From Candidatus Nanosynbacter lyticus (GTDB lineage Bacteria; Patescibacteriota; Saccharimonadia; Saccharimonadales; Saccharimonadaceae): a DNA stretch of 32,000 nucleotides. The stretch is from contig NZ_CP007496.1 of NCBI RefSeq assembly GCF_000803625.1, forward strand, positions 450,001 to 482,000, given 5' to 3'. Within the stretch, counting starts at the first letter, position 1. Every line of letters starts with the position of its first letter. The notes beneath the pieces are model-generated. The model searched no databases and was not told the origin of the DNA. It saw only the letters and a list, made by a program, of their open reading frames with translations. Positions 1-32,000 of this stretch are shown here, piece after piece. The position numbers were made by a program, and so were the translations under genes.

Positions 1-590
1 GTGTCGGTGCTCGAGGCCATAGCTACTACGCCGTAGCGACTGACTGCACCGTAAGTTGACTTAACACCGACTACGCCGTTAAAGCTGGCAGGCTGACGAA
101 TCGAACCGCCAGTGTCTGTACCCAGCGCAAACGGCACCACATCAAGCGCTGTCACTACCGCCGAACCACCCGATGAACCGCCAGCTACGCGAGTTTTGTC
201 CGCAGCGTTTTTGGTCGGACCAAAGGCCGAGTTTTCTGTCGAACCGCCATGGGCAAAGGCGTCCAAGTTGGCCTTGCCGATGCAGATTGCGCCTTCAGCC
301 TCCAACTTCTCAACGGCTGTGGCTTGCAGTGGCGCGTTAAAATTCTCGAGCATTTTTGCGGCAGCAGTTGTCGGCGCCCCAAAGGCCAAAAAATTGTCTT
401 TCACAACAAATGGCACGCCGGACAGCCGCCCAGAAACTTCGCCCTTATCCACCAGCTCGGCTCGCTCCAACGCCCGCTCTTCCGTTAAACTGAGTAGTGC
501 ATGATATTCTTCAATCTCGCGCGCTCGTCGCAACGCCTCTTTGACATTTTCGACTGCACTCTTTCCGGTAAAATCACTAATCCGACTCAT
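1..590 (-). CDS. gatA: Glutamyl-tRNA(Gln) amidotransferase subunit A, N-terminal part (runs off the window edge)
   Basis: The reverse-strand frame is open from the window edge to the ATG at 588-590. My translation is [38 protein letters not shown]...FVVKDNF...[10 protein letters not shown] (amidase signature). The start overlaps the gatC stop (TAATG). It is absent from the ORF track because it is truncated by the window. Confidence 0.88.
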
Positions 591-877
591 TACAATACCT
601 GCGGCACTTTCACTTGATTGTTCTGTTTTTCAGGCGCCAGCTCAAGTAACTCGTCTCGAGAAATCCCTGACTGAACCTCATCTTCACGCCAGACATTTTC
701 TAGACCCGTCACTTGATAAGTTGACTCCACACCAGACGTATCGAGCTCGCCCAGCTGCTCAATATAGCCAATTATATTTTCCAAATCCTGGCGTAGTCCA
801 TCAACTTCATCATCGGCCAATGCCAGACTACTTAAACTCGCCAAGTGCTGAATATCACTGGTAGAAATATTTGTCAT
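590..877 (-). CDS. gatC: Glutamyl-tRNA(Gln) amidotransferase subunit C
   Basis: The 95-aa ORF has GatC-like sequence ([31 protein letters not shown]). It sits immediately upstream of gatA and is translationally coupled to it. Confidence 0.9.
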
Positions 878-883
878 ATCAAT

Positions 884-913
884 ATTATACCACTAAAAAA
901 AGTCGCCCATCAA
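884..913 (-). promoter_or_regulatory. Putative sigma70-type promoter of gatCA with extended -10, leaderless arrangement
   Basis: The minus strand reads TTGATG-18nt-TGgTATAAT-ATTGAT-ATG. The -10 hexamer is at 884-889, only 6 nt from the gatC ATG (875-877). There is no SD. Confidence 0.5.
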
Positions 914-927
914 AGTGAGCGACTTTT
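895..927 (-). terminator. Rho-independent terminator downstream of the 939-1775 membrane-protein gene
   Basis: The minus strand reads AAAAGTCGC-12 nt loop-GCGACTTTTTTT, a GC stem followed by a T-run. Confidence 0.6.
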
Positions 928-938
928 ATCATTATAAC

Positions 939-1775
939 TTAGTTATATTGCTTTAATTTTAAAGATTCGCGATATTTTTTAAGCTGAGACTCGTAGTCAG
1001 ATGGGATATCCTGCCCCTGCCGTGTTGATCTGCCAGTAGAAGAACCGCCCTTATCATGAACTTTAACGGCGATAGTGATAGCGCCAGTCAGCAAGACTAC
1101 AACAGAAACTGCAATGAGTACCAAAGACATAATCTTTGATTTGTTTCGGCCCTGAATGATCTGATAAATAAAGTAGCTAGTCGCAACCACTACTGCAAGA
1201 GCCAGCGCATAAGGCAAGAACTCACTCAGATACAGGCTCTTGTAAACTTCTCCACCGGCTGCACCGATAAATAACAATGAGCTAATAAGGATACTCACCA
1301 AGCGTGCAATCAAATCAACAGCTGGAATAATTAAAGCAGCCAATCCGCCATAAGTCACCAATTTGTAAGCCGTGCGGTTTGTATAACCCTCACGATCTGA
1401 CACCGCCTTTGATACGCGAGAAAATAGAACACAAGCTAGAATAGCTAAGACAACTGTAAACACTGACGCTGCGACAATTCCAGTTCCTGCCGTCACCATT
1501 GTTGGAGCCAAGAATCCACCGACGGTCCTTATTGCACCTGAAGTCGTATCCGACCAAAGACCAACTACACTTGTAATTACGTTAATCAATAAGAATGCTG
1601 AAACGACTGTCGAAGCCATTGCCAAAGCGTATTCTAACGTAAGAAGTTTTGCCTTACCTTTATTTGGGTCAGCATACACGTATTGCTGTGGGTATGCTGG
1701 ATAGCCTACTGGCTGCTGCACCGGCATTTCTGGTTGCGCAACGGCTGATGGCTGTGGTTGTTGTTTTGTTGCCAT
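939..1775 (-). CDS. Hypothetical polytopic membrane protein (P/Q-rich N-terminus, several TM helices)
   Basis: This is a 278-aa ORF with a GGAGGT SD 4 nt upstream of the ATG. It has multiple long hydrophobic segments, and I recognise no family. Confidence 0.8.
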   Translation of the reverse strand: MATKQQPQPSAVAQPEMPVQQPVGYPAYPQQYVYADPNKGKAKLLTLEYALAMASTVVSAFLLINVITSVVGLWSDTTSGAIRTVGGFLAPTMVTAGTGIVAASVFTVVLAILACVLFSRVSKAVSDREGYTNRTAYKLVTYGGLAALIIPAVDLIARLVSILISSLLFIGAAGGEVYKSLYLSEFLPYALALAVVVATSYFIYQIIQGRNKSKIMSLVLIAVSVVVLLTGAITIAVKVHDKGGSSTGRSTRQGQDIPSDYESQLKKYRESLKLKQYN

Positions 1776-1805
1776 ATTACCTCCTAATCTAATAATAATT
1801 CTATT

Positions 1806-3776
1806 CTACATGGTCTGGCGAATTTCTGCAATCAAATCACGCAGCTCCGCCGCTTTTTCAAACTCCAAGTTAGCACTATGCAGTTCCATTTGACCAGTCA
1901 GCTCCTTGATCAGCGTCGGATATTCGTCCTTTGGAATTTTCTTCAAATCAAGCTTTGGCTTTTTGTCCGATTCTTTTTGCGGAATGATGGAACGCAGACC
2001 ATCGTCAATCTTCTTCTGGATGGTTTGCGGTGTGATGCCGTGCTCTTCGTTGTATTGCTGCTGAATAGCACGCCGACGATTAGTCTCATCAATTGCTCGG
2101 CGCATACTGTCAGTTACGGTATCACCATACATCAGTACCCGCCCATCGACATGTCGCGCCGCCCGGCCAATCGTCTGAATCAGCGCCTGCTCACTACGAA
2201 GGAAGCCCTCTTTATCAGCATCCATAATCGCCACCAGACTGACTTCTGGTAGGTCCAACCCCTCGCGTAGCAAATTGATACCAACTAACACGTCATACGT
2301 TCCCAGCCGCAAATCTTTGAGAATATCACCGCGCTCTAATGTGTCAATCTCACTGTGTAGATACGCCGTTTTCACGCCATTGTCGGTCAAGTAGGCGCTT
2401 AAGTCCTCAGCCATACGCTTGGTCAAGGTGGTTACCAATACGCGGTGGCCGTTGGCGATGGTCTGGCGAATCTCCTCCATTAAATCATCAACCTGCCCCT
2501 CAGTTGGCCACACCTCAATCGGCGGATCAAGCAGCCCCGTCGGCCGAATCAACTGTTCAGCCGGCTTTGGCGAATGAGCAATTTCATAGTCACCTGGCGT
2601 AGCGGAAACATAAATCGCCTGGTGAATATGCTGATCAAATTCATCAAACCTCAGCGGACGGTTATCCAGCGCACTCGGCAAACGAAAACCATGCTCCACC
2701 AACACTTCCTTGCGCGCCCGGTCGCCGTTATACATACCGCGCACTTGCGGCAAGGTCATGTGCGACTCATCGACTAGCAGCAGCCAATCGTCCGGAAAAT
2801 AATCAATCAACGTCGCTGGCTGCTCGCCCGGCTCGCGGTCGGTCAAATAGCGCGAATAGTTCTCAATGCCTTTGACAAAGCCAGTTTCTTTCAGCATCTC
2901 CAGGTCGTATTTGGTGCGCTGAGCTAGGCGCTGCGCCTCGAGTAACTTATCGTGCGATTCAAACCATTTCAGCCGCTCGTCAAACTCCTTTTCGATGCCG
3001 ATGATGGCTTTTTCAATTCGTTCGCGCGGCGTTGAATAGTGGCTGGACGGAAAAATCGTCAGGCTAGCTGGCTGATCCAAAATCTCGCCCGTTAGCGGAT
3101 CAATTCGCGTTAGTCTCTCGACCTCATCGCCAAAAAATTCCACCCGCACCGCCGTATCCTGCCCGGCCGGGAAAATATCTACCACGTCGCCGCGCACCCG
3201 AAACGTACCGCGTGCAAAATCAACATCGTTTCGCTTATATTGAATATCAGTTAGCAGGCGGATGAACTTGTCCTGAACCCGCCGCTCGCCGACCGTCAAT
3301 TGAATCGCCATATCAGCATACGTTTCCGGCGAACCGATGCCGTAAATACAGCTGACACTCGCCACGATAATCACATCGCGCCGCGTTAGCAGTGCCGAGG
3401 TGGCAGCATGTCGCAGTCGATCAATCTCATCATTAATCTTCGAATCTTTCTCAATGTACGTATCACTACTGGCGATATAAGCTTCCGGCTGGTAATAATC
3501 AAAATAGCTGACAAAATAATGCACCTCATTATCCGGAAAAAATTCCTTAAACTCAGAAAACAGCTGCGCCGCCAAAGTCTTATTATGCGCTAGTACCAGC
3601 GTCGGCACGTTCCGTCGGGCAATAATATTCGCCATAGTAAACGTCTTACCAGAACCCGTCACGCCCAGCAAAGTTTGCTCGCGCTCGCCCCGCTCCAGCC
3701 CTGTCACCAATTGAGCAATCGCCGTCGGCTGGTCGCCAGTCGGCTGGTAGGAAGAAGAGAGGCGAAATTTATTCAC
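1806..3776 (-). CDS. uvrB: Excinuclease ABC subunit B
   Basis: The 656-aa ORF has Walker [15 protein letters not shown], a helicase C region, and a C-terminal UVR motif ([15 protein letters not shown]). It uses a GTG start at 3774-3776, and an in-frame TAG 4 codons upstream excludes a longer form. Confidence 0.97.
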
Positions 3777-3803
3777 CTCTCTATTCTACTATATTTATAA
3801 AAA

Positions 3804-4403
3804 CTAGTCTTGCTCGTAAGTCTGAGGCGTGCCAGAAACTTCACACTTGCCATCGACCAGCCGACTCGGAACTAGCGCAGCTTTTAGATCTGAGCATGGC
3901 ATATAACTCTGTTGTGTGCCAGCGACTATGCCAATTTCACCCGTGCCATTTTTTGGTCCAATTATCGTATAGGCATTTGCCAGACCATAAACTGCCGCAT
4001 ATTTTCCGTATGCGCGGTCAATGACTGGCTCATATGTGTAGCCTTCACGCTCTGGAATTGGCTGACCAACTTTAGATTTCAAGAACTTCTTTAGAGAATC
4101 GTCGATATCCAATTTGTCAACATCACTTACTGAAGTTAGCTTAGTGCCAGTACCGTCTCTCCCAGTGCGAAAATCTTTATATTTTTTCTTTGTGTCGTCC
4201 GACGGCTTCGTACCTTCTTCTCTGGTTTTATCTGATAGTCTAGACGAATCTTTCTTTGTCTCGCTAGTTTTTACAGAAGAGTCAGTACCCTTATCCTTAT
4301 TCAGTGCTCCTACAATAATCCAAGTTACCAGACCAATAATAACTAACCCCATAACAATCACCGTCGCAATCAACCATTTATTAGCCGTTGGTTTATTATC
4401 CAT
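3804..4403 (-). CDS. Hypothetical membrane-anchored (probably extracytoplasmic) protein
   Basis: The 199-aa ORF has a GGAGGG SD and one N-terminal TM helix (WLIATVIVMGLVIIGLVTWIIVGAL). A K/D/T/S-rich linker follows, then a C-terminal domain with two Cys. Confidence 0.8.
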   Translation of the reverse strand: MDNKPTANKWLIATVIVMGLVIIGLVTWIIVGALNKDKGTDSSVKTSETKKDSSRLSDKTREEGTKPSDDTKKKYKDFRTGRDGTGTKLTSVSDVDKLDIDDSLKKFLKSKVGQPIPEREGYTYEPVIDRAYGKYAAVYGLANAYTIIGPKNGTGEIGIVAGTQQSYMPCSDLKAALVPSRLVDGKCEVSGTPQTYEQD

Positions 4404-4466
4404 ATTTAACCCTCCATTTAAATTGTGGTTTTGATTTTATACTGCCACCTGCCTACTGTCAATTCA

Positions 4467-4495
4467 TTGCAGCCACAACCATTTTATGATATAGT
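4467..4495 (+). promoter_or_regulatory. Putative promoter of the LOG-family gene
   Basis: The sequence reads TTGCAG-17nt-TGaTATAGT (extended -10). A leader of about 30 nt with SD AAAGGA follows. Confidence 0.5.
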
Positions 4496-4529
4496 AATAA
4501 AGTTAAAAATTAGAATAAAAAGGATAATA

Positions 4530-5198
4530 ATGACTCCGAAAAATGTTTGTATTCCGCGCGAACTGCAGCTCCAAGCAGCCATGTTTCGTCTGGGCAATGT
4601 CGATGAAGAAATCCATGCCGGCTATGAAATTCTCCAAAAATATCATAAAACAGTAACCTTTTTTGGCTCAGCCAGAATAAGCGAAGATAACGGATATTAC
4701 CAGAAAGCCAAAGAATTGGCCTTTCAATTGGCAAAAGATGGCTACACAATTATTACCGGTGGCGGCGGCGGAATCATGGAAGCAGCAAACCGCGGCGCCA
4801 TAGAAGCTGGCGGACAATCAATTGGCTTTAATATCCGCCTACCACACGAACAATCGCTCAACAAATACACCACCGACTCTTTCGCCTTTACTCACTTTGC
4901 GCCGCGTAAAATTGTTATGACTCTGCTGGCGGATGCTTACGTCTGTTTTCCGGGCGGCTTTGGGACGATGGATGAAATCTGCGAGATTATTACATTAACT
5001 CAAACTAAAAAAATGACTCCCGTGCCAATTGTTCTGTTCGATAAAAAATTCTGGCACAAGTGGGATGAATTTGTCCATGAAAGCATACTTCCGAATAAGC
5101 TCATTTCTGATGGCGATGAGAAAATTTATACAATCACCGAAGACATCACAGAGGTAGTTGATCTTATTAAGAGTCAGCAAACTTGCTGCGACCGTTAG
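4530..5198 (+). CDS. LOG family protein (TIGR00730-type, cytokinin riboside 5'-monophosphate phosphoribohydrolase-like)
   Basis: Motifs GGGGGIMEAANRGA and PGGFGTMDE are present. I moved the start to ATG 4530 (M36 of the tracked ORF), which has an AAAGGA SD. The upstream 35 codons overlap the promoter region and look non-coding. Confidence 0.85.
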   Translation: MTPKNVCIPRELQLQAAMFRLGNVDEEIHAGYEILQKYHKTVTFFGSARISEDNGYYQKAKELAFQLAKDGYTIITGGGGGIMEAANRGAIEAGGQSIGFNIRLPHEQSLNKYTTDSFAFTHFAPRKIVMTLLADAYVCFPGGFGTMDEICEIITLTQTKKMTPVPIVLFDKKFWHKWDEFVHESILPNKLISDGDEKIYTITEDITEVVDLIKSQQTCCDR

Positions 5199-5199
5199 T

Positions 5200-5679
5200 C
5201 TATTTCTTAGATTTTGGCTCAATCCAGCAGATTCCGCCCTGACAAACCACTCGCTCAACCGCAGGATTATGCGTGTGCGGGTGGTTTTTATAGCGACGGG
5301 TAATTTCAAATCCCAAGCCCCGCTTACCGTGAGTCGTCTGTTGCCTACCCAGAGGCAATTGATAATGATAATTATTCACAACGTCAATCGGGTTAAACGA
5401 TATCACTTGACCGTCAACATCCAGAAGCACCCACTCAGAAGCTTTAAATGGCGCCCACTTATCTATTTTTGGTGCAATAGCCATGAGCGACTGATAAATT
5501 TCCTCAGCTGTTGCATTTGTCGGGTCAAGTCCCAAAGAACGAATAATCGAGTGCGCCCTAGCCAGTATTTCCGCAATCAATCGCACATCACTGTCATCCC
5601 TAGTCATCTGCCTAAGCTCAGTCAAGGCACGACGTTTCTTAGCGTCATCTCCTAATAATTTTCCTAGATTTTGCGCCAT
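5200..5679 (-). CDS. Hypothetical protein, translationally coupled to the PfkB kinase
   Basis: The 159-aa ORF has balanced composition. Its ATG overlaps the upstream stop (TAATG). I recognise no family. Confidence 0.7.
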   Translation of the reverse strand: MAQNLGKLLGDDAKKRRALTELRQMTRDDSDVRLIAEILARAHSIIRSLGLDPTNATAEEIYQSLMAIAPKIDKWAPFKASEWVLLDVDGQVISFNPIDVVNNYHYQLPLGRQQTTHGKRGLGFEITRRYKNHPHTHNPAVERVVCQGGICWIEPKSKK

Positions 5680-6641
5680 TATAGTTCCCTTTCTTGAATT
5701 GGCATAGTATGAAGTGGTGTACCAGAATATAAAATACCAGCTTTCGCCCCAATTTTCATGACAACCGAGCTAGCATTTGCACTACCCATTATTACAGAAT
5801 TTTTCAAATTACCGCTCCTCGCCCATTCACTCAAAAAACCAGACGCAAAGGCATCACCAGCGCCCGTTCTGTCAATTGAAGGGCTGTCGTCGTACATTAA
5901 GGCTCGCACAATAGTCTTTCCGTCACTTGCCATGGAACCATTTACGCCGTCCGTCACTAGAACAACTGGTACCAAATTTAATCCACGGCGCACCAAAGTC
6001 TCCAAATCGTCGCCGGACACCAATTGTTGCATTTCCTCTTTATTAAGCGTCAAGACGTCAACATCAGACAAAAGTCCCAGCAATTTATCCTTTTGTGCCA
6101 ATTCTTTCTTGCCAGGATTAAAACAAATTTTCATATCGCGACGTTTGGCCTGGTGAAATAATTTATGAAGCATCGGCATATTACCGGCCAGCGTCGAAAC
6201 ATACAACCAGTCTGCATCTTCATCAGATAAATCAAAGTCCGCCTCGTGATAATGAGTTGAGGCTCCGCGGTATGTTAGAATTGTCCTTTCGCCATTTGAA
6301 GCCAGGAGCAAGACAGAGTATCCCGTGCTGTACTTTGGGGAATATCGTACTAAATGCGTATCAATATTTTCCTTATCCAAATCAGCCAAAACAGCCTGAC
6401 CAGCTGGATCATGACCGATCGCTCCCATAAAGCTAACATAATGACCCTGCCTGGCGAAAGTTACCGCTGCATTTGTAGCGCCACCACCGGTCGCAAAGTG
6501 GATTTGATTAACGTCGGCCTTTGCACCCAAATCCAGTCGCGCAAAACAATGCTCTGGACTTTCACACACTGGCGTTAATGCGTCCGATTGACTCAAAAAA
6601 ACGTCCTGGATAGCGGCACCGACGGTAATAATTTTTGCCAT
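5679..6641 (-). CDS. PfkB-family carbohydrate kinase (ribokinase/phosphofructokinase-B superfamily)
   Basis: The 320-aa ORF has motifs GGGATNAAV and DRTGAGDAFASGF. Its start overlaps the fba stop. Confidence 0.88.
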   Translation of the reverse strand: MAKIITVGAAIQDVFLSQSDALTPVCESPEHCFARLDLGAKADVNQIHFATGGGATNAAVTFARQGHYVSFMGAIGHDPAGQAVLADLDKENIDTHLVRYSPKYSTGYSVLLLASNGERTILTYRGASTHYHEADFDLSDEDADWLYVSTLAGNMPMLHKLFHQAKRRDMKICFNPGKKELAQKDKLLGLLSDVDVLTLNKEEMQQLVSGDDLETLVRRGLNLVPVVLVTDGVNGSMASDGKTIVRALMYDDSPSIDRTGAGDAFASGFLSEWARSGNLKNSVIMGSANASSVVMKIGAKAGILYSGTPLHTMPIQEREL

Positions 6642-7552
6642 TACACCACCGCCTTTCCTGCGGAATTAAACGCCTTAATCTTTGACTCTACAACTTCTTG
6701 GACAGCCGCGTAGACTGGAGGCATCAGCTTAACGATGGCATATTCATGTGGATTTTCACGCAAGGTTTTTTCCAGTGTGGTGCGGAAAGCGTAGCGCATA
6801 TCGGAGTTGATGTTGATTTTGGAAACGCCAATTTTTGCCGCATCTTCAAAGTAGTGCAGCGGCGTACCTGACCCACCATGAAGCGAAATCTGGCAGTACA
6901 GCGCCTGGCGAATGCGTGCTAATAATTCCAAATCTAACACTTTCGGTACTGGATATTTACCGTGCAGGTTACCCACTGCCGCCGCAAAGGTATCAATCCC
7001 CGTCGCCTCGACAAATGCCCGCGCACCGTCTGGCGTGGAAAAAGTTTTCTTGATTTCTTCATAGTCAATGGCTTCGGTATGAACATTAGAGCTGCCACCA
7101 AAATAGTGTGGCTCGGACTCTACCAAGGCGCCAGTAAACTTGGCGTACTCGACGACCTCGCGGGTTTTAGCGATGATTTCCTCGTCGGAAGCATCGTGAT
7201 TTGCCTGGGAAATGTCGATGTGCACAAACTCATACCCCGCGTCAATGGCTCGTTTACAGCCCTCGACTGTCGGACCGTGATCCAAGTTCAAATACATCTC
7301 GATGTCATATTCAGCCTTGTAGTTATCCACCAAGTCACGGACGTTCTCCAAGCCCATGGCTTTCACTTCGGCGTCTGACACCTCGACCAACACCGGAGAC
7401 TGGAGTTTTTGCGCCGCACGTGCCACGGCTATTAGCGTTTCTTGGTTGTCAATATTAAACGCCCCGACCGCAAAATGCTGCGCCCGTGTCCGCTGCATCA
7501 AATGACGCGCTCGCGTCGTGTTTTGCCGAATCTCTGAAATCGATAGTCCCAT
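6641..7552 (-). CDS. fba: Class II ketose-bisphosphate aldolase (fructose-1,6-bisphosphate aldolase family)
   Basis: The 303-aa ORF carries FNIDNQETL, LNLDHG, HIDIS and SLHGGSG, typical of class II FBA/tagatose-bisphosphate aldolases. It has an AGGGGGG SD. Confidence 0.88.
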   Translation of the reverse strand: MGLSISEIRQNTTRARHLMQRTRAQHFAVGAFNIDNQETLIAVARAAQKLQSPVLVEVSDAEVKAMGLENVRDLVDNYKAEYDIEMYLNLDHGPTVEGCKRAIDAGYEFVHIDISQANHDASDEEIIAKTREVVEYAKFTGALVESEPHYFGGSSNVHTEAIDYEEIKKTFSTPDGARAFVEATGIDTFAAAVGNLHGKYPVPKVLDLELLARIRQALYCQISLHGGSGTPLHYFEDAAKIGVSKININSDMRYAFRTTLEKTLRENPHEYAIVKLMPPVYAAVQEVVESKIKAFNSAGKAVV

Positions 7553-7578
7553 ACTGCCCCCCTAAAATACTTATGCTA

Positions 7579-7607
7579 ATTATATCAGTTAGCGAGCGCT
7601 GTGCCAA
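7579..7607 (-). promoter_or_regulatory. Putative promoter of the fba operon
   Basis: The minus strand reads TTGGCA-17nt-TATAAT, about 27 nt upstream of the fba ATG. Confidence 0.55.
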
Positions 7608-7638
7608 GATACTTTGAATATTTCCAAAATAGCATATA

Positions 7639-7667
7639 TTGATTTTTAATGGAATATACGGTATATT
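7639..7667 (+). promoter_or_regulatory. Putative promoter of small-ORF cassette A
   Basis: The sequence reads TTGATT-17nt-TATATT. It is divergent from the fba promoter. Confidence 0.5.
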
Positions 7668-7676
7668 ACATGTCAG

Positions 7677-7745
7677 CTTTTGCTCAAGGCCTGTCTAAGG
7701 GCAAAAGAGCCCTTTAACCTTGAGTGCTCACCGAAAGGAGGGGCG
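7677..7745 (+). promoter_or_regulatory. Structured 5' leader, copy A of a repeated leader motif (candidate cis-regulatory RNA)
   Basis: About two-thirds of positions match 11081-11155. It has nested stems CTCAAGG/CCTTGAG and AAGGGC/GCCCTT, then a hairpin CTCACC-GAAA-GGAGGG that contains the SD. Confidence 0.55.
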
Positions 7746-7991
7746 ATGAGCCCTGTCGTGAAGATAGCCAAACTCGCATTTAACGGGTTTATCGTATTTG
7801 TCCTAGCAGCATGCATAGCATGGTGGGCGATTGTCGGCGGGCTGTCTGAGGCCTACGGGCCGATCGCAGGACTAACGTTCGCGTTTGTAAGCATAGCAAC
7901 TCCCGTACTTATCTACGGGATGAAACGTCACAACCACCACGAAGGGTACTACCCCGAGTGCGACTGCAACTGTTGCCGCGAACGCAAGTGA
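7746..7991 (+). CDS. Small (81 aa) two-TM membrane protein with Cys/His-rich C-terminal tail
   Basis: ATG 7746 is preceded by AAAGGAGGGG. There are two hydrophobic helices and the tail HNHHEGYYPECDCNCCRERK. The 22 upstream codons of the tracked ORF are the leader. Confidence 0.65.
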   Translation: MSPVVKIAKLAFNGFIVFVLAACIAWWAIVGGLSEAYGPIAGLTFAFVSIATPVLIYGMKRHNHHEGYYPECDCNCCRERK

Positions 7992-7996
7992 CGCAC

Positions 7997-8061
7997 ACCC
8001 GTCAGGACTACTGCTTTGAGGTCTTTAATTAGATCTTGGTAGTAGCTCCTGGCGGGTTTTT
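7997..8061 (+). terminator. Rho-independent terminator of cassette A
   Basis: A long imperfect hairpin pairs ACCCGTCAGGACTACT with AGTAGcTCCTGGCGGGT (16 bp, one bulge, one G-T pair). It is followed by TTTTT. Confidence 0.65.
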
Positions 8062-9023
8062 CACTGGAGAAAATCAACAACACTGTGAGTAATTGAATCA
8101 ACGTCCAAGCCATGCTTTTTCCATAATTCAGACATTTTGCCCGACTCTCCAAACGTGTCATTGACACCAATTCGCTTCATCTTCACCGGCAAATTCTCAC
8201 TAAGAACTTCCGCCACGCTCGAACCAAATCCGCCAGTAATCTGCCCCTCTTCCGCCGTAATAACAGCTTGACATTTTTGAGCCGCGTTAAGTACGGCCTC
8301 TTCATCCAATGGTTTAATTGTCGGGAAATGAATGACCTCCGCCTGAATATCATATTCTTTCGCCAATTTTTCTGCCGCTAATAACAGTTGATATGTCATC
8401 ACGCCCGTTCCCAATAGCGCGACATCTTTACCTCGCCTCAGTACATAACTTTTTCCGATCTCAAAAGTAGATTGATTTAAGAACAACGGCGTTTTTTCCC
8501 GAGGCAATCTCACGTAATTCGGGCGCTTATCGCCAGCCATTGCGCCCGCCATCAGCCTGGCTTCATTAGCATCGCCTGGCGCCAACACCACCATGTTTGG
8601 CAAACTGCGCATCAAAGCAATATCTTCCAACATCTGATGCGTCGCACCGTCCGCGCCAACGTTCAACCCAGCATGCGAGCCAACCAACTTGACTGGCTGA
8701 TTATTCAAACAAATAGTCGTCCGAATCTGTTCCCAATTCCGCCCCGGACTAAACGCCGCGTAACTGGCTGCAAATGGAATATTACCCATGGCAGCTAACC
8801 CAGACGCCACTGTCACCAAATTCTGCTCCGCCACACCAACTTCAATCGCCCTAGGACTACCAATTTCCTTAGCAAATTCACCAAAGCCGACGCTTTCCAT
8901 CAAATCCGCACTCAGCGCCACCACTAGATTATTCTTCTTAGCGACGTCTGTTAATCCTTCGCCAAAACCAATGCGAATAGCTGCAGTCTCTGATTGCCGC
9001 CAATCTTCTCTCAGAAAACTCAC
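8061..9023 (-). CDS. Transketolase, C-terminal (pyrimidine-binding) subunit
   Basis: The 320-aa ORF has EVGVAEQNLVTVASGLA and a GTG start overlapping the upstream stop (GTGA). This is a split transketolase. Confidence 0.92.
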   Translation of the reverse strand: MSFLREDWRQSETAAIRIGFGEGLTDVAKKNNLVVALSADLMESVGFGEFAKEIGSPRAIEVGVAEQNLVTVASGLAAMGNIPFAASYAAFSPGRNWEQIRTTICLNNQPVKLVGSHAGLNVGADGATHQMLEDIALMRSLPNMVVLAPGDANEARLMAGAMAGDKRPNYVRLPREKTPLFLNQSTFEIGKSYVLRRGKDVALLGTGVMTYQLLLAAEKLAKEYDIQAEVIHFPTIKPLDEEAVLNAAQKCQAVITAEEGQITGGFGSSVAEVLSENLPVKMKRIGVNDTFGESGKMSELWKKHGLDVDSITHSVVDFLQ

Positions 9024-9859
9024 TTGACATCTCCTTTTTCACCTAGCTGAATAAGCGCACGCCTGGCCTCCTCGGCATTCGGGGCTCTTCCGTGCCACTG
9101 GTAATCATATTCCATAAAATCAACACCAAATCCAGGAATTGTATGTGCAATGATCACATTCGGCTGATGGGAAGTTTTTGCCACGTCAATCGCTTTTACA
9201 ATTGCCTCGTAATCATGTCCGTCGACTTCCTGCGTAAACCAGCCAAAACTCCGCCACTTGTCCGCCAAATTTCCTAGCGGCATAACTTTTTCCGTATCGC
9301 CACCAATCTGAATATTATTCCTATCAATAATCGCAATTATATTTGACAACTCATATTTCGCGGCAAACATCGCCGCCTCCCAAATATTACCCTCATTAAG
9401 CTCGCCATCGCCCAAACTACAATAAACGAACCGCTGGGGATTACCACCTAAATATTTCAATGAATAAGCCATACCGGCCGCTTGACTTAAGCCGCAACCC
9501 AAAGGACCGCTCGTCGTTTCAATACCAGGCAGGCTACCACGTTCTGGATGACCCTGAAGTTTAGAGCCAAATTTCCTTAAATTAACTAATTCTTTTTTAT
9601 CAAAAAACCCTCGCTCCGCCAAAGTGGCGTACAGAAGCGGCGCATAATGGCCGTTACTCATCACAAAAATATCTCGATCTTGCCAATCAGGATTTTCAGG
9701 ATCTAGACGCATGGCGTAAAAATAAAGAACCGCCATGACATCCGCAAAACCCAGACATCCAGCCGCATGTCCAGAGCCAGCTGTCACTAATTCATGAATA
9801 ATCGACTGACGCAAGGTTTGGGATATTTCTCTCAATTCGTTTAGTTGATCGTCAGACAT
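9020..9859 (-). CDS. Transketolase, N-terminal (thiamine diphosphate-binding) subunit
   Basis: The 279-aa ORF has the GDGELNEGNIWEA TPP-binding motif and SGHAAGCLG. Confidence 0.92.
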   Translation of the reverse strand: MSDDQLNELREISQTLRQSIIHELVTAGSGHAAGCLGFADVMAVLYFYAMRLDPENPDWQDRDIFVMSNGHYAPLLYATLAERGFFDKKELVNLRKFGSKLQGHPERGSLPGIETTSGPLGCGLSQAAGMAYSLKYLGGNPQRFVYCSLGDGELNEGNIWEAAMFAAKYELSNIIAIIDRNNIQIGGDTEKVMPLGNLADKWRSFGWFTQEVDGHDYEAIVKAIDVAKTSHQPNVIIAHTIPGFGVDFMEYDYQWHGRAPNAEEARRALIQLGEKGDVK

Positions 9860-10506
9860 TAAAGCACACTCGTCTTGTTAATTTCCTGCTGGAGTTTGGA
9901 AAAAATTGCGTGTGGATCTGATGATTTTTGAATAACGCCGCCAGCATTTAAGACATTAACACCACCCTGCACCAGGCTATATGCATTATCCACTAAAACG
10001 CCGCCATCCCAACCAATTTCCACGTTAGGATTAATGGCTTTAATGAGTCGAATTTTTTCCAACTGCATCAAACTGGCAGTCCCGCCAAATCTACCCAACT
10101 CGCCACTAAAAATCATCACATGGTCAGCGAGTTTTATAAATTCTTCGACAGTCCGCGGCACCGTTGGCTTTAATAACGCTAGGCCAGCCATGATACCAGC
10201 CTGACGAATCTGCATAAGCGCCATTTTTACATCGCCCGTGGCTTCCGCGTGGACTATAATCATATGTGGTCTTAGGGCAATCAACTTCGGTATATATTCC
10301 TCCAGATTGTTGACCATAGCATGAATATCGATAGTCCAACCCTCGGGTGCCCATAATTCCTGAATACCGACCGTCAACGTCGGCGCAAATTCACCATCAG
10401 AAATATCAATATGTACCCGCTCAACAAAACCAGTTATCCTATCAACTTGCTCTTTATACTGAGCAGCGTTTTCTGCCAAAATAGCCGGGGCAATTACAGC
10501 GCTCAT
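9859..10506 (-). CDS. rpe: Ribulose-phosphate 3-epimerase (divergent)
   Basis: The 215-aa ORF is colinear with Rpe landmarks: IAPAILAEN, HIDISDGEFAPTLTVG, DIHAMV, VHAEA, GWDGGV. Confidence 0.75.
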   Translation of the reverse strand: MSAVIAPAILAENAAQYKEQVDRITGFVERVHIDISDGEFAPTLTVGIQELWAPEGWTIDIHAMVNNLEEYIPKLIALRPHMIIVHAEATGDVKMALMQIRQAGIMAGLALLKPTVPRTVEEFIKLADHVMIFSGELGRFGGTASLMQLEKIRLIKAINPNVEIGWDGGVLVDNAYSLVQGGVNVLNAGGVIQKSSDPHAIFSKLQQEINKTSVL

Positions 10507-10955
10507 GACAATTCATCCAACTGCGCATTGCGCCGATTAAAGCGTGGAGCATTGGCGTACGGAGTATTCAACCACGTTTCTACAATACCCTTCCAAGCTG
10601 ATTCATCGTCTTCCAAAATTCGCGCCGGCAAACACAATACATTCGAGTCATTATCATGACGCGTCATCTTTGCCTCGAAAGCATCCCAAATCACGCTGGC
10701 ACGAATTCCTTTGAATCGGTTGGCCGCCATACACATTCCTTGACCGCCGCCACAGATTAAGATAGCTCGCGGATCTTTACTATCATCGCCAATAATTTTC
10801 AATACTGCCGCCTGAGCGAATTGCGGAAAATCATCGTCAGGGTTTAATTCTACGCCACCAACATCTTGTACGTCATAGCCATTTTTAACCAAATACGCAA
10901 AAACTTTTTCCTTCAACATAAAGCCGCGGTGGTCAGATCCGAGGTAGATTTTCAT
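10503..10955 (-). CDS. rpiB: Ribose-5-phosphate isomerase B
   Basis: The protein reads MKIYLGSDHRGFMLKE...CGGGQGMCMAANR. I moved the start to ATG 10955 (M24 of the tracked ORF), which gives the usual length of about 150 aa. Confidence 0.9.
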   Translation of the reverse strand: MKIYLGSDHRGFMLKEKVFAYLVKNGYDVQDVGGVELNPDDDFPQFAQAAVLKIIGDDSKDPRAILICGGGQGMCMAANRFKGIRASVIWDAFEAKMTRHDNDSNVLCLPARILEDDESAWKGIVETWLNTPYANAPRFNRRNAQLDELS

Positions 10956-10961
10956 GATTTT

Positions 10962-10990
10962 AGTATAAGCGTTTTCGGTGATTTTTGCAA
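10962..10990 (-). promoter_or_regulatory. Putative promoter of the rpiB-rpe-tkt operon, leaderless arrangement
   Basis: The minus strand reads TTGCAA-17nt-TATACT-AAAATC-ATG, with no SD. Confidence 0.55.
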
Positions 10991-11043
10991 GAGAAAGTCG
11001 GAGATTACTCCAGGGGTGAAGCATGCCTATTTGACAAAAAGTA

Positions 11044-11072
11044 TTGACATTTTATAACTGGTATGATATAAA
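11044..11072 (+). promoter_or_regulatory. Putative promoter of small-ORF cassette B
   Basis: The sequence reads TTGACA-17nt-TATAAA, with TG at the extended -10 position. Confidence 0.55.
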
Positions 11073-11080
11073 TAGATTAA

Positions 11081-11155
11081 CTTTTGTTCAAAGTTTTGTC
11101 TTAGGGCGGAAGTCGCCCTTTAGCTTTGAGTATCTTCCTGAAAGGAAGTGAAGAG
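11081..11155 (+). promoter_or_regulatory. Structured 5' leader, copy B of the repeated leader motif
   Basis: It has the same nested stems as copy A (TTCAAAG/CTTTGAG and AGGGCG/CGCCCT). An SD-sequestering hairpin CTTCC-TGAAA-GGAAG follows. Confidence 0.55.
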
Positions 11156-11395
11156 ATGAAGGTAAAGTTCACTCTCAGCAATGGCCAGTCATTCGCCACG
11201 AAAATCACATACGGCTTCAAGGACACTAGGGATCTAGTAGAAAATCTGTCTAGAATGCTAGGAGAAGCCACAGACAAATCTGTCGTGGAACTCGAAACAG
11301 AAGACGGGATGTTTCTTGGTCAGGCCGACCGACATTGTGTCGGTCGAAATCCGGAGCTAAAGTGTCTCGCGCCAGCAGAAGGCGCGCTAAGATAA
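11156..11395 (+). CDS. Small (79 aa) hydrophilic hypothetical protein
   Basis: ATG 11156 lies 7 nt after GGAAG. The unit has its own promoter and terminator. The protein shows no similarity to the cassette A protein and belongs to no family I recognise. Confidence 0.6.
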   Translation: MKVKFTLSNGQSFATKITYGFKDTRDLVENLSRMLGEATDKSVVELETEDGMFLGQADRHCVGRNPELKCLAPAEGALR

Positions 11396-11427
11396 ATATT
11401 CTGTAAAACCGCCGGAAATACCGACGT

Positions 11428-11463
11428 CCCCGCACTATCACAGTGCGGGGTTATTCCTTTTCT
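11428..11463 (+). terminator. Rho-independent terminator of cassette B
   Basis: The hairpin is CCCCGCACT-atcac-AGTGCGGGG, followed by TTATTCCTTTTCT. Confidence 0.7.
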
Positions 11464-11478
11464 GGATTCTGGAGCAAA

Positions 11479-12501
11479 CTATTCGCTCTGGTTGAGATAA
11501 TGTCCGACATCCGCCACCAGTTCAACCAGCCGGTTCGAATAACCCCATTCATTGTCATACCAAACCATGACTTTGATCAAATTACCACCAACAACCTTCG
11601 TCAGCGGCAAGTCAACAACCCCAGAGTGCGAATTGCCGATGAAGTCGCGGCTAACTAAAGGTTCCTCAGAAACGCCCAGAATACCCTGGTAAAAGTTACT
11701 TTGCGCGGCTTTTTTGAAGGCTTCATTTACCTGCTCAACCGTTACATCGCGTCGGAGCAGTACCGTCACATCACTGAGCGACACCACTGGCGTTGGGACA
11801 CGAACACTGAGACCATCGAATCTACCAGTCAACTGCGGCAGGGTTTTCGTCACAGCAATGGCTGCACCCGTTGTTGTTGGCACCATATTCTCAGCAGCAT
11901 TACGACCTTCACGTAAATCCTTGGATGGCGCGTCTTGCAATCTTTGGCTAGCGGTGTAGCTATGCACTGTCGTCAACATTGATTTTTCCACGCCAAACTC
12001 TGCGTCCAGAACCGCCATCACCGCGCCCAGACTGTTGGTGGTACAGCTGGCGTTAGATACAATTGGCGTTGCGTCCTTGATTTTACTATCATTAGTACCT
12101 AGCACAATCGTATCAACGCCGTCAGACTTGGTTGGACCGCTGATAACCACGCGCTTGGCACCGGCAGTCAAGTGCTTACCTGCGCCGTCTTTATCAGTGA
12201 AGAATCCGGTAGATTCAATCACCACGTCAATATTCATATCGCCCCACGGCAAGTTTGCTGGATCTTTCTCTGCTAGGACTTTAACGGATTGACCTTCAAT
12301 AATCAGCTCATTTTCCGTAAAATCAACCTGCCGACTATACTCACCATAATTGCTGTCATGCTTGAGCAGGTACGCCAGAGTCTTCGTGTCCGTCAAATCA
12401 TTAATCGCCACAATCTCTAAATCACTCCGCTCGCGAGCAATCTTAAAAGCGTTACGCCCAATCCTTCCAAAACCATTAATTGCTATTCTTGTTACTGACA
12501 T
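11479..12501 (-). CDS. gap: Type I glyceraldehyde-3-phosphate dehydrogenase
   Basis: The 340-aa ORF has NGFGRIGR, the SNASCTTN active site and WYDNEWGYS. It has a GGGGAGGG SD. Confidence 0.96.
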   Translation of the reverse strand: MSVTRIAINGFGRIGRNAFKIARERSDLEIVAINDLTDTKTLAYLLKHDSNYGEYSRQVDFTENELIIEGQSVKVLAEKDPANLPWGDMNIDVVIESTGFFTDKDGAGKHLTAGAKRVVISGPTKSDGVDTIVLGTNDSKIKDATPIVSNASCTTNSLGAVMAVLDAEFGVEKSMLTTVHSYTASQRLQDAPSKDLREGRNAAENMVPTTTGAAIAVTKTLPQLTGRFDGLSVRVPTPVVSLSDVTVLLRRDVTVEQVNEAFKKAAQSNFYQGILGVSEEPLVSRDFIGNSHSGVVDLPLTKVVGGNLIKVMVWYDNEWGYSNRLVELVADVGHYLNQSE

Positions 12502-12534
12502 ATGCCCTCCCCGTTAGATATTTCGCTTTAGCTT

Positions 12535-12563
12535 TTCTTAATTATACTACAAAGTTGTATAAT
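12535..12563 (+). promoter_or_regulatory. Putative rel promoter, leaderless arrangement
   Basis: TATAAT at 12558-12563 is followed by AAATAT and then the ATG at 12570. The -35 is weak (TTCTTA) and there is no SD. Confidence 0.45.
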
Positions 12564-12569
12564 AAATAT

Positions 12570-14087
12570 ATGACGCGCGAAGAACTGCTATCAGTAGCCG
12601 AGCAAAAGTACGACGAAGTGCCAGTGTTGGTCTTGGCAAGCGCGGTTGACTATGCGACAGAAAAACACGCTGGACAAAAACGCAAAAGCGGTGAGCCATA
12701 TATCAATCACCCCCTGGCAGTGGCCGAGATTTTGATTGAGTGGGGCATGGACATCGACACGGTGGTGGCGGGTGTGCTACATGACACGGTCGAGGACACC
12801 GACGCGACGCTGGATGAACTGGAGAGTTTATTTGGACGCGACGTGGCGTTTTTGGTGGATGGCGTGACTAAGGTTTCGCAGGCACGTGCTGGCATGCGTA
12901 GTCTGGACAGCTATTTGCCACACACCAAGGACAATTTAACTAAATTGATGATCGCAGTCGGTGAAGACGTGCGGGTGATTATCATTAAACTAGCAGATCG
13001 CTTGCACAATATGCGGACGCTGCAGTTTATGTCGCCGGAGAAACAGAAGAAAATTGCTCGCGAGACGATCGAGGTGTTTGCACCGCTGGCGGACCGATTG
13101 AATATGGGGCGGGTACGCGTGCAGCTGGAAGAATTGAGCTTCAAATATTTGATGCCAAAAGATTTTCACCGCACCAAGAGTTTGATGGACAGCCGATTGA
13201 AAAAATCGCAGCGAAAACTGGATCGTGTTCGCCGTGAAGTTGAGGCGCGACTAAAGGAAGAAAAGCTGGTTTTCCAGATGGACGGCCGCGTAAAAAGCGT
13301 CTACAGCCTGTTTAAAAAGCTCGATAAGGTCGGCGATATTGATAAGATTTATGATTTGATCGCCCTGCGAGTCATTGTCGATGATTTGTCGACAGGCTAT
13401 TTGGTATTAGGAATTCTACACGATATGTATCAGCCGATGTACGAGCGAATCAAAGATTATGTCGCCAATCCCAAGCCAAATGGCTACCAAAGTCTACACA
13501 CCACCGTGCAAACGCCGAGTGGGCAAATTGTTGAATTTCAAATTCGCACCAAAGAAATGCACGAATACGCTGAGCGTGGTTTGGCGGCCAGCTTCCACTA
13601 CAATGAGCAGAAGTTAACCGATGCGTACAAAAAAGGTCGTATGGGTGCTATGCCAGCAGATTTGTCATGGATTCGTGAGCTTCAGGAAGCGGCAGCATTG
13701 GCTGGCGAAGGCAAACGATTTGATTCTAATAAGTTCCGCATGAAATTGTTCTCAGACCGCATTTTCGTGTATTCTCCGAAAGGCGATATTTACGATTTGC
13801 CGCGCGGTGCCTTCCCGCTAGATTATGCCTACCGCATTCACTCCGACATCGCGGCACACGCCAGTGGTTTCAAAATCAATGGCGTCATGAAGCCATTTAC
13901 CTATCATTTGCGGCACGGCGACACCATAGAAGTGTTGACCAATAAATCCGCCCACCCGAAGCCGGATTGGCGCGAACTGATCATAACGCCTCACGCTAAA
14001 GACAAGCTGCGTTTGCAATTGTCGCGTAGTGGTGGCATCTTGCAACAATTGACCGGCGGCGTCTCGTCACTGTTTCGGCATCGATAA
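12570..14087 (+). CDS. rel: Bifunctional (p)ppGpp synthetase/hydrolase, short form (HD-SYNTH-TGS)
   Basis: The HD motif HDTVEDT, synthetase motifs (ALRVIV, YQSLHT, EFQIRT) and a TGS region (IFVYSPKGDIYDLPRGAFPLDYAY) are present. I moved the start to ATG 12570, because the tracked upstream 30 codons overlap the gap start and promoter. The result is 505 aa. Confidence 0.9.
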   Translation: MTREELLSVAEQKYDEVPVLVLASAVDYATEKHAGQKRKSGEPYINHPLAVAEILIEWGMDIDTVVAGVLHDTVEDTDATLDELESLFGRDVAFLVDGVTKVSQARAGMRSLDSYLPHTKDNLTKLMIAVGEDVRVIIIKLADRLHNMRTLQFMSPEKQKKIARETIEVFAPLADRLNMGRVRVQLEELSFKYLMPKDFHRTKSLMDSRLKKSQRKLDRVRREVEARLKEEKLVFQMDGRVKSVYSLFKKLDKVGDIDKIYDLIALRVIVDDLSTGYLVLGILHDMYQPMYERIKDYVANPKPNGYQSLHTTVQTPSGQIVEFQIRTKEMHEYAERGLAASFHYNEQKLTDAYKKGRMGAMPADLSWIRELQEAAALAGEGKRFDSNKFRMKLFSDRIFVYSPKGDIYDLPRGAFPLDYAYRIHSDIAAHASGFKINGVMKPFTYHLRHGDTIEVLTNKSAHPKPDWRELIITPHAKDKLRLQLSRSGGILQQLTGGVSSLFRHR

Positions 14088-14118
14088 TCAACGGTACAAT
14101 CTTGTAGGCGGAATATAA

Positions 14119-14239
14119 AAAACAATATCACCCTCATCTCAGGGGCCGTGACGGGCGCGAAAGCCCCGTCAGCCGAACGCCACAGGCTGACCGTAGGTCA
14201 CCTGTAAAGAGTACTCTGAGTGAGGTGTGATATTGTTTT
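14119..14239. ncRNA. Unclassified highly structured 121-nt element (candidate small RNA, complex bidirectional terminator or MITE-like repeat)
   Basis: A closing stem of 24-26 bp (14119-14144 with 14214-14239) encloses two hairpins. One is 14444-14474 with a GAAA tetraloop and the other is 14182-14205. The element lies between convergent gene ends, and the strand is undetermined. Confidence 0.4.
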
Positions 14240-14254
14240 GTTGCGTCGATACTC

Positions 14255-14788
14255 TTACGCTTGCTCGTTCCAGCGAGTGATCGAATCGCGGATGATTTGC
14301 TTGGCGCGTTCAACATCACCAAAGCCCTTGACAACTGTCGAACCTGGCTTCTTCATATCTTTGTAGTGGTTGAAATGATGCTCAATTTGCTTGAGGAGCT
14401 GCGGCGGCAAGTCTTCCAACGAATTGATAGCATCACCAGTATTGCGGTCATCAGCTGGCACTACGATCACCTTGTCATCAACCTCATCATCATCAACAAA
14501 CTCCAAAACACCAATGACCTTTGCTTCCATAAAAATACCTGTTGTCAGTGGCTGGTCGGTGATGATTAAAGCATCCAATTCGTCGCCGTCCTCGTCCAAT
14601 GTCTGCGGGATGAAACCGTAGTTGGTTGGCTTGGCGAAAATTGCTGGCTCAACGCGGTCCAGCTGCATGACTGCCAGCTCACGGTTCCATTCAATCTTAT
14701 GGTTTGAGCCTTGCGGGATCTCAACGACAACATTCACGATGCCGTTTTCTACGTCACCAGGTGTCAAAATTTGGTTAAAGTCTGCCAT
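14255..14788 (-). CDS. ppa: Inorganic pyrophosphatase (family I)
   Basis: The 177-aa ORF has the DEDGDELDALIITD motif and typical family I PPase length. Confidence 0.93.
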   Translation of the reverse strand: MADFNQILTPGDVENGIVNVVVEIPQGSNHKIEWNRELAVMQLDRVEPAIFAKPTNYGFIPQTLDEDGDELDALIITDQPLTTGIFMEAKVIGVLEFVDDDEVDDKVIVVPADDRNTGDAINSLEDLPPQLLKQIEHHFNHYKDMKKPGSTVVKGFGDVERAKQIIRDSITRWNEQA

Positions 14789-14791
14789 AGT

Positions 14792-15724
14792 TTACTCCTC
14801 TCTGGCTTTTTCTTGTAAATATTCACGAATTTGCATTGCCGCCACTGCGCCCTCGCCGACTGCCGAAGCAATTTGCATGGTTGCACCCGAACGCACGTCG
14901 CCCGAGGCAAAGACGCCTGGGATGTTAGTGTGCAAATGTTCGTCAGTGACGATGTGCCCGCCGAGATCTAGTTCAACATCTGAGTCAGCCAAGAACTGCG
15001 TGTTCGGGATGAGGCCGATAAAGACGAACAGACCGTCTGCGGTAAACTCTTTTTGCTCACCGTTTTGGGTTGATTTGACGCCGTAGAACTTGTCATCTTT
15101 GACGATAATTTCATCGGTTGTCGCACCGATATGGACGGTAATCTTGCCCTCATCGACATACTTTTGCAGCTCTTTTTGCAGGACATCGCTGGCGCGTAAT
15201 TCGCTGCGCACCAGCAGATCAATGTGGCTAGCATAGCGAGTCAAAAAGATCGCTTCCTGGACTGCCGAGTTGCCGCCGCCAACGACGATCAAGCTCTTGT
15301 CGCGGTAAAACGCTCCGTCGCACGTCGCACAGTAATGCACGCCGCGGCCGTACAATTCATCTTCGCCCGACACGCCCAACTTGCGGTGATTTGAACCAGT
15401 AGCTAGGAGCACCGATTTGGCTCGCACCGGCTGGCCATCGATCGTCAATTCCAACTCGCCGTCAACTTGCTTGAGTTCCGTAACGTCGCCATACTCGATA
15501 TCCGCACCGAACCGCTCAGCCTGCTGCTGCAACTCTGATGCCAGCTTCATGCCAGTTACACCCTCAGCAAATCCTGGGTAGTTGTCAATTTGGTCAGTGA
15601 TGGCCGCCATGCCACCGACCACGCCGCGCTCGTACAGTGTCGTCGGCACATCTTCGCGCGATAGATAAATTGCAGCCGTGAGCGCGCTTGGACCGGCACC
15701 AACGATGATAACTTCTTTAGACAT
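14792..15724 (-). CDS. trxB: Thioredoxin-disulfide reductase
   Basis: The 310-aa ORF has GAGPSALTAA, the CATCDG redox centre and GGGNSAVQEA. Confidence 0.95.
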   Translation of the reverse strand: MSKEVIIVGAGPSALTAAIYLSREDVPTTLYERGVVGGMAAITDQIDNYPGFAEGVTGMKLASELQQQAERFGADIEYGDVTELKQVDGELELTIDGQPVRAKSVLLATGSNHRKLGVSGEDELYGRGVHYCATCDGAFYRDKSLIVVGGGNSAVQEAIFLTRYASHIDLLVRSELRASDVLQKELQKYVDEGKITVHIGATTDEIIVKDDKFYGVKSTQNGEQKEFTADGLFVFIGLIPNTQFLADSDVELDLGGHIVTDEHLHTNIPGVFASGDVRSGATMQIASAVGEGAVAAMQIREYLQEKAREE

Positions 15725-16394
15725 TTAACCCCCTTGACCTATAATACTGCTTGATAATTCCTGGCATTTCTGGCTGTGGAATATCTGCTGGCTTTTCGAT
15801 AGCCATTACCACAAATTTCAGCGGCGAATTAGCAGGAATCTTATCGCCCTGAGCCTGATTTCCGTACGCCTTATCCGCTGGAATTGTCAATTCGCGTACA
15901 CCGCCAATCTTCATACCAATCAGCCCCTCTTTCCAGCCTTGAATCACGGCAGTTTTCGCTGGACCATTCATATTAAGCGGTGCTTTTAACTTTCCATCAG
16001 CAATTGATTGATCAAAAATCTCCCCCTTAGGGTTCCAGCCAATATAATAAACCGCCAATTTAGTATCATCTTTGACTTCTGCTCCGTCACCCTCCAACAA
16101 ATCTTCTTTGCCGAGTTCTTTAACACTACCAGCCTCAAACGCACCGACTCGCGAACTGAACTCAGAAAATTTACTGTAGTATTTTTGGCTCAGTTCGGCA
16201 GCCTGAGCTTCTACTTTTTTCTTATGCTCATCGTTGGCTTTAGTGTACTCATCCTGAGCCTTCTTCAATGCCGCTTGATCTTTAGCATCATTGCCCGGCT
16301 GCACCATCATGGCGATAAATCCGCCAACAGTTCCTAAAAACATCATGCCGGCAATCACCCAAATGCCTATCCTTTGGCTTTTACTTGTTGCCAT
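15717..16394 (-). CDS. FKBP-type peptidyl-prolyl cis-trans isomerase, N-terminally membrane-anchored
   Basis: The 225-aa ORF has an N-terminal TM helix. Its C-terminal FKBP domain carries VYYIGW...GWKEGLIGMKIGGVRELTIPADKAYG. It has an AAGGAGG SD. Confidence 0.88.
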   Translation of the reverse strand: MATSKSQRIGIWVIAGMMFLGTVGGFIAMMVQPGNDAKDQAALKKAQDEYTKANDEHKKKVEAQAAELSQKYYSKFSEFSSRVGAFEAGSVKELGKEDLLEGDGAEVKDDTKLAVYYIGWNPKGEIFDQSIADGKLKAPLNMNGPAKTAVIQGWKEGLIGMKIGGVRELTIPADKAYGNQAQGDKIPANSPLKFVVMAIEKPADIPQPEMPGIIKQYYRSRGLNV

Positions 16395-16418
16395 AATCCT
16401 CCTTTATTTACTTCTCCA

Positions 16419-16447
16419 ATTATATCAATTTTGGTCAAGTACAACAA
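16419..16447 (-). promoter_or_regulatory. Putative promoter of the FKBP-trxB-ppa operon
   Basis: The minus strand reads TTGTTG-17nt-TATAAT, about 24 nt upstream of the ATG. Confidence 0.45.
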
Positions 16448-16457
16448 TCACTCGATA

Positions 16458-19025
16458 CTAAGCTTGCACCGCACCGAGTTCGGCCGCCGCAGCAACAATC
16501 TCCTCGATTATCGGCGTGATGTCTTTGTCGGTCAGCGTACGCTCTAGGCTGGTAAACTTTATATTGAAAGTAATAGTTTTCGTCGAATTATCGTCCTCTG
16601 GCTGGTAAATTGAAATTGGCGTAATGACAATATGCAGCTCTTGGTGGCTATCTATAACATTCTTAACACGGTCATGCACCGACGCATAATTGACCTGAGC
16701 TGGCACTTTGAGCGAAATGTCACGGCTGGTCGATGGGTAACGACTGAGCGGTTGGTAATGACTACCTCGCTTGACATAAACGGCCTCTAATCCAGCTGTA
16801 TCCAGGCTCGCCGCCGCTACGTACGCTGGCAACTTGAAACTCTTGATGACAGACTGCTTCAGCTCACCAACCATACCGATAAACCGCCCGTCGGTTGTCT
16901 CGACTAGCGCACTGCGCGACTGGTCAAACGGTGCCGTGACTGGGAAATTACGTTCCTGTTCAATCGGCTTAAATACCAACTCGGTACCAAGATCATGCGC
17001 CAACTGTTCAACCAAGCGACGAATTTTGTAAAATGGCGCGCCCGTGCCTGGCTTTTTGGCGGCGTAAACGATGTCGGTGAACTGGCTGGCTTCTGGCAGG
17101 CCATCTTCATCCAAGCCATGCATTTTGATATGCCCCTTGCCCATTTCAAACAAGGCAAATTCATCATGGCCAGCCTTGATGTTGGCGTGAACTTTGTCGA
17201 GCAAACTTGGTAACACCGTCAAGCGGTAATATTGCAAATCAGGGCTGAGGGCGTTTGATAATTTATACGCCTGAGCAACGTCCTGCTCGGCGTTTTTCAG
17301 GATGCGTTCGTGAATGAAACTGTAGGTCAAGACTTCATTGACACCAGCACGTGACAGACTTTGGCGAACGGCGTTTTTTAGTTCGCGACGCAGGTTTTTC
17401 GGTGTTGATTTGATGCTGCGACGCGGCAATTGACGCGGTAGTTTATCAAAGCCATACAGACGGCCGACTTCTTCGACAATATCCTCTGGTAGCTCAAGAT
17501 CGGTACGCCAGAATGGCGCGATTACTTCAAATTGATAAGGTGTATTTGGCTCGGGTTCCTCATGTGCCTTAATTTCAACATTCTTCAGAATACGGCAGAT
17601 TTCCTGCGGCGAAAATTCTGTGCCCAAACGTTCATTCACAAAGGTACTTTCCAACACTAAAACGCCAGTCACTGCGCCCCAATCGAAAATCGAAATGGTT
17701 TCCTTGCCGGCAGAGCCAAATGTAACTCGCGAATCGTGCTGCACGACCATCAGGCGATCGTTGCGCTTGTCAAACACTTCACTCGCCTGCACGCCGCCAA
17801 CCATACTCATCAGCTGCTTCAACACGGCAGCATTTTGCAGCGGCGACTGACCCTTATTAAATCGCGTGAGTGCGTCGGTAAAAATACCGTGTCGCATAGC
17901 CGTGCGGCGCAGCGCATACATGTCAAAATTAGCACATTCGAGGACGATGTTTTTGGTCTCACCCGAAACCTCGGTGTCGGTACCGCCCATAATTCCCGCC
18001 AGGCCGATCACGCCCTCGCCATCAGCTATGACGATGTCGTCACTCGTCAACTCATATTCTTTGCCATTGAGCAAACTGACTTTCTCGCCATCACGAGCCA
18101 TCCGCGCCCCGAGTGTAGACCCGCGCAATTTGTTATAATCATAGGCGTGCGTCGGTTGCGCCGTCATCAGCATGATGTAATTTGTGGCGTCAACGATGTT
18201 GTTGATCGGCTTGCCGCCCATTACCACCAGCTGGCATTGCAGCCACAGCGGACTGGGCTTGACCTCGATATCTTTAATCGCTACCGCCATGAAGCGCGGC
18301 ACTAATTCTGGCACGTCGTTCGTTACTGTTAGCTCCAAACCCTCAGCACCAGTAAATTGTTGCTCTGATTTATACCACTCAGGACTGACAAACTGCTGAT
18401 GAAAAATCCCAGCAATCTCGCGTGCCACGCCGAGCTGCCCGAAACAATCCGGACGGTGCGTAAACATTTTATTTTCAATGTCCAGTACGTAATCGTCCAG
18501 CCCAAACGTTTCCGCGAAACCAGCACCCGCCGTTAGCTCAACGCCCGCCGGCACGTCGCGTTCATGAATCTCAATAATTCCCTCGTGATCCGTACCAATC
18601 GCCAACTCATCAGCCGCCGCCAACATGCCCTGGCTGAGCACACCACGCAGCGGCCGCGCATCCAGTACAAACGGCTCGTCGTTATCAAAACTCGCCGGCA
18701 CCGTGCTTTTTGGCGGTAGCCAAATCGCCCACATATCCGCATGCACATTCGGCGCGCCGCAGACCACCTGCACTAGACCATTGTCATCACGCGGCACATC
18801 GGCGACCGCACCGCCATCATCGATCTTGGTCACACTCAGCCGATCAGCGTCAGGATGCTTGACACATTCAACCACCCGAACGATTCGTGCACCACCATAT
18901 TTGGCTTTCAGGTCGATCACTTCTTCGACGCCACCAAGCTGCTGATTGACCCGCGCCACCAACTCGTCCACTGGCGGCAATTCAAAATTAATCAATTGTT
19001 TGATAAGATTTAGGCTGACTTTCAT
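16458..19025 (-). CDS. pheT: Phenylalanine--tRNA ligase beta subunit
   Basis: The 855-aa ORF has an N-terminal tRNA-binding domain (HPDADRLSVTKIDDG) and B3/4, B5 and C-terminal anticodon-binding-like regions. Confidence 0.95.
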   Translation of the reverse strand: MKVSLNLIKQLINFELPPVDELVARVNQQLGGVEEVIDLKAKYGGARIVRVVECVKHPDADRLSVTKIDDGGAVADVPRDDNGLVQVVCGAPNVHADMWAIWLPPKSTVPASFDNDEPFVLDARPLRGVLSQGMLAAADELAIGTDHEGIIEIHERDVPAGVELTAGAGFAETFGLDDYVLDIENKMFTHRPDCFGQLGVAREIAGIFHQQFVSPEWYKSEQQFTGAEGLELTVTNDVPELVPRFMAVAIKDIEVKPSPLWLQCQLVVMGGKPINNIVDATNYIMLMTAQPTHAYDYNKLRGSTLGARMARDGEKVSLLNGKEYELTSDDIVIADGEGVIGLAGIMGGTDTEVSGETKNIVLECANFDMYALRRTAMRHGIFTDALTRFNKGQSPLQNAAVLKQLMSMVGGVQASEVFDKRNDRLMVVQHDSRVTFGSAGKETISIFDWGAVTGVLVLESTFVNERLGTEFSPQEICRILKNVEIKAHEEPEPNTPYQFEVIAPFWRTDLELPEDIVEEVGRLYGFDKLPRQLPRRSIKSTPKNLRRELKNAVRQSLSRAGVNEVLTYSFIHERILKNAEQDVAQAYKLSNALSPDLQYYRLTVLPSLLDKVHANIKAGHDEFALFEMGKGHIKMHGLDEDGLPEASQFTDIVYAAKKPGTGAPFYKIRRLVEQLAHDLGTELVFKPIEQERNFPVTAPFDQSRSALVETTDGRFIGMVGELKQSVIKSFKLPAYVAAASLDTAGLEAVYVKRGSHYQPLSRYPSTSRDISLKVPAQVNYASVHDRVKNVIDSHQELHIVITPISIYQPEDDNSTKTITFNIKFTSLERTLTDKDITPIIEEIVAAAAELGAVQA

Positions 19026-19044
19026 ACTAGTTACTAGTATACCA
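19024..19044 (-). promoter_or_regulatory. Putative pheT promoter (extended -10) overlapped by a perfect 17-bp palindrome
   Basis: The minus strand reads TGGTATACT-10nt-ATG with no SD. ATACTAGTtACTAGTAT (19024-19040) is a perfect 8-1-8 inverted repeat spanning the -10 to the ATG. Confidence 0.45.
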
Positions 19045-19163
19045 TCTTATCTATAACTATTCGACTTTTGTAAAGCCAAGCCGCAGGTCGGTAATTATTG
19101 GAAATATTCTTTTGCTTTATATTTGGCAATGATATCCTGCTGTTCGGGCGTAAATCGCCGTGA

Positions 19164-19817
19164 TTAGCGCATTTTTTGATAAGCTTTTTTACGCGTCCAA
19201 GTGTCAATATGTCCGTTTTCTAGTTCAGCCAGCGTCAGCTCAAAAAACTGCACCGCCGCCGTAGCGTACAGCCAAGCCAACGCCATTTTGACATAGTAGC
19301 CGTCGTGGGTGATATTTCGCAGTGCGGCAAAAACTTGATCAACATGCAATTCATCCAAAAAATTAGTCATCAAAGAAACCACACCGTAGCGTACCGTCAA
19401 TTCAGCTTCGCTTTGCAAATATTTCAGCGCAAAATCCCACCACGACTCACCAGCAAACCGCCGCTTTTTATCGACAAACACATCAATGTGTGCCCATGAA
19501 TCAACGCGTGGTAAATATTGCTTGGTCAAATCAATCGCCGTCTGATCATCGAGCCGAGCGTGCGTAATCAGCAATCCACACAGCAGCACGTAGTCGAAAG
19601 ATTGGTTCTTCTCTGCTAGCAAATTGCGAATATCCGCTGCACTCATATCAGGCACCAGCTCCCTCGCCAGCCGCCGCAAATCCGGCACCCGCACACCAAC
19701 GACAGGCATATCGGTATTGACGATACGCTTATTAAAGGCGGCATACGTCTCGTTACCCTCAGCGAGCTCCGCCAACTTCATTACAATATCATCATGCATA
19801 TTGCCGCTAGCTTTCAT
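19164..19817 (-). CDS. DNA alkylation repair protein (AlkD-like HEAT-repeat family)
   Basis: The sequence FNKRIVNTDMPVVGVRVPDLRRLAREL is typical of the DNA_alkylation family. The start is uncertain: candidates are TTG 19823 and ATG 19817, 19799 and 19781. Confidence 0.75.
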   Translation of the reverse strand: MKASGNMHDDIVMKLAELAEGNETYAAFNKRIVNTDMPVVGVRVPDLRRLARELVPDMSAADIRNLLAEKNQSFDYVLLCGLLITHARLDDQTAIDLTKQYLPRVDSWAHIDVFVDKKRRFAGESWWDFALKYLQSEAELTVRYGVVSLMTNFLDELHVDQVFAALRNITHDGYYVKMALAWLYATAAVQFFELTLAELENGHIDTWTRKKAYQKMR

Positions 19818-20148
19818 GATCAAACTCGATCCCTAAAACTCCGTATCGTTCCTGGTCTGCTGCAGAATAGAACTCGTTAATCTGATTTTCCAGCCATTCA
19901 ACACTTTCACCGCCAAACTTAAGCAGGTCATTATGAGAAAACAGATCATGAAACGTCGCGTAACGCAGCAACCCAACCACCGTCGCAGTCATGGTTTGCT
20001 CGGGGTTCGTGCGGTTAATAAACATAATCTGATCGCCAAGCTGAATCTTCTGACGCTTCTCGTCATATAGCCGCGACTCGATAGTTTTCTGACCGGAAAC
20101 AATGGCAGCAAATGGCTCAGAGTGAAGCTTAAGTCTATGTGTAGTCAT
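19807..20148 (-). CDS. ASCH domain-containing protein
   Basis: The 113-aa ORF reads LKLHSEPFAAIVSGQKTIESRLYDEKRQKIQLGDQIMF, typical of the ASCH/PUA-like fold. Confidence 0.75.
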   Translation of the reverse strand: MTTHRLKLHSEPFAAIVSGQKTIESRLYDEKRQKIQLGDQIMFINRTNPEQTMTATVVGLLRYATFHDLFSHNDLLKFGGESVEWLENQINEFYSAADQERYGVLGIEFDHES

Positions 20149-20154
20149 GCCGAT

Positions 20155-20163
20155 ATTATAGCA
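20155..20163 (-). promoter_or_regulatory. Putative extended -10 promoter of the ASCH/AlkD-like pair, leaderless arrangement
   Basis: The minus strand reads TGcTATAAT-ATCGGC-ATG. It lies in the 18-nt gap after the ABC ATPase stop, and there is no SD. Confidence 0.45.
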
Positions 20164-20166
20164 GCA

Positions 20167-20796
20167 TCACACCTTCAGCTTCTTATCCTTCAATGTCAGC
20201 ACCACGTCCGCTTGCTTAGCCAGCTGTTTACTGTGAGTGACGACGATGACGCACTTGTCGTTTTCGTGGGCGGCCTGACGCAGGATGTCGATGATGTCGG
20301 CAGCGGTGGTTTCGTCCAGGTTGCCAGTCGGCTCGTCTGCCAAGATAATCGGTGCGGAGGATACCAGCGCTCGACCGATCGCCACACGCTGTTGCTGGCC
20401 GCCGGAAAGTTTCATGACGTTGCGGTGAATGTGATCGTCGTCCAAGCCCATGGAGTGCAACGTTTCGTTGGTGGCCTTGGAATTAACCAATTTCAAGTTT
20501 TCCAGCGGCGTCAGATAATCGATCAGATTATAATTCTGAAACACCAGCGAGATATTGTGCTTGCGATGATGCGAATAACCCTGCTCGGCGATGTCTTCAT
20601 CGTCGAACAAAATCTGCCCGCCGGTCGGTGTGTCCAGCCCCGCCAGCAGCCCCAGCAGTGTCGATTTACCAGCACCAGAACTACCGACGATGGCGTAGAA
20701 TTTGCCTTTTTCAAATTGATAATTGATGCCGTTGAGCACATTGCTCGTACCGTCGGCGTATGAATAAATAATATCGCGTAACGTAAGTAATGACAT
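20167..20796 (-). CDS. ABC transporter ATP-binding protein (MacB/LolD-like)
   Basis: Walker [12 protein letters not shown], signature [15 protein letters not shown] and Walker [12 protein letters not shown] are present. Confidence 0.95.
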
Positions 20797-20804
20797 GATA
20801 ACTC

Positions 20805-22046
20805 CTAACTTAATTTTGCTAAAATTTGCTTTGGTGATTGGCGCATGATTGGCGCGGTAGCAGCGATGGCTGACAACAGAACGACCACGTAGCCGAAGGC
20901 GAAAGCTTGCAAGTAGGTCGCTATTGGCGCGGCTTGCACCACGGTTTTTTCTATGCGCTGGCTTTGGTCGGTTTGCGCTGTGAGGGCGGTAGAAATCTGT
21001 GACGAGGCGACCGAACCGACACCGAGCGCGAACACCGAACTAACTGCGGCGATGATAGCGAGTTCCGCCAAGAACTGCCCGATGATCTGCCGCTTCGATG
21101 TGCCGATAGACAGCAAGATGCCAATTTCATGCAAGCGGCCGCGCACCCAGAACACCAGCACCAGCGACAGCACCGCCAACCCTGCCGCGGCTGCGCCGAT
21201 GGTGGCAATCGTCAAGATGTTTTGAATGCCAGCGATGTTTTGGAGAACCCCAGCGAATGCCGCCCCATTGTCAGTCAGACTGAATTTTTTCCAATCGATG
21301 TTTGGTAGGCTTTTGGTACGGTCCGTTAACGACTTCAACTGATGCGGATGTTCGGCAAAATATGTTGCTCGTGTCAGTTGCTTGCTCCCCGTTAGCAGCT
21401 GCGCTGCAGCCAAGTTGGTGATGAGATGATTCTCCGCCATGTCGGACTGCAAGACCGCTGGCTTTTCGCCTTTGCCGCTGAAGATGCCCATGACAGTCAC
21501 CGTCACCCGCCGGCCGTCTTTGGTAATGTCCAGCTTGTCGCCTGGCTTGATGTCATTTTTCTCAGCAAACGTTTTGTGAACCAGCGCCGCGTTTTGATCG
21601 TTCGCCCCCAGATGCTTACCCTGCTCTAGTTGGTAAAATCGACCGGTGAATTCGCCGAGCAAATTGCTCTGTGTCGCTCCCGTAACTTTTGCTTCGCCAG
21701 CCACATTAGCGTCCAGCTGCACGCCGCTGCCTGCCGTGTCGATCAATTGTTTGCCTGGCAGTCCCGCGGTAGTTTCTGATTGGAAATTATGCGCTTTGAC
21801 CTTGTCCAGGAGCTGCACCCGCTGCGCGATGTCCATCGGCACCTCGCCCGATGGCTGCTTGCTGGCGATACTAAAGCCGGCGCGGATGTTTCGCTCGACT
21901 GATTGCTTCAGCTGCGCCATCGTTTGTTGCACTGTCAGCGTACCGATCAGCAGCGTGAAAATCAGCGTCATGATCAGGGCGATGGTCAGGCTGCGACGCC
22001 GTTTGCGCGTCACAGCCGTCCAGGCTCGTTTGATAATCGTCATCAT
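20805..22046 (-). CDS. ABC transporter permease, FtsX/MacB-type
   Basis: The 413-aa ORF has an N-terminal TM helix, a large extracytoplasmic domain and three C-terminal TM helices. Confidence 0.88.
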   Translation of the reverse strand: MMTIIKRAWTAVTRKRRRSLTIALIMTLIFTLLIGTLTVQQTMAQLKQSVERNIRAGFSIASKQPSGEVPMDIAQRVQLLDKVKAHNFQSETTAGLPGKQLIDTAGSGVQLDANVAGEAKVTGATQSNLLGEFTGRFYQLEQGKHLGANDQNAALVHKTFAEKNDIKPGDKLDITKDGRRVTVTVMGIFSGKGEKPAVLQSDMAENHLITNLAAAQLLTGSKQLTRATYFAEHPHQLKSLTDRTKSLPNIDWKKFSLTDNGAAFAGVLQNIAGIQNILTIATIGAAAAGLAVLSLVLVFWVRGRLHEIGILLSIGTSKRQIIGQFLAELAIIAAVSSVFALGVGSVASSQISTALTAQTDQSQRIEKTVVQAAPIATYLQAFAFGYVVVLLSAIAATAPIMRQSPKQILAKLS

Positions 22047-22052
22047 TCGCCC

Positions 22053-23435
22053 CTAGTCCACTTCAGTTAGTAATTCTTTTGGCGTTGACTGGGTAATCGG
22101 TCGAGAGGCCAGGAGCACCGCGATGATAATCACCGCTAGCCCAGCACTCCACACCGCCAACAGATCCGTCGGTTGTACGCCAACCGTCACCTTATCCAGC
22201 GTGCGCGATGACGTCACCGAGTCAGCATCAGCACCGAGCGACGCACCGTTCAGCGAACTACTAGCCTGACGTGTGGCATTCTGCGCCGCCTGCGACACCA
22301 CGTGATCGCCCATTTGTTGCGCAATCAGCCCTGCGGTAAAGTACGATGCACCGAAGCTCAACACCGCGATCATCACCAGCTCAGCGATGTATTGCAACAC
22401 AATCTTTGACTGCGGCACGCCCGTCGCCAAGAGCACGCCCGCTTCGCGCTTGCGCTCGTTCATCCACAAGTACAGCACCATGCCGATCACCGCGACGCTG
22501 ACCAGCGCCGTTGCCCACAACATACCGTCGATCAAGCCGTACACGCCGTTCACTGCACCAGTCACGCCAGCCAGCTCCTGGCTATTCTTATTCAATTGAT
22601 ACTTTTGCCAATTGACCGACAGTTTATTTGCCCGCGCCATCACCTCATCTAACTGTTTGGTGCCCTTGGTAAAGAACGTAGCGTCCTGGTAAATCTCATT
22701 TTGTTCAGTGTACGCATTCAACTGGCGAGTCGTCGTGAGGTCAGTCAGGAACAAATTCTCGAACAGCTCCACCTGGTACGTCGCCTGCTTTGGGTTTTTA
22801 CCGTTAAATATACCGACGATTTCTACCTCGACCTCGTCCTTGGATGGATGTTCATTGTCGGTGTCGTATTGGTTGGCCTTCAGCTTAATTTTACTGCCCA
22901 GCTTCAGATTGTTGGCCTTGGCAAAGTCTTCGTGCACCAAAATCTTGTGCGAATCGTTCTCGGTGATGTGCCGACCAGCGATGAGCTTGAGCGACTCAGC
23001 ACGGAACTTTTTCTCGGACTCAGATTTATTGACACCGATGATGGTAGCGGCGTTGCCAAACTGCTTGTCTTTCTCGGCATCATAACCGCTGCCACCACTC
23101 GGTAGTGGCACCAGTTTGGTATTGATAAAATCGACCGTAGCGTTCTGGCGCTTGACATAGTCTGTCACGCCCTCCAGATTCTTCACCGCGTCGATATCCT
23201 TGTTCGACACCGTTCCCGAGCCGCGGGCCGTTCCCGGATTGGTGCGCGGATTATTGCCCAGTGTGAAGCCGGCCTTGAGCGTTTTATCCAGCGACTGCGC
23301 CGCCGCGTCGGTCGAATGCTTGATGGCAAATCCACTCAGCATAATCGTCGACATACACAGCAAAATCGCCAGCAAAATCAGCGTTTTGAGTTTTTTCCTG
23401 GTGATATATAACCAGGCACGTTGTATAAATGACAT
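22053..23435 (-). CDS. ABC transporter permease, FtsX/MacB-type (paralogue of the downstream permease)
   Basis: The 460-aa ORF has the same topology as its neighbour and an AAGGAG SD. Confidence 0.88.
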   Translation of the reverse strand: MSFIQRAWLYITRKKLKTLILLAILLCMSTIMLSGFAIKHSTDAAAQSLDKTLKAGFTLGNNPRTNPGTARGSGTVSNKDIDAVKNLEGVTDYVKRQNATVDFINTKLVPLPSGGSGYDAEKDKQFGNAATIIGVNKSESEKKFRAESLKLIAGRHITENDSHKILVHEDFAKANNLKLGSKIKLKANQYDTDNEHPSKDEVEVEIVGIFNGKNPKQATYQVELFENLFLTDLTTTRQLNAYTEQNEIYQDATFFTKGTKQLDEVMARANKLSVNWQKYQLNKNSQELAGVTGAVNGVYGLIDGMLWATALVSVAVIGMVLYLWMNERKREAGVLLATGVPQSKIVLQYIAELVMIAVLSFGASYFTAGLIAQQMGDHVVSQAAQNATRQASSSLNGASLGADADSVTSSRTLDKVTVGVQPTDLLAVWSAGLAVIIIAVLLASRPITQSTPKELLTEVD

Positions 23436-23520
23436 AGATCTCCTTTCTTGGTTCTATGCCAGTGTAGCAGGGGTGTGTGAAGGGAATGTGAAATGGAGAT
23501 CTGTCTAACTCTGGGTAATT

Positions 23521-25854
23521 CTACTAACTCTAGAAAACGGTTATCATCATCTTAATATAGAGGCTATGAAGAGATTTTTTTAACTCTCCGATATAAATTA
23601 ATCAATTCATTGATATCCATATCAACAAGAGGTTCATACATAAAAGCATTAAGGTGTATATTTTCTGGGGTCATAATATTTACCTCATCAATCACTTTCA
23701 CAGTATCGTTACTGCACTTAGTCTGTTTAAATGCATCAGAGAGGCTCCTCGTTTGATTTTTCTGAGCCTCCAATTGATCAAGAAATTCTTGTGAAGAGCC
23801 GCTTTCTGACCCTTCACGACCCCAAGATATTTGACCGCTATATTCTTTTAACTTACGCTTCATATATTCTTCCGCTCTATGTCTAATTGCAATAGCCAGA
23901 ATGATTTTATATTCAAGTAAGGATTTTTCGATGGTTATTGTTTCAGCTTCTGTGTAAATTGCGTCGACTATTGGAGTGTCTGTATTGATATTTATAAAAT
24001 CACTCCTACCTAAGTGTCTCTCGTAGATGTCTTTAAGTGACTGAAATGTTATGTCAGATGTTTCTTCTTTATTATGTAACAATTTAGTTAACTCACCGTA
24101 ATCTGCATCGTCTTTCCCTTTAGTATATTCAATTAGATTGCGCACTGCGGGAATAAGCGCAATTACATGAGCGAGCGTCATATTGTCCTTCCAGTGGTCA
24201 ATTGGATTTCTCTGATAAAATTCTTTTCTCAATATAACCTCGCCATTGTTCAGCTCTGCGTGCAAATGAGCGTATCTAGGTAAGCCAAGTCGACTAGTAA
24301 TCGTTCTATAGAAATCAAAATTATGCGACAAGATAATGAGCTTAAAATTTTTGCAATTTGCCATTTCATATAAATATTCAACAATTGCATACTTATTTTT
24401 ATAGTCAAAAGAATCAGCAATATCATCAACTACTAGTAAAACTTCTTTGTCTGTTCCTGCTAAATCTTTCTTCATTTTCTCAATATCAAAAATAATATTT
24501 AGCAGATATAAGGATCTCTTCTCTCCTTGGCTTAGAGTGTCCTTGATTTCAAGCTCTCCTCTACTGATAGTTTGCTGCCGACCATCTCTAGTAAATACAA
24601 ACTCTACCTGTGGAATATTCTCACCCATAATAGCACTTGTTCCGTTGGCAATTTTCATTTTATACGGCACCGTAAATCGTTCTTCAAAAATTCTTAGCGC
24701 TTCTCCCCAGCGTGTCTTTTCTGGATCTATGCCACCAATCTCATGCCGAAGACTATTCCACTTATCTTTAAGGTTGCTAAACGTGGTATTATCTTTCATA
24801 TAAGATAGCCATAATTGCCTACGTAGATCTTTAAGCTTAGACTCCTTTAGATACTGCACTACATCAGGGTTATTCTCTATAACTCTTCTTAGTACACCAC
24901 CTTTAGCTGTTTTCAAATCTTTCTCTATATCAGTAAAGGCCTTGCTTTGCTTAATCTCTTGTTCAATTCCCTTTACTACATCACTAAAATCTTCAGTTGT
25001 ACGTATTTCTTCCTCGCCAAAAAGTTTTACAAGATTATCGTTTACGAAAAATCCATTATCTTTCAGTGATTTCTCGACATTTTTAAGTTCAGACAGACTA
25101 AAAATACCCTTCTTTAAAAAACCATGTCGTTCATAAATCTCATTACTAGTTTTACAGAATTCTTCAATATTTTCTTGAAACCCTTTTTTCTTAATATATC
25201 CCAGTGTAGTATTATCAAAAATATCCGAATATTTAATTTCCGAAAAATCAATTCCTATACGTCCCTGTATAAGTTCCAACCCCAGTAAGATACTGCCATC
25301 CAGATCAAAATCTTTTACGATCTTTGGCTCTAGCTCACGTACATTCACGCCTTGTATAACTTTTTTAATTTTAAGACCAGAAGCTTTTTCTAAATCTTTC
25401 AATAAGTCGCTTTTTAGCTTGATAACATCTGATATCTTTTCCTTTATAGATTCATCTACCAATAGATCGGCAAGATTACCTGACTGATAAGAGGCCTCAA
25501 AGCTTTTTATCACGAAAACATCTTCTTCTGAAATATCTTTTCCATCGATGGTTATTTTTGCTTCTCCTGGGATATCAAAAATCTCATCTCTAATTTCTTT
25601 TTGCTTTTTATCTTGTATCTTTTTGAAAGTCTTAGCAAATGATGTTTTCATTAAGCCATTTTTCGCATAAATGGCAATTACACTAGTGTCAGAGAAAGTA
25701 AATTCACTTTCCAACTTTTGAATCCCGTAGCAATTAACTAAATCACATTTTATTTTTTCCATTTTATCCCCTCATTTTATATCTTACTTCACTTTCTTGT
25801 TTTCTTTAATAAGATTCGTGGGGCAAGCCATATTTTCTTTTCCAAACTACTAAC
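23521..25854. other. AT-rich compositional island carrying a single gene
   Basis: Hand counts of 60-nt lines give 18/60 G+C at 24421-24480. The flanking genes give 36/60 at 22141-22200 and 32/60 at 26101-26160. The boundaries are approximate. Confidence 0.6.
23564..25762 (-). CDS. ABC/SMC-like ATPase of RloC/PrrC (AAA_13)-like architecture, putative stand-alone defence/abortive-infection protein
   Basis: The 732-aa ORF has a GAGGGG SD and a P-loop-like YAKNGLMKTS (aa 32-41). A K/E-rich helical insertion of about 250 aa follows. It also has the signature LSQGEK (aa 410-415), Walker B VLLVVDDIADSFD (aa 441-453), LSHN (aa 478-481) and a C-terminal domain of about 235 aa. Confidence 0.9.
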   Translation of the reverse strand: MEKIKCDLVNCYGIQKLESEFTFSDTSVIAIYAKNGLMKTSFAKTFKKIQDKKQKEIRDEIFDIPGEAKITIDGKDISEEDVFVIKSFEASYQSGNLADLLVDESIKEKISDVIKLKSDLLKDLEKASGLKIKKVIQGVNVRELEPKIVKDFDLDGSILLGLELIQGRIGIDFSEIKYSDIFDNTTLGYIKKKGFQENIEEFCKTSNEIYERHGFLKKGIFSLSELKNVEKSLKDNGFFVNDNLVKLFGEEEIRTTEDFSDVVKGIEQEIKQSKAFTDIEKDLKTAKGGVLRRVIENNPDVVQYLKESKLKDLRRQLWLSYMKDNTTFSNLKDKWNSLRHEIGGIDPEKTRWGEALRIFEERFTVPYKMKIANGTSAIMGENIPQVEFVFTRDGRQQTISRGELEIKDTLSQGEKRSLYLLNIIFDIEKMKKDLAGTDKEVLLVVDDIADSFDYKNKYAIVEYLYEMANCKNFKLIILSHNFDFYRTITSRLGLPRYAHLHAELNNGEVILRKEFYQRNPIDHWKDNMTLAHVIALIPAVRNLIEYTKGKDDADYGELTKLLHNKEETSDITFQSLKDIYERHLGRSDFININTDTPIVDAIYTEAETITIEKSLLEYKIILAIAIRHRAEEYMKRKLKEYSGQISWGREGSESGSSQEFLDQLEAQKNQTRSLSDAFKQTKCSNDTVKVIDEVNIMTPENIHLNAFMYEPLVDMDINELINLYRRVKKISS

Positions 25855-25910
25855 ATAAAGCAAACCCCGATAATCTATACCTCATTATAACCGCCAATCC
25901 ATTGTCGCCA

Positions 25911-27293
25911 TTAATTAAACCTCACCACAAACCGCATGCCCCGCCCATGCAGTGTGAAATCATAGTCCAGACCCTTGGCGTCGAGTAGCATTTTCACGAT
26001 GTAGAGGCCGATACCACTGCTGTCGGCATGTTGCTTCGCACCATTGCTCCGATAAAACGGATCAAAGATGTGCTGAAGTTGCTGTTTGGTGAGCGGTTTG
26101 CAAGCGTTTTCGATGGCCAGCTCATGCTGGTCGCATGTAATTTTTATCACGCTCCCCGCGTCGCCGTGGCGCACCGCGTTTGATACCAGGTTCGAGATGA
26201 CGTGGCGCATCATGTCGCGGTTGGCACGAATGGTCGTTGGTTCTGTATTAACCTCGAAAGTCATGCCGCACGTTTTTGCCAGCAACACATAATCGTCAAC
26301 TACCTCAGTGACCAGCTTGTCAATCCCCAGCCGCTTTTCCTGACGCAAAGCCTGCTCGGCGACACTGCCAGAACGCAAAACATCATTCACCATCGCCGCC
26401 AAGCGGTCAACCTGTGCCACTGATTCCGCCAGGTACTGATCGCGATTTTTATACTCGCCGATGTTGAGTTGCATGTTTTCCAGCATAATCCTGAGGGCCG
26501 CTAACGGCGTTTTCAACTCGTGCGAGGCCGCGCGGAGGAAGGCGATTTTTTCTTTCTCCAGCTGCGTGATCCGCTTATTTTCATACTCCAGCGAACGAAT
26601 TGTTTGCCATAGATTTTGATAGAGCTCATTAATATTTCGCCCCAGCACGCCAATCTCGTCATGACTATTCACTGGGTAATGCGCGTTCTTTTCCAGCCGC
26701 TGCATGGTCGTGGTCACCGCCGCCATCTGGCGAATCGGCCGCGTCACAAAACGGCTATAAACGTAAGAAAACAGCAGTGCCACCAGCAGCGAACCGAGCA
26801 TGGTATATGGCAATACGTGCAAGGTAGCGAGCTTGGCCTGAGTGACAGGCACCACGTCGGCGAGTAGCTTGACCGTAATCGTTTGGCCTTGGTTGTTCGC
26901 CACACTCCCCTGCCGCAAAATCACCGAGCGCGGATCGACAGTCTGCCCGTCAGCAATTTTCACCACACTGGTGTCAACCGATTTACCACTATCGGTCACG
27001 ATGTTGATCGACTGAAAACCTTGAAAATACTGATTACGTCCGTCAATTGTCAGCGTGATATTAACATTTTTCATCTGAGCAAACTCCTGGCTGAGACGGC
27101 GCATTTCCTCAGTCGATTTACCGCGTAGTTCAGCCACGAGCGCCGTGAGATTGTCCGCCGCCTCGTGCTCTTTTTGCTGCAAATAAAATTGCGGCATCAA
27201 GGTGTAGACCAGCGCATGCACCAGGATGATCAACGCCGCAAACAGGCCGATTGACACCAAAAATGTTTTGGGAAATAACTTAAGCCGCTTCAT
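25911..27293 (-). CDS. Sensor histidine kinase (two TM helices, periplasmic-type sensor domain, HAMP, HisKA, HATPase_c)
   Basis: The 460-aa ORF has the H-box SHELKTPL, the N-box LVSNAVRHG and the G-box SSGIGLYIV. Confidence 0.93.
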   Translation of the reverse strand: MKRLKLFPKTFLVSIGLFAALIILVHALVYTLMPQFYLQQKEHEAADNLTALVAELRGKSTEEMRRLSQEFAQMKNVNITLTIDGRNQYFQGFQSINIVTDSGKSVDTSVVKIADGQTVDPRSVILRQGSVANNQGQTITVKLLADVVPVTQAKLATLHVLPYTMLGSLLVALLFSYVYSRFVTRPIRQMAAVTTTMQRLEKNAHYPVNSHDEIGVLGRNINELYQNLWQTIRSLEYENKRITQLEKEKIAFLRAASHELKTPLAALRIMLENMQLNIGEYKNRDQYLAESVAQVDRLAAMVNDVLRSGSVAEQALRQEKRLGIDKLVTEVVDDYVLLAKTCGMTFEVNTEPTTIRANRDMMRHVISNLVSNAVRHGDAGSVIKITCDQHELAIENACKPLTKQQLQHIFDPFYRSNGAKQHADSSGIGLYIVKMLLDAKGLDYDFTLHGRGMRFVVRFN

Positions 27294-27930
27294 AGCGATA
27301 ACCCACTCCCTTCACCGTGATGATGCAGTCCAGGTGCAATTTTTTGCGCAAGTTTTTGATGTAAACGTCAATCACCCGGTCGAACGGCACCTCGTCATCA
27401 CACCACAACTTGTCAATGATAGCCTGCCGACTCCAGACCATGTTTGGGTTATCGACGAGTAGCTTGAGCAGCTGCACTTCCTTGGGCTTGAGATGTGCGT
27501 CAGCATCATCATAAAATCCCTGATACGCCGCGAAATCCACCGAGGCCAGACCGCGCTGCCACAAGGTCTTTTTGACAGACTGTTGGCGGCGAAGCAAGGC
27601 CCTAATTCGCTTCTCCAAAATCACCAGCGAAAACGGCTTACTCATATAATCATCCGCCAGCTCGTCAAAACTCGCAACTTGCGTCGGCTCATCATGCAAT
27701 GCCGTCAGCATCAGTACCGGCACGTCGCTGGTCTGGCGAATTTGGTGCAGCGTCTCGATACCACTCATCCCTGGTAGCATAATGTCGAGAATAATCACAT
27801 CTGCCCCAGTAGATTTCTCCAGTGCTTCCTCGCCACTGGTCGCTGTCACCACCGTAAAACCGCGCTGGCGGAGGAACTGCTCGGTGCCAGTGCGAACTGC
27901 CGGTTCGTCTTCAACAAGGAGGATGTTCAC
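27280..27930 (-). CDS. OmpR/PhoB-family response regulator
   Basis: The receiver domain has LLVEDEP, ILDIMLPGMSG and SKPF. A winged-helix C-terminus (VKGVGYRY) follows. The GTG start overlaps the hydrolase stop (GTGA). Confidence 0.93.
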   Translation of the reverse strand: MNILLVEDEPAVRTGTEQFLRQRGFTVVTATSGEEALEKSTGADVIILDIMLPGMSGIETLHQIRQTSDVPVLMLTALHDEPTQVASFDELADDYMSKPFSLVILEKRIRALLRRQQSVKKTLWQRGLASVDFAAYQGFYDDADAHLKPKEVQLLKLLVDNPNMVWSRQAIIDKLWCDDEVPFDRVIDVYIKNLRKKLHLDCIITVKGVGYRYEAA

Positions 27931-28886
27931 CGCTCGTACACCCGTACGTACATGTCGTACAATTCTTTTTTGTATTGCTTCACAGCCTTATCCCCTGGCC
28001 ATATCAATTCATGTCCAACTCCCATGTGTGCTGGCGTCGTCTCATTTGTAAACGTGGCACCACTGTTTTTGGCCATCTTTTCTGCAATATCACGCGCCAT
28101 GGCGCTGTCAATCAGACGGTCCTCGTTACCGATGATCAAACCAACGTGCTTCAACCCTACCGCCTTCAAATCACTGCGATAATTTTGCTTGACGATGACA
28201 TAATTTGCTAATGCCCGGTACGACAACGCGCCGTCAAAGAACTGGTCTGGCAGCAAATGCCTACCGTAAAGATTGCACAGTAGTGCCACTTGCCACTTTG
28301 GCACCTGAGAAGCGTCCGGCTCGTAGTACGGTGAGAGCAGCAGCACTCGCGAGAACAATCCATCACCATATTGTGCTAGCCACGTCGCCAACGTGCCACC
28401 GCCCGAATGACCAATCACACCCAGCTCATCGCCCAGCCCGCTGACCAGCCCAGCACTATCACTCATAAACTTCACCAATTCACTGGCGCGAACTTTGCCG
28501 TGCTGCTTGCCATCTTTCAGGCCATGGTGCGGTGCTCGCGGCACGTAGACATTGTATCCCGTCTGATAGAACCAATCCGCCAACTCTGCCATCGCCGACG
28601 GCTCACCGCTGACGCCATGAAGAATCATCACCGCCCGCGCAGTTTTCTTGCCGTGAGTTTTCAGAATTGGGCGAGATTCTGGACGCACCTCGCCATTAGC
28701 CGCATCATCAGCAATGACCTTTTGAATATCCTTTACTGATTGGTCATAATCACGCCGCTGAATGTGAGCTTTTTGCAGATTAGCACTACGACTTGGACAC
28801 AGAAAGACCCAAGCAACAGACATTGCAGCCAGTACCGCCACGACACCAACTATTGTTATCATCAGCGCTTTACCACGTACTGCCAT
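27927..28886 (-). CDS. Membrane-anchored alpha/beta hydrolase (esterase/lipase-like)
   Basis: The 319-aa ORF has an N-terminal TM helix, the nucleophile elbow GHSGGG and a GAGGAGG SD. Confidence 0.8.
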   Translation of the reverse strand: MAVRGKALMITIVGVVAVLAAMSVAWVFLCPSRSANLQKAHIQRRDYDQSVKDIQKVIADDAANGEVRPESRPILKTHGKKTARAVMILHGVSGEPSAMAELADWFYQTGYNVYVPRAPHHGLKDGKQHGKVRASELVKFMSDSAGLVSGLGDELGVIGHSGGGTLATWLAQYGDGLFSRVLLLSPYYEPDASQVPKWQVALLCNLYGRHLLPDQFFDGALSYRALANYVIVKQNYRSDLKAVGLKHVGLIIGNEDRLIDSAMARDIAEKMAKNSGATFTNETTPAHMGVGHELIWPGDKAVKQYKKELYDMYVRVYER

Positions 28887-28915
28887 GAGACCTCCTCATT
28901 CCAATCAACAGATTG

Positions 28916-29380
28916 TTAGTTTTCTTCCTGCGCTGCCAAAATCCGCGCCTGAATCTCGTCCAATTGAGCGTCATCCATTTTTGGACCATCAACAGTCGTT
29001 AGCCAACCCGGATATTCCGCATAAAATGCCTGCTCGTGCGATACTGCCGAGCCAATTCCCTTCGCCAAATCGCCATGCAGCGGCACCAACTTGGCATGCA
29101 CATGCGCCACGCCTGTGCCTTCAAAAATCAACGCCACTCGCGGTGTATCAAAGGCCTGCTCCAAAATATTAGCAACCTTTTTCACCGCCAGCATCATTTC
29201 AGAGTACAATTTATCATCCAAAGAAAAAACATAATCGCCTGGATTATGTTTCGGTATCACCACAGTAAAGCCTGGCGTGTTCGGAAACGGCGTCAAAAAC
29301 GCCAAAAACTTCTCGTCCTCCCAAACTTTCCAAGATTTCATATTGCCTGATACGATGTCGTCGAAAATTGTGTGATTCAT
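28916..29380 (-). CDS. HIT-family protein with variant triad (H-V-H-A-K)
   Basis: The 154-aa ORF has WEDEKFLAFLTPFPNTPGFTVVIPK and AHVHAKLVP where HxHxHxx is expected. It has an AAGGAGG SD. Confidence 0.8.
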   Translation of the reverse strand: MNHTIFDDIVSGNMKSWKVWEDEKFLAFLTPFPNTPGFTVVIPKHNPGDYVFSLDDKLYSEMMLAVKKVANILEQAFDTPRVALIFEGTGVAHVHAKLVPLHGDLAKGIGSAVSHEQAFYAEYPGWLTTVDGPKMDDAQLDEIQARILAAQEEN

Positions 29381-29389
29381 ACTCCTCCT

Positions 29390-30712
29390 TTATGCAAATA
29401 AATCGTTCAATGCCTCACTCACCGTTGGATGAGTGAATATTTGGTCACGCAGTACAGTATACGGCAGGCCATTATCCATTACAGTTTTTATAATATTAAT
29501 GACTTCTGGTGAGTTACGACACAATAAACTAGCACCCAAAATTTGTCCAGTGTTTGCATCAATCACCGCACGCAGCAAGCCTGTTGTAGCATTATCAACA
29601 TGCAGGCGTGGAATCGCCATAGCAGGCAGCTCTTTTACGATAATTTCGCGCCCCGTCGCACGCGCCTCAGCCTCTGTCATACCCACCCGACCTAGCGGCG
29701 TTTGCATAAAGACCGCGTACGGCAAGGTTTTTTGTTTGGCGCGAGTGTACAGACCGTCACCCAGCAACTGGCTTCTCACAATCCGAAAATCATCCAGCGA
29801 CGCATAGGTAAATTGTGGCCCGCCCGTTACATCGCCCATTGCCCAAATATGCGACCGACTAGTGCGAAGTGTTTCATCAACCACAATTGCCCCGCGCTTA
29901 TCCGTCGCTACACCAGCAGCTGGTAAATTCAAGCTCATCGTCGCCGGGCGACGGCCCGTAGCCATCAAAACCGCATCATAACCAGCGTAATCATCATGAT
30001 TTACTGTGCGAATCGTTGCAGTAGACTCACCCTCAATCGCTGTCACATCCACACTAAACACAATCTCGATACCCTGTGCCTGCAATGCTTCAGTAGTAGC
30101 CCGAGCGATTGCTGGATCTTCACGTGCAAGCAGAGCATCGCCCCTCTCAAATACTGTTACTTTTGTACCAAGTTTGGCATAAGTTGAGGCAAATTCTAAC
30201 CCAATATAACCGCCACCAATGATAGCTAGCTGTTTTGGCTGCGTCATTTTATCCAGCAATTCAGTACTGGTATATACAAACGGCTTATCAACACCTGGAA
30301 TATCTGGGATAATTGATTCCGCACCGGTGTTAATAAAAATCTGCGGTGCACTCACTACTAGCTCGTCGTCACCCGCCACAATCTTCACAGTACGATCATC
30401 TACAAACGATGCCTCACCTTCAATTACGCTCACCGTTTCACGATCTGCGAGCATGTGATAGTTCTTCTCATTCAACCGCGTCACTACCGTTGTCTTATGT
30501 GCCATCGCCTCATCAAAACTTTGATGATGTTCGGCTGCATTGACTAGCACCTTAGTAGGAATACAAGCAATATTAATACAGGTGCCGCCATACATCTTTG
30601 GCGACCGCTCCACCAGCGCTACCTTTTTGCCCGCATTTGCCAGCGCTACCGCCAATGTCTTGCCAGCTTTGCCAAAACCAATAATAAGTGCGTCAAATTG
30701 TTGTGTATCCAT
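29390..30712 (-). CDS. rclA: Class I pyridine nucleotide-disulfide oxidoreductase, RclA/YkgC-like
   Basis: The 440-aa ORF has IIGFGKAGKTLAV, the redox CxxxxC in GGTCINIACIPTK, IWAMGDVTGGPQFTY and LRDQIFTHPTVSEALNDLF. By my recollection it closely resembles E. coli RclA. It has an AGGAGGAGG SD. Confidence 0.75.
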   Translation of the reverse strand: MDTQQFDALIIGFGKAGKTLAVALANAGKKVALVERSPKMYGGTCINIACIPTKVLVNAAEHHQSFDEAMAHKTTVVTRLNEKNYHMLADRETVSVIEGEASFVDDRTVKIVAGDDELVVSAPQIFINTGAESIIPDIPGVDKPFVYTSTELLDKMTQPKQLAIIGGGYIGLEFASTYAKLGTKVTVFERGDALLAREDPAIARATTEALQAQGIEIVFSVDVTAIEGESTATIRTVNHDDYAGYDAVLMATGRRPATMSLNLPAAGVATDKRGAIVVDETLRTSRSHIWAMGDVTGGPQFTYASLDDFRIVRSQLLGDGLYTRAKQKTLPYAVFMQTPLGRVGMTEAEARATGREIIVKELPAMAIPRLHVDNATTGLLRAVIDANTGQILGASLLCRNSPEVINIIKTVMDNGLPYTVLRDQIFTHPTVSEALNDLFA

Positions 30713-30835
30713 TTACCTCCTCCTATCTTTTTTAGCGATCTCTCTCGCTGTAACAATTTCTCTATCGGCATACAGAACTGCTTCTTTTATCACAAGTTTT
30801 TGAGATACTACTATTATCGTGTGCGCAATAGCTCC

Positions 30836-31879
30836 TTAAAACTGCTCCAAAAAATCCAACTTACCGCTCTCAAAATGCCGCACGTCCTCGATGCCGTATT
30901 TCATCATTACCAGCCGGTCAATGCCGCAGCCAAAGGCAAAGCCAGTATACTTATTCGGATCGATGTCGGCAGCCTCCAGCACATTCGGATGTATCATGCC
31001 GCAGCCCAGTAGTTCTATCCAGCCCTCGCCCGAACAAACTTTACAGTCCGGATTTTTGCCTTCACAAAACGGACAGCTCAGCGCGAACTCAAAGCTCGGC
31101 TCAGTGAACGGGAAGTAAAATGGATTGACGCGCACATCCAATTTCTTGCCGTAATATTCCTGCAAAAACTCCTGCAAGGTGGCGATCAGATTACCGACAT
31201 TAACTCCCTTGGCGACATATACGCCCTCAACTTGATAGAACGTGTGCTCGTGGCGCGCGTCCAGATCTTCGTTACGGAACACCCGGTCGGGCACGATGGC
31301 GGCGATTGCCTCGCCCTTCGCCAAATTACCATGATATTTTTTCAACACACGGTTTTGCATGGTTGAGGTGTGCGCCGGCGCGATTAAGCGGTCGCCGTTA
31401 GCGTCAGTCTCCTCGGTCATGAACGTATCATAATCATCGCGCGCCGGGTGGCCTTTTGGAAAATTCAAGCTTTCAAACATGTGGAATTGATCATCAATCT
31501 CGCGCGACTCTTCCGTCACAAAGCCCATGCGATTGAAAATGTCAGAAATGCGGTCAATTTCACGCATCAATGGATGAATCGTACCGCGCTCACTCGGCAG
31601 TAATTCAGGGCGCGGAGCATTGACATCCATCGGTGCCGTCACGTCAATTGGCGGCAAGTCAACTTTTGACAGCTCATCCTCGCGAGCCGTAATCGCCCGC
31701 TCCAACTCCTGTTTCAATTCATTAACCTTTTTACCAAACGCCCCGCGCTCTTCACTAGGCAACGTCGCGATAACGCCATATAGTTCCCGCAGCTCCGCAC
31801 TGCGCAGGACACTGCGAGGTTCAGCCAGCTCATCTACTCGTGATAATAATATTGTTCGAACTTCATCCAACTTTTCCAT
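30836..31879 (-). CDS. pheS: Phenylalanine--tRNA ligase alpha subunit
   Basis: The 347-aa ORF has class II motifs, including FPFTEPSFEF and GCGMIHPNVL. Confidence 0.96.
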   Translation of the reverse strand: MEKLDEVRTILLSRVDELAEPRSVLRSAELRELYGVIATLPSEERGAFGKKVNELKQELERAITAREDELSKVDLPPIDVTAPMDVNAPRPELLPSERGTIHPLMREIDRISDIFNRMGFVTEESREIDDQFHMFESLNFPKGHPARDDYDTFMTEETDANGDRLIAPAHTSTMQNRVLKKYHGNLAKGEAIAAIVPDRVFRNEDLDARHEHTFYQVEGVYVAKGVNVGNLIATLQEFLQEYYGKKLDVRVNPFYFPFTEPSFEFALSCPFCEGKNPDCKVCSGEGWIELLGCGMIHPNVLEAADIDPNKYTGFAFGCGIDRLVMMKYGIEDVRHFESGKLDFLEQF

Positions 31880-31880
31880 A

Positions 31881-32000
31881 TCATCGCCCCTGCATTAAAA
31901 ACATCCCGATAACTACCGCCGCCATAATAGCAATTACAATCCACGCCGGCGCCAACGTCGTCGTCTGCTTCGTATTTTCTAGATATCTCACGTCTTCCAC
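31881..32000 (-). CDS. C-terminal end of a hypothetical membrane protein (partial, runs off the window)
   Basis: The reverse frame is open from the window edge: VEDVRYLENTKQTTTLAPAWIVIAIMAAVVIGMFLMQGR, then stop. The TGA lies 1 nt before the pheS ATG, and the fragment contains one TM helix. Confidence 0.45.
   Translation of the reverse strand: MEDVRYLENTKQTTTLAPAWIVIAIMAAVVIGMFLMQGR

Follow-up and report, generated by a model that had tools for sequence, protein, structure and literature searches.

A putative cis-acting 5' leader RNA family upstream of unrelated small-protein genes in oral Saccharibacteria

Two leader cassettes in Candidatus Nanosynbacter lyticus

The analyzed window is a 32,000-nt stretch of the genome of Candidatus Nanosynbacter lyticus TM7x (Saccharibacteria; NZ_CP007496.1, positions 450,001-482,000). 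Two copies of a leader were identified on its + strand, copy A at 7677-7745 and copy B, 3.4 kb away, at 11081-11155. Each begins 0-2 nt past the start site predicted for a near-consensus promoter, and both consist of the pyrimidine-rich 5' tail CUUUUG, the nested hairpin P1/P2, and a third hairpin, P3, followed by a small ORF. With the promoters included, the two regions are identical in 77% of alignment columns. Both copies are located in divergent intergenic regions beside central-carbon operons. The neighboring minus-strand sugar-phosphate operons are aldolase-pfkB and rpiB-rpe-tkt.

At site A, the -35 element TTGATT (7639-7644) and the -10 element TATATT (7662-7667) are separated by a 17-nt spacer, with a predicted start site at approximately 7674-7676. 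The 5' tail (7677-7682) is single-stranded in the predicted folds and leads into the P1/P2 hairpin (7682-7725), in which P1 pairs 7682-7689 with 7718-7725 and P2 (AAGGGC/GCCCUU) pairs 7697-7702 with 7709-7714. The 5' side of the internal loop reads UGUCU (7692-7696) and the apical loop AAAAGA (7703-7708). P3 is predicted at 7726-7744, ahead of the ATG at 7746, and the extended Shine-Dalgarno GAAAGGAGG (7733-7741) lies in its loop and 3' arm. ORF A (7746-7991) encodes 81 aa and is followed by a long imperfect hairpin with a U-tract (7998-8061), read from the sequence as a terminator, which is kept in orthologous loci.

At site B, the promoter (11044-11072) carries TTGACA (11044-11049), a 17-nt spacer, a TGn extension, and TATAAA (11067-11072). 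The 5' tail (CUUUUG, 11081-11086) was located in predicted folds, as was the P1/P2 hairpin (11087-11130), which the covariance model also recovered. P1 pairs 11087-11095 with 11122-11130, U-G pairs included, while P2 pairs 11103-11108 with 11114-11119 around the apical loop GAAGU, and UGUCU is found at 11097-11101. The predicted P3 (CUUCCU/AGGAAG, 11134-11148) surrounds the Shine-Dalgarno region GAAAGGAAG and precedes the ATG at 11156. ORF B (TM7x_02450, 11156-11395) encodes 79 aa, and an intrinsic terminator with a 9-bp GC-rich stem and a U-rich tail is located at 11428-11460.

The nested hairpin is both the minimum free energy and the centroid structure in each copy, with modest single-sequence folding z-scores of -1.7 to -2.0. 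A preliminary description of this DNA had paired CTCAAGG (7683-7689) with CCTTGAG (7718-7724) in copy A and TTCAAAG (11087-11093) with CTTTGAG (11124-11130) in copy B, and had pointed out a compensatory change between G7688:C7719 and A11092:T11125. All three are present in the sequence, and the GGGC/GCCC inner stem and TGTCT are common to both copies, as it had stated. Its leader coordinates were right, but the extent was too short, as the promoter, the 5' pyrimidine tail, and P3 also belong to the unit. A degenerate core pattern matched the window only at copies A and B, with 0.01 matches expected from shuffles. The covariance model scored the two copies at 62.9 and 78.7 bits, respectively, and returned no third copy in the window, the next best hit reaching 12.5 bits (E = 0.13).

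No Rfam 15 family matched the window at gathering thresholds. At relaxed thresholds, both copies and two related loci gave chance-level matches only (L31-Firmicutes, 14 bits against a threshold of 33.3), in line with the earlier remark that the leader belongs to no recognized class. A full-text literature search found no description of the leader, and a full-text search for RNA motifs in Saccharibacteria and Patescibacteria returned nothing relevant. A coding origin of the leader, as part of TTG-start ORFs at 7680-7991 and 11126-11395, was rejected; indels of 1-2 nt occur in junctions and loops, and substitutions follow base-pairing rather than codons.

Spread and conservation of the leader

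Members of the family were collected from oral Saccharibacteria genomes and metagenomes by pattern scans and the covariance model. The patterns matched 33 times in Saccharibacteria genomes and 33 times in metagenomes, and all 12 matches in other phyla lacked the 5' strand of P1. The search for further copies by covariance model, which the preliminary description had suggested, yielded 89 copies, of which 62 are distinct, with sense-strand scores of 44-86 bits and antisense scores of at most 16 bits. Copies occupy at least seven genomic sites, and a single site can carry different ORF families. Copies per genome are apparently few (approximately two to a few), and because this number appears small, the term “regulon” may be an overstatement. 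The sampled diversity is shallow and covers oral Nanosynbacter-like lineages only. Most sequences were retrieved with patterns fixing GGG/CCCTTT plus TGTCT or CTTTTG; the apparent conservation of these words is therefore inflated, and P2 falls outside covariation testing because its words were fixed. Identity among copies is 86-88% in the core and 57-65% in the ORFs that follow, for which dS is 0.6-1.4.

The promoter is part of the conserved unit. Among 71 distinct instances, the 17-nt spacer occurred in 69, a perfect TTGACA in 54, and a TGn extended -10 element in 64, while the distance from the -10 element to the C of the tail was 6-8 nt in 61. The tail follows the consensus C-Y-Y-Y-Y-R, with C6 invariant and U7 present in 61 of 62 distinct members. 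By the predicted start site, the free 5' tail before P1 comprises approximately 6-8 nt. From the anatomy of promoter, Shine-Dalgarno, ORF, and terminator we infer transcription as a leader, and from the sequence the start site and any regulation.

P1 comprises 8-10 bp and is 99.4% paired across the family, with changes on both sides at four of its eight pairs (16:59, 18:57, 19:56, and 12:63). Its covariation score was reached by none of 500 shuffles and by no slid register, and RNAalifold independently recovered the same P1 and P2. The non-Watson-Crick cells of P1 are 60 G-U pairs and 3 non-pairs. This excess is in keeping with + strand RNA and, judged from the alignment, rules out a DNA palindrome. 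On the minus strand of copy B, P1 is unable to form. The further copies, the compensatory changes in P1, the G-U excess, and covariation above all controls bear out the proposal that the structured leader is conserved at the RNA level; the outcome that the preliminary description had named as refuting, an absence of both further copies and covariation, did not occur.

P2 comprises 5-6 bp, and its apical loop always contains AAG. Three unpaired segments, the C-U of the tail, the apical AAG, and the 3' UUU(A/G)G, are conserved to the same degree as the stems. The 3' half, GCCCUUU(A/G)GCUUUGAG, is the most conserved segment, although the search patterns fixed part of it. The conservation of TGTCT that had been claimed from the two window copies does not extend to the family, since the segment varies among members retrieved by queries lacking that word; those recovered only through the model carry UGCCU, UUUCCU, or UGUUU on the 5' side of the internal loop. 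In two members (L011:5584 and L013:1123) the internal loop is deleted, while the promoter, P1, P2, P3, and an intact ORF are all kept.

The tail CUUUU and the apical loop RRAAG are complementary, with 97% of cells paired. Changes in this pairing are one-sided only (U:A, U:G, and C:G), four C.A cells occur at 8:42, and the pairing would leave a connecting loop of 1-2 nt; folding back in this way would be impossible where the internal loop is missing. A tail-loop pseudoknot as a defining feature was therefore rejected. The complementarity is real, but it lacks compensatory support and would be sterically strained. No mutually exclusive alternative pairing, including one of P1/P2 with P3, was evident in the predicted folds.

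P3 follows P1 after 0-4 nt and partly covers the extended Shine-Dalgarno directly before the small ORF. Its 5' arm is an anti-Shine-Dalgarno that covaries with the purines flanking the extended Shine-Dalgarno GA(A/G)AGGAG, and it was found with differing arm sequences in most of the 71 distinct instances. A few members, for example L029 and L013, lack a convincing P3. The stretch upstream of the start codon folds at -6.1 kcal/mol, compared with -2.95 kcal/mol in 94 control genes taken from the same loci as the leader copies (p = 1e-7), and the Shine-Dalgarno is significantly more paired in the leader family than in these genes. We take the 9-nt Shine-Dalgarno to be complementary to the 3' end of the 16S rRNA.

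Small proteins encoded behind the leader

Every copy examined downstream precedes a Shine-Dalgarno and an ORF of 38-95 aa. These ORFs fall into at least 15 unrelated families or clusters, mostly with one or two membrane helices; approximately 11 of 15 families are hydrophobic and four (clusters 2, 5, 8, and 13) are soluble. No small-ORF family matched Pfam, and no transporter, enzyme, or other coherent theme was found among the downstream genes. A dN/dS of 0.36-0.42 across the families tested indicates purifying selection. A crude terminator scan of all cassettes was unreliable beyond site A.

The 81-aa and 79-aa products of the window have neither similarity to each other nor a Pfam family, as expected from the earlier statement that the downstream ORFs are unrelated. 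ORF A is predicted to contain two membrane helices, and its tail is rich in Cys, His, and Arg; the median dN/dS of its family is 0.39, with values below 1 in 203 of 203 pairs (25 distinct gene sequences). A phage origin was rejected, as a distant blastn search with the region 7400-8100 had no match among 50,697 phage records. The intact form of ORF B encodes a soluble protein of 67 aa; the TM7x allele is frameshifted by an extra T in the run at 11312-11314, and ORF B is absent from site B in several genomes; the dN/dS of its family is 0.36. Neither TM7x_02450 nor a neighbor of ORF A is listed in the TM7x transcriptome papers and supplement that were searched.

ORF B had no Pfam match at E-values up to 10, and a profile search of PDB sequences gave no relevant match. 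Its AlphaFold2 model (pLDDT 81, pTM 0.65) was compared by Foldseek with 7rur and 7rus at TM 0.76-0.78, an rmsd of 1.9-2.1 Å, and E = 2e-3, and with Hfq/Lsm at TM 0.45-0.5. The predicted fold thus resembles that of the ring-forming Rv3208A (TM 0.76).

Proposed function and alternative explanations

From its sequence and predicted structure, we read the leader as a new, previously undescribed family of cis-acting 5' leader RNAs and not as a metabolite riboswitch. The candidate cis-regulatory RNA of the preliminary description thus stands, while the riboswitch-like option it had offered is the least supported, given the incoherent genes and the deletion of the internal loop in some members. With moderate confidence, we propose that the leader gates a set of small-protein genes at the level of translation or stability, probably via a trans-acting factor. 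As + strand RNA, each copy would serve as the untranslated 5' leader in a small-gene cassette that is self-contained and ordered as a near-consensus sigma-70-type promoter, the leader, and an ORF of 38-95 aa, which an intrinsic terminator would close in both window copies. P3 may keep a very strong ribosome-binding site half closed and so gate translation initiation, and P1 may act as a clamp that sets the single-stranded U-rich tail beside P3. A recognition surface would then be formed by the tail together with the invariant apical loop for the putative factor, possibly an RNA-binding protein or a 30S/S1 “standby” complex, which would set the opening frequency of P3 and the mRNA lifetime. Since the same leader precedes at least 15 unrelated, mostly membrane, small proteins at no fewer than seven loci, we propose that it would co-regulate their genes as a set in these episymbionts with reduced genomes.

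Standby-dependent Shine-Dalgarno hairpins are known from the E. coli tisB mRNA and the MS2 coat gene (the de Smit and van Duin model). These systems likewise combine a strong Shine-Dalgarno in a local hairpin with a single-stranded 5' segment for 30S/S1 docking, and their products are small, often membrane, proteins. In contrast, the single-stranded segment here is the extreme 5' tail, set beside the Shine-Dalgarno hairpin by a nested hairpin; one leader is reused by at least 15 unrelated genes, and no IstR-like antisense regulator was found. In Hfq/Sm modules (A-U5-G by a stem-loop, PDB 1kq2), the bound site resembles the tail A/G-C-UUUU-G directly before the hairpin, and the predicted fold of the ORF B family is weakly similar to Hfq/Lsm (TM approximately 0.5). 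These modules differ in that the fold of ORF B comes nearest to the functionally uncharacterized Rv3208A, and in that ORF B is missing at site B in several genomes and frameshifted in TM7x. An Sm-like ring protein of the ORF B/TM7x_02450 family might bind this Sm-site-like tail beside P1, autoregulate, and co-regulate small membrane proteins that exchange rapidly and act at the episymbiont-host interface, but we consider this improbable. If true, the leader would be the operator of a post-transcriptional circuit specific to Saccharibacteria, a regulon of the Hfq type, and no such regulon is currently known from ultrasmall CPR bacteria.

A possible but doubtful alternative is that the leader forms an autonomous module for high expression and stability with no dedicated regulator, in which the 5'-proximal hairpin would slow 5'-end-dependent decay, the extended Shine-Dalgarno would recruit ribosomes, and P3 would only tune the output, sequence conservation reflecting cassette duplication and structural constraint. 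The near-consensus extended -10 promoter, the stable 5' hairpin, and the 9-nt Shine-Dalgarno are parts for maximal expression, and the cassette survives the loss of the internal loop. Stable hairpins near the 5' end of highly expressed mRNAs are likewise found in the B. subtilis aprE leader, ermC, the E. coli ompA 5' UTR, and the B. thuringiensis cry3A STAB-SD, which GAAAGGAGG matches; here, however, it would be the functional Shine-Dalgarno by the start codon and not a 5' decoy. Protection by the B. subtilis and E. coli stabilizers usually needs a free 5' tail of at most 4 nt, compared with the predicted 6-8 nt. The unpaired tail C-U, AAG, and UUU(A/G)G remain as conserved as stems while the paralogue ORFs and P3 approach saturation, which counts against a pure stabilizer, as this need not keep them. 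In a metabolite or ion riboswitch, P1/P2 and the internal loop would be the aptamer, possibly including the tail-loop pseudoknot, and P3 a translational expression platform. Such a compact conserved fold directly 5' of a Shine-Dalgarno-sequestering hairpin, with its tail-loop complementarity, recalls the small pseudoknot riboswitches (preQ1-II, SAM-II/V, and guanidine-III), which are also of approximately 50 nt, lie just 5' of the Shine-Dalgarno, and share a possible loop-tail pairing. A riboswitch is nevertheless unlikely in view of the incoherent downstream genes and of an internal loop that varies and can be dispensed with; moreover, no alternative pairing connects P1/P2 to P3, the strained tail-loop pairing shows one-sided changes and recurrent C.A cells in place of covariation, and no Rfam riboswitch matched.

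A type I toxin-antitoxin-like leader, in which sequestration of the Shine-Dalgarno and an antitoxin RNA, antisense or encoded in trans, that targets the leader would keep a toxin mRNA silent, would agree with the mostly hydrophobic small ORFs, strong promoters, anti-Shine-Dalgarno occlusion, and multicopy intergenic cassettes, features also seen with the leaders of Fst/RNAI, AapA1/IsoA1, TisB, and Zor/Orz, and with the variable peptides at conserved sites. The terminators of sites A and C also hold words similar to the P1 3' strand that could pair with the 5' region. This reading is decidedly unlikely, since four families are soluble, proteins of 45-95 aa with two helices exceed typical type I toxins, and the ORFs are under ordinary purifying selection; an antitoxin RNA was undetectable, with no antisense promoter inside or downstream of either window cassette and no separate leader-complementary locus in approximately 615 kb of related sequence. 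There is only a slim chance that P2 and the following UUUAGCUUU form a weak intrinsic terminator, which would produce an RNA of approximately 45 nt with its own function or regulate read-through into the ORF. A consensus scan rated P2 of copy B (11103-11119) as terminator-like, genuine terminators here also have interrupted U-tracts (11428-11460), and the 3' half, partly fixed by the search patterns, is the most conserved; yet P2 of copy A was not flagged, the stem is short at 5-6 bp, what would be the “U-tract” forms the 3' strand of P1 and covaries, no competing antiterminator pairing was found, and a Shine-Dalgarno and a selected ORF lie behind every copy examined downstream. Extremely improbable is an inverted-repeat DNA operator for a transcription factor acting on the divergent sugar-phosphate operons or the small genes, which the location of both copies beside central-carbon operons and a minus-strand promoter-like site (11091 to 11063) that overlaps the beginning of leader B might suggest. 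The “palindrome” mismatches, 60 G-T against at most 3 others, are what marks pairing within a single RNA strand; the minus-strand genes lie at unequal distances (125 and 57 nt), and at least five other sites have unrelated neighbors. The uneven G-U count, model scores that favor one strand, and occurrence at unrelated loci also led us to reject a role as upstream regulatory DNA of the minus-strand operons.

Few transcription factors are found in Saccharibacteria and other CPR/Patescibacteria, and to our knowledge very few regulatory RNAs or regulons have been described in them. The covariance model offers a handle for finding small genes, which are often missed by annotation pipelines, and the leader could serve as a natural strong part for expression and translation control in emerging Saccharibacteria genetics. 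The occurrence of one promoter-plus-leader cassette across at least 15 uncharacterized small-protein families points to a coordinated small-protein program in a human oral episymbiont, and if a dedicated RNA-binding factor recognizes the leader, this would constitute a new post-transcriptional regulon in a minimal genome.

Anatomy of the two leader units

The minus-strand housekeeping block, with genes for a class II aldolase (6641-7552), a PfkB kinase, a split transketolase (8061-9859), ribulose-phosphate epimerase, RpiB (10503-11024), and GAPDH (11479-12501), has only two gaps. Leader copies A (7677-7745) and B (11081-11155) occupy them, each oriented away from the upstream operon. The preliminary description had aligned both leaders and folded them into the same nested hairpin; every coordinate and base pair given for them was correct in the sequence, and MFE and centroid structures agreed on this hairpin for both copies. 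Beyond that description, each copy was predicted to belong to a small, self-contained transcription unit on the plus strand. It begins with a sigma-70-type promoter (A, TTGATT-17-TATATT, 7639-7667; B, TTGACA-17-TGaTATAAA, 11044-11072), followed after about 7-9 nt by the conserved word CTTTTG (the 5' tail) and the nested hairpin with its outer stem P1 and inner stem P2. Downstream of P1/P2, both copies contain a third hairpin, P3, with an extended Shine-Dalgarno sequence (GAAAGGAGG at 7733-7741 and GAAAGGAAG at 11140-11148), an ATG with a small ORF (ORF A, 7746-7991, 81 aa; ORF B, 11156-11395, 79 aa), and an intrinsic terminator (7998-8061 and 11428-11460). The copies showed 77% column identity in an alignment including the upstream promoter, and the degenerate pattern of the P1/P2 core occurred at these two places only in the window, against 0.01 expected by chance. 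Single-sequence folding z-scores were unremarkable at -1.7 to -2.0, so the case for the leader depends on comparison and not on energy.

Two promoter-like sites were also observed on the minus strand. One lies upstream of the aldolase gene at 7579-7607 (TTGGCA-17-TGnTATAAT, 11/12 matches). The other, at 11063-11091 (TTGAAC-17-TATCAT), has a -35 box that is the reverse complement of the P1 start in leader B, so that this rpiB promoter-like site and leader B overlap back to back. The long terminator hairpins that follow the small ORFs at site A (the place of copy A and its syntenic equivalents) and site C (another site of the family), including that at 7998-8061, contain CTTTGAGG or GGCTTGAGCC, matching the 3' strand of P1. 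These words, which are absent 3' of ORF B, could pair with the P1 5' strand of the leader, so that the 5' and 3' parts of the message would interact, as happens in some toxin mRNAs.

Relatives, covariation, and strand of the leader

Metagenomic contigs orthologous to the window (L001-L008) were obtained via ORF B homologues. At their site A, CTCAAGG/CCTTGAG is changed to CTCAAAG/CTTTGAG, and pairing is retained via G-U in CTCGAGAC/GTCTTGAG and via U-G in AAGGGT/GCCCTT. A pattern-based scan across 185,579 species genomes returned 45 loci, 33 of them in Saccharibacteria (Nanosynbacter, 'Minimicrobia', and MAGs); the remaining 12 belong to other phyla, have no P1 5' strand, and are apparently chance matches. 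A second, complementary pattern added 33 loci from metagenomes. A covariance model of P1 and P2 only, built from 42 distinct cores, recovered only copies B (78.7 bits) and A (62.9 bits) in the window. The next match (16178-16209, plus strand, within or close to the genes for FKBP and PheT) scored 12.5 bits with an E-value of 0.13, rough like all E-values of this model due to a shortened calibration, and is probably chance. The preliminary description had looked to further copies for support, and the model recovered 89 from 69 sources, 62 of them distinct, with antisense scores of at most 16 bits. The retrieved sequences carry search-pattern bias and their phylogenetic depth is shallow; 13 model-only copies matched neither pattern and are thus free of this bias. 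Copy number per genome seems small: in the complete genome of 'Minimicrobia vallesae', one copy matched the pattern, and the model added a second in the 8 kb that were fetched.

In the model-based alignment, P1 was 99.4% paired. Alignment columns 18:57 comprised AU, GC, and GU pairs in 29, 21, and 12 members, columns 16:59 comprised AU, GU, and GC pairs in 44, 16, and 2, and two-sided changes also occurred at 19:56 and 12:63. Covariation of P1, first noted as a compensatory change between copies A and B, held across the family: its score and number of doubly changed cells lay above all 500 column shuffles and exceeded those of every slid register at least twofold, with the same picture in a MAFFT alignment. 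RNAalifold independently predicted P1, with a two-pair extension, and P2. The latter is almost invariant and, its GGG/CCC being fixed by the search patterns, draws its support only from conservation and U-G wobbles. P1 cells contained 60 G-U and only 3 other non-Watson-Crick combinations, while a DNA palindrome would be expected to accumulate G-T and A-C equally. This G-U excess, together with the inability of the copy B minus strand to form P1 at all, argues that the element is an RNA read from the plus strand.

Most of the 71 distinct instances are predicted to fold the stretch from P1 to the start codon into a hairpin, with the Shine-Dalgarno sequence in its 3' arm and loop; a convincing P3 is missing in a few members (L013, L029). 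Its arms vary in sequence (UCACC/GGUGA, UUCUUC/GAAGAA, CUCUC/GAGAG, UUCC/GGAA) and its stability spans about -2 to -12 kcal/mol. Relative to 94 ordinary genes with canonical Shine-Dalgarno sequences from the same loci, the stretch showed higher stability (mean -6.1 vs -2.95 kcal/mol, p=1e-7), and the Shine-Dalgarno core was paired more often (p=4e-5). Among the 71 instances, the promoter spacer was 17 nt in 69, TTGACA was perfect in 54, and a TGn extended -10 occurred in 64. The distance from the -10 box to the tail C was 6-8 nt in 61, so the RNA should start 0-2 nt before CUUUUG.

Small ORFs and other genes of the window

An ORF of 38-95 aa followed every copy examined, comprising 71 pattern-derived instances and 12 of the 13 model-only copies. 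For the 13th (L020:6463) no ORF was called by the script, yet its downstream sequence opens with the frame of cluster 2, the ORF B family. The ORFs fall into at least 15 BLAST-unrelated clusters, none with a Pfam match. About 11 have one or two strongly hydrophobic helices, and four are soluble (the ORF B family, a four-Cys family, and two acidic or helical ones). Synonymous divergence of 0.6-1.4 substitutions per site and dN/dS of 0.36-0.42 mark the ORFs as real genes and the leader as far more constrained than neutral sites. Mean identity among site-A orthologues was 86% for the core, 60% for P3, and 65% for the first 150 nt of the ORF; with one representative per distinct ORF N-terminus (n=38), core and ORF reached 88 and 57%, both core values being somewhat inflated by pattern bias.

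Clustering of flanking genes placed the leader at no fewer than seven genomic sites. Depending on the genome, site A (equivalent to 7552-8061) carries ORF cluster 0, 1, 3, or 9 and site B (equivalent to 11024-11479) cluster 2, 1, or 5; across the fetched loci L001-L087, site B ORFs belong to the soluble ORF B family, a two-helix membrane family, or the four-Cys family. As the same site holds different ORF families, the conserved unit is the promoter with its leader, the ORF is exchangeable, and a cassette-like replacement of the coding part at both sites is suggested.

ORF B is 100% identical to the hypothetical protein TM7x_02450 of Candidatus Nanosynbacter lyticus TM7x, which identifies this oral Saccharibacterium as the source of the window. 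It differs from the otherwise identical gene of metagenomic contig L079 by an extra T in the run 11312-11314, and through this frameshift the 12 C-terminal residues of a conserved 67-aa protein give way to 24 unrelated ones. The extra T reflects either a genuine allele, variant or pseudogenising, or a homopolymer error in the sequencing of the reference genome. The family (P0004-P0014) is Saccharibacteria-restricted and tiny, with nine matches at E<=0.001 among 1.8 billion cluster representatives, the weakest being a doubtful 279-aa protein. An AlphaFold2 model from 11 sequences (pLDDT 81, pTM 0.65) has the topology strand-strand-helix-strand-strand-strand. It most closely resembles Mycobacterium tuberculosis Rv3208A (TM 0.76-0.78, rmsd about 2 Å), crystallised as octameric and hexadecameric forms according to PDB entry titles, and more weakly Hfq/Lsm (TM about 0.5); a sequence-level link of the family to either was not found. 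The leader tail, A/G-C-UUUU-G beside a hairpin, looks like an Sm/Hfq site. Given this fold and this tail, an autoregulatory Sm-like circuit was considered, in which the ORF B family might, speculatively, act on the tail.

Elsewhere in the window, a 732-aa ORF (23564-25762, minus strand) lies in a stretch of markedly low GC (0.33-0.36 vs about 0.48 elsewhere). Its sole Pfam match is a weak SMC_N below threshold, and it may encode a coiled-coil or surface protein that was acquired horizontally or evolves fast. The pair encoded at 25911-27930 (minus strand) comprises a histidine kinase (HAMP-HisKA-HATPase_c) and an OmpR-type response regulator, among the presumably few transcriptional regulators of this reduced genome.

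Possible mode of action

The leader had no match in Rfam 15 at gathering or relaxed thresholds, full-text literature searches turned up no such motif for Saccharibacteria or Patescibacteria, and these small genes go unmentioned in the TM7x transcriptome papers. Judged by its sequence, we class it as a new RNA family of a known kind, the structured 5' leaders with a Shine-Dalgarno-sequestering hairpin. The comparisons establish a P1 that covaries and is specific to one strand, conservation of P2, a Shine-Dalgarno hairpin under selection, a constant spacing from promoter to leader, and an association with small ORFs exclusively.

A riboswitch, one of the options named in the preliminary description, is disfavoured because the downstream genes share no theme, the 5' side of the internal loop is variable and missing in two intact members, and no alternative pairing links P1/P2 to P3. 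The cassettes have several traits in common with type I toxin leaders, but no antisense promoter was found inside or shortly after either window cassette, nor any complementary locus across about 615 kb from relatives, and four ORF families are soluble. P2 is a possible attenuator in copy B only, where a consensus terminator scan flags it, although this conflicts with the role of the U-rich stretch as the covarying 3' strand of P1. The tail is complementary to the apical loop (6:44 C-G in 62/62 members, 7:43 U-A in 61/62), but a pseudoknot between them is unproven: changes occur on one side only, C.A mismatches are recurrent at 8:42, 1-2 nt would be left for the connecting loop, and members lacking the internal loop would be unable to fold back.

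We favour a factor-dependent leader over one that acts as a stabiliser by structure alone, because unpaired positions are conserved as much as the stems and the predicted free 5' tail of 6-8 nt is too long for classical 5' protection. In such a factor-dependent leader, P3 would gate initiation at an otherwise maximal ribosome-binding site and P1 would place the single-stranded U-rich 5' tail at the foot of P3. A trans-acting factor, which may be an RNA-binding protein or the 30S/S1 standby complex, would recognise the tail together with the invariant AAG of the apical loop and tune the translation and decay of the leader mRNAs.

Follow-up and report, generated by a model that had tools for sequence, protein, structure and literature searches.

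The window analysed here, 32,000 nt of the Candidatus Nanosynbacter lyticus TM7x genome (GCF_000803625.1 NZ_CP007496.1:450001-482000), contains two copies of a small-gene expression unit which is specific to Saccharibacteria, and the SD-sequestering hairpin originally flagged in this region is part of one of them. Each unit consists, in this order, of a near-consensus promoter, a pseudoknotted leader, an SD hairpin, a small ORF and a structured 3' end with terminator, and there is very little doubt about the existence of the unit and its architecture. The conserved and covarying part is not the SD hairpin, which the first-pass annotation had taken for the conserved element, but a 5'-terminal pseudoknot upstream of it that the annotation had missed. 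Devices that combine SD sequestration with a structured 5' leader are already known. What appears to be new is a clade-wide covarying 5'-terminal pseudoknot on dozens of unrelated small membrane-protein genes, and its framing by consensus promoters and conserved 3' ends, without an antitoxin, likewise appears to be new.

The neighbouring minus-strand genes were assigned by Pfam as pfkB, fba, a split transketolase (tktC and tktN), rpe, rpiB and gap, followed by relA/spoT. Amid these genes (fba | tktC-tktN-rpe-rpiB | gap) both units lie on the plus strand, in agreement with their earlier description as opposite-strand insertions. One unit occupies the gap between fba and tktC (slot A, with an ORF at 7746-7991), the other the gap between rpiB and gap (slot B, with an ORF at 11156-11395), and ORF B is identical to TM7x_02450. 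The attributed layout holds for both copies as well: behind a sigma70-like promoter come about 70-77 nt of leader, a small ORF and a strong terminator. The features of unit A are the following:

7639-7667, plus strand: promoter with -35 TTGATT (7639-7644), a 17-nt spacer and -10 TATATT (7662-7667), from a promoter scan
about 7675-7676, plus strand: predicted +1, from promoter geometry
7677-7724, plus strand: leader motif (fold; covariance-model match at 7671-7725, 65.3 bits; covariation)
7726-7745, plus strand: anti-SD/SD hairpin GCUC-A-CC GAAA GG-AG-GGGC (fold -7.6 kcal/mol, z -1.4)
7737-7741, plus strand: SD GGAGG, within the 3' arm of the hairpin
7746-7991, plus strand: ORF A, 81 aa, with two predicted TM segments and a His/Cys-rich tail
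7997-8062, plus strand: terminator, a hairpin (7997-8057) followed by U5 (8058-8062; -39.4 kcal/mol, z -7.3)

Unit B is built in the same way:

11030-11072, plus strand: promoter, an A-rich UP-like stretch followed by -35 and -10 (sequence; family survey)
11044-11072, plus strand: -35 TTGACA (11044-11049), a 17-nt spacer and an extended -10 TG-a-TATAAA (11064-11072)
11079-11080, plus strand: predicted +1, from promoter geometry
11081-11130, plus strand: leader motif (fold; covariance-model match at 11075-11131, 76.8 bits; covariation)
11134-11148, plus strand: anti-SD/SD hairpin CUUCC-UGAAA-GGAAG (fold -5.6 kcal/mol, z -0.9)
11143-11148, plus strand: SD, within the 3' arm of the hairpin
11156-11395, plus strand: ORF B (TM7x_02450), 79 aa, soluble, a frameshifted allele
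11363-11461, plus strand: conserved 3' end (about -40 kcal/mol)
11363-11394, plus strand: 3' hairpin, now overlapped by the frameshifted ORF
11428-11461, plus strand: terminator hairpin (11428-11450) with a U-rich tail (11451-11461)

In an alignment of the two leaders, the sequence common to copies A and B is the block upstream of the SD hairpin, at 7677-7724 and 11081-11130, which reads CUUUUG-yUCAArG-...-AGGGC-loop-GCCCU-UUAr-CyUUGAG. Its core pattern is matched twice in the window as opposed to 0.00 matches expected. Both leaders fold into a helix, P1, enclosing a GC-rich hairpin, P2, and the tail CUUUUG just 5' of P1 is complementary to the P2 loop (CAAAAG in A, GGAAGU in B). In the family consensus, the first transcribed bases RR-CUUUYG pair with the purine-rich P2 loop CRRAAG. 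The elements of the fold are located as follows:

7677-7682, plus strand: unit A, 5' strand of the pseudoknot, CUUUUG
7683-7689 with 7718-7724, plus strand: unit A, P1
7690-7697, plus strand: unit A, J1/2
7698-7702 with 7709-7713, plus strand: unit A, P2
7702-7708, plus strand: unit A, P2 loop and 3' strand of the pseudoknot
7714-7717, plus strand: unit A, J2/1
11081-11086, plus strand: unit B, 5' strand of the pseudoknot, CUUUUG
11087-11094 with 11123-11130, plus strand: unit B, P1
11095-11102, plus strand: unit B, J1/2
11103-11108 with 11114-11119, plus strand: unit B, P2
11108-11113, plus strand: unit B, P2 loop and 3' strand of the pseudoknot
11120-11122, plus strand: unit B, J2/1

Relatives of the leader were collected in four steps, starting with syntenic oral-metagenome contigs which were reached via homologues of the ORFs. 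When 185,579 species-representative genomes were scanned for the core pattern, 33 loci emerged, 31 of them in Saccharibacteria; a covariance model, R1, was built from 32 distinct copies, and a metagenome scan using a pattern in which J1/2 was left free added at least 120 loci. R1 confirms at least 164 copies in Saccharibacteria genomes and metagenomes, at least 126 of which are distinct, with scores of 27-85 bits. When applied to the window with filters off, it recovers exactly the two copies (76.8 and 65.3 bits), with the next best match at 9.8. Both pattern matches in genomes outside Saccharibacteria fail R1. A phage origin was also considered and rejected, as the covariance model rejects each of the three pattern matches on viral contigs. 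At gathering thresholds, scans of the whole window and of seven related loci give no match to any Rfam 15 family, and a permissive scan of the two leader regions (E up to 10) returned only chance-level matches with E values of 0.4-8. A literature search found no paper describing the motif. The transcriptome paper on TM7x reports no validated small RNAs for this organism, and neither TM7x_02450 nor the units are mentioned in the TM7x transcriptome papers and supplements examined, in which matches to "02450" correspond to host genes.

Covariation is present in both P1 and the pseudoknot. Across 110 distinct sequences, standard pairs fill 98.5% of the cells of P1, P2 and the pseudoknot, as opposed to only 25-70% in controls in which the partner strand was slid. 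The counts at P1 pair 20-76 (AU 60, GC 26, GU 23) and at the pseudoknot pairs 12-54 (UG 45, UA 36, CG 22) and 11-56 (UG 69, UA 36, CG 4) are not counts of independent events, and some of them stem from common ancestry, because the family is shallow, the proteins flanking the slot A and slot B copies being 84-100% identical to those of TM7x. Tail and loop also change in length together, with CUUUUUG accompanied by CAAGAAG and CUUUUCG by CGGAAAG or CGAGAAG. Furthermore, the pairing of tails with their own loops amounts to -4.98 kcal/mol as compared with -4.49 +/- 0.17 kcal/mol for permuted loops, and 5 of 2000 permutations were as good. Since G-U pairs are frequent, the structure is assigned to the plus-strand RNA and not to the DNA. 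The invariance of P2, J2/1 and the sequence CCCUUU is partly a matter of construction, because the search patterns preset these elements.

Within the P2 loop, the segment between the pseudoknot strand and P2 comprises only 2-3 nt, and all six pseudoknot pairs together are therefore unlikely to coexist with a full P2. Pseudoknot geometry argues that, once P2 is formed, probably only the junction-proximal pairs of the pseudoknot, which are those that covary, can form. P1 is found in 132 of 134 minimum-energy folds of the full leader. The SD hairpin is a separate local module, and no conserved alternative pairing between it and the leader was seen, although a kinetic switch between them is conceivable. 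A hok-like 5'-3' pairing of the 5' strand of P1 with an element at the 3' end (GCUUGAGC / GCUUUGAGG) was also considered and discarded, as the element does not covary with P1 variants.

The promoters place this structure at the start of the transcript. In a survey of 117 distinct upstream regions, which comprise several promoter types, 93 have TTGACA and 16 have TTGACT as their -35, the spacer measures 17 nt in 116, 113 carry the TG of an extended -10, and two purines stand just before the first C of the pseudoknot in all 117. An A-rich UP-like stretch is common upstream of the family promoters. The slot A promoter of TM7x is different from and weaker than those of all its relatives (TTGACA-17-TGnTAACAT), and its distance to the motif is kept. 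Because the predicted +1 lies 1-2 nt before the pseudoknot strand, the motif is predicted to lie at the very beginning of the RNA.

Both hairpins of the first-pass annotation were recovered further downstream, CTTCC-TGAAA-GGAAG at 11134-11148 in copy B and CTCACC-GAAA-GGAGGG, including its A-A mismatch, at 7727-7742 in copy A, each with the SD in its 3' arm. Taken alone, both lie within chance, given that 21 of 200 shuffles fold as well as the hairpin of copy A and 33 of 200 as well as that of copy B. The base-for-base compensatory match which had been drawn between them is meaningless, for the two hairpins are cargo-specific and cannot be aligned. Across instances, the sequences are heterogeneous and stabilities range from 0 to -10 kcal/mol; among 38 tabulated distinct genome instances, five (L027, L028, L041, L031 and L032) have no stable SD hairpin (dG >= -0.3). 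The SD hairpin is cargo-specific, non-homologous between cargos and sometimes absent. As a class feature of the units, SD sequestration is real. The 33 nt up to the start codon fold with a mean of -7.25 kcal/mol in the units as opposed to -2.79 kcal/mol in 189 ordinary genes from the same contigs (Mann-Whitney p about 2e-26), and folds of -5 kcal/mol or below occur in 73% of the units but in 21% of the control genes. The significance of the SD hairpin is visible family-wide and not for each hairpin. The earlier suggestion of a translational throttle common to unrelated small proteins gains support from this enrichment over genes of the same contigs.

The suggestion that one leader serves unrelated proteins is borne out on a larger scale, as the leader lies upstream of at least 33 unrelated cargo families. 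These comprise 147 distinct products with a median length of 73 aa, 89% of which have at least one predicted TM segment and many of which have two or three, while MKVKF and a 70-aa Cys-rich family are soluble. The cargo is lineage-specific and rapidly diverging. Searches with Pfam and NCBIfam gave no assignment for the cargo proteins, including no match to NCBIfam toxin families, and no metabolic or transport theme is common to the downstream genes of the 33 or more families. Judged by their codon differences, the cargo ORFs are under purifying selection. In three families, third-position differences exceed second-position differences 1.46-1.54-fold, and 46-48% of single-base codon differences are synonymous as opposed to about a quarter expected for unselected sequence. 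Since the ORFs evolve as coding sequence, the alternative that the units encode sRNAs only is disfavoured.

ORF A is a member of the slot-A "MSPVV(K/R)" family, which typically measures 61-81 aa, and displays a third-to-second position ratio of 1.46 with 48% of single-base codon differences synonymous. It has no match in Pfam or NCBIfam and may be unannotated in the public record, because no identical protein was found in the searched collection. ORF B carries one additional nucleotide near 11312 relative to its family of 65-67 aa; the frameshift replaces the last 13 residues, and the reading frame runs into the conserved 3' hairpin. P0004 represents an intact, TM7x-like allele, and ORF B, too, carries a coding signature. 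The closely matching ORF sizes of 81 and 79 aa, initially regarded as a shared trait, are a coincidence, because the 1-nt insertion lengthens ORF B of TM7x, the orthologues of which measure 67 aa, while those of slot A range from 61 to 81 aa. The ORF B family is predicted to adopt a bb-a-bbb fold (model pLDDT 72), for which the best PDB match is Rv3208A (TM 0.75).

The 3' ends fall into only two large homology groups across all contexts. All slot-A relatives retain the terminator of unit A, which is convergent with the end of tktC, and 45 members make up the slot-A 3' homology group. The 3' end type of unit B follows every MKVKF cargo and also an unrelated one, the 113-aa lipoprotein-like ORF in slot B of L001. 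An elaborate element of about 110 nt in one of the 3' homology groups has no match in Rfam. Slot B of L001 shares with the family its promoter, its first transcribed bases and its 3' end, but its leader is unrelated. Bases 2-9 of this substitute leader are paired in a hairpin at the 5' terminus (z -6.2), and the leader once more ends in an SD hairpin. Two unrelated architectures would thus both bury the 5' end and hide the SD.

The reading favoured here, although it is given somewhat less than an even chance, is that the leader buries the mRNA 5' end and so contributes to stability, while the SD hairpin throttles translation. The 5'-terminal pseudoknot would enclose the mRNA's 5' end within a helix, could thereby shield it from 5'-end-dependent decay of the RNase J/RppH type, and would provide the same stable 5' end for every cargo. 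The structured 3' end may likewise shield the message from 3' exonucleases, and the SD hairpin would keep translation initiation low or conditional. The net result would be abundant, long-lived and weakly translated mRNAs for small membrane proteins. With the +1 predicted from promoter geometry only, the structure would begin within the limit of about 4 nt from the 5' end that applies to 5'-terminal stabilisers. The pseudoknot could perhaps also serve as a standby platform for 30S/S1 in the manner of tisB and timP. Ca. Saccharibacteria are listed as having an RNase J family protein (PMC10340364). The 732-aa ORF at 23564-25762 of the window was considered as an RNase J and rejected, with no Pfam domain found in it. 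It may also be observed that a simple hairpin would be enough for 5'-end protection, which counts against a pure stabiliser reading.

The genomic contexts raise a wider reading. Slots A and B hold only about half of the copies, and the rest are found in at least 20 other neighbour combinations, which include genes for SpoU methylase, pseudouridine synthase, DnaE, ABC-2 permease, a MazG-like protein and CDP-alcohol phosphatidyltransferase. The first-pass annotation had offered a mobile promoter-leader module as one explanation. As to the module, promoter, leader and often the 3' end indeed recur in at least 20 neighbourhoods with different cargo. Mobility, however, is contradicted by the limit of two copies per representative genome in the strict-core scan (which looser copies could escape), by the syntenic position of some copies beside housekeeping genes, by the absence of a recombinase among the annotated neighbours, and by the absence of copies from phage contigs; the units thus do not fit a mobile element or integron-like cassette, for which a recombinase or att sites, multiple dispersed copies per genome and a location on mobile DNA would be expected. 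A swap of cargo between conserved 5' and 3' ends would fit homologous recombination. It is conceivable, though rather doubtful, that the units represent a lineage-wide "plug-in" slot with a fixed frame and exchangeable small membrane-protein genes, in which the pseudoknot is a common post-transcriptional handle. The frame would comprise the maximal-strength promoter, the 5'-terminal pseudoknot and the structured 3' end, with genes swapped by recombination, and the pseudoknot would act either as a tisB/timP-like standby or activation element or as the target of one trans-acting factor. If so, a regulator-poor organism could switch its strain-variable membrane proteins together, for instance on host contact, and the proteins switched might be toxic or belong to the host interface.

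The sequestered RBS and the structured 5' UTR are also features of type I toxin mRNAs, and the messages could encode toxic or growth-modulating proteins, with the SD hairpin keeping the mRNA inert, the pseudoknot providing standby loading of 30S/S1, and a trans-encoded sRNA acting against the common leader. Small hydrophobic products (by the median length and TM content given above), a 5'-proximal pseudoknot, strong terminators and lineage-specific, fast-diverging cargo are all in line with this, and direct precedents are available in tisB (PMC7708055) and timP (PMC11228461); moreover, a common leader would let one trans-acting RNA govern many cargos. However, a cis-antisense antitoxin was sought and rejected, as an antisense promoter-like site is present in only 3 of 139 units, and the 32-kb window contains no second locus complementary to the leader. 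Typical type I toxins are shorter than the cargo, which often has two or three TM segments, includes soluble families and is unmatched among the NCBIfam toxin families. Some units retain the leader without an SD hairpin, and units are stable at syntenic chromosomal sites. This explanation is considered unlikely because 136 of the 139 units lack an antisense partner and the cargo is atypical.

The conservation of the leader itself points in another direction. Tail (RRCUUUYG) and P2 loop (CRRAAG) are nearly invariant although the search patterns did not constrain them, and together with the conserved GGG/CCC-UUU core this suggests an additional sequence-specific recognition which stabilisation alone does not explain. 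The leader could accordingly be imagined as a sensor, either a riboswitch or the site of a regulatory protein, whose P1/P2/pseudoknot fold is recognised so that translation or stability of all units shifts together. A compact pseudoknotted fold resembles small riboswitch aptamers, a single leader ahead of many genes is regulon-like, and TM7x has few transcription factors. Several observations speak against a sensor. J1/2, the largest junction, varies freely in sequence and length (4 to 12 nt) and is deleted in L017, L018, L083, L093, L117 and L133, whose ORFs are intact; being free to vary or to be lost, it cannot form a conserved pocket. The sequence UGUCU in J1/2, a candidate for a conserved core or ligand pocket, proved to be an artefact of the search pattern, since it varies in copies found by the model only and in the scan with J1/2 left free. 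Where a riboswitch would have a conserved unpaired pocket, the conserved tail and P2 loop are paired. There is no Rfam match even at E up to 10, the SD hairpin is self-contained, with P1 retained in nearly all folds and no conserved alternative pairing, and the downstream genes have no common metabolic theme. With tail and loop conserved, yet J1/2 free and the genes themeless, a sensor is regarded as distinctly unlikely.

It is very improbable that the leader is an attenuator or the source of a short sRNA, in which the GC-rich P2 followed by UUUAGCUUU would act as an early intrinsic terminator, releasing a 5' RNA of about 45 nt and leaving the mRNA to read-through. A terminator scan does flag AGGGCGGAAGTCGCCCT + TTAGCTTTGA in copy B, and CCCUUU is invariant in every copy found, including those found by the model without pattern pre-selection. 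The U tract, however, is interrupted and lies on the 3' side of P1, where it covaries with its partner strand, and full-length transcripts must matter because the ORFs, by their codon differences, are under purifying selection and have their own SD and strong terminators. The original proposal, that the SD hairpin (for example as an RNA thermometer) is the conserved device and the cassettes are a mobile promoter-leader module, draws on the GAAA-type loops of many SD hairpins and the 20 or more gene neighbourhoods but is scarcely credible, given hairpins that are non-homologous between cargos, individually weak and missing from some instances, heterogeneous in sequence and ahead of genes which are not heat-shock genes, no Rfam match to ROSE or FourU in the window scan or the permissive leader-region scans, and the few copies per genome, none in phage contigs or beside a recombinase.

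Burial of the 5' end combined with SD sequestration, the favoured reading, would be of interest beyond this locus. Patescibacteria/CPR represent a large share of bacterial diversity and have tiny genomes with few known regulators, and TM7x, their model organism, has no validated small or cis-regulatory RNAs. For Saccharibacteria, the leader would represent the first RNA family of structured leaders to be defined. It links uncharacterised small membrane proteins that vary between strains and belong to at least 33 families; these proteins are candidates for the interface between epibiont and host or for toxin-like roles. It would also indicate that the logic of type I toxin mRNAs, a 5'-end helix combined with an SD hairpin, can serve as a reusable frame without a recognisable antitoxin. 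As TM7x is now genetically tractable, these predictions are directly testable, and the native set of strong promoter, leader and terminator could be used in the new genetic tools of this group.

Among known systems, the tisB (+42) and timP toxin mRNAs of enterobacteria are comparable in that a 5'-proximal pseudoknot is essential for translation from a sequestered RBS via S1/30S standby (PMC7708055; PMC11228461). As in these mRNAs, a 5'-proximal pseudoknot and a sequestered RBS precede a small membrane protein in the units described here. In tisB and timP, however, the UTRs are long and about 100 nt separate the pseudoknots from the RBS, whereas the leader measures 70-77 nt here and its pseudoknot includes the very first predicted transcribed bases; in addition, the antitoxins IstR-1 and TimR have no counterpart found here. 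In the par locus of pAD1 in Enterococcus faecalis, the 5'-UH of RNA I, an intramolecular helix, conceals the outermost 5' end and adds to stability, and the 5'-SL hides the SD of the Fst toxin (PMC7472228). The units resemble RNA I in having a two-part 5' architecture before a small hydrophobic product and a strong terminator. They differ from it in that a pseudoknot is nested in a second helix instead of a simple helix, in that no equivalent of the convergent antitoxin RNA II was detected, and in their larger products (median 73 aa, often with two or three TM segments) from at least 33 unrelated families; nor is there a relationship to RNA I in sequence or in Rfam.

The preQ1-I, SAM-II and fluoride riboswitches are similar in size, at about 50 nt, and in a pseudoknot that uses a hairpin loop. 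In contrast to these riboswitches, the leader gives no covariance match, its SD lies outside the pseudoknot, its main junction is unconserved, and its genes have no common metabolic theme. The 5' hairpin of ompA and the leaders of aprE and ermC in Bacillus are 5'-terminal stabilisers of their mRNAs. With these the units share a structure within a few nucleotides of the (here predicted) 5' end behind a strong promoter; whereas the former are single-gene hairpins or ribosome-binding stabilisers, the structure described here is a covarying pseudoknot which, across a bacterial lineage, is located on dozens of unrelated genes.

The small units of the TM7x window, each consisting of a promoter, a leader and a 3' end around a small ORF (the cargo), occupy two intergenic slots:

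7746–7991, ORF A, the cargo of slot A (between fba and tktC)
11156–11395, ORF B (TM7x_02450), the cargo of slot B (between rpiB and gap)

In the slot B of a close relative (L001:4150–4760), the promoter and the 3' end are the same as in TM7x, while the leader is a different one with four hairpins and the ORF encodes a lipoprotein-like protein of 113 aa (MSTTRGMVVTILLALFGLTGLTGCADV...). This looks like an exchange of cargo and leader between conserved flanks.

In slot A, it is the promoter that differs. The relatives carry TTGACA-17-TGnTAACAT (L001:800–850 and all other slot-A relatives compared), whereas TM7x carries TTGATT-17-TATATT (window 7600–7675), a weaker and dissimilar promoter without the TG extension. 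Among the slot-A relatives compared, TM7x is the only one with a different promoter, which lies within approximately 67 nt of unrelated sequence, and the promoter-to-leader distance is nevertheless kept. In slot B, a promoter-like site (TTGAAC-17-TATCAT; 11091–11063, minus strand) overlaps the start of the leader and is directed towards rpiB, its -35 element being the reverse complement of the 5' strand of the leader stem P1. This site may represent a divergent promoter of the rpiB operon or a chance occurrence.

Most cargos outside slot A are followed by a conserved 3' element of approximately 110 nt (e.g., L029:4440–4560, L053, L026, and L046), which also occurs as a short version, does not occur in the window and has no match in Rfam. 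Its putative base stem (AAAAUAGCUCGCCG/CGGCGGGCUAUUUU) would enclose three conserved hairpins and, as in a bidirectional terminator, contains an A-tract and a U-tract.

ORF A belongs to a conserved family with a coding signature. No sequence identical to ORF A was found in a collection of 5.8 billion protein clusters, where the top match is 93% identical, and ORF A therefore appears to be missing from the annotation of the public TM7x record. The C-terminal tails following the second transmembrane segment of slot-A cargos (e.g., ORF A, L027, and L003) are short and highly variable, with many His, Cys, Asp, and Arg residues (e.g., KRHNHHEGYYPECDCNCCRERK, KHHDHHDGYDHHEGCNSRCDRR, KRSDDRRRDRRCDRRHDHR, or just IYHDRP), a composition that may point to metal binding. 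The remainder of the window comprises two ORFs without a Pfam domain at E ≤ 1e-5 and ordinary genes:

939–1775, minus strand, 278-aa ORF, synteny kept in relatives
23564–25762, minus strand, 732-aa ORF
Ordinary genes: UvrB, LOG-like, PPase, TrxB-like, FKBP, PheS/PheT, ABC/FtsX, OmpR-type two-component pair, HIT, pyridine-nucleotide disulphide oxidoreductase

Compared with all orthologues, TM7x_02450 contains a 1-nt insertion at 11311–11313, which replaces the last 13 residues of ORF B with 25 unrelated ones and extends the reading frame into the conserved 3' hairpin (11363–11394). An intact TM7x-like allele (P0004) is present in a metagenome; either a lesion confined to this strain or a sequencing error may explain the insertion. 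In slot B of Ca. Minimicrobia vallesae (L025:6462–6700), the cargo ORF of the same family (MKVKF) breaks off at a premature stop codon once 24 residues have been encoded, and the leader junction J1/2 reads CGCCU instead of UGUCU, with P1, P2, and the pseudoknot still intact.

The AlphaFold model of the ORF-B family (P0007; window 11156–11320; pLDDT 72) adopts a bb-a-bbb fold. Hfq/Sm barrels are less similar to this model (TM ~0.5) than its top PDB match, the small oligomeric protein Rv3208A of Mycobacterium tuberculosis (7rur; TM 0.75, rmsd 2.0 Å, 22% identity, E ~3e-3).

What the first reader, a model, noticed from the sequence alone, without database searches (positions are those of the whole stretch)
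23521..25854. AT-rich single-gene island between a two-component system and its neighbouring ABC transporter
G+C drops sharply across the 732-aa ORF and its short flanks. I counted 18/60 at 24421-24480, against 36/60 in the permease gene and 32/60 in the kinase gene. Codon usage also changes, with AAA, GAA, ATT and TTT dominant. The gene splits what otherwise looks like a contiguous minus-strand module of hydrolase, RR, HK, two permeases and an ATPase. It carries its own SD (GAGGGG) and a plausible promoter (TTAAAG-17-TAAGAT) inside the AT-rich flank. There is no integrase, transposase or tRNA nearby. Together this points to a horizontally acquired cargo gene, and the protein architecture fits a phage-defence or abortive-infection function.
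Basis: partly seen in the sequence, partly recalled or inferred. Interest (0 to 1): 0.8.

Follow-up and report, generated by a model that had tools for sequence, protein, structure and literature searches.

The report
Swappable defence-candidate gene in TM7 hotspot
The AT-rich gene is real, laterally exchanged cargo: a candidate anti-phage ATPase (PADLOC family PDC-S46, identical to TM7x_02510 of the cultivated oral epibiont Nanosynbacter lyticus) that sits in a slot between a sensor kinase and its ABC transporter, where related Saccharibacteria carry dozens of different genes, including known defence systems.

Summary
Window 23497-25910 has GC 0.34 against 0.49 for the rest (z = -6), and the 732-aa ORF (23564-25762, minus strand) has GC3 of 0.29. 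The host is an oral Saccharibacterium (TM7, Nanosynbacter-like). The protein is identical to WP_039327591.1 / TM7x_02510.

It matches PADLOC candidate family PDC-S46 over its full length (E = 2e-208). It has an SMC/Rad50/RecF-like ABC-ATPase head with a family-wide deviant Walker A (YAxNGxMK[TS]S). It also has a confidently folded C-terminal helical domain with no match in Pfam, the PDB or BFVD.

Across 80 related species the kinase-permease interval ranges from 767 bp to more than 9.7 kb, with 41 architectures in 53 complete loci. Only 2 carry S46. Others carry Hachiman, AbiJ, SoFic, a ThsB-like TIR protein, an OLD/AriA-like ATPase, PDC-S50 or PDC-S58, mixed with NUDIX, ITPase, ASCH and GNAT genes.

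S46 is 100% nucleotide-identical in backbones whose flanks are only 85-96% identical, with breakpoints in the kinase 3' end and permease 5' end. This indicates cassette exchange by homologous recombination. No integrase, repeats or tRNA were found.

The slot's edge abuts a conserved TTCACA-N5-TTCACA box plus an extended -10 upstream of the permease gene. Defence function is inferred, not shown. This is a new member of a known candidate family, in a hotspot I found no description of.

The parts
23497..25910 (.). Variable cargo segment (the slot) between the kinase stop codon and the conserved permease leader. GC is 0.340.
   Evidence: Across 80 species loci, blastn conservation ends at the kinase stop (25911) and resumes at 23496/23497.
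23564..25762 (-). 732-aa ORF. It is a PDC-S46 family protein, identical to WP_039327591.1 / TM7x_02510 (Ca. Nanosynbacter lyticus).
   Evidence: ORF and translation. PADLOC PDC-S46 E = 1.9e-208 over residues 1-730 against profile positions 1-718 of 719. PHROG 38705 E = 9e-102. Identity to P0270. dN/dS 0.12-0.19.
24221..25762 (-). Residues 1-514: ABC-type (SMC/Rad50/RecF-like) ATPase head with a mostly helical insertion at about residues 97-362.
   Evidence: AF2 model pLDDT 83.7. Foldseek PDB hits to cohesin/SMC, Rad50/SbcC, RecF, PtuA and retron ATPases, E from 2e-5, probability 1.0. Pfam SMC_N scores 24.7 bits, below the cut-off of 40.
25640..25669 (-). Deviant Walker A, residues 32-41 (YAKNGLMKTS). 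Met38 replaces the canonical Gly before Lys39.
   Evidence: The pattern Y-A-x-N-G-x-M-K-[TS]-S holds in 80 family representatives at 30-46% identity. Met is present in 78 of 81 sequences and Lys in 81 of 81.
24521..24535 (-). ABC signature motif LSQGE (residues 410-414).
   Evidence: L410, S411, G413 and E414 are at least 90% conserved across the family.
24404..24439 (-). Walker B plus D-loop, LLVVDDIADSFD (residues 442-453). The H-loop His480 follows at 24323-24325.
   Evidence: D446, D447, I448, A449, D450, S451, F452, D453 and H480 are at least 90% conserved.
23567..24220 (-). Residues 515-732: family-specific C-terminal helical domain, the presumed effector or sensor. Conserved residues are R541, N542, H563, K565, E617, K619, R627, E631, Q670, T671, T698, P699, H703, N705, E710 and D714.
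   Evidence: The stand-alone AF2 model has pLDDT 89.1 and pTM 0.88. There is no significant Foldseek hit in the PDB (best E = 0.38) or BFVD. Pfam gives nothing (DUF7051 at E = 0.051). The domain is found in 976 clusters, always C-terminal in proteins of about 700-780 aa.
25768..25773 (-). Shine-Dalgarno GAGGGG, 5 nt upstream of the ATG.
   Evidence: It lies inside the module shared with L050 (25779..23544).
25781..25809 (-). It is a weak match, 7 of 12 to consensus.
   Evidence: Located. It was not reported by the scanner, and promoter-like sites here are not above chance.
23436..23496 (-). Conserved 61-bp permease leader. It holds direct repeats TTCACA (23487-23492) and TTCACA (23476-23481) 11 bp apart, an extended -10-like TGcTACACT (23461-23469), and SD AAGGAG (23440-23445).
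   Evidence: The repeats, -10 and SD are at least 95% conserved in 53 species-level loci, with a variable spacer of about 6 nt between the repeats and the -10. Response-regulator binding is inferred from the OmpR/PhoB-type geometry.
25911..27293 (-). Histidine kinase (HAMP, HisKA, HATPase_c). Its 3' end is the left recombination anchor.
   Evidence: Pfam. Recombination breakpoints at about 26050-26200 in L001, L004 and L032.
22053..23435 (-). First FtsX permease. Its 5' end is the right recombination anchor.
   Evidence: Pfam. Breakpoints at about 23500-23350 (L001, L002) and about 22850 (L004). The protein is 94-99% identical across species, with dN/dS 0.02.
27280..27930 (-). OmpR-type response regulator (Response_reg + Trans_reg_C).
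20167..22046 (-). Second FtsX permease (20805-22046) and ABC ATPase (20167-20796).

Best explanation
The window comes from an oral Saccharibacterium (TM7, Nanosynbacter-like; genome about 0.7 Mb).

**The slot.** The interval between the stop codon of a two-component kinase and the promoter region of the adjacent FtsX-type ABC transporter operon is a recombination hotspot for accessory genes. In this lineage the slot holds a single gene, a PDC-S46 family protein identical to TM7x_02510.

**How it moves.** The gene spreads between diverged Saccharibacteria genomes as a cassette. Exchange is by homologous recombination anchored in the kinase 3' end and the permease 5' end, most plausibly after natural transformation. 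It does not use an integrase or transposase.

**Why cargo is tolerated (inferred).** The slot lies between two transcription units. The transporter operon keeps its own conserved, probably regulator-dependent promoter (TTCACA-N5-TTCACA followed by an extended -10) immediately downstream of the slot.

**What the protein does (inferred).** It is most likely a single-chain anti-phage or anti-mobile-element defence protein of the 'ABC ATPase plus effector' kind. An SMC/Rad50/RecF-like nucleotide-binding head, carrying a family-specific Met-containing P-loop, would dimerise and sense an infection cue such as foreign or damaged nucleic acid, or a phage protein. That would license the conserved C-terminal helical domain to act, probably on nucleic acid, halting infection at a cost to the cell.

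**Shown:** composition, family membership, fold of the head, the hotspot, recombination tracts, purifying selection.

**Inferred:** the defence role, regulation of the C-terminal domain by the ATPase, the effector chemistry, and response-regulator control of the permease promoter.
For: **Composition and codon usage.**

**Host identity.** The exact protein is on CP076459.1 (707 kb) and equals WP_039327591.1 / TM7x_02510.

**Family and fold.**
- PADLOC PDC-S46 matches at full length, E = 1.9e-208.
- The head matches SMC/Rad50/RecF/PtuA/retron ATPase folds.
- All ABC motifs are conserved family-wide, including the invariant Lys39.
- The C-terminal domain folds confidently and keeps about 16 polar residues at 90% conservation or more across 30-46% identical relatives. 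It always occurs in the same fusion (976 clusters).
- dN/dS is 0.12-0.19.

**Hotspot.**
- The kinase-to-permease gap ranges from 767 bp to more than 9.7 kb, with 41 architectures in 53 complete loci.
- PADLOC-recognised genes occupy the same slot in at least 19 of 80 species loci. These are HamB (2e-65) with HamA (PF08878), AbiJ (1.6e-20), SoFic (4e-43), a ThsB-like TIR protein (8e-11), an Old/AriA-like ATPase (9e-51), PDC-S50 (6e-97) and PDC-S58/ApeA (2e-33).

**Recombination.**
- S46 is 100% nucleotide-identical where the kinase gene is 90% and the permease genes are 85-96% identical. 100% tracts end inside the kinase 3' end and the permease 5' end. L032 is mosaic within the gene.
- S46 dS is 0.10-0.15 against a kinase dS of 0.52-0.59 for the same genome pairs.
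- There are no flanking repeats, tRNAs or integrase/transposase families.
- Saccharibacteria are naturally competent (PMC10633639).

**Leader.** Conservation pattern.

**Wider family context.** Members sit on 27 plasmids across many phyla, next to R-M, anti-restriction and conjugation genes.

**Why defence would matter here.** CRISPR-Cas is present in only 7.9% of Saccharibacteria genomes (PMC10746230).
Against: - No member of PDC-S46 has been tested. PDC families are candidates only (PMC11514479), and no paper mentions PDC-S46 or TM7x_02510.
- The slot is not purely a defence island. Its commonest cargo is Ham1 ITPase, NUDIX, ASCH, GNAT-ASCH, GrpB, YetF and HU-like genes, so location alone is weak evidence of defence.
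- The C-terminal domain has no recognisable nuclease fold or motif. It could be a sensor or a protein-binding module and not an effector.
- The Gly-to-Met change in the P-loop could impair nucleotide binding.
- Some mosaic identity patterns come from metagenome contigs, which can be chimeric. However, CP076459.1 is a complete genome and shows the same pattern.
- No transcription data exist. The gene may simply be read through from the kinase operon, since no terminator was found.
Confidence: 0.6

Rival explanations
1. The gene is ancestral to this lineage, and its low GC merely reflects amino-acid bias (a Lys/Ile/Asn/Phe/Tyr-rich protein).
For: The protein is rich in K, I, N, F and Y (0.342 against 0.227 for the other ORFs). 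Alleles within Saccharibacteria reach dS of about 0.44, similar to the flanks, so the gene has been in the clade for a long time.
Against: GC3, which is largely independent of amino-acid content, is 0.289 against 0.375-0.677. The gene is present in only 2 of 80 species-level relatives at this slot. It is 100% nucleotide-identical in backbones that are 85-96% identical.
Confidence: 0.02
2. It is a housekeeping SMC/RecF/RecN/SbcC-like DNA repair or chromosome-maintenance ATPase.
For: There is a weak Pfam SMC_N match and a weak RecF match. The fold matches SMC, Rad50 and RecF heads.
Against: All scores are far below the curated cut-offs (SMC_N 24.7 against 40; RecF 21 against 172). There is no long coiled coil or zinc hook, and C11 is the only conserved Cys. 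The distribution is patchy and strain-variable, and the family is plasmid-borne in other phyla. The extra C-terminal domain is absent from those housekeeping families.
Confidence: 0.05
3. It is specifically a PrrC/RloC-type anticodon nuclease: an ABC ATPase fused to a HEPN-like tRNase that cleaves tRNA when triggered by phage.
For: The overall plan is the same, with an N-terminal ABC ATPase carrying an insertion and a C-terminal helical domain. The pattern R541-x3-E545 ... H563 recalls PrrC R320-x3-E324-x31-H356 and RloC R-x3-E-x36-52-H (PMC2610378). Some family members carry a precomputed AAA_13 (PF13166) hit.
Against: The E-to-H spacing is 17, outside the 31-52 range of PrrC and RloC. There is no conserved Rx4-6H HEPN motif. 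No other PADLOC model scored better than E = 0.0025 at a threshold of E <= 1, and Pfam gave no hit for the C-terminal domain. There is no CxxC zinc hook, and no Foldseek hit to any HEPN structure.
Confidence: 0.12
4. It is a selfish or mobile-element-associated function and not host defence. Examples would be an addiction or toxin module, an exclusion factor serving plasmids or ICEs, or a factor acting on incoming transforming DNA.
For: Relatives sit in the leading region of a Providencia conjugative plasmid next to an anti-restriction gene, and in ICE-like cargo in Aerococcus. 27 plasmids carry a family member, 11 viral contigs carry one, and there is a PHROG match. The host is naturally competent (PMC10633639).
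Against: In Saccharibacteria the gene sits alone on the chromosome, with no mobile-element backbone, antitoxin-like partner, integrase or repeats. Purifying selection acts on it, and it persists across lineages. Defence against phage and exclusion of other mobile elements are not mutually exclusive.
Confidence: 0.18
5. The island is the remnant of a site-specifically integrated element (prophage, ICE or transposon).
For: The composition is foreign. The family occurs near the ends of some IMG/VR viral contigs.
Against: There are no flanking direct or inverted repeats beyond chance and no tRNA. No integrase or transposase appears in this or any of the 80 slots among the families detected. The module shared between contexts is just the gene plus about 20 bp on each side. 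The breakpoints lie inside the flanking core genes, as expected for homologous recombination.
Confidence: 0.03

Closest known systems
PADLOC phage-defence candidate family PDC-S46 (PDLC05023; PADLOC-DB v2.0.0)
   Same: End-to-end profile match (residues 1-730 against profile positions 1-718 of 719, E = 1.9e-208, 692 bits). It is a single-gene system of about 730 aa with a patchy, mobile distribution.
   Different: Nothing differs at the sequence level, so this is a member. The family itself is only a computational candidate with no tested member and no assigned mechanism. Its occurrence in Saccharibacteria/CPR, and in this particular slot, was not found in the literature.
PrrC / RloC anticodon nucleases (ABC ATPase + HEPN tRNase)
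   Same: A single polypeptide with an N-terminal ABC ATPase head. It has Walker A, a signature motif, Walker B plus D-loop 'DD..S.D' and an H-loop, with an insertion between Walker A and the signature. A C-terminal helical domain carries conserved R-x3-E and His residues. The genomic context is strain-variable and defence-linked.
   Different: The E-to-H spacing is 17, against 31 in PrrC and 36-52 in RloC (PMC2610378). There is no Rx4-6H motif (PMC3710099), no zinc hook and no detectable profile similarity. The P-loop has Met where PrrC and RloC have Gly. There is no linkage to a type I R-M locus here.
OLD / Gabija GajA / PARIS AriA / Septu PtuA family ABC-ATPase defence proteins
   Same: The ATPase head fold is the same class (PtuA and retron PtuA-like chains are among the Foldseek hits). 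The logic is an ATPase sensor coupled to an effector. An OLD/AriA-like gene occupies the very same slot in other species (L080, L086).
   Different: S46 lacks a Toprim or HNH effector. PADLOC models for these families do not match it (only AbiLi, at E = 0.085). Its C-terminal domain is unrelated by sequence, and by Foldseek against the PDB.
Core defence hotspots flanked by conserved genes (e.g. Pseudomonas aeruginosa cDHS, E. coli defence-island integration hotspots; PMC10250203, PMC10121019)
   Same: A fixed chromosomal position between conserved core genes holds different defence systems in different strains. No dedicated mobility genes are needed in the slot.
   Different: Here the hotspot lies in a CPR epibiont genome of about 0.7 Mb, between a two-component system and the ABC transporter next to it. 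The cargo mixes defence genes with small nucleotide-housecleaning enzymes. Exchange tracts are short (about 2.6-3.2 kb), with breakpoints inside the flanking genes.

Membership tests
PADLOC PDC-S46 | Full-length match to the family profile HMM (PDLC05023) | tested here: met
   E = 1.9e-208, 692.6 bits, residues 1-730 against profile positions 1-718 of 719.
PADLOC PDC-S46 | Single-gene system (the 'S' class) with no obligate partner gene | tested here: met
   It is the sole ORF in the slot in the window and in L002-L008, L095 and L096. Its neighbours differ in other lineages and phyla.
PADLOC PDC-S46 | Demonstrated anti-phage activity | not testable with these tools
   PDC families are candidates (PMC11514479). 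No paper mentions PDC-S46.
ABC-type ATPase (SMC/Rad50/RecF-like head) | Walker A GxxxxGK[ST] | tested here: inconclusive
   The motif is present but deviant: A33-x-N-G-x-M38-K39-T40. Lys and Thr/Ser are retained, but both canonical Gly positions are replaced (Ala and Met). The change is conserved family-wide.
ABC-type ATPase (SMC/Rad50/RecF-like head) | Signature LSGGQ-like motif, Walker B, D-loop and H-loop, in that order | tested here: met
   LSQGE 410-414, LLVVDD 442-447, SFD 451-453 and H480 are all at least 90% conserved.
ABC-type ATPase (SMC/Rad50/RecF-like head) | Head fold | tested here: met
   Foldseek probability 1.0 to cohesin/SMC, Rad50/SbcC, RecF and PtuA heads, E = 2e-5 to 1e-2. 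TM-scores are low (0.2-0.4) because only part of the chain aligns.
Pfam SMC_N (PF02463) / AAA_13 (PF13166) | Score at or above the gathering threshold | tested here: not met
   SMC_N scores 24.7 bits against a cut-off of 40. AAA_13 was not reported even at E <= 10.
PrrC/RloC anticodon nuclease | Catalytic triad R-x3-E-x31-52-H in the C-domain | tested here: not met
   R541-x3-E545 is present, but the conserved His (H563) is 17 residues after the Glu. The reference spacings are from PMC2610378.
PrrC/RloC anticodon nuclease | Rad50-like coiled coil with a CxxC zinc hook (RloC) | tested here: not met
   There is no conserved CxxC. The only conserved Cys is C11. The insertion is predicted as many short helices and not a long antiparallel coiled coil.
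PrrC/RloC anticodon nuclease | tRNA anticodon-loop cleavage | not testable with these tools
   This needs biochemistry.
HEPN superfamily | Conserved Rx4-6H motif | tested here: not met
   None of the conserved Arg residues (R541, R627, plus R486 and R491 in the head) has a conserved His 5-7 residues downstream. The motif definition is from PMC3710099.
HEPN superfamily | Four-helix HEPN core fold | tested here: inconclusive
Core defence hotspot | The same conserved flanks with different cargo in related genomes | tested here: met
   80 species loci, gaps from 767 bp to more than 9.7 kb, 41 architectures in 53 complete loci. The junctions are sharp.
Core defence hotspot | Enrichment of defence systems among the cargo | tested here: inconclusive
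   At least 19 of 80 loci carry a PADLOC-recognised gene. Most of the recurrent cargo is non-defence. No genome-wide background rate was computed.

The most novel reading that the evidence does not exclude
Oral Saccharibacteria, which have genomes of about 0.7 Mb and mostly lack CRISPR, maintain an integrase-free slot for swapping cassettes. It is wedged between a two-component system and the regulator-dependent promoter of its ABC transporter, and single-gene immune modules circulate through it by transformation and homologous recombination.

PDC-S46 (TM7x_02510) would be one such module. It would work through a new effector fold controlled by an ABC ATPase with a non-canonical Met-containing P-loop. 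That is a mechanism distinct from the OLD/Gabija, Septu, PARIS and PrrC/RloC systems. Several other cargo genes in the slot with no database hit (the C59, C16/C17 and C53/C54 clusters) would then be further undescribed defence systems.
Probability: 0.3. Interest if true: 0.7.

Novelty: new member of a known kind. Interest (0 to 1): 0.5.

Why it matters
Saccharibacteria are obligate epibionts with minimal genomes. How they resist phage is largely unknown, and only 7.9% carry CRISPR-Cas (PMC10746230).

This locus shows that even a 0.7-Mb genome reserves a defined position for rapidly exchanged accessory and immune genes. It also shows that the exchange works by homologous recombination without mobility genes.

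The cargo gene in this window is identical to TM7x_02510 of the cultivated model strain. Genetic tools based on natural competence exist for Saccharibacteria (PMC10633639), and a phage that interacts with TM7x has just been reported (PMC13578794). An untested candidate family (PDC-S46, about 1000 clusters at 50% identity across many phyla) therefore becomes directly testable in its native host.

The slot is also a practical place to look for new single-gene defence systems, and a natural neutral site for genetic insertions in Nanosynbacter.

Tried and rejected
**Searches on the protein that gave nothing**
- Sequence search of the PDB with the protein and with the family profile gave nothing useful. 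The best hit was Smc4, E = 0.12, over the signature and Walker B region.
- NCBIfam gave only sub-threshold RecF and transporter ATPase hits.
- Foldseek of the isolated C-terminal domain against the PDB and BFVD gave no hit with E < 0.38.
- Pfam on the isolated domain gave only DUF7051 at E = 0.051.
- Searching 1.84 billion representatives with the C-terminal domain, to look for alternative architectures, returned only the same fusion or fragments of it.

**Searches on the DNA that gave nothing**
- Promoter and terminator scan: promoter-like sites are at chance level, and there is no terminator on the coding strand.
- Flanking repeats: only short, imperfect chance matches.
- tRNA and Rfam: none.

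**Literature searches that gave nothing**
- 'PDC-S46', 'TM7x_02510', and Saccharibacteria combined with defence island or hotspot.

**Ideas considered and rejected**
- *Empty site in relatives.* No locus has the kinase and permease genes adjacent. The minimal 767-771-bp loci still hold a 118-aa ASCH-like ORF.
- *Phage origin.* Only 1 of 50,697 phage records and 11 of 2.9 million viral contigs carry a relative, all at 34% identity or less.
- *HEPN or PrrC membership.* The motif spacing does not fit.


Full report
**1.

Sliding-window GC falls from 0.47-0.59 to 0.29-0.41 between about 23450 and 25850. Using the limits later defined by comparison, 23497-25910, GC is 0.340 against 0.490 for the rest of the window. 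None of 495 other windows of the same size falls below 0.428 (z = -6.0).

The single ORF, 23564..25762 on the minus strand, encodes 732 aa. Its GC3 is 0.289, against 0.375-0.677 for the 27 other long ORFs. Its commonest codons are AAA, GAA, GAT, ATT, AAT and TTT.

The count at 24421-24480 is 18/60. GAGGGG lies 5 nt before the ATG. TTAAAG-17-TAAGAT lies at 25809-25781.

The neighbours are as stated. On one side are an alpha/beta hydrolase, an OmpR-type regulator and a HAMP/HisKA/HATPase_c kinase. On the other are two FtsX permeases and an ABC ATPase.

The proposed promoter is the weak point. It matches only 7 of 12 consensus positions, and promoter-like sites in this AT-rich stretch are at chance level (9 found against 10.0 +/- 3.3). 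No terminator-like site separates the gene from the kinase or the permease on the coding strand.

**2. Host and identity of the gene.**

The exact protein is encoded on 23 public contigs, always between the same kinase and permease. One of these is CP076459.1, a complete genome of 706,973 bp. The protein is identical to WP_039327591.1 / TM7x_02510, a 'hypothetical protein' of Candidatus Nanosynbacter lyticus; UniRef names it 'Protein CR006 P-loop domain-containing protein'.

Eighty species-representative genomes retrieved with the kinase are all Saccharibacteria or Nanosynbacter from oral samples. The window is therefore from an oral TM7 epibiont close to, but not identical with, TM7x. Its kinase gene is only 89.8% identical to that of CP076459.1.

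**3. What the protein is.**

Pfam gives only a sub-threshold SMC_N match, and NCBIfam only a sub-threshold RecF match. The PDB sequence search gives nothing.

PADLOC-DB gives an end-to-end match to candidate family PDC-S46 (E = 1.9e-208). PHROGs gives an unknown-function family (E = 9e-102). PDC families are 'phage defence candidates', not validated systems (PMC11514479). No paper in the library mentions PDC-S46 or TM7x_02510.

An AlphaFold2 model has mean pLDDT 83.7. Foldseek against the PDB returns cohesin/SMC, Rad50/SbcC, RecF, Septu PtuA and retron-associated ATPase heads (E from 2e-5, probability 1.0).

The ABC motifs are all present and are conserved in 80 family representatives that are only 30-46% identical to this protein:
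- the signature LSQGE (410-414);
- Walker B plus D-loop LLVVDDIADSFD (442-453);
- the H-loop His480;
- a Walker A that is systematically deviant, Y-A-x-N-G-x-M-K-[TS]-S. Met replaces the Gly before the invariant Lys in 78 of 81 sequences.

Residues 515-732 fold confidently on their own (pLDDT 89.1, pTM 0.88). They have no significant structural neighbour in the PDB (best E = 0.38) or BFVD, and no Pfam family.

A search of 1.84 billion cluster representatives with this domain found 976 clusters. In every full-length hit (about 700-780 aa) it occupies the same C-terminal position. The two-module architecture is therefore fixed.

Residues conserved at 90% or more are R541, N542, H563, K565, E617, K619, R627, E631, Q670, T671, T698, P699, H703, N705, E710 and D714. 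That pattern suggests an active or binding site.

R541-x3-E545...H563 recalls the PrrC and RloC triads (R320-E324-H356; R-x3-E-x36-52-H; PMC2610378). However, the spacing of 17 lies outside that range. There is no Rx4-6H HEPN motif (PMC3710099) and no zinc hook. I therefore treat PrrC/RloC as the closest analogy in how the protein may work, not as its family.

**4. The slot is a hotspot, not a one-off insertion.**

In the 80 species-level loci the distance from the kinase stop to the permease start ranges from 767 bp to more than 9.7 kb, with GC of 0.36-0.52. The 53 complete loci show 41 different gene orders. Only L032 and L050 carry S46.

The boundaries are sharp. Conservation stops at the kinase stop codon (25911) and resumes at 23496/23497, which is 61 bp upstream of the permease ATG, in essentially every species.

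Recurrent cargo includes Ham1 ITPase, NUDIX, ASCH/DUF3850, a GNAT-GNAT-ASCH protein, GrpB, YetF, an HU-like protein and an NYN protein.

Interspersed with these are PADLOC-recognised defence genes:
- HamB (2e-65) with HamA (PF08878), in L069;
- AbiJ (1.6e-20), in six loci;
- SoFic (4e-43), in three loci;
- a ThsB-like TIR protein (8e-11) with a membrane protein and a Zeta-toxin-like kinase, in three loci;
- an Old/AriA/GajA-like ATPase (9e-51), in two loci;
- PDC-S50 (6e-97) and PDC-S58/ApeA (2e-33), in one locus each.

At least 19 of the 80 loci therefore hold a recognised defence gene. This is a lower bound, because 27 loci are truncated and only cluster representatives were scanned. No integrase or transposase family was detected among the cargo. 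There are no flanking repeats and no tRNA.

No relative has the kinase and permease genes directly adjacent. The minimal loci still hold a 118-aa ASCH-like ORF.

**5. How the cargo moves.**

S46 is 100% nucleotide-identical in L001 (CP076459.1), L002/L008 and L004/L005. In those same loci the kinase gene is 89.8-90.5% identical (L001, L004) or the two permease genes are 85.5-96.5% identical.

Sliding identity shows where the tracts end:
- In L001, a 100% tract runs from about 26050 to about 23500, embedded in sequence that is 82-95% identical.
- In L004, a tract runs from about 26000 to about 22850.
- In L002, a breakpoint lies near 23500.
- L032 is mosaic inside S46 itself (100%, then 91-94%, then 100%).

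For L032 and L095, dS of S46 (0.10 and 0.15) is 3.5-5 times lower than dS of the adjacent kinase (0.52 and 0.59). dN/dS of S46 is 0.12-0.19.

These are the signatures of homologous recombination anchored in the kinase 3' end and the permease 5' end. Saccharibacteria are naturally competent (PMC10633639), which supplies a route. That last link is inference.

The module shared with L050, where S46 sits in a different context, is just the gene plus 17-20 bp on each side. Variants at 89-94% identity lie in the same slot in other lineages, either alone or with GrpB and YetF.

The gene has been in the clade's accessory pool for a long time: dS reaches about 0.44 between alleles. Even so, it stays at GC 0.34-0.35. 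I cannot explain that.

**6. Why the slot tolerates cargo.**

The conserved leader reads CATTTCACAttcccTTCACA, then about 6 variable nt, then TGcTACACT ... AAGGAG ... ATG. The repeats, the -10-like element and the SD are at least 95% conserved in 53 loci, while the spacer between them varies.

Two direct hexamers 11 bp apart, ending 9 bp upstream of an extended -10, is the geometry of OmpR/PhoB-type activator sites. That rests on established knowledge of the family. Binding here is inferred.

If this is right, the transporter operon has its own regulator-dependent promoter. The slot then lies between two transcription units, so insertions do not uncouple the sensor from the transporter.

**7. 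Wider distribution.**

The family has more than 6000 hits at 90% clustering. Identity drops from the Saccharibacteria tier (85-97%) to about 53% (Veillonella, Treponema, Velocimicrobium). No donor can be named.

Twenty-seven plasmids from many phyla carry full-length relatives at 31-48% identity:
- In Aerococcus the gene lies in ICE-like cargo, between dcm and topoisomerase III on one side and a type I R-M subunit on the other.
- In Providencia it lies in the leading region of an F-like plasmid, next to an R-M fragment and an anti-restriction gene.
- In Vibrio it lies next to a 1212-aa AAA protein.

Phage association is rare: 1 of 50,697 phage records and 11 of 2.9 million viral contigs, several of them close to a contig end.

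**8. Mechanism, committed.**

I consider it most likely (about 0.6) that S46 is a single-chain defence protein of the 'ABC ATPase plus effector' kind. The head would bind nucleotide through the retained Lys39 and Thr40 and the Walker B aspartates. It would dimerise through the signature motif and respond to an infection cue. That would release the activity of the C-terminal domain.

I place about 0.35 on that activity being cleavage of nucleic acid, with a tRNase like PrrC/RloC as a minority sub-case (about 0.12).

- **Shown:** family membership, fold of the head, motif conservation, purifying selection, hotspot context, lateral exchange.
- **Inferred:** the defence role, coupling between the ATPase and the C-terminal domain, the effector chemistry.

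Rivals are an ancestral gene (0.02), a housekeeping SMC/RecF-like protein (0.05), the remnant of an integrated element (0.03), and a selfish or mobile-element-exclusion function (0.18). The last overlaps with defence.

**9. Novelty and score.**

The gene is a new member of a known, though untested, candidate family. 'Core hotspots' between conserved genes are a known kind of genome feature (PMC10250203, PMC10121019).

What I did not find described is such a hotspot in Saccharibacteria, its precise anatomy (kinase stop codon to regulator box), the recombination tracts, the family-wide Met P-loop, and the orphan C-terminal fold.

The finding is solid and testable in the cultivated TM7x system, but it is not categorically new. 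I score interest at 0.5.

Noticed in passing
window 23436-23496 (minus strand): The conserved permease leader has two direct TTCACA hexamers 11 bp apart (23487-23492 and 23476-23481). These are followed by an extended -10-like TGcTACACT (23461-23469) and SD AAGGAG. The blocks are at least 95% conserved in 53 species loci while the spacer varies. This is a probable binding box for the adjacent OmpR-type regulator.
   Followed up: partly
window ~19800-20170; L094 11889-13781; L002 9113-11369: There is a second variable spot just downstream of the ABC ATPase gene. The window has an ASCH gene there. L094 has a 630-aa OLD-family nuclease (AAA_15 + OLD-like TOPRIM). L002, L004 and L005 have a 347-aa unknown gene on the opposite strand plus a NUDIX gene and a small ORF.
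   Followed up: no
L001 (CP076459.1) 6466-7852 and 12012-13619: In this complete genome the kinase is split into four ORFs (77, 145, 127 and 100 aa), the second permease is 310 aa instead of 413, and no ABC ATPase gene was called. S46 is nevertheless intact and 100% identical. Either the sensor and transporter module is decaying there, or the assembly has errors.
   Followed up: no
window 22053-23435 compared with 25911-27293: The first permease is unusually conserved across species (94-99% aa identity; dN/dS 0.02). The kinase next to it is 88-93% identical (dN/dS 0.07-0.09).
   Followed up: partly
L021 slot (11387-13126); L017, L055, L062, L022, L014, L056, L030, L079; L067, L089: Some slot cargo has no Pfam or PADLOC hit. 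Examples are a 515-aa protein that is the sole cargo in L021 (GC 0.355), a divergently transcribed pair of a 430-aa protein and a 242-aa P-loop protein in 8 loci, and a Ppx-GppA/deoxyribosyltransferase-like protein paired with a P-loop protein in 2 loci. These are candidates for undescribed systems.
   Followed up: partly
L029, L049, L060 slots (~2.2 kb, GC 0.36): A three-gene cassette fills the slot: a ThsB-like TIR protein (177 aa), a multi-pass membrane protein (204 aa) and a Zeta-toxin/AAA_33-like kinase (239 aa). This is not a canonical Thoeris arrangement.
   Followed up: no
L068 11387-21380: Downstream of the kinase this locus carries core-looking genes (a class I tRNA synthetase, an RluD-like pseudouridine synthase, DNA polymerase III delta', a TPR protein) and a PDC-S58/ApeA-like gene. 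There is no permease within 10 kb, so synteny is broken here.
   Followed up: no
L093-L096 (hydrolase gene, e.g. L093 2060-3058): In the lineages that carry the 89-94% S46 alleles, the alpha/beta hydrolase upstream of the regulator is on the opposite strand and is 332 aa. In the window it is co-oriented and 319 aa.
   Followed up: no
S46 alleles in L001, L032, L050, L093, L095; homologues in L097-L099: All Saccharibacteria alleles keep GC 0.34-0.35 (GC3 0.29-0.33) although dS between alleles reaches about 0.44. The Aerococcus and Vibrio homologues are also more AT-rich than their replicons (0.247 against 0.318, and 0.386 against 0.442).
   Followed up: partly

Follow-up and report, generated by a model that had tools for sequence, protein, structure and literature searches.

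What does a solitary gene for a split ABC-type ATPase do in the ~0.7-Mb (707 kb) genome of a Saccharibacteria epibiont? The question is raised by a 32,000-nucleotide stretch of Candidatus Nanosynbacter lyticus DNA, called here the window.

The locus and its family

The gene and its immediate surroundings comprise three features:

23436..25910, no strand: low-GC islet (gene and both intergenic spacers) from the histidine-kinase stop to the FtsX start (GC and GC3)
23564..25762, minus strand: whole open reading frame, 732 aa, assigned to the PDC-S46 / PHROG 38705 family
25763..25910, minus strand: upstream spacer with the GAGGGG ribosome-binding site

The reading frame is real, as proposed in a preliminary description of this DNA: it starts with ATG behind a Shine-Dalgarno-like box, GAGGGG, and at the local GC content a stop-free run of 732 codons would arise with a chance of ~7e-25. 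A promoter scan of the upstream spacer returned no promoter-like site above shuffled sequences. The islet spans 2.5 kb and has a GC content of 0.33–0.36 compared with ~0.51 in the flanks; the gene itself has a GC content of 0.34 and a GC3 of 0.29, against 0.64–0.68 in the flanking genes. Neither the low GC nor the glycine-less Walker A described below had been noticed in the preliminary description. The foreign composition and a variable insertion interval suggest that the gene was horizontally acquired; a dN/dS of 0.12–0.15 among Saccharibacteria orthologues shows purifying selection and suggests that it is functionally maintained. A scan of the islet found no flanking repeats, mobile-element scars, tRNA or Rfam features. 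On one side of the gene is a two-component system, whose histidine kinase is the immediate neighbour, and on the other an FtsX/ABC transporter, adjoining through its FtsX permease; no R-M genes lie within 10 kb and the window holds no neighbouring defence gene, in agreement with the earlier view of the gene as solitary.

Profile searches assign the protein to PADLOC PDC-S46 (E=1.9e-208, 692.6 bits, residues 1–730 aligned with positions 1–718 of 719 in the profile), a widespread family of candidate anti-phage proteins, and it is also matched by PHROG 38705, so that the suggestion of an undescribed member has to be withdrawn. The only other PADLOC matches at E≤1 are PDC-S06, SduA and AbiLi (E=0.085). 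What defines PDCs is that they lie within BREX, DISARM and type I R-M loci, and they are described as untested (10.1101/2024.01.29.577857); PDC-S46 of that preprint (Payne et al. 2024) is the same family as the one studied here, a bioinformatic, single-gene phage defence candidate. A search of the accessible literature found no study or published test of the PDC-S46 family, and MANTIS/Gao_RL and the BREX survey proved unrelated to it.

The ATPase head and its helical insertion

The protein divides into a head formed by two lobes, an insertion between them and a C-terminal domain:

25478..25762, minus strand: ATPase head N-lobe, aa 1–95, a β-hairpin followed by the P-loop and helix 1 (model secondary structure, Foldseek)
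25640..25669, minus strand: deviant Walker A YAKNGLMKTS, aa 32–41 (family alignment)
24668..25477, minus strand: helical insertion, aa 96–365, ~12 short helices and a small hairpin (AlphaFold model)
24230..24667, minus strand: ATPase head C-lobe, aa 366–511 (hhalign against AAA_13 C-halves, Smc4 head alignment)
24518..24535, minus strand: ABC signature LSQGEK, aa 410–415 (motif)
24404..24439, minus strand: Walker B and D-loop LLVVDDIADSFD, aa 442–453 (motif, family alignment)
24311..24331, minus strand: H-loop LSHNFDF, aa 478–484 (motif)
23567..24229, minus strand: C-terminal all-α domain, aa 512–732, presumed effector (separate structure model, family conservation)

Fold and profile place the head among the SMC/Rad50/RecF-type ABC ATPases. 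Foldseek searches with the AlphaFold model (pLDDT 84) retrieve cohesin, Rad50 and SMC heads (E 2e-5 to 1e-3, probability 1.0), and the retron PtuA structures 9e8z and 9n69 are among the matches. The Pfam SMC_N profile matches 30/30 family members, all below threshold, and the RecF profile matches weakly (21 bits, cut-off 172). Pfam, NCBIfam and PDB sequence searches with the whole protein yielded nothing beyond such sub-threshold SMC_N/RecF matches. Structure prediction and profiles thus agree with the split ABC/SMC-type head proposed earlier. The motifs lie where they had been placed (YAKNGLMKTS at 32–41, LSQGEK at 410–415, LSHN at 478–481), as does Walker B save for its limits, LLVVDDIADSFD occupying residues 442–453 and not 441–453.

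The Walker A does not follow the canonical GxxxxGK[ST] pattern. It reads A33-K-N-G-L-M38-K39-T-S in the window protein, the first Gly being replaced by Ala (A33) and the Gly before the Lys (K39) by Met (M38), and the family consensus is Y-A-P-N-G-x-M-K-T/S-S (A in 75/80, M in 75/80 and K in 79/80 sequences). The Walker B ends in DD and therefore has no catalytic Glu; D446, D447, D450, S451, F452 and D453 are each conserved in 80/80 sequences, and an invariant YKNKY comes after the Walker B/D-loop. The head motifs are invariant in 80 sequences across Bacteria and Archaea.

The AAA_13 pattern read from these motifs in the preliminary description holds for the C-lobe but not for membership of the protein, which PF13166 (AAA_13) does not match at E≤1. 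According to hhalign, the C-lobe motifs LSxGEK, DDxxSSxD and [ST]HNxxF are homologous to those of genuine AAA_13 proteins: the C-lobe scores 95.2% (E=2.6e-8) against 38 AAA_13 C-halves, or 96.9% (E=1.7e-10) with more diverse alignments, the AAA_13/RloC-like comparison set consisting of real proteins retrieved with an invented consensus ‘bait’ and lacking PrrC itself. PF13166 matches 2/30 close relatives at E≤0.01, and scores of 65.9 (L052), 37.7 (P0120), 36.1 (L094) and 33.2 bits (P0119) compare with a gathering cut-off of 36 bits; because only some relatives pass it, the family lies at the edge of AAA_13. By profile comparison, the head of the window protein is homologous to AAA_13/RloC-like proteins; for the C-terminal domains no homology was detected.

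The segment at about aa 96–345 is rich in K (13.6%), L (12%) and E (9.6%) and has no CxxC zinc hook, both as reported earlier, the cysteines of the protein being at positions 6, 11, 203, 470 and 683 and the insertion helical. Its supposed resemblance to a coiled coil is contradicted by the model, which shows short helices of at most 25 residues packed into a bundle. The insertion is presumed to be a sensor or regulatory module.

The C-terminal domain and the neighbourhoods of homologues

The C-terminal domain, modelled separately with high confidence (pLDDT 86.7, pTM 0.86), comprises ~220 aa folded into 11 helices. About 20 of its polar residues are invariant in the 80 sequences of the family; the invariant positions include R541, N542, (E545), T559, H563, K565, E617, K619, R627, E631, T671, T698, P699, E700, H703, N705, E710 and D714. 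The domain is uncharacterised, as had been stated: searches of Pfam, NCBIfam and PDB sequences gave no match, and Foldseek of the model against PDB and BFVD gave none either, HEPN structures included. No Rx4-6H motif typical of HEPN appears in the family conservation, and local hhalign against the C-terminal regions of RloC-like AAA_13 proteins yields a probability of 0.6–3%. Readings of the conserved motifs as PLD (HxKx4D), PD-(D/E)xK (ExK), HNH/His-Me, HD or MazG, compared by eye with family-wide conservation, were rejected on the grounds that D570 is unconserved, the fold is all-α and there is no HD doublet. In a library of 1151 clusters at 50% identity, the domain occurs in full-length proteins only with the present architecture; short matches that might have passed for stand-alone or otherwise fused domains resemble N-terminally truncated fragments of it.

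A survey of homologues of the kind suggested in the preliminary description shows enrichment in defence contexts, and independently reproduces for PDC-S46 the guilt-by-embedding signal by which PDCs are defined. Of 79 loci, at least 30 carry a recurrent gene of R-M or defence type no more than four genes away. The family has no fixed partner gene, since 133 immediate neighbours spread over 116 Pfam families, the commonest of which was seen 8 times; type III MTases (8), type I S subunits (5), DUF4391 (4) and nSTAND3 (3) recur, along with Mrr, Vsr and others. A SNF2-DUF4391-[gene]-Mod-Res cassette is found in 6 loci, its position being conserved across phyla with start/stop overlaps of 1–8 nt. 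The order hsdM-hsdS-[gene]-hsdR occurs in locus L059, and the relatives L044 and L043 also show the hsdS/hsdR placement. The contrast once drawn between PrrC, residing in R-M loci, and the window gene thus applies to the window genome but not elsewhere, the relative in L059 being embedded exactly like PrrC. A Veillonella homologue adjoins McrBC, and in E. coli the gene lies inside a MADS-like cluster. A full-length copy is present in 6/5426 complete E. coli genomes; one E. coli homologue is WP_096983205.1. Pairs of an LmuB-like SMC protein and a metallophosphatase adjoin some family members, and others lie in plasmid accessory regions; phages and plasmids seldom carry the family, with 1 and 27 records respectively.

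Proposed mode of action and its alternatives

On balance, we lean towards regarding the gene as a horizontally acquired, functionally maintained, single-gene member of PDC-S46, a candidate anti-phage family, for which a switch–effector mechanism is proposed. It is most likely a self-contained abortive-infection protein that works in a PrrC/RloC-like manner and is a member of neither. Two copies would pair through their SMC/Rad50-type ABC heads, as the signature, DD Walker B, D-loop, H-loop and fold suggest, and the odd P-loop together with the DD Walker B would make the head a slow nucleotide-dependent switch, not a motor. The helical insertion would sense an infection cue; in R-M-embedded copies it may, to judge from context, sense the state of the R-M system instead. 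The switch would then free the C-terminal all-α domain to act, through its invariant Arg, His, Lys and Glu residues, as a toxic effector, probably a nuclease; the example of PrrC/RloC makes RNA or tRNA the favoured guess at its substrate. The outcome would be abortive infection, and the window copy would act alone.

Several observations argue for this explanation: the PDC-S46 and PHROG 38705 matches, the ABC head, the invariant motifs, the confident C-terminal fold, the defence neighbourhoods, the absence of a fixed partner, the foreign composition and the purifying selection. Counting against it are a C-terminal domain that shows neither a nuclease fold nor a HEPN motif and matches no profile, its effector role being conjectural; a Walker A devoid of both glycines, at odds with the nucleotide binding that is predicted; a window with no neighbouring defence gene; and the scarcity of the family on phages and plasmids. 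Anti-phage protection by PDC-S46 is accordingly put forward as a candidate function, based on genomic context. A more far-reaching version, possible but doubtful as a whole, would see in the C-terminal domain a toxic effector of novel fold, whether nuclease or another phosphoesterase, that has no relation to HEPN, TOPRIM, HNH or PD-(D/E)xK and is controlled by an ABC head whose P-loop, A-x-N-G-x-M-K-T-S, is non-canonical; the protein would be a mechanistically new single-protein abortive-infection system protecting methylation-based defences, be they type I, type III or MADS-like, and would also be among the few immune genes retained by a 0.7-Mb Saccharibacteria epibiont.

The fusion of an ABC ATPase with an RNase at its C-terminus has a precedent in PrrC and RloC (PMC3710099, PMC3458546), and PrrC is detected by PADLOC (10.1101/2024.01.29.577857). 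Like PrrC of the EcoprrI locus, the window protein combines an ABC-ATPase N-terminal part with a C-terminal, presumed effector domain, and some PDC-S46 relatives lie between hsdS and hsdR, as PrrC does (PMC3710099); a DD-ending Walker B (IDDPISSLD) is likewise found in the retrieved RloC-like AAA_13 proteins, which stand here for PrrC's Pfam family. The window protein differs in its deviant Walker A, the lack of a PADLOC PrrC match, the location of the copy outside an R-M locus and a C-terminal domain unrelated by profile, as compared with RloC-like AAA_13 C-terminal regions. Moreover, PrrC has ~400 aa and no large insertion, whereas the window protein has one. With RloC (COG4694 / AAA_13) it shares a length of ~700–800 aa, an insertion-split head, a mostly solitary gene and AAA_13-type C-lobe motifs, scoring 95–97% in hhalign against AAA_13 proteins for which the JGI annotation is ‘wobble nucleotide-excising tRNase’. 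In contrast to RloC, it has no Rad50-like coiled coil with a CxxC zinc hook, falls below the AAA_13 threshold and carries a C-terminal domain that by profile is not the RloC ACNase/HEPN domain. An ABC head serving as sensor or switch coupled to an effector is also the theme of OLD/GajA, AriA (PARIS), PtuA (Septu, retrons), LmuB and JetC, but no known nuclease, TOPRIM and HNH included, is fused to the window protein or partners it, and AbiLi, at the E-value given above, is its only PADLOC match in this group.

The kinship with PrrC and RloC suggested in the preliminary description is not supported by these comparisons, as PADLOC offers no such model at E≤1, coiled coil and CxxC are missing and the C-terminal profile probability is low. 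A true, very divergent anticodon nuclease of this type, with a HEPN-derived tRNase built on the triad R541/E545/H563 or R627/E631/H703, has several points in its favour: PrrC shares both the architecture and the position between hsdS and hsdR (PMC3710099), some relatives exceed the AAA_13 threshold, the family motif IPFVR-N-LIE-Y then Y-x3-T-x3-H resembles LPNxxRRFLExF then Y/W-K-F-x-N-x-x-S-H of RloC-like AAA_13 proteins, and a forced global hhalign aligns R541/E545 with the R/E pair of the latter. We consider it unlikely, given the local hhalign result, the absence of an Rx4-6H motif and of a HEPN structure in Foldseek, a domain of ~220 aa and 11 helices where the retrieved RloC-like AAA_13 proteins have ~150 residues after the H-loop, and a Glu-to-His spacing of 18–25 or 54–72, against 36–39 in those proteins.

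Equally improbable as a whole is that the protein is no autonomous toxin and instead serves immunity based on DNA modification as an accessory ATPase, sensing DNA or a complex and regulating type I, type III or MADS-like systems, the window copy being an orphan with unlinked partners or re-purposed. The conserved, overlapping position in the SNF2-DUF4391-Mod-Res cassette, the embedding in hsd and MADS-like operons and a C-terminal domain with no recognisable catalytic fold speak for such a regulator, but most loci have no cassette or shared partner, purifying selection acts on the Saccharibacteria copies that stand alone, and the many invariant charged C-terminal residues suggest catalysis. 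An SMC/Rad50-like head, the adjoining LmuB-like pairs and the plasmid accessory regions would fit a protein that, like SMC systems of the Wadjet or Lamassu type, targets mobile-element DNA, whether of plasmids or taken up by transformation, and not RNA-based abortive infection; this is quite unlikely for a protein that lacks a long coiled coil with which to entrap DNA, has neither a kleisin nor a nuclease as partner and shows no DNase fold that can be recognised. The weak RecF and SMC_N matches could point to a housekeeping RecF/RecN/SMC-like ATPase of DNA repair or chromosome maintenance, but profile scores far under the family cut-offs, the foreign GC3, the variable insertion site, the patchy distribution exemplified by E. 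coli and neighbourhoods of R-M and defence genes make this highly improbable.

If PDC-S46, here preferred as a candidate single-gene defence, does work as such, it would add one more ABC-ATPase-gated effector to PrrC, RloC, OLD and PARIS. Its effector domain, to which the searches run assign no fold, may hold new enzymology, and the E. coli homologues offer an easy experimental entry point. The repeated hsdS/hsdR, type III and MADS-like placement suggests a second-line guard of methylation-based immunity, and the presence of the gene, under purifying selection, in so small a Saccharibacteria genome informs how ultra-small epibionts defend themselves.

A PDC-S46 family member on a low-GC islet

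The gene under study and a small ORF lie on the same strand:

23564-25762, minus strand: 732-aa ORF with an ATG start codon and GAGGGG just upstream
19807-20148, minus strand: 113-aa ORF immediately 3' of the ABC-transporter ATPase, matching by position an L101 neighbour annotated as an ASCH domain, and overlapped by a spurious 213-aa opposite-strand ORF

A run of 732 codons without a stop has a computed chance of about 7e-25 at 34% GC. The window protein matches the PADLOC model PDC-S46, a single-gene phage defence candidate, from end to end (E = 1.9e-208), and also PHROG 38705, whose function is not known (E = 9e-102). The window gene adds one member to a candidate family that had already been catalogued, and it also falls within the familiar class of defence proteins built on an ABC ATPase. 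The PDC models were built from genes chosen for their embedding in BREX, DISARM and type I restriction-modification (R-M) loci, and their authors describe the 145 candidates as untested (Payne et al., 10.1101/2024.01.29.577857); our literature search found no paper naming PDC-S46 or its proteins. The query matches more than 6,300 proteins in a 90%-identity collection, and a profile of its C-terminal domain collects 1,151 clusters at 50% identity. Full-length members are found throughout Bacteria and also in Archaea (for example Methanohalophilus and Micrarchaeota); 27 plasmids and a single phage contig carry one as well. The depositors' label is 'phage infection protein' on three Rhizobium plasmids, including CP140800.1 (7498-9660, locus L098); elsewhere members are always annotated 'hypothetical protein' or 'AAA family ATPase'.

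The window gene forms a low-GC islet with sharp edges (GC 0.33-0.36, with about 0.51 on either side), and its GC3 of 0.29 compares with 0.64 and 0.68 in the adjacent histidine-kinase and FtsX genes. A search of the islet flanks for repeats, tRNA genes and Rfam features found none, and the whole window (1-32000) holds no tRNA gene and no Rfam family at the gathering threshold. The minus strand carries almost all of its long ORFs, and cumulative GC skew drops steadily along the window. The window sequence is identical to that of Candidatus Minimicrobia vallesae IHU2 (Saccharibacteria; complete genome, 707 kb), and in related metagenomic genomes orthologues 85-97% identical occupy the corresponding interval, bounded by a response-regulator/histidine-kinase pair and the FtsX/ABC transporter. 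Minimicrobia-like genomes vary in the accessory genes that they carry in this interval:

L099, 8212-11656; L101, 4147-6000; L102, 11889-13781 (loci from other genomes): the interval between histidine kinase and FtsX transporter

The set is ASCH, Ham1 and NUDIX in one lineage and GrpB and DUF421 in another; in one lineage an OLD-like TOPRIM ABC ATPase lies just past the ABC transporter. The window gene is foreign in composition, yet maintained by selection, as pairwise dN/dS among Saccharibacteria orthologues is 0.12-0.15 (dS up to 0.53). Comparison of the window with L001, L099 and L101 at dS 0.3-0.5 gives a GC3 of 0.29-0.33 for the gene and 0.64-0.68 for flanking genes, with no amelioration visible. 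The 698-aa orthologue of Candidatus Minimicrobia naudis (P0040, 88% identical) begins 42 residues late, and its final ~35 residues (…VIDLVIILIPEYMHLNYFSVLSFC) are entirely divergent, with loss of the invariant TPExIHxN loop; a frameshifted pseudogene or an error of assembly could account for this.

An ABC-type head joined to a distinct C-terminal domain

The AlphaFold model of the window protein, built on 30 homologues (pLDDT 84.1), shows an N-lobe (aa 1-95) composed of a β-hairpin, the P-loop and a helix, followed by a helical insertion and a C-lobe bearing the signature, Walker B, D-loop and H-loop. The motifs YAKNGLMKTS (32-41), LSQGEK (410-415) and LSHN (478-481) stand where the preliminary description had placed them, and LLVVDDIADSFD (442-453) begins one residue away. 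In agreement with the ABC/SMC-type head proposed there, a Foldseek search of the PDB returned the heads of cohesin, condensin, Rad50, SbcC and RecF together with retron PtuA (E 2e-5 to 1e-2). The head is of the SMC/Rad50 class of ABC ATPases and has every dimer-interface motif. Across 80 aligned bacterial and archaeal sequences (identity at least 32%), S411, G413, E414, D446, D447, D450-D453, H480 and N481 are essentially invariant, as is the unusual Y454-K-N-K-Y458. Walker A is deviant throughout the family (Y-A-(P/K)-N-G-x-M-K-(T/S)-S), its first glycine being replaced by alanine and the glycine before the lysine by methionine in 75 of 80 sequences each, and Walker B ends in DD instead of DE. 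The K/L/E-rich insertion (aa 96-365) had been likened to a Rad50/SMC coiled coil; the model instead shows about 12 short helices, the longest of 25 residues, and a small hairpin, with no antiparallel coiled coil. The reported absence of a CxxC zinc hook holds.

Assignment to AAA_13 (PF13166), the family of PrrC and RloC, found no support for the window protein: the only Pfam match of the whole protein is SMC_N (24.7 bits, below the 40-bit cut-off), and NCBIfam gives a weak match to the RecF C-terminal model. Most close relatives likewise fall below the PF13166 threshold. Some homologues exceed its 36-bit cut-off (Vibrio L052, 65.9; P0120, 37.7; L094, 36.1), with matches spanning only profile positions 309-605 of 713, that is, the insert end and head C-lobe. 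A made-up consensus sequence served as bait to retrieve AAA_13 proteins for comparison; those retrieved are real, carry PF13166 and in many cases bear the JGI annotation 'wobble nucleotide-excising tRNase'. Profile-profile comparison of head C-lobes (95.2%, E = 2.6e-8; 96.9%, E = 1.7e-10 with more diverse alignments) shows that those of the two groups are homologous. The same comparison of the C-terminal domain with the C-terminal region of the retrieved proteins, which carries PNxxRRFLExF...KFxNxxSH motifs, gave no significant similarity (probability 0.6-3%), and neither a PrrC nor an RloC model was among the PADLOC matches of the window protein at E ≤ 1. Kinship with either finds no support. 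Since the head C-lobes are homologous, the C-terminal domains lack significant similarity and no PrrC or RloC model matches, PDC-S46 is a peripheral AAA_13-type ABC ATPase branch with a different C-terminal domain, neither PrrC nor RloC.

This C-terminal domain (aa 512-732) is conserved and contains many invariant Arg, His, Lys and Glu residues. Family-wide invariants are R541, N542, T559, H563, K565, E617, K619, R627, E631, T671, T698, P699, E700, H703, N705, E710 and D714, and E545 is conserved at 95%. Residues T698-D714 lie in a loop of partly low model confidence (pLDDT <50 at 704-707), which would fit a mobile catalytic loop. Among the best 150 matches, the domain sits solely at the C-terminus of full-length proteins of about 705-780 aa, and shorter matches begin within the ATPase and are fragment-like.

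Genomic neighbourhoods of the family

The 133 immediate neighbours surveyed in 79 diverse genomes belong to 116 Pfam families, with no fixed partner. R-M and defence genes supply the most frequent of these: N6_N4 (type III) methyltransferases (8 neighbours), type I S subunits (5), DUF4391 (4), N6_Mtase, Eco57I and nSTAND3 (3 each), and C5 methylase, Mrr, ResIII, Uma2 and HEPN (2 each). Counting recurrent neighbour clusters alone, an R-M or defence-type gene lies at most four genes away in at least 30 of the 79 loci.

Arrangements around the family gene ([gene])
L059: hsdM-hsdS-[gene]-hsdR, 4-nt overlap
L044: hsdM-hsdS-[gene]-AAA_14/DUF4143-hsdR
L014, L021, L022, L029, L058, L084 (Firmicutes to Colwellia), gene at ~10001-12200 in each: SNF2-DUF4391-[gene]-Mod-Res
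Veillonella parvula: directly upstream of McrBC
One homologue: directly following a type II R-M system
Anaerococcus: beside 2500-aa methylase-helicase fusions
E. coli E8, L103 (NZ_CP104526.1), 1533-16384: MADS-like cluster, product WP_096983205.1 ('AAA family ATPase'), between DEAD-box helicase and frameshifted pglX
Also: plasmid accessory regions

The placement in L059 is that of PrrC. In the conserved five-gene SNF2 cassette (SNF2 helicase ~1080 aa, DUF4391 ~217 aa, type III Mod ~640 aa, type III Res ~1020 aa), the start of the family gene and the stop of DUF4391 overlap by 1-8 nt; unlike this order, L066 places the gene after Res. The L103 cluster runs mads1, large hypothetical genes, DEAD/DEAH helicase, family gene and frameshifted pglX, and is followed by an IS5 element and a dynamin/patatin island. 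Because homologues adjoin R-M, type III, McrBC and MADS-like genes, they do not sit consistently in non-defence contexts. The family occurs autonomously in defence neighbourhoods, under purifying selection.

Two further associations were observed. Anaerococcus and one Bacillota MAG encode, directly after the family gene, giant proteins (2547-2700 aa) with Eco57I-type methyltransferase and ResIII/SNF2 helicase domains and DrmD-like matches (L019, 12351-20453; L020 and L028, 12297-19940); C5 methylases lie upstream. In several Proteobacteria (L032, L062, L071, L075, L093) the gene adjoins a ~900-aa SMC/LmuB-like ATPase (AAA_23/SMC_N) paired with a ~390-aa calcineurin-like metallophosphatase, a pair reminiscent of an SbcCD or Lamassu module.

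Proposed mechanism and alternatives

PrrC and RloC are thought to couple an ABC-ATPase switch to release of a C-terminal effector (PMC3710099, PMC3458546). By analogy, the window protein may work like them while being neither, a wording chosen because the membership tests for both failed. The head would dimerize upon nucleotide binding and, because its P-loop is deviant and its Walker B ends in DD, serve as a slow switch; the insertion would sense either a cue of infection or the condition of a neighbouring R-M system; and the C-terminal domain would be set free to act as a toxic effector, with a nuclease the most plausible kind, leading to abortive infection. A defence role is likely, the nuclease-effector step is tentative, and the statement combining defence with nuclease-mediated abortive infection has somewhat better than an even chance.

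That the protein is a genuine HEPN anticodon nuclease, only strongly diverged, is unlikely. Its two RxxxE elements, R541..E545 and R627..E631, each followed by an invariant histidine (H563 and H703), recall the R-x3-E...H pattern of RloC-like sequences, a likeness of short motifs only; C-terminal homology on this ground is contradicted by the profile comparison, and an Rx4-6H motif sought in the domain is absent. An accessory regulator of methylation-based systems, to which the gene's place in the SNF2 cassette and in hsd and MADS-like loci could point, is equally unlikely, and there is no fixed partner among the neighbours. An SMC-like system targeting DNA or plasmids has a still smaller chance: the head is of the SMC type, and the modelled insertion forms no coiled coil. 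A housekeeping repair ATPase is very improbable; the weak RecF and SMC_N matches speak for it, and against it stands the patchy distribution, with a full-length copy in 6 of 5,426 complete E. coli genomes.

To a specialist, the reading as an ABC-ATPase switch with a releasable effector will be plausible more than surprising. Its interest lies in the biochemistry of the deviant P-loop, in the unassigned C-terminal domain, and in the possible role of the family as a PrrC-like guard of type I, type III and MADS-like systems.
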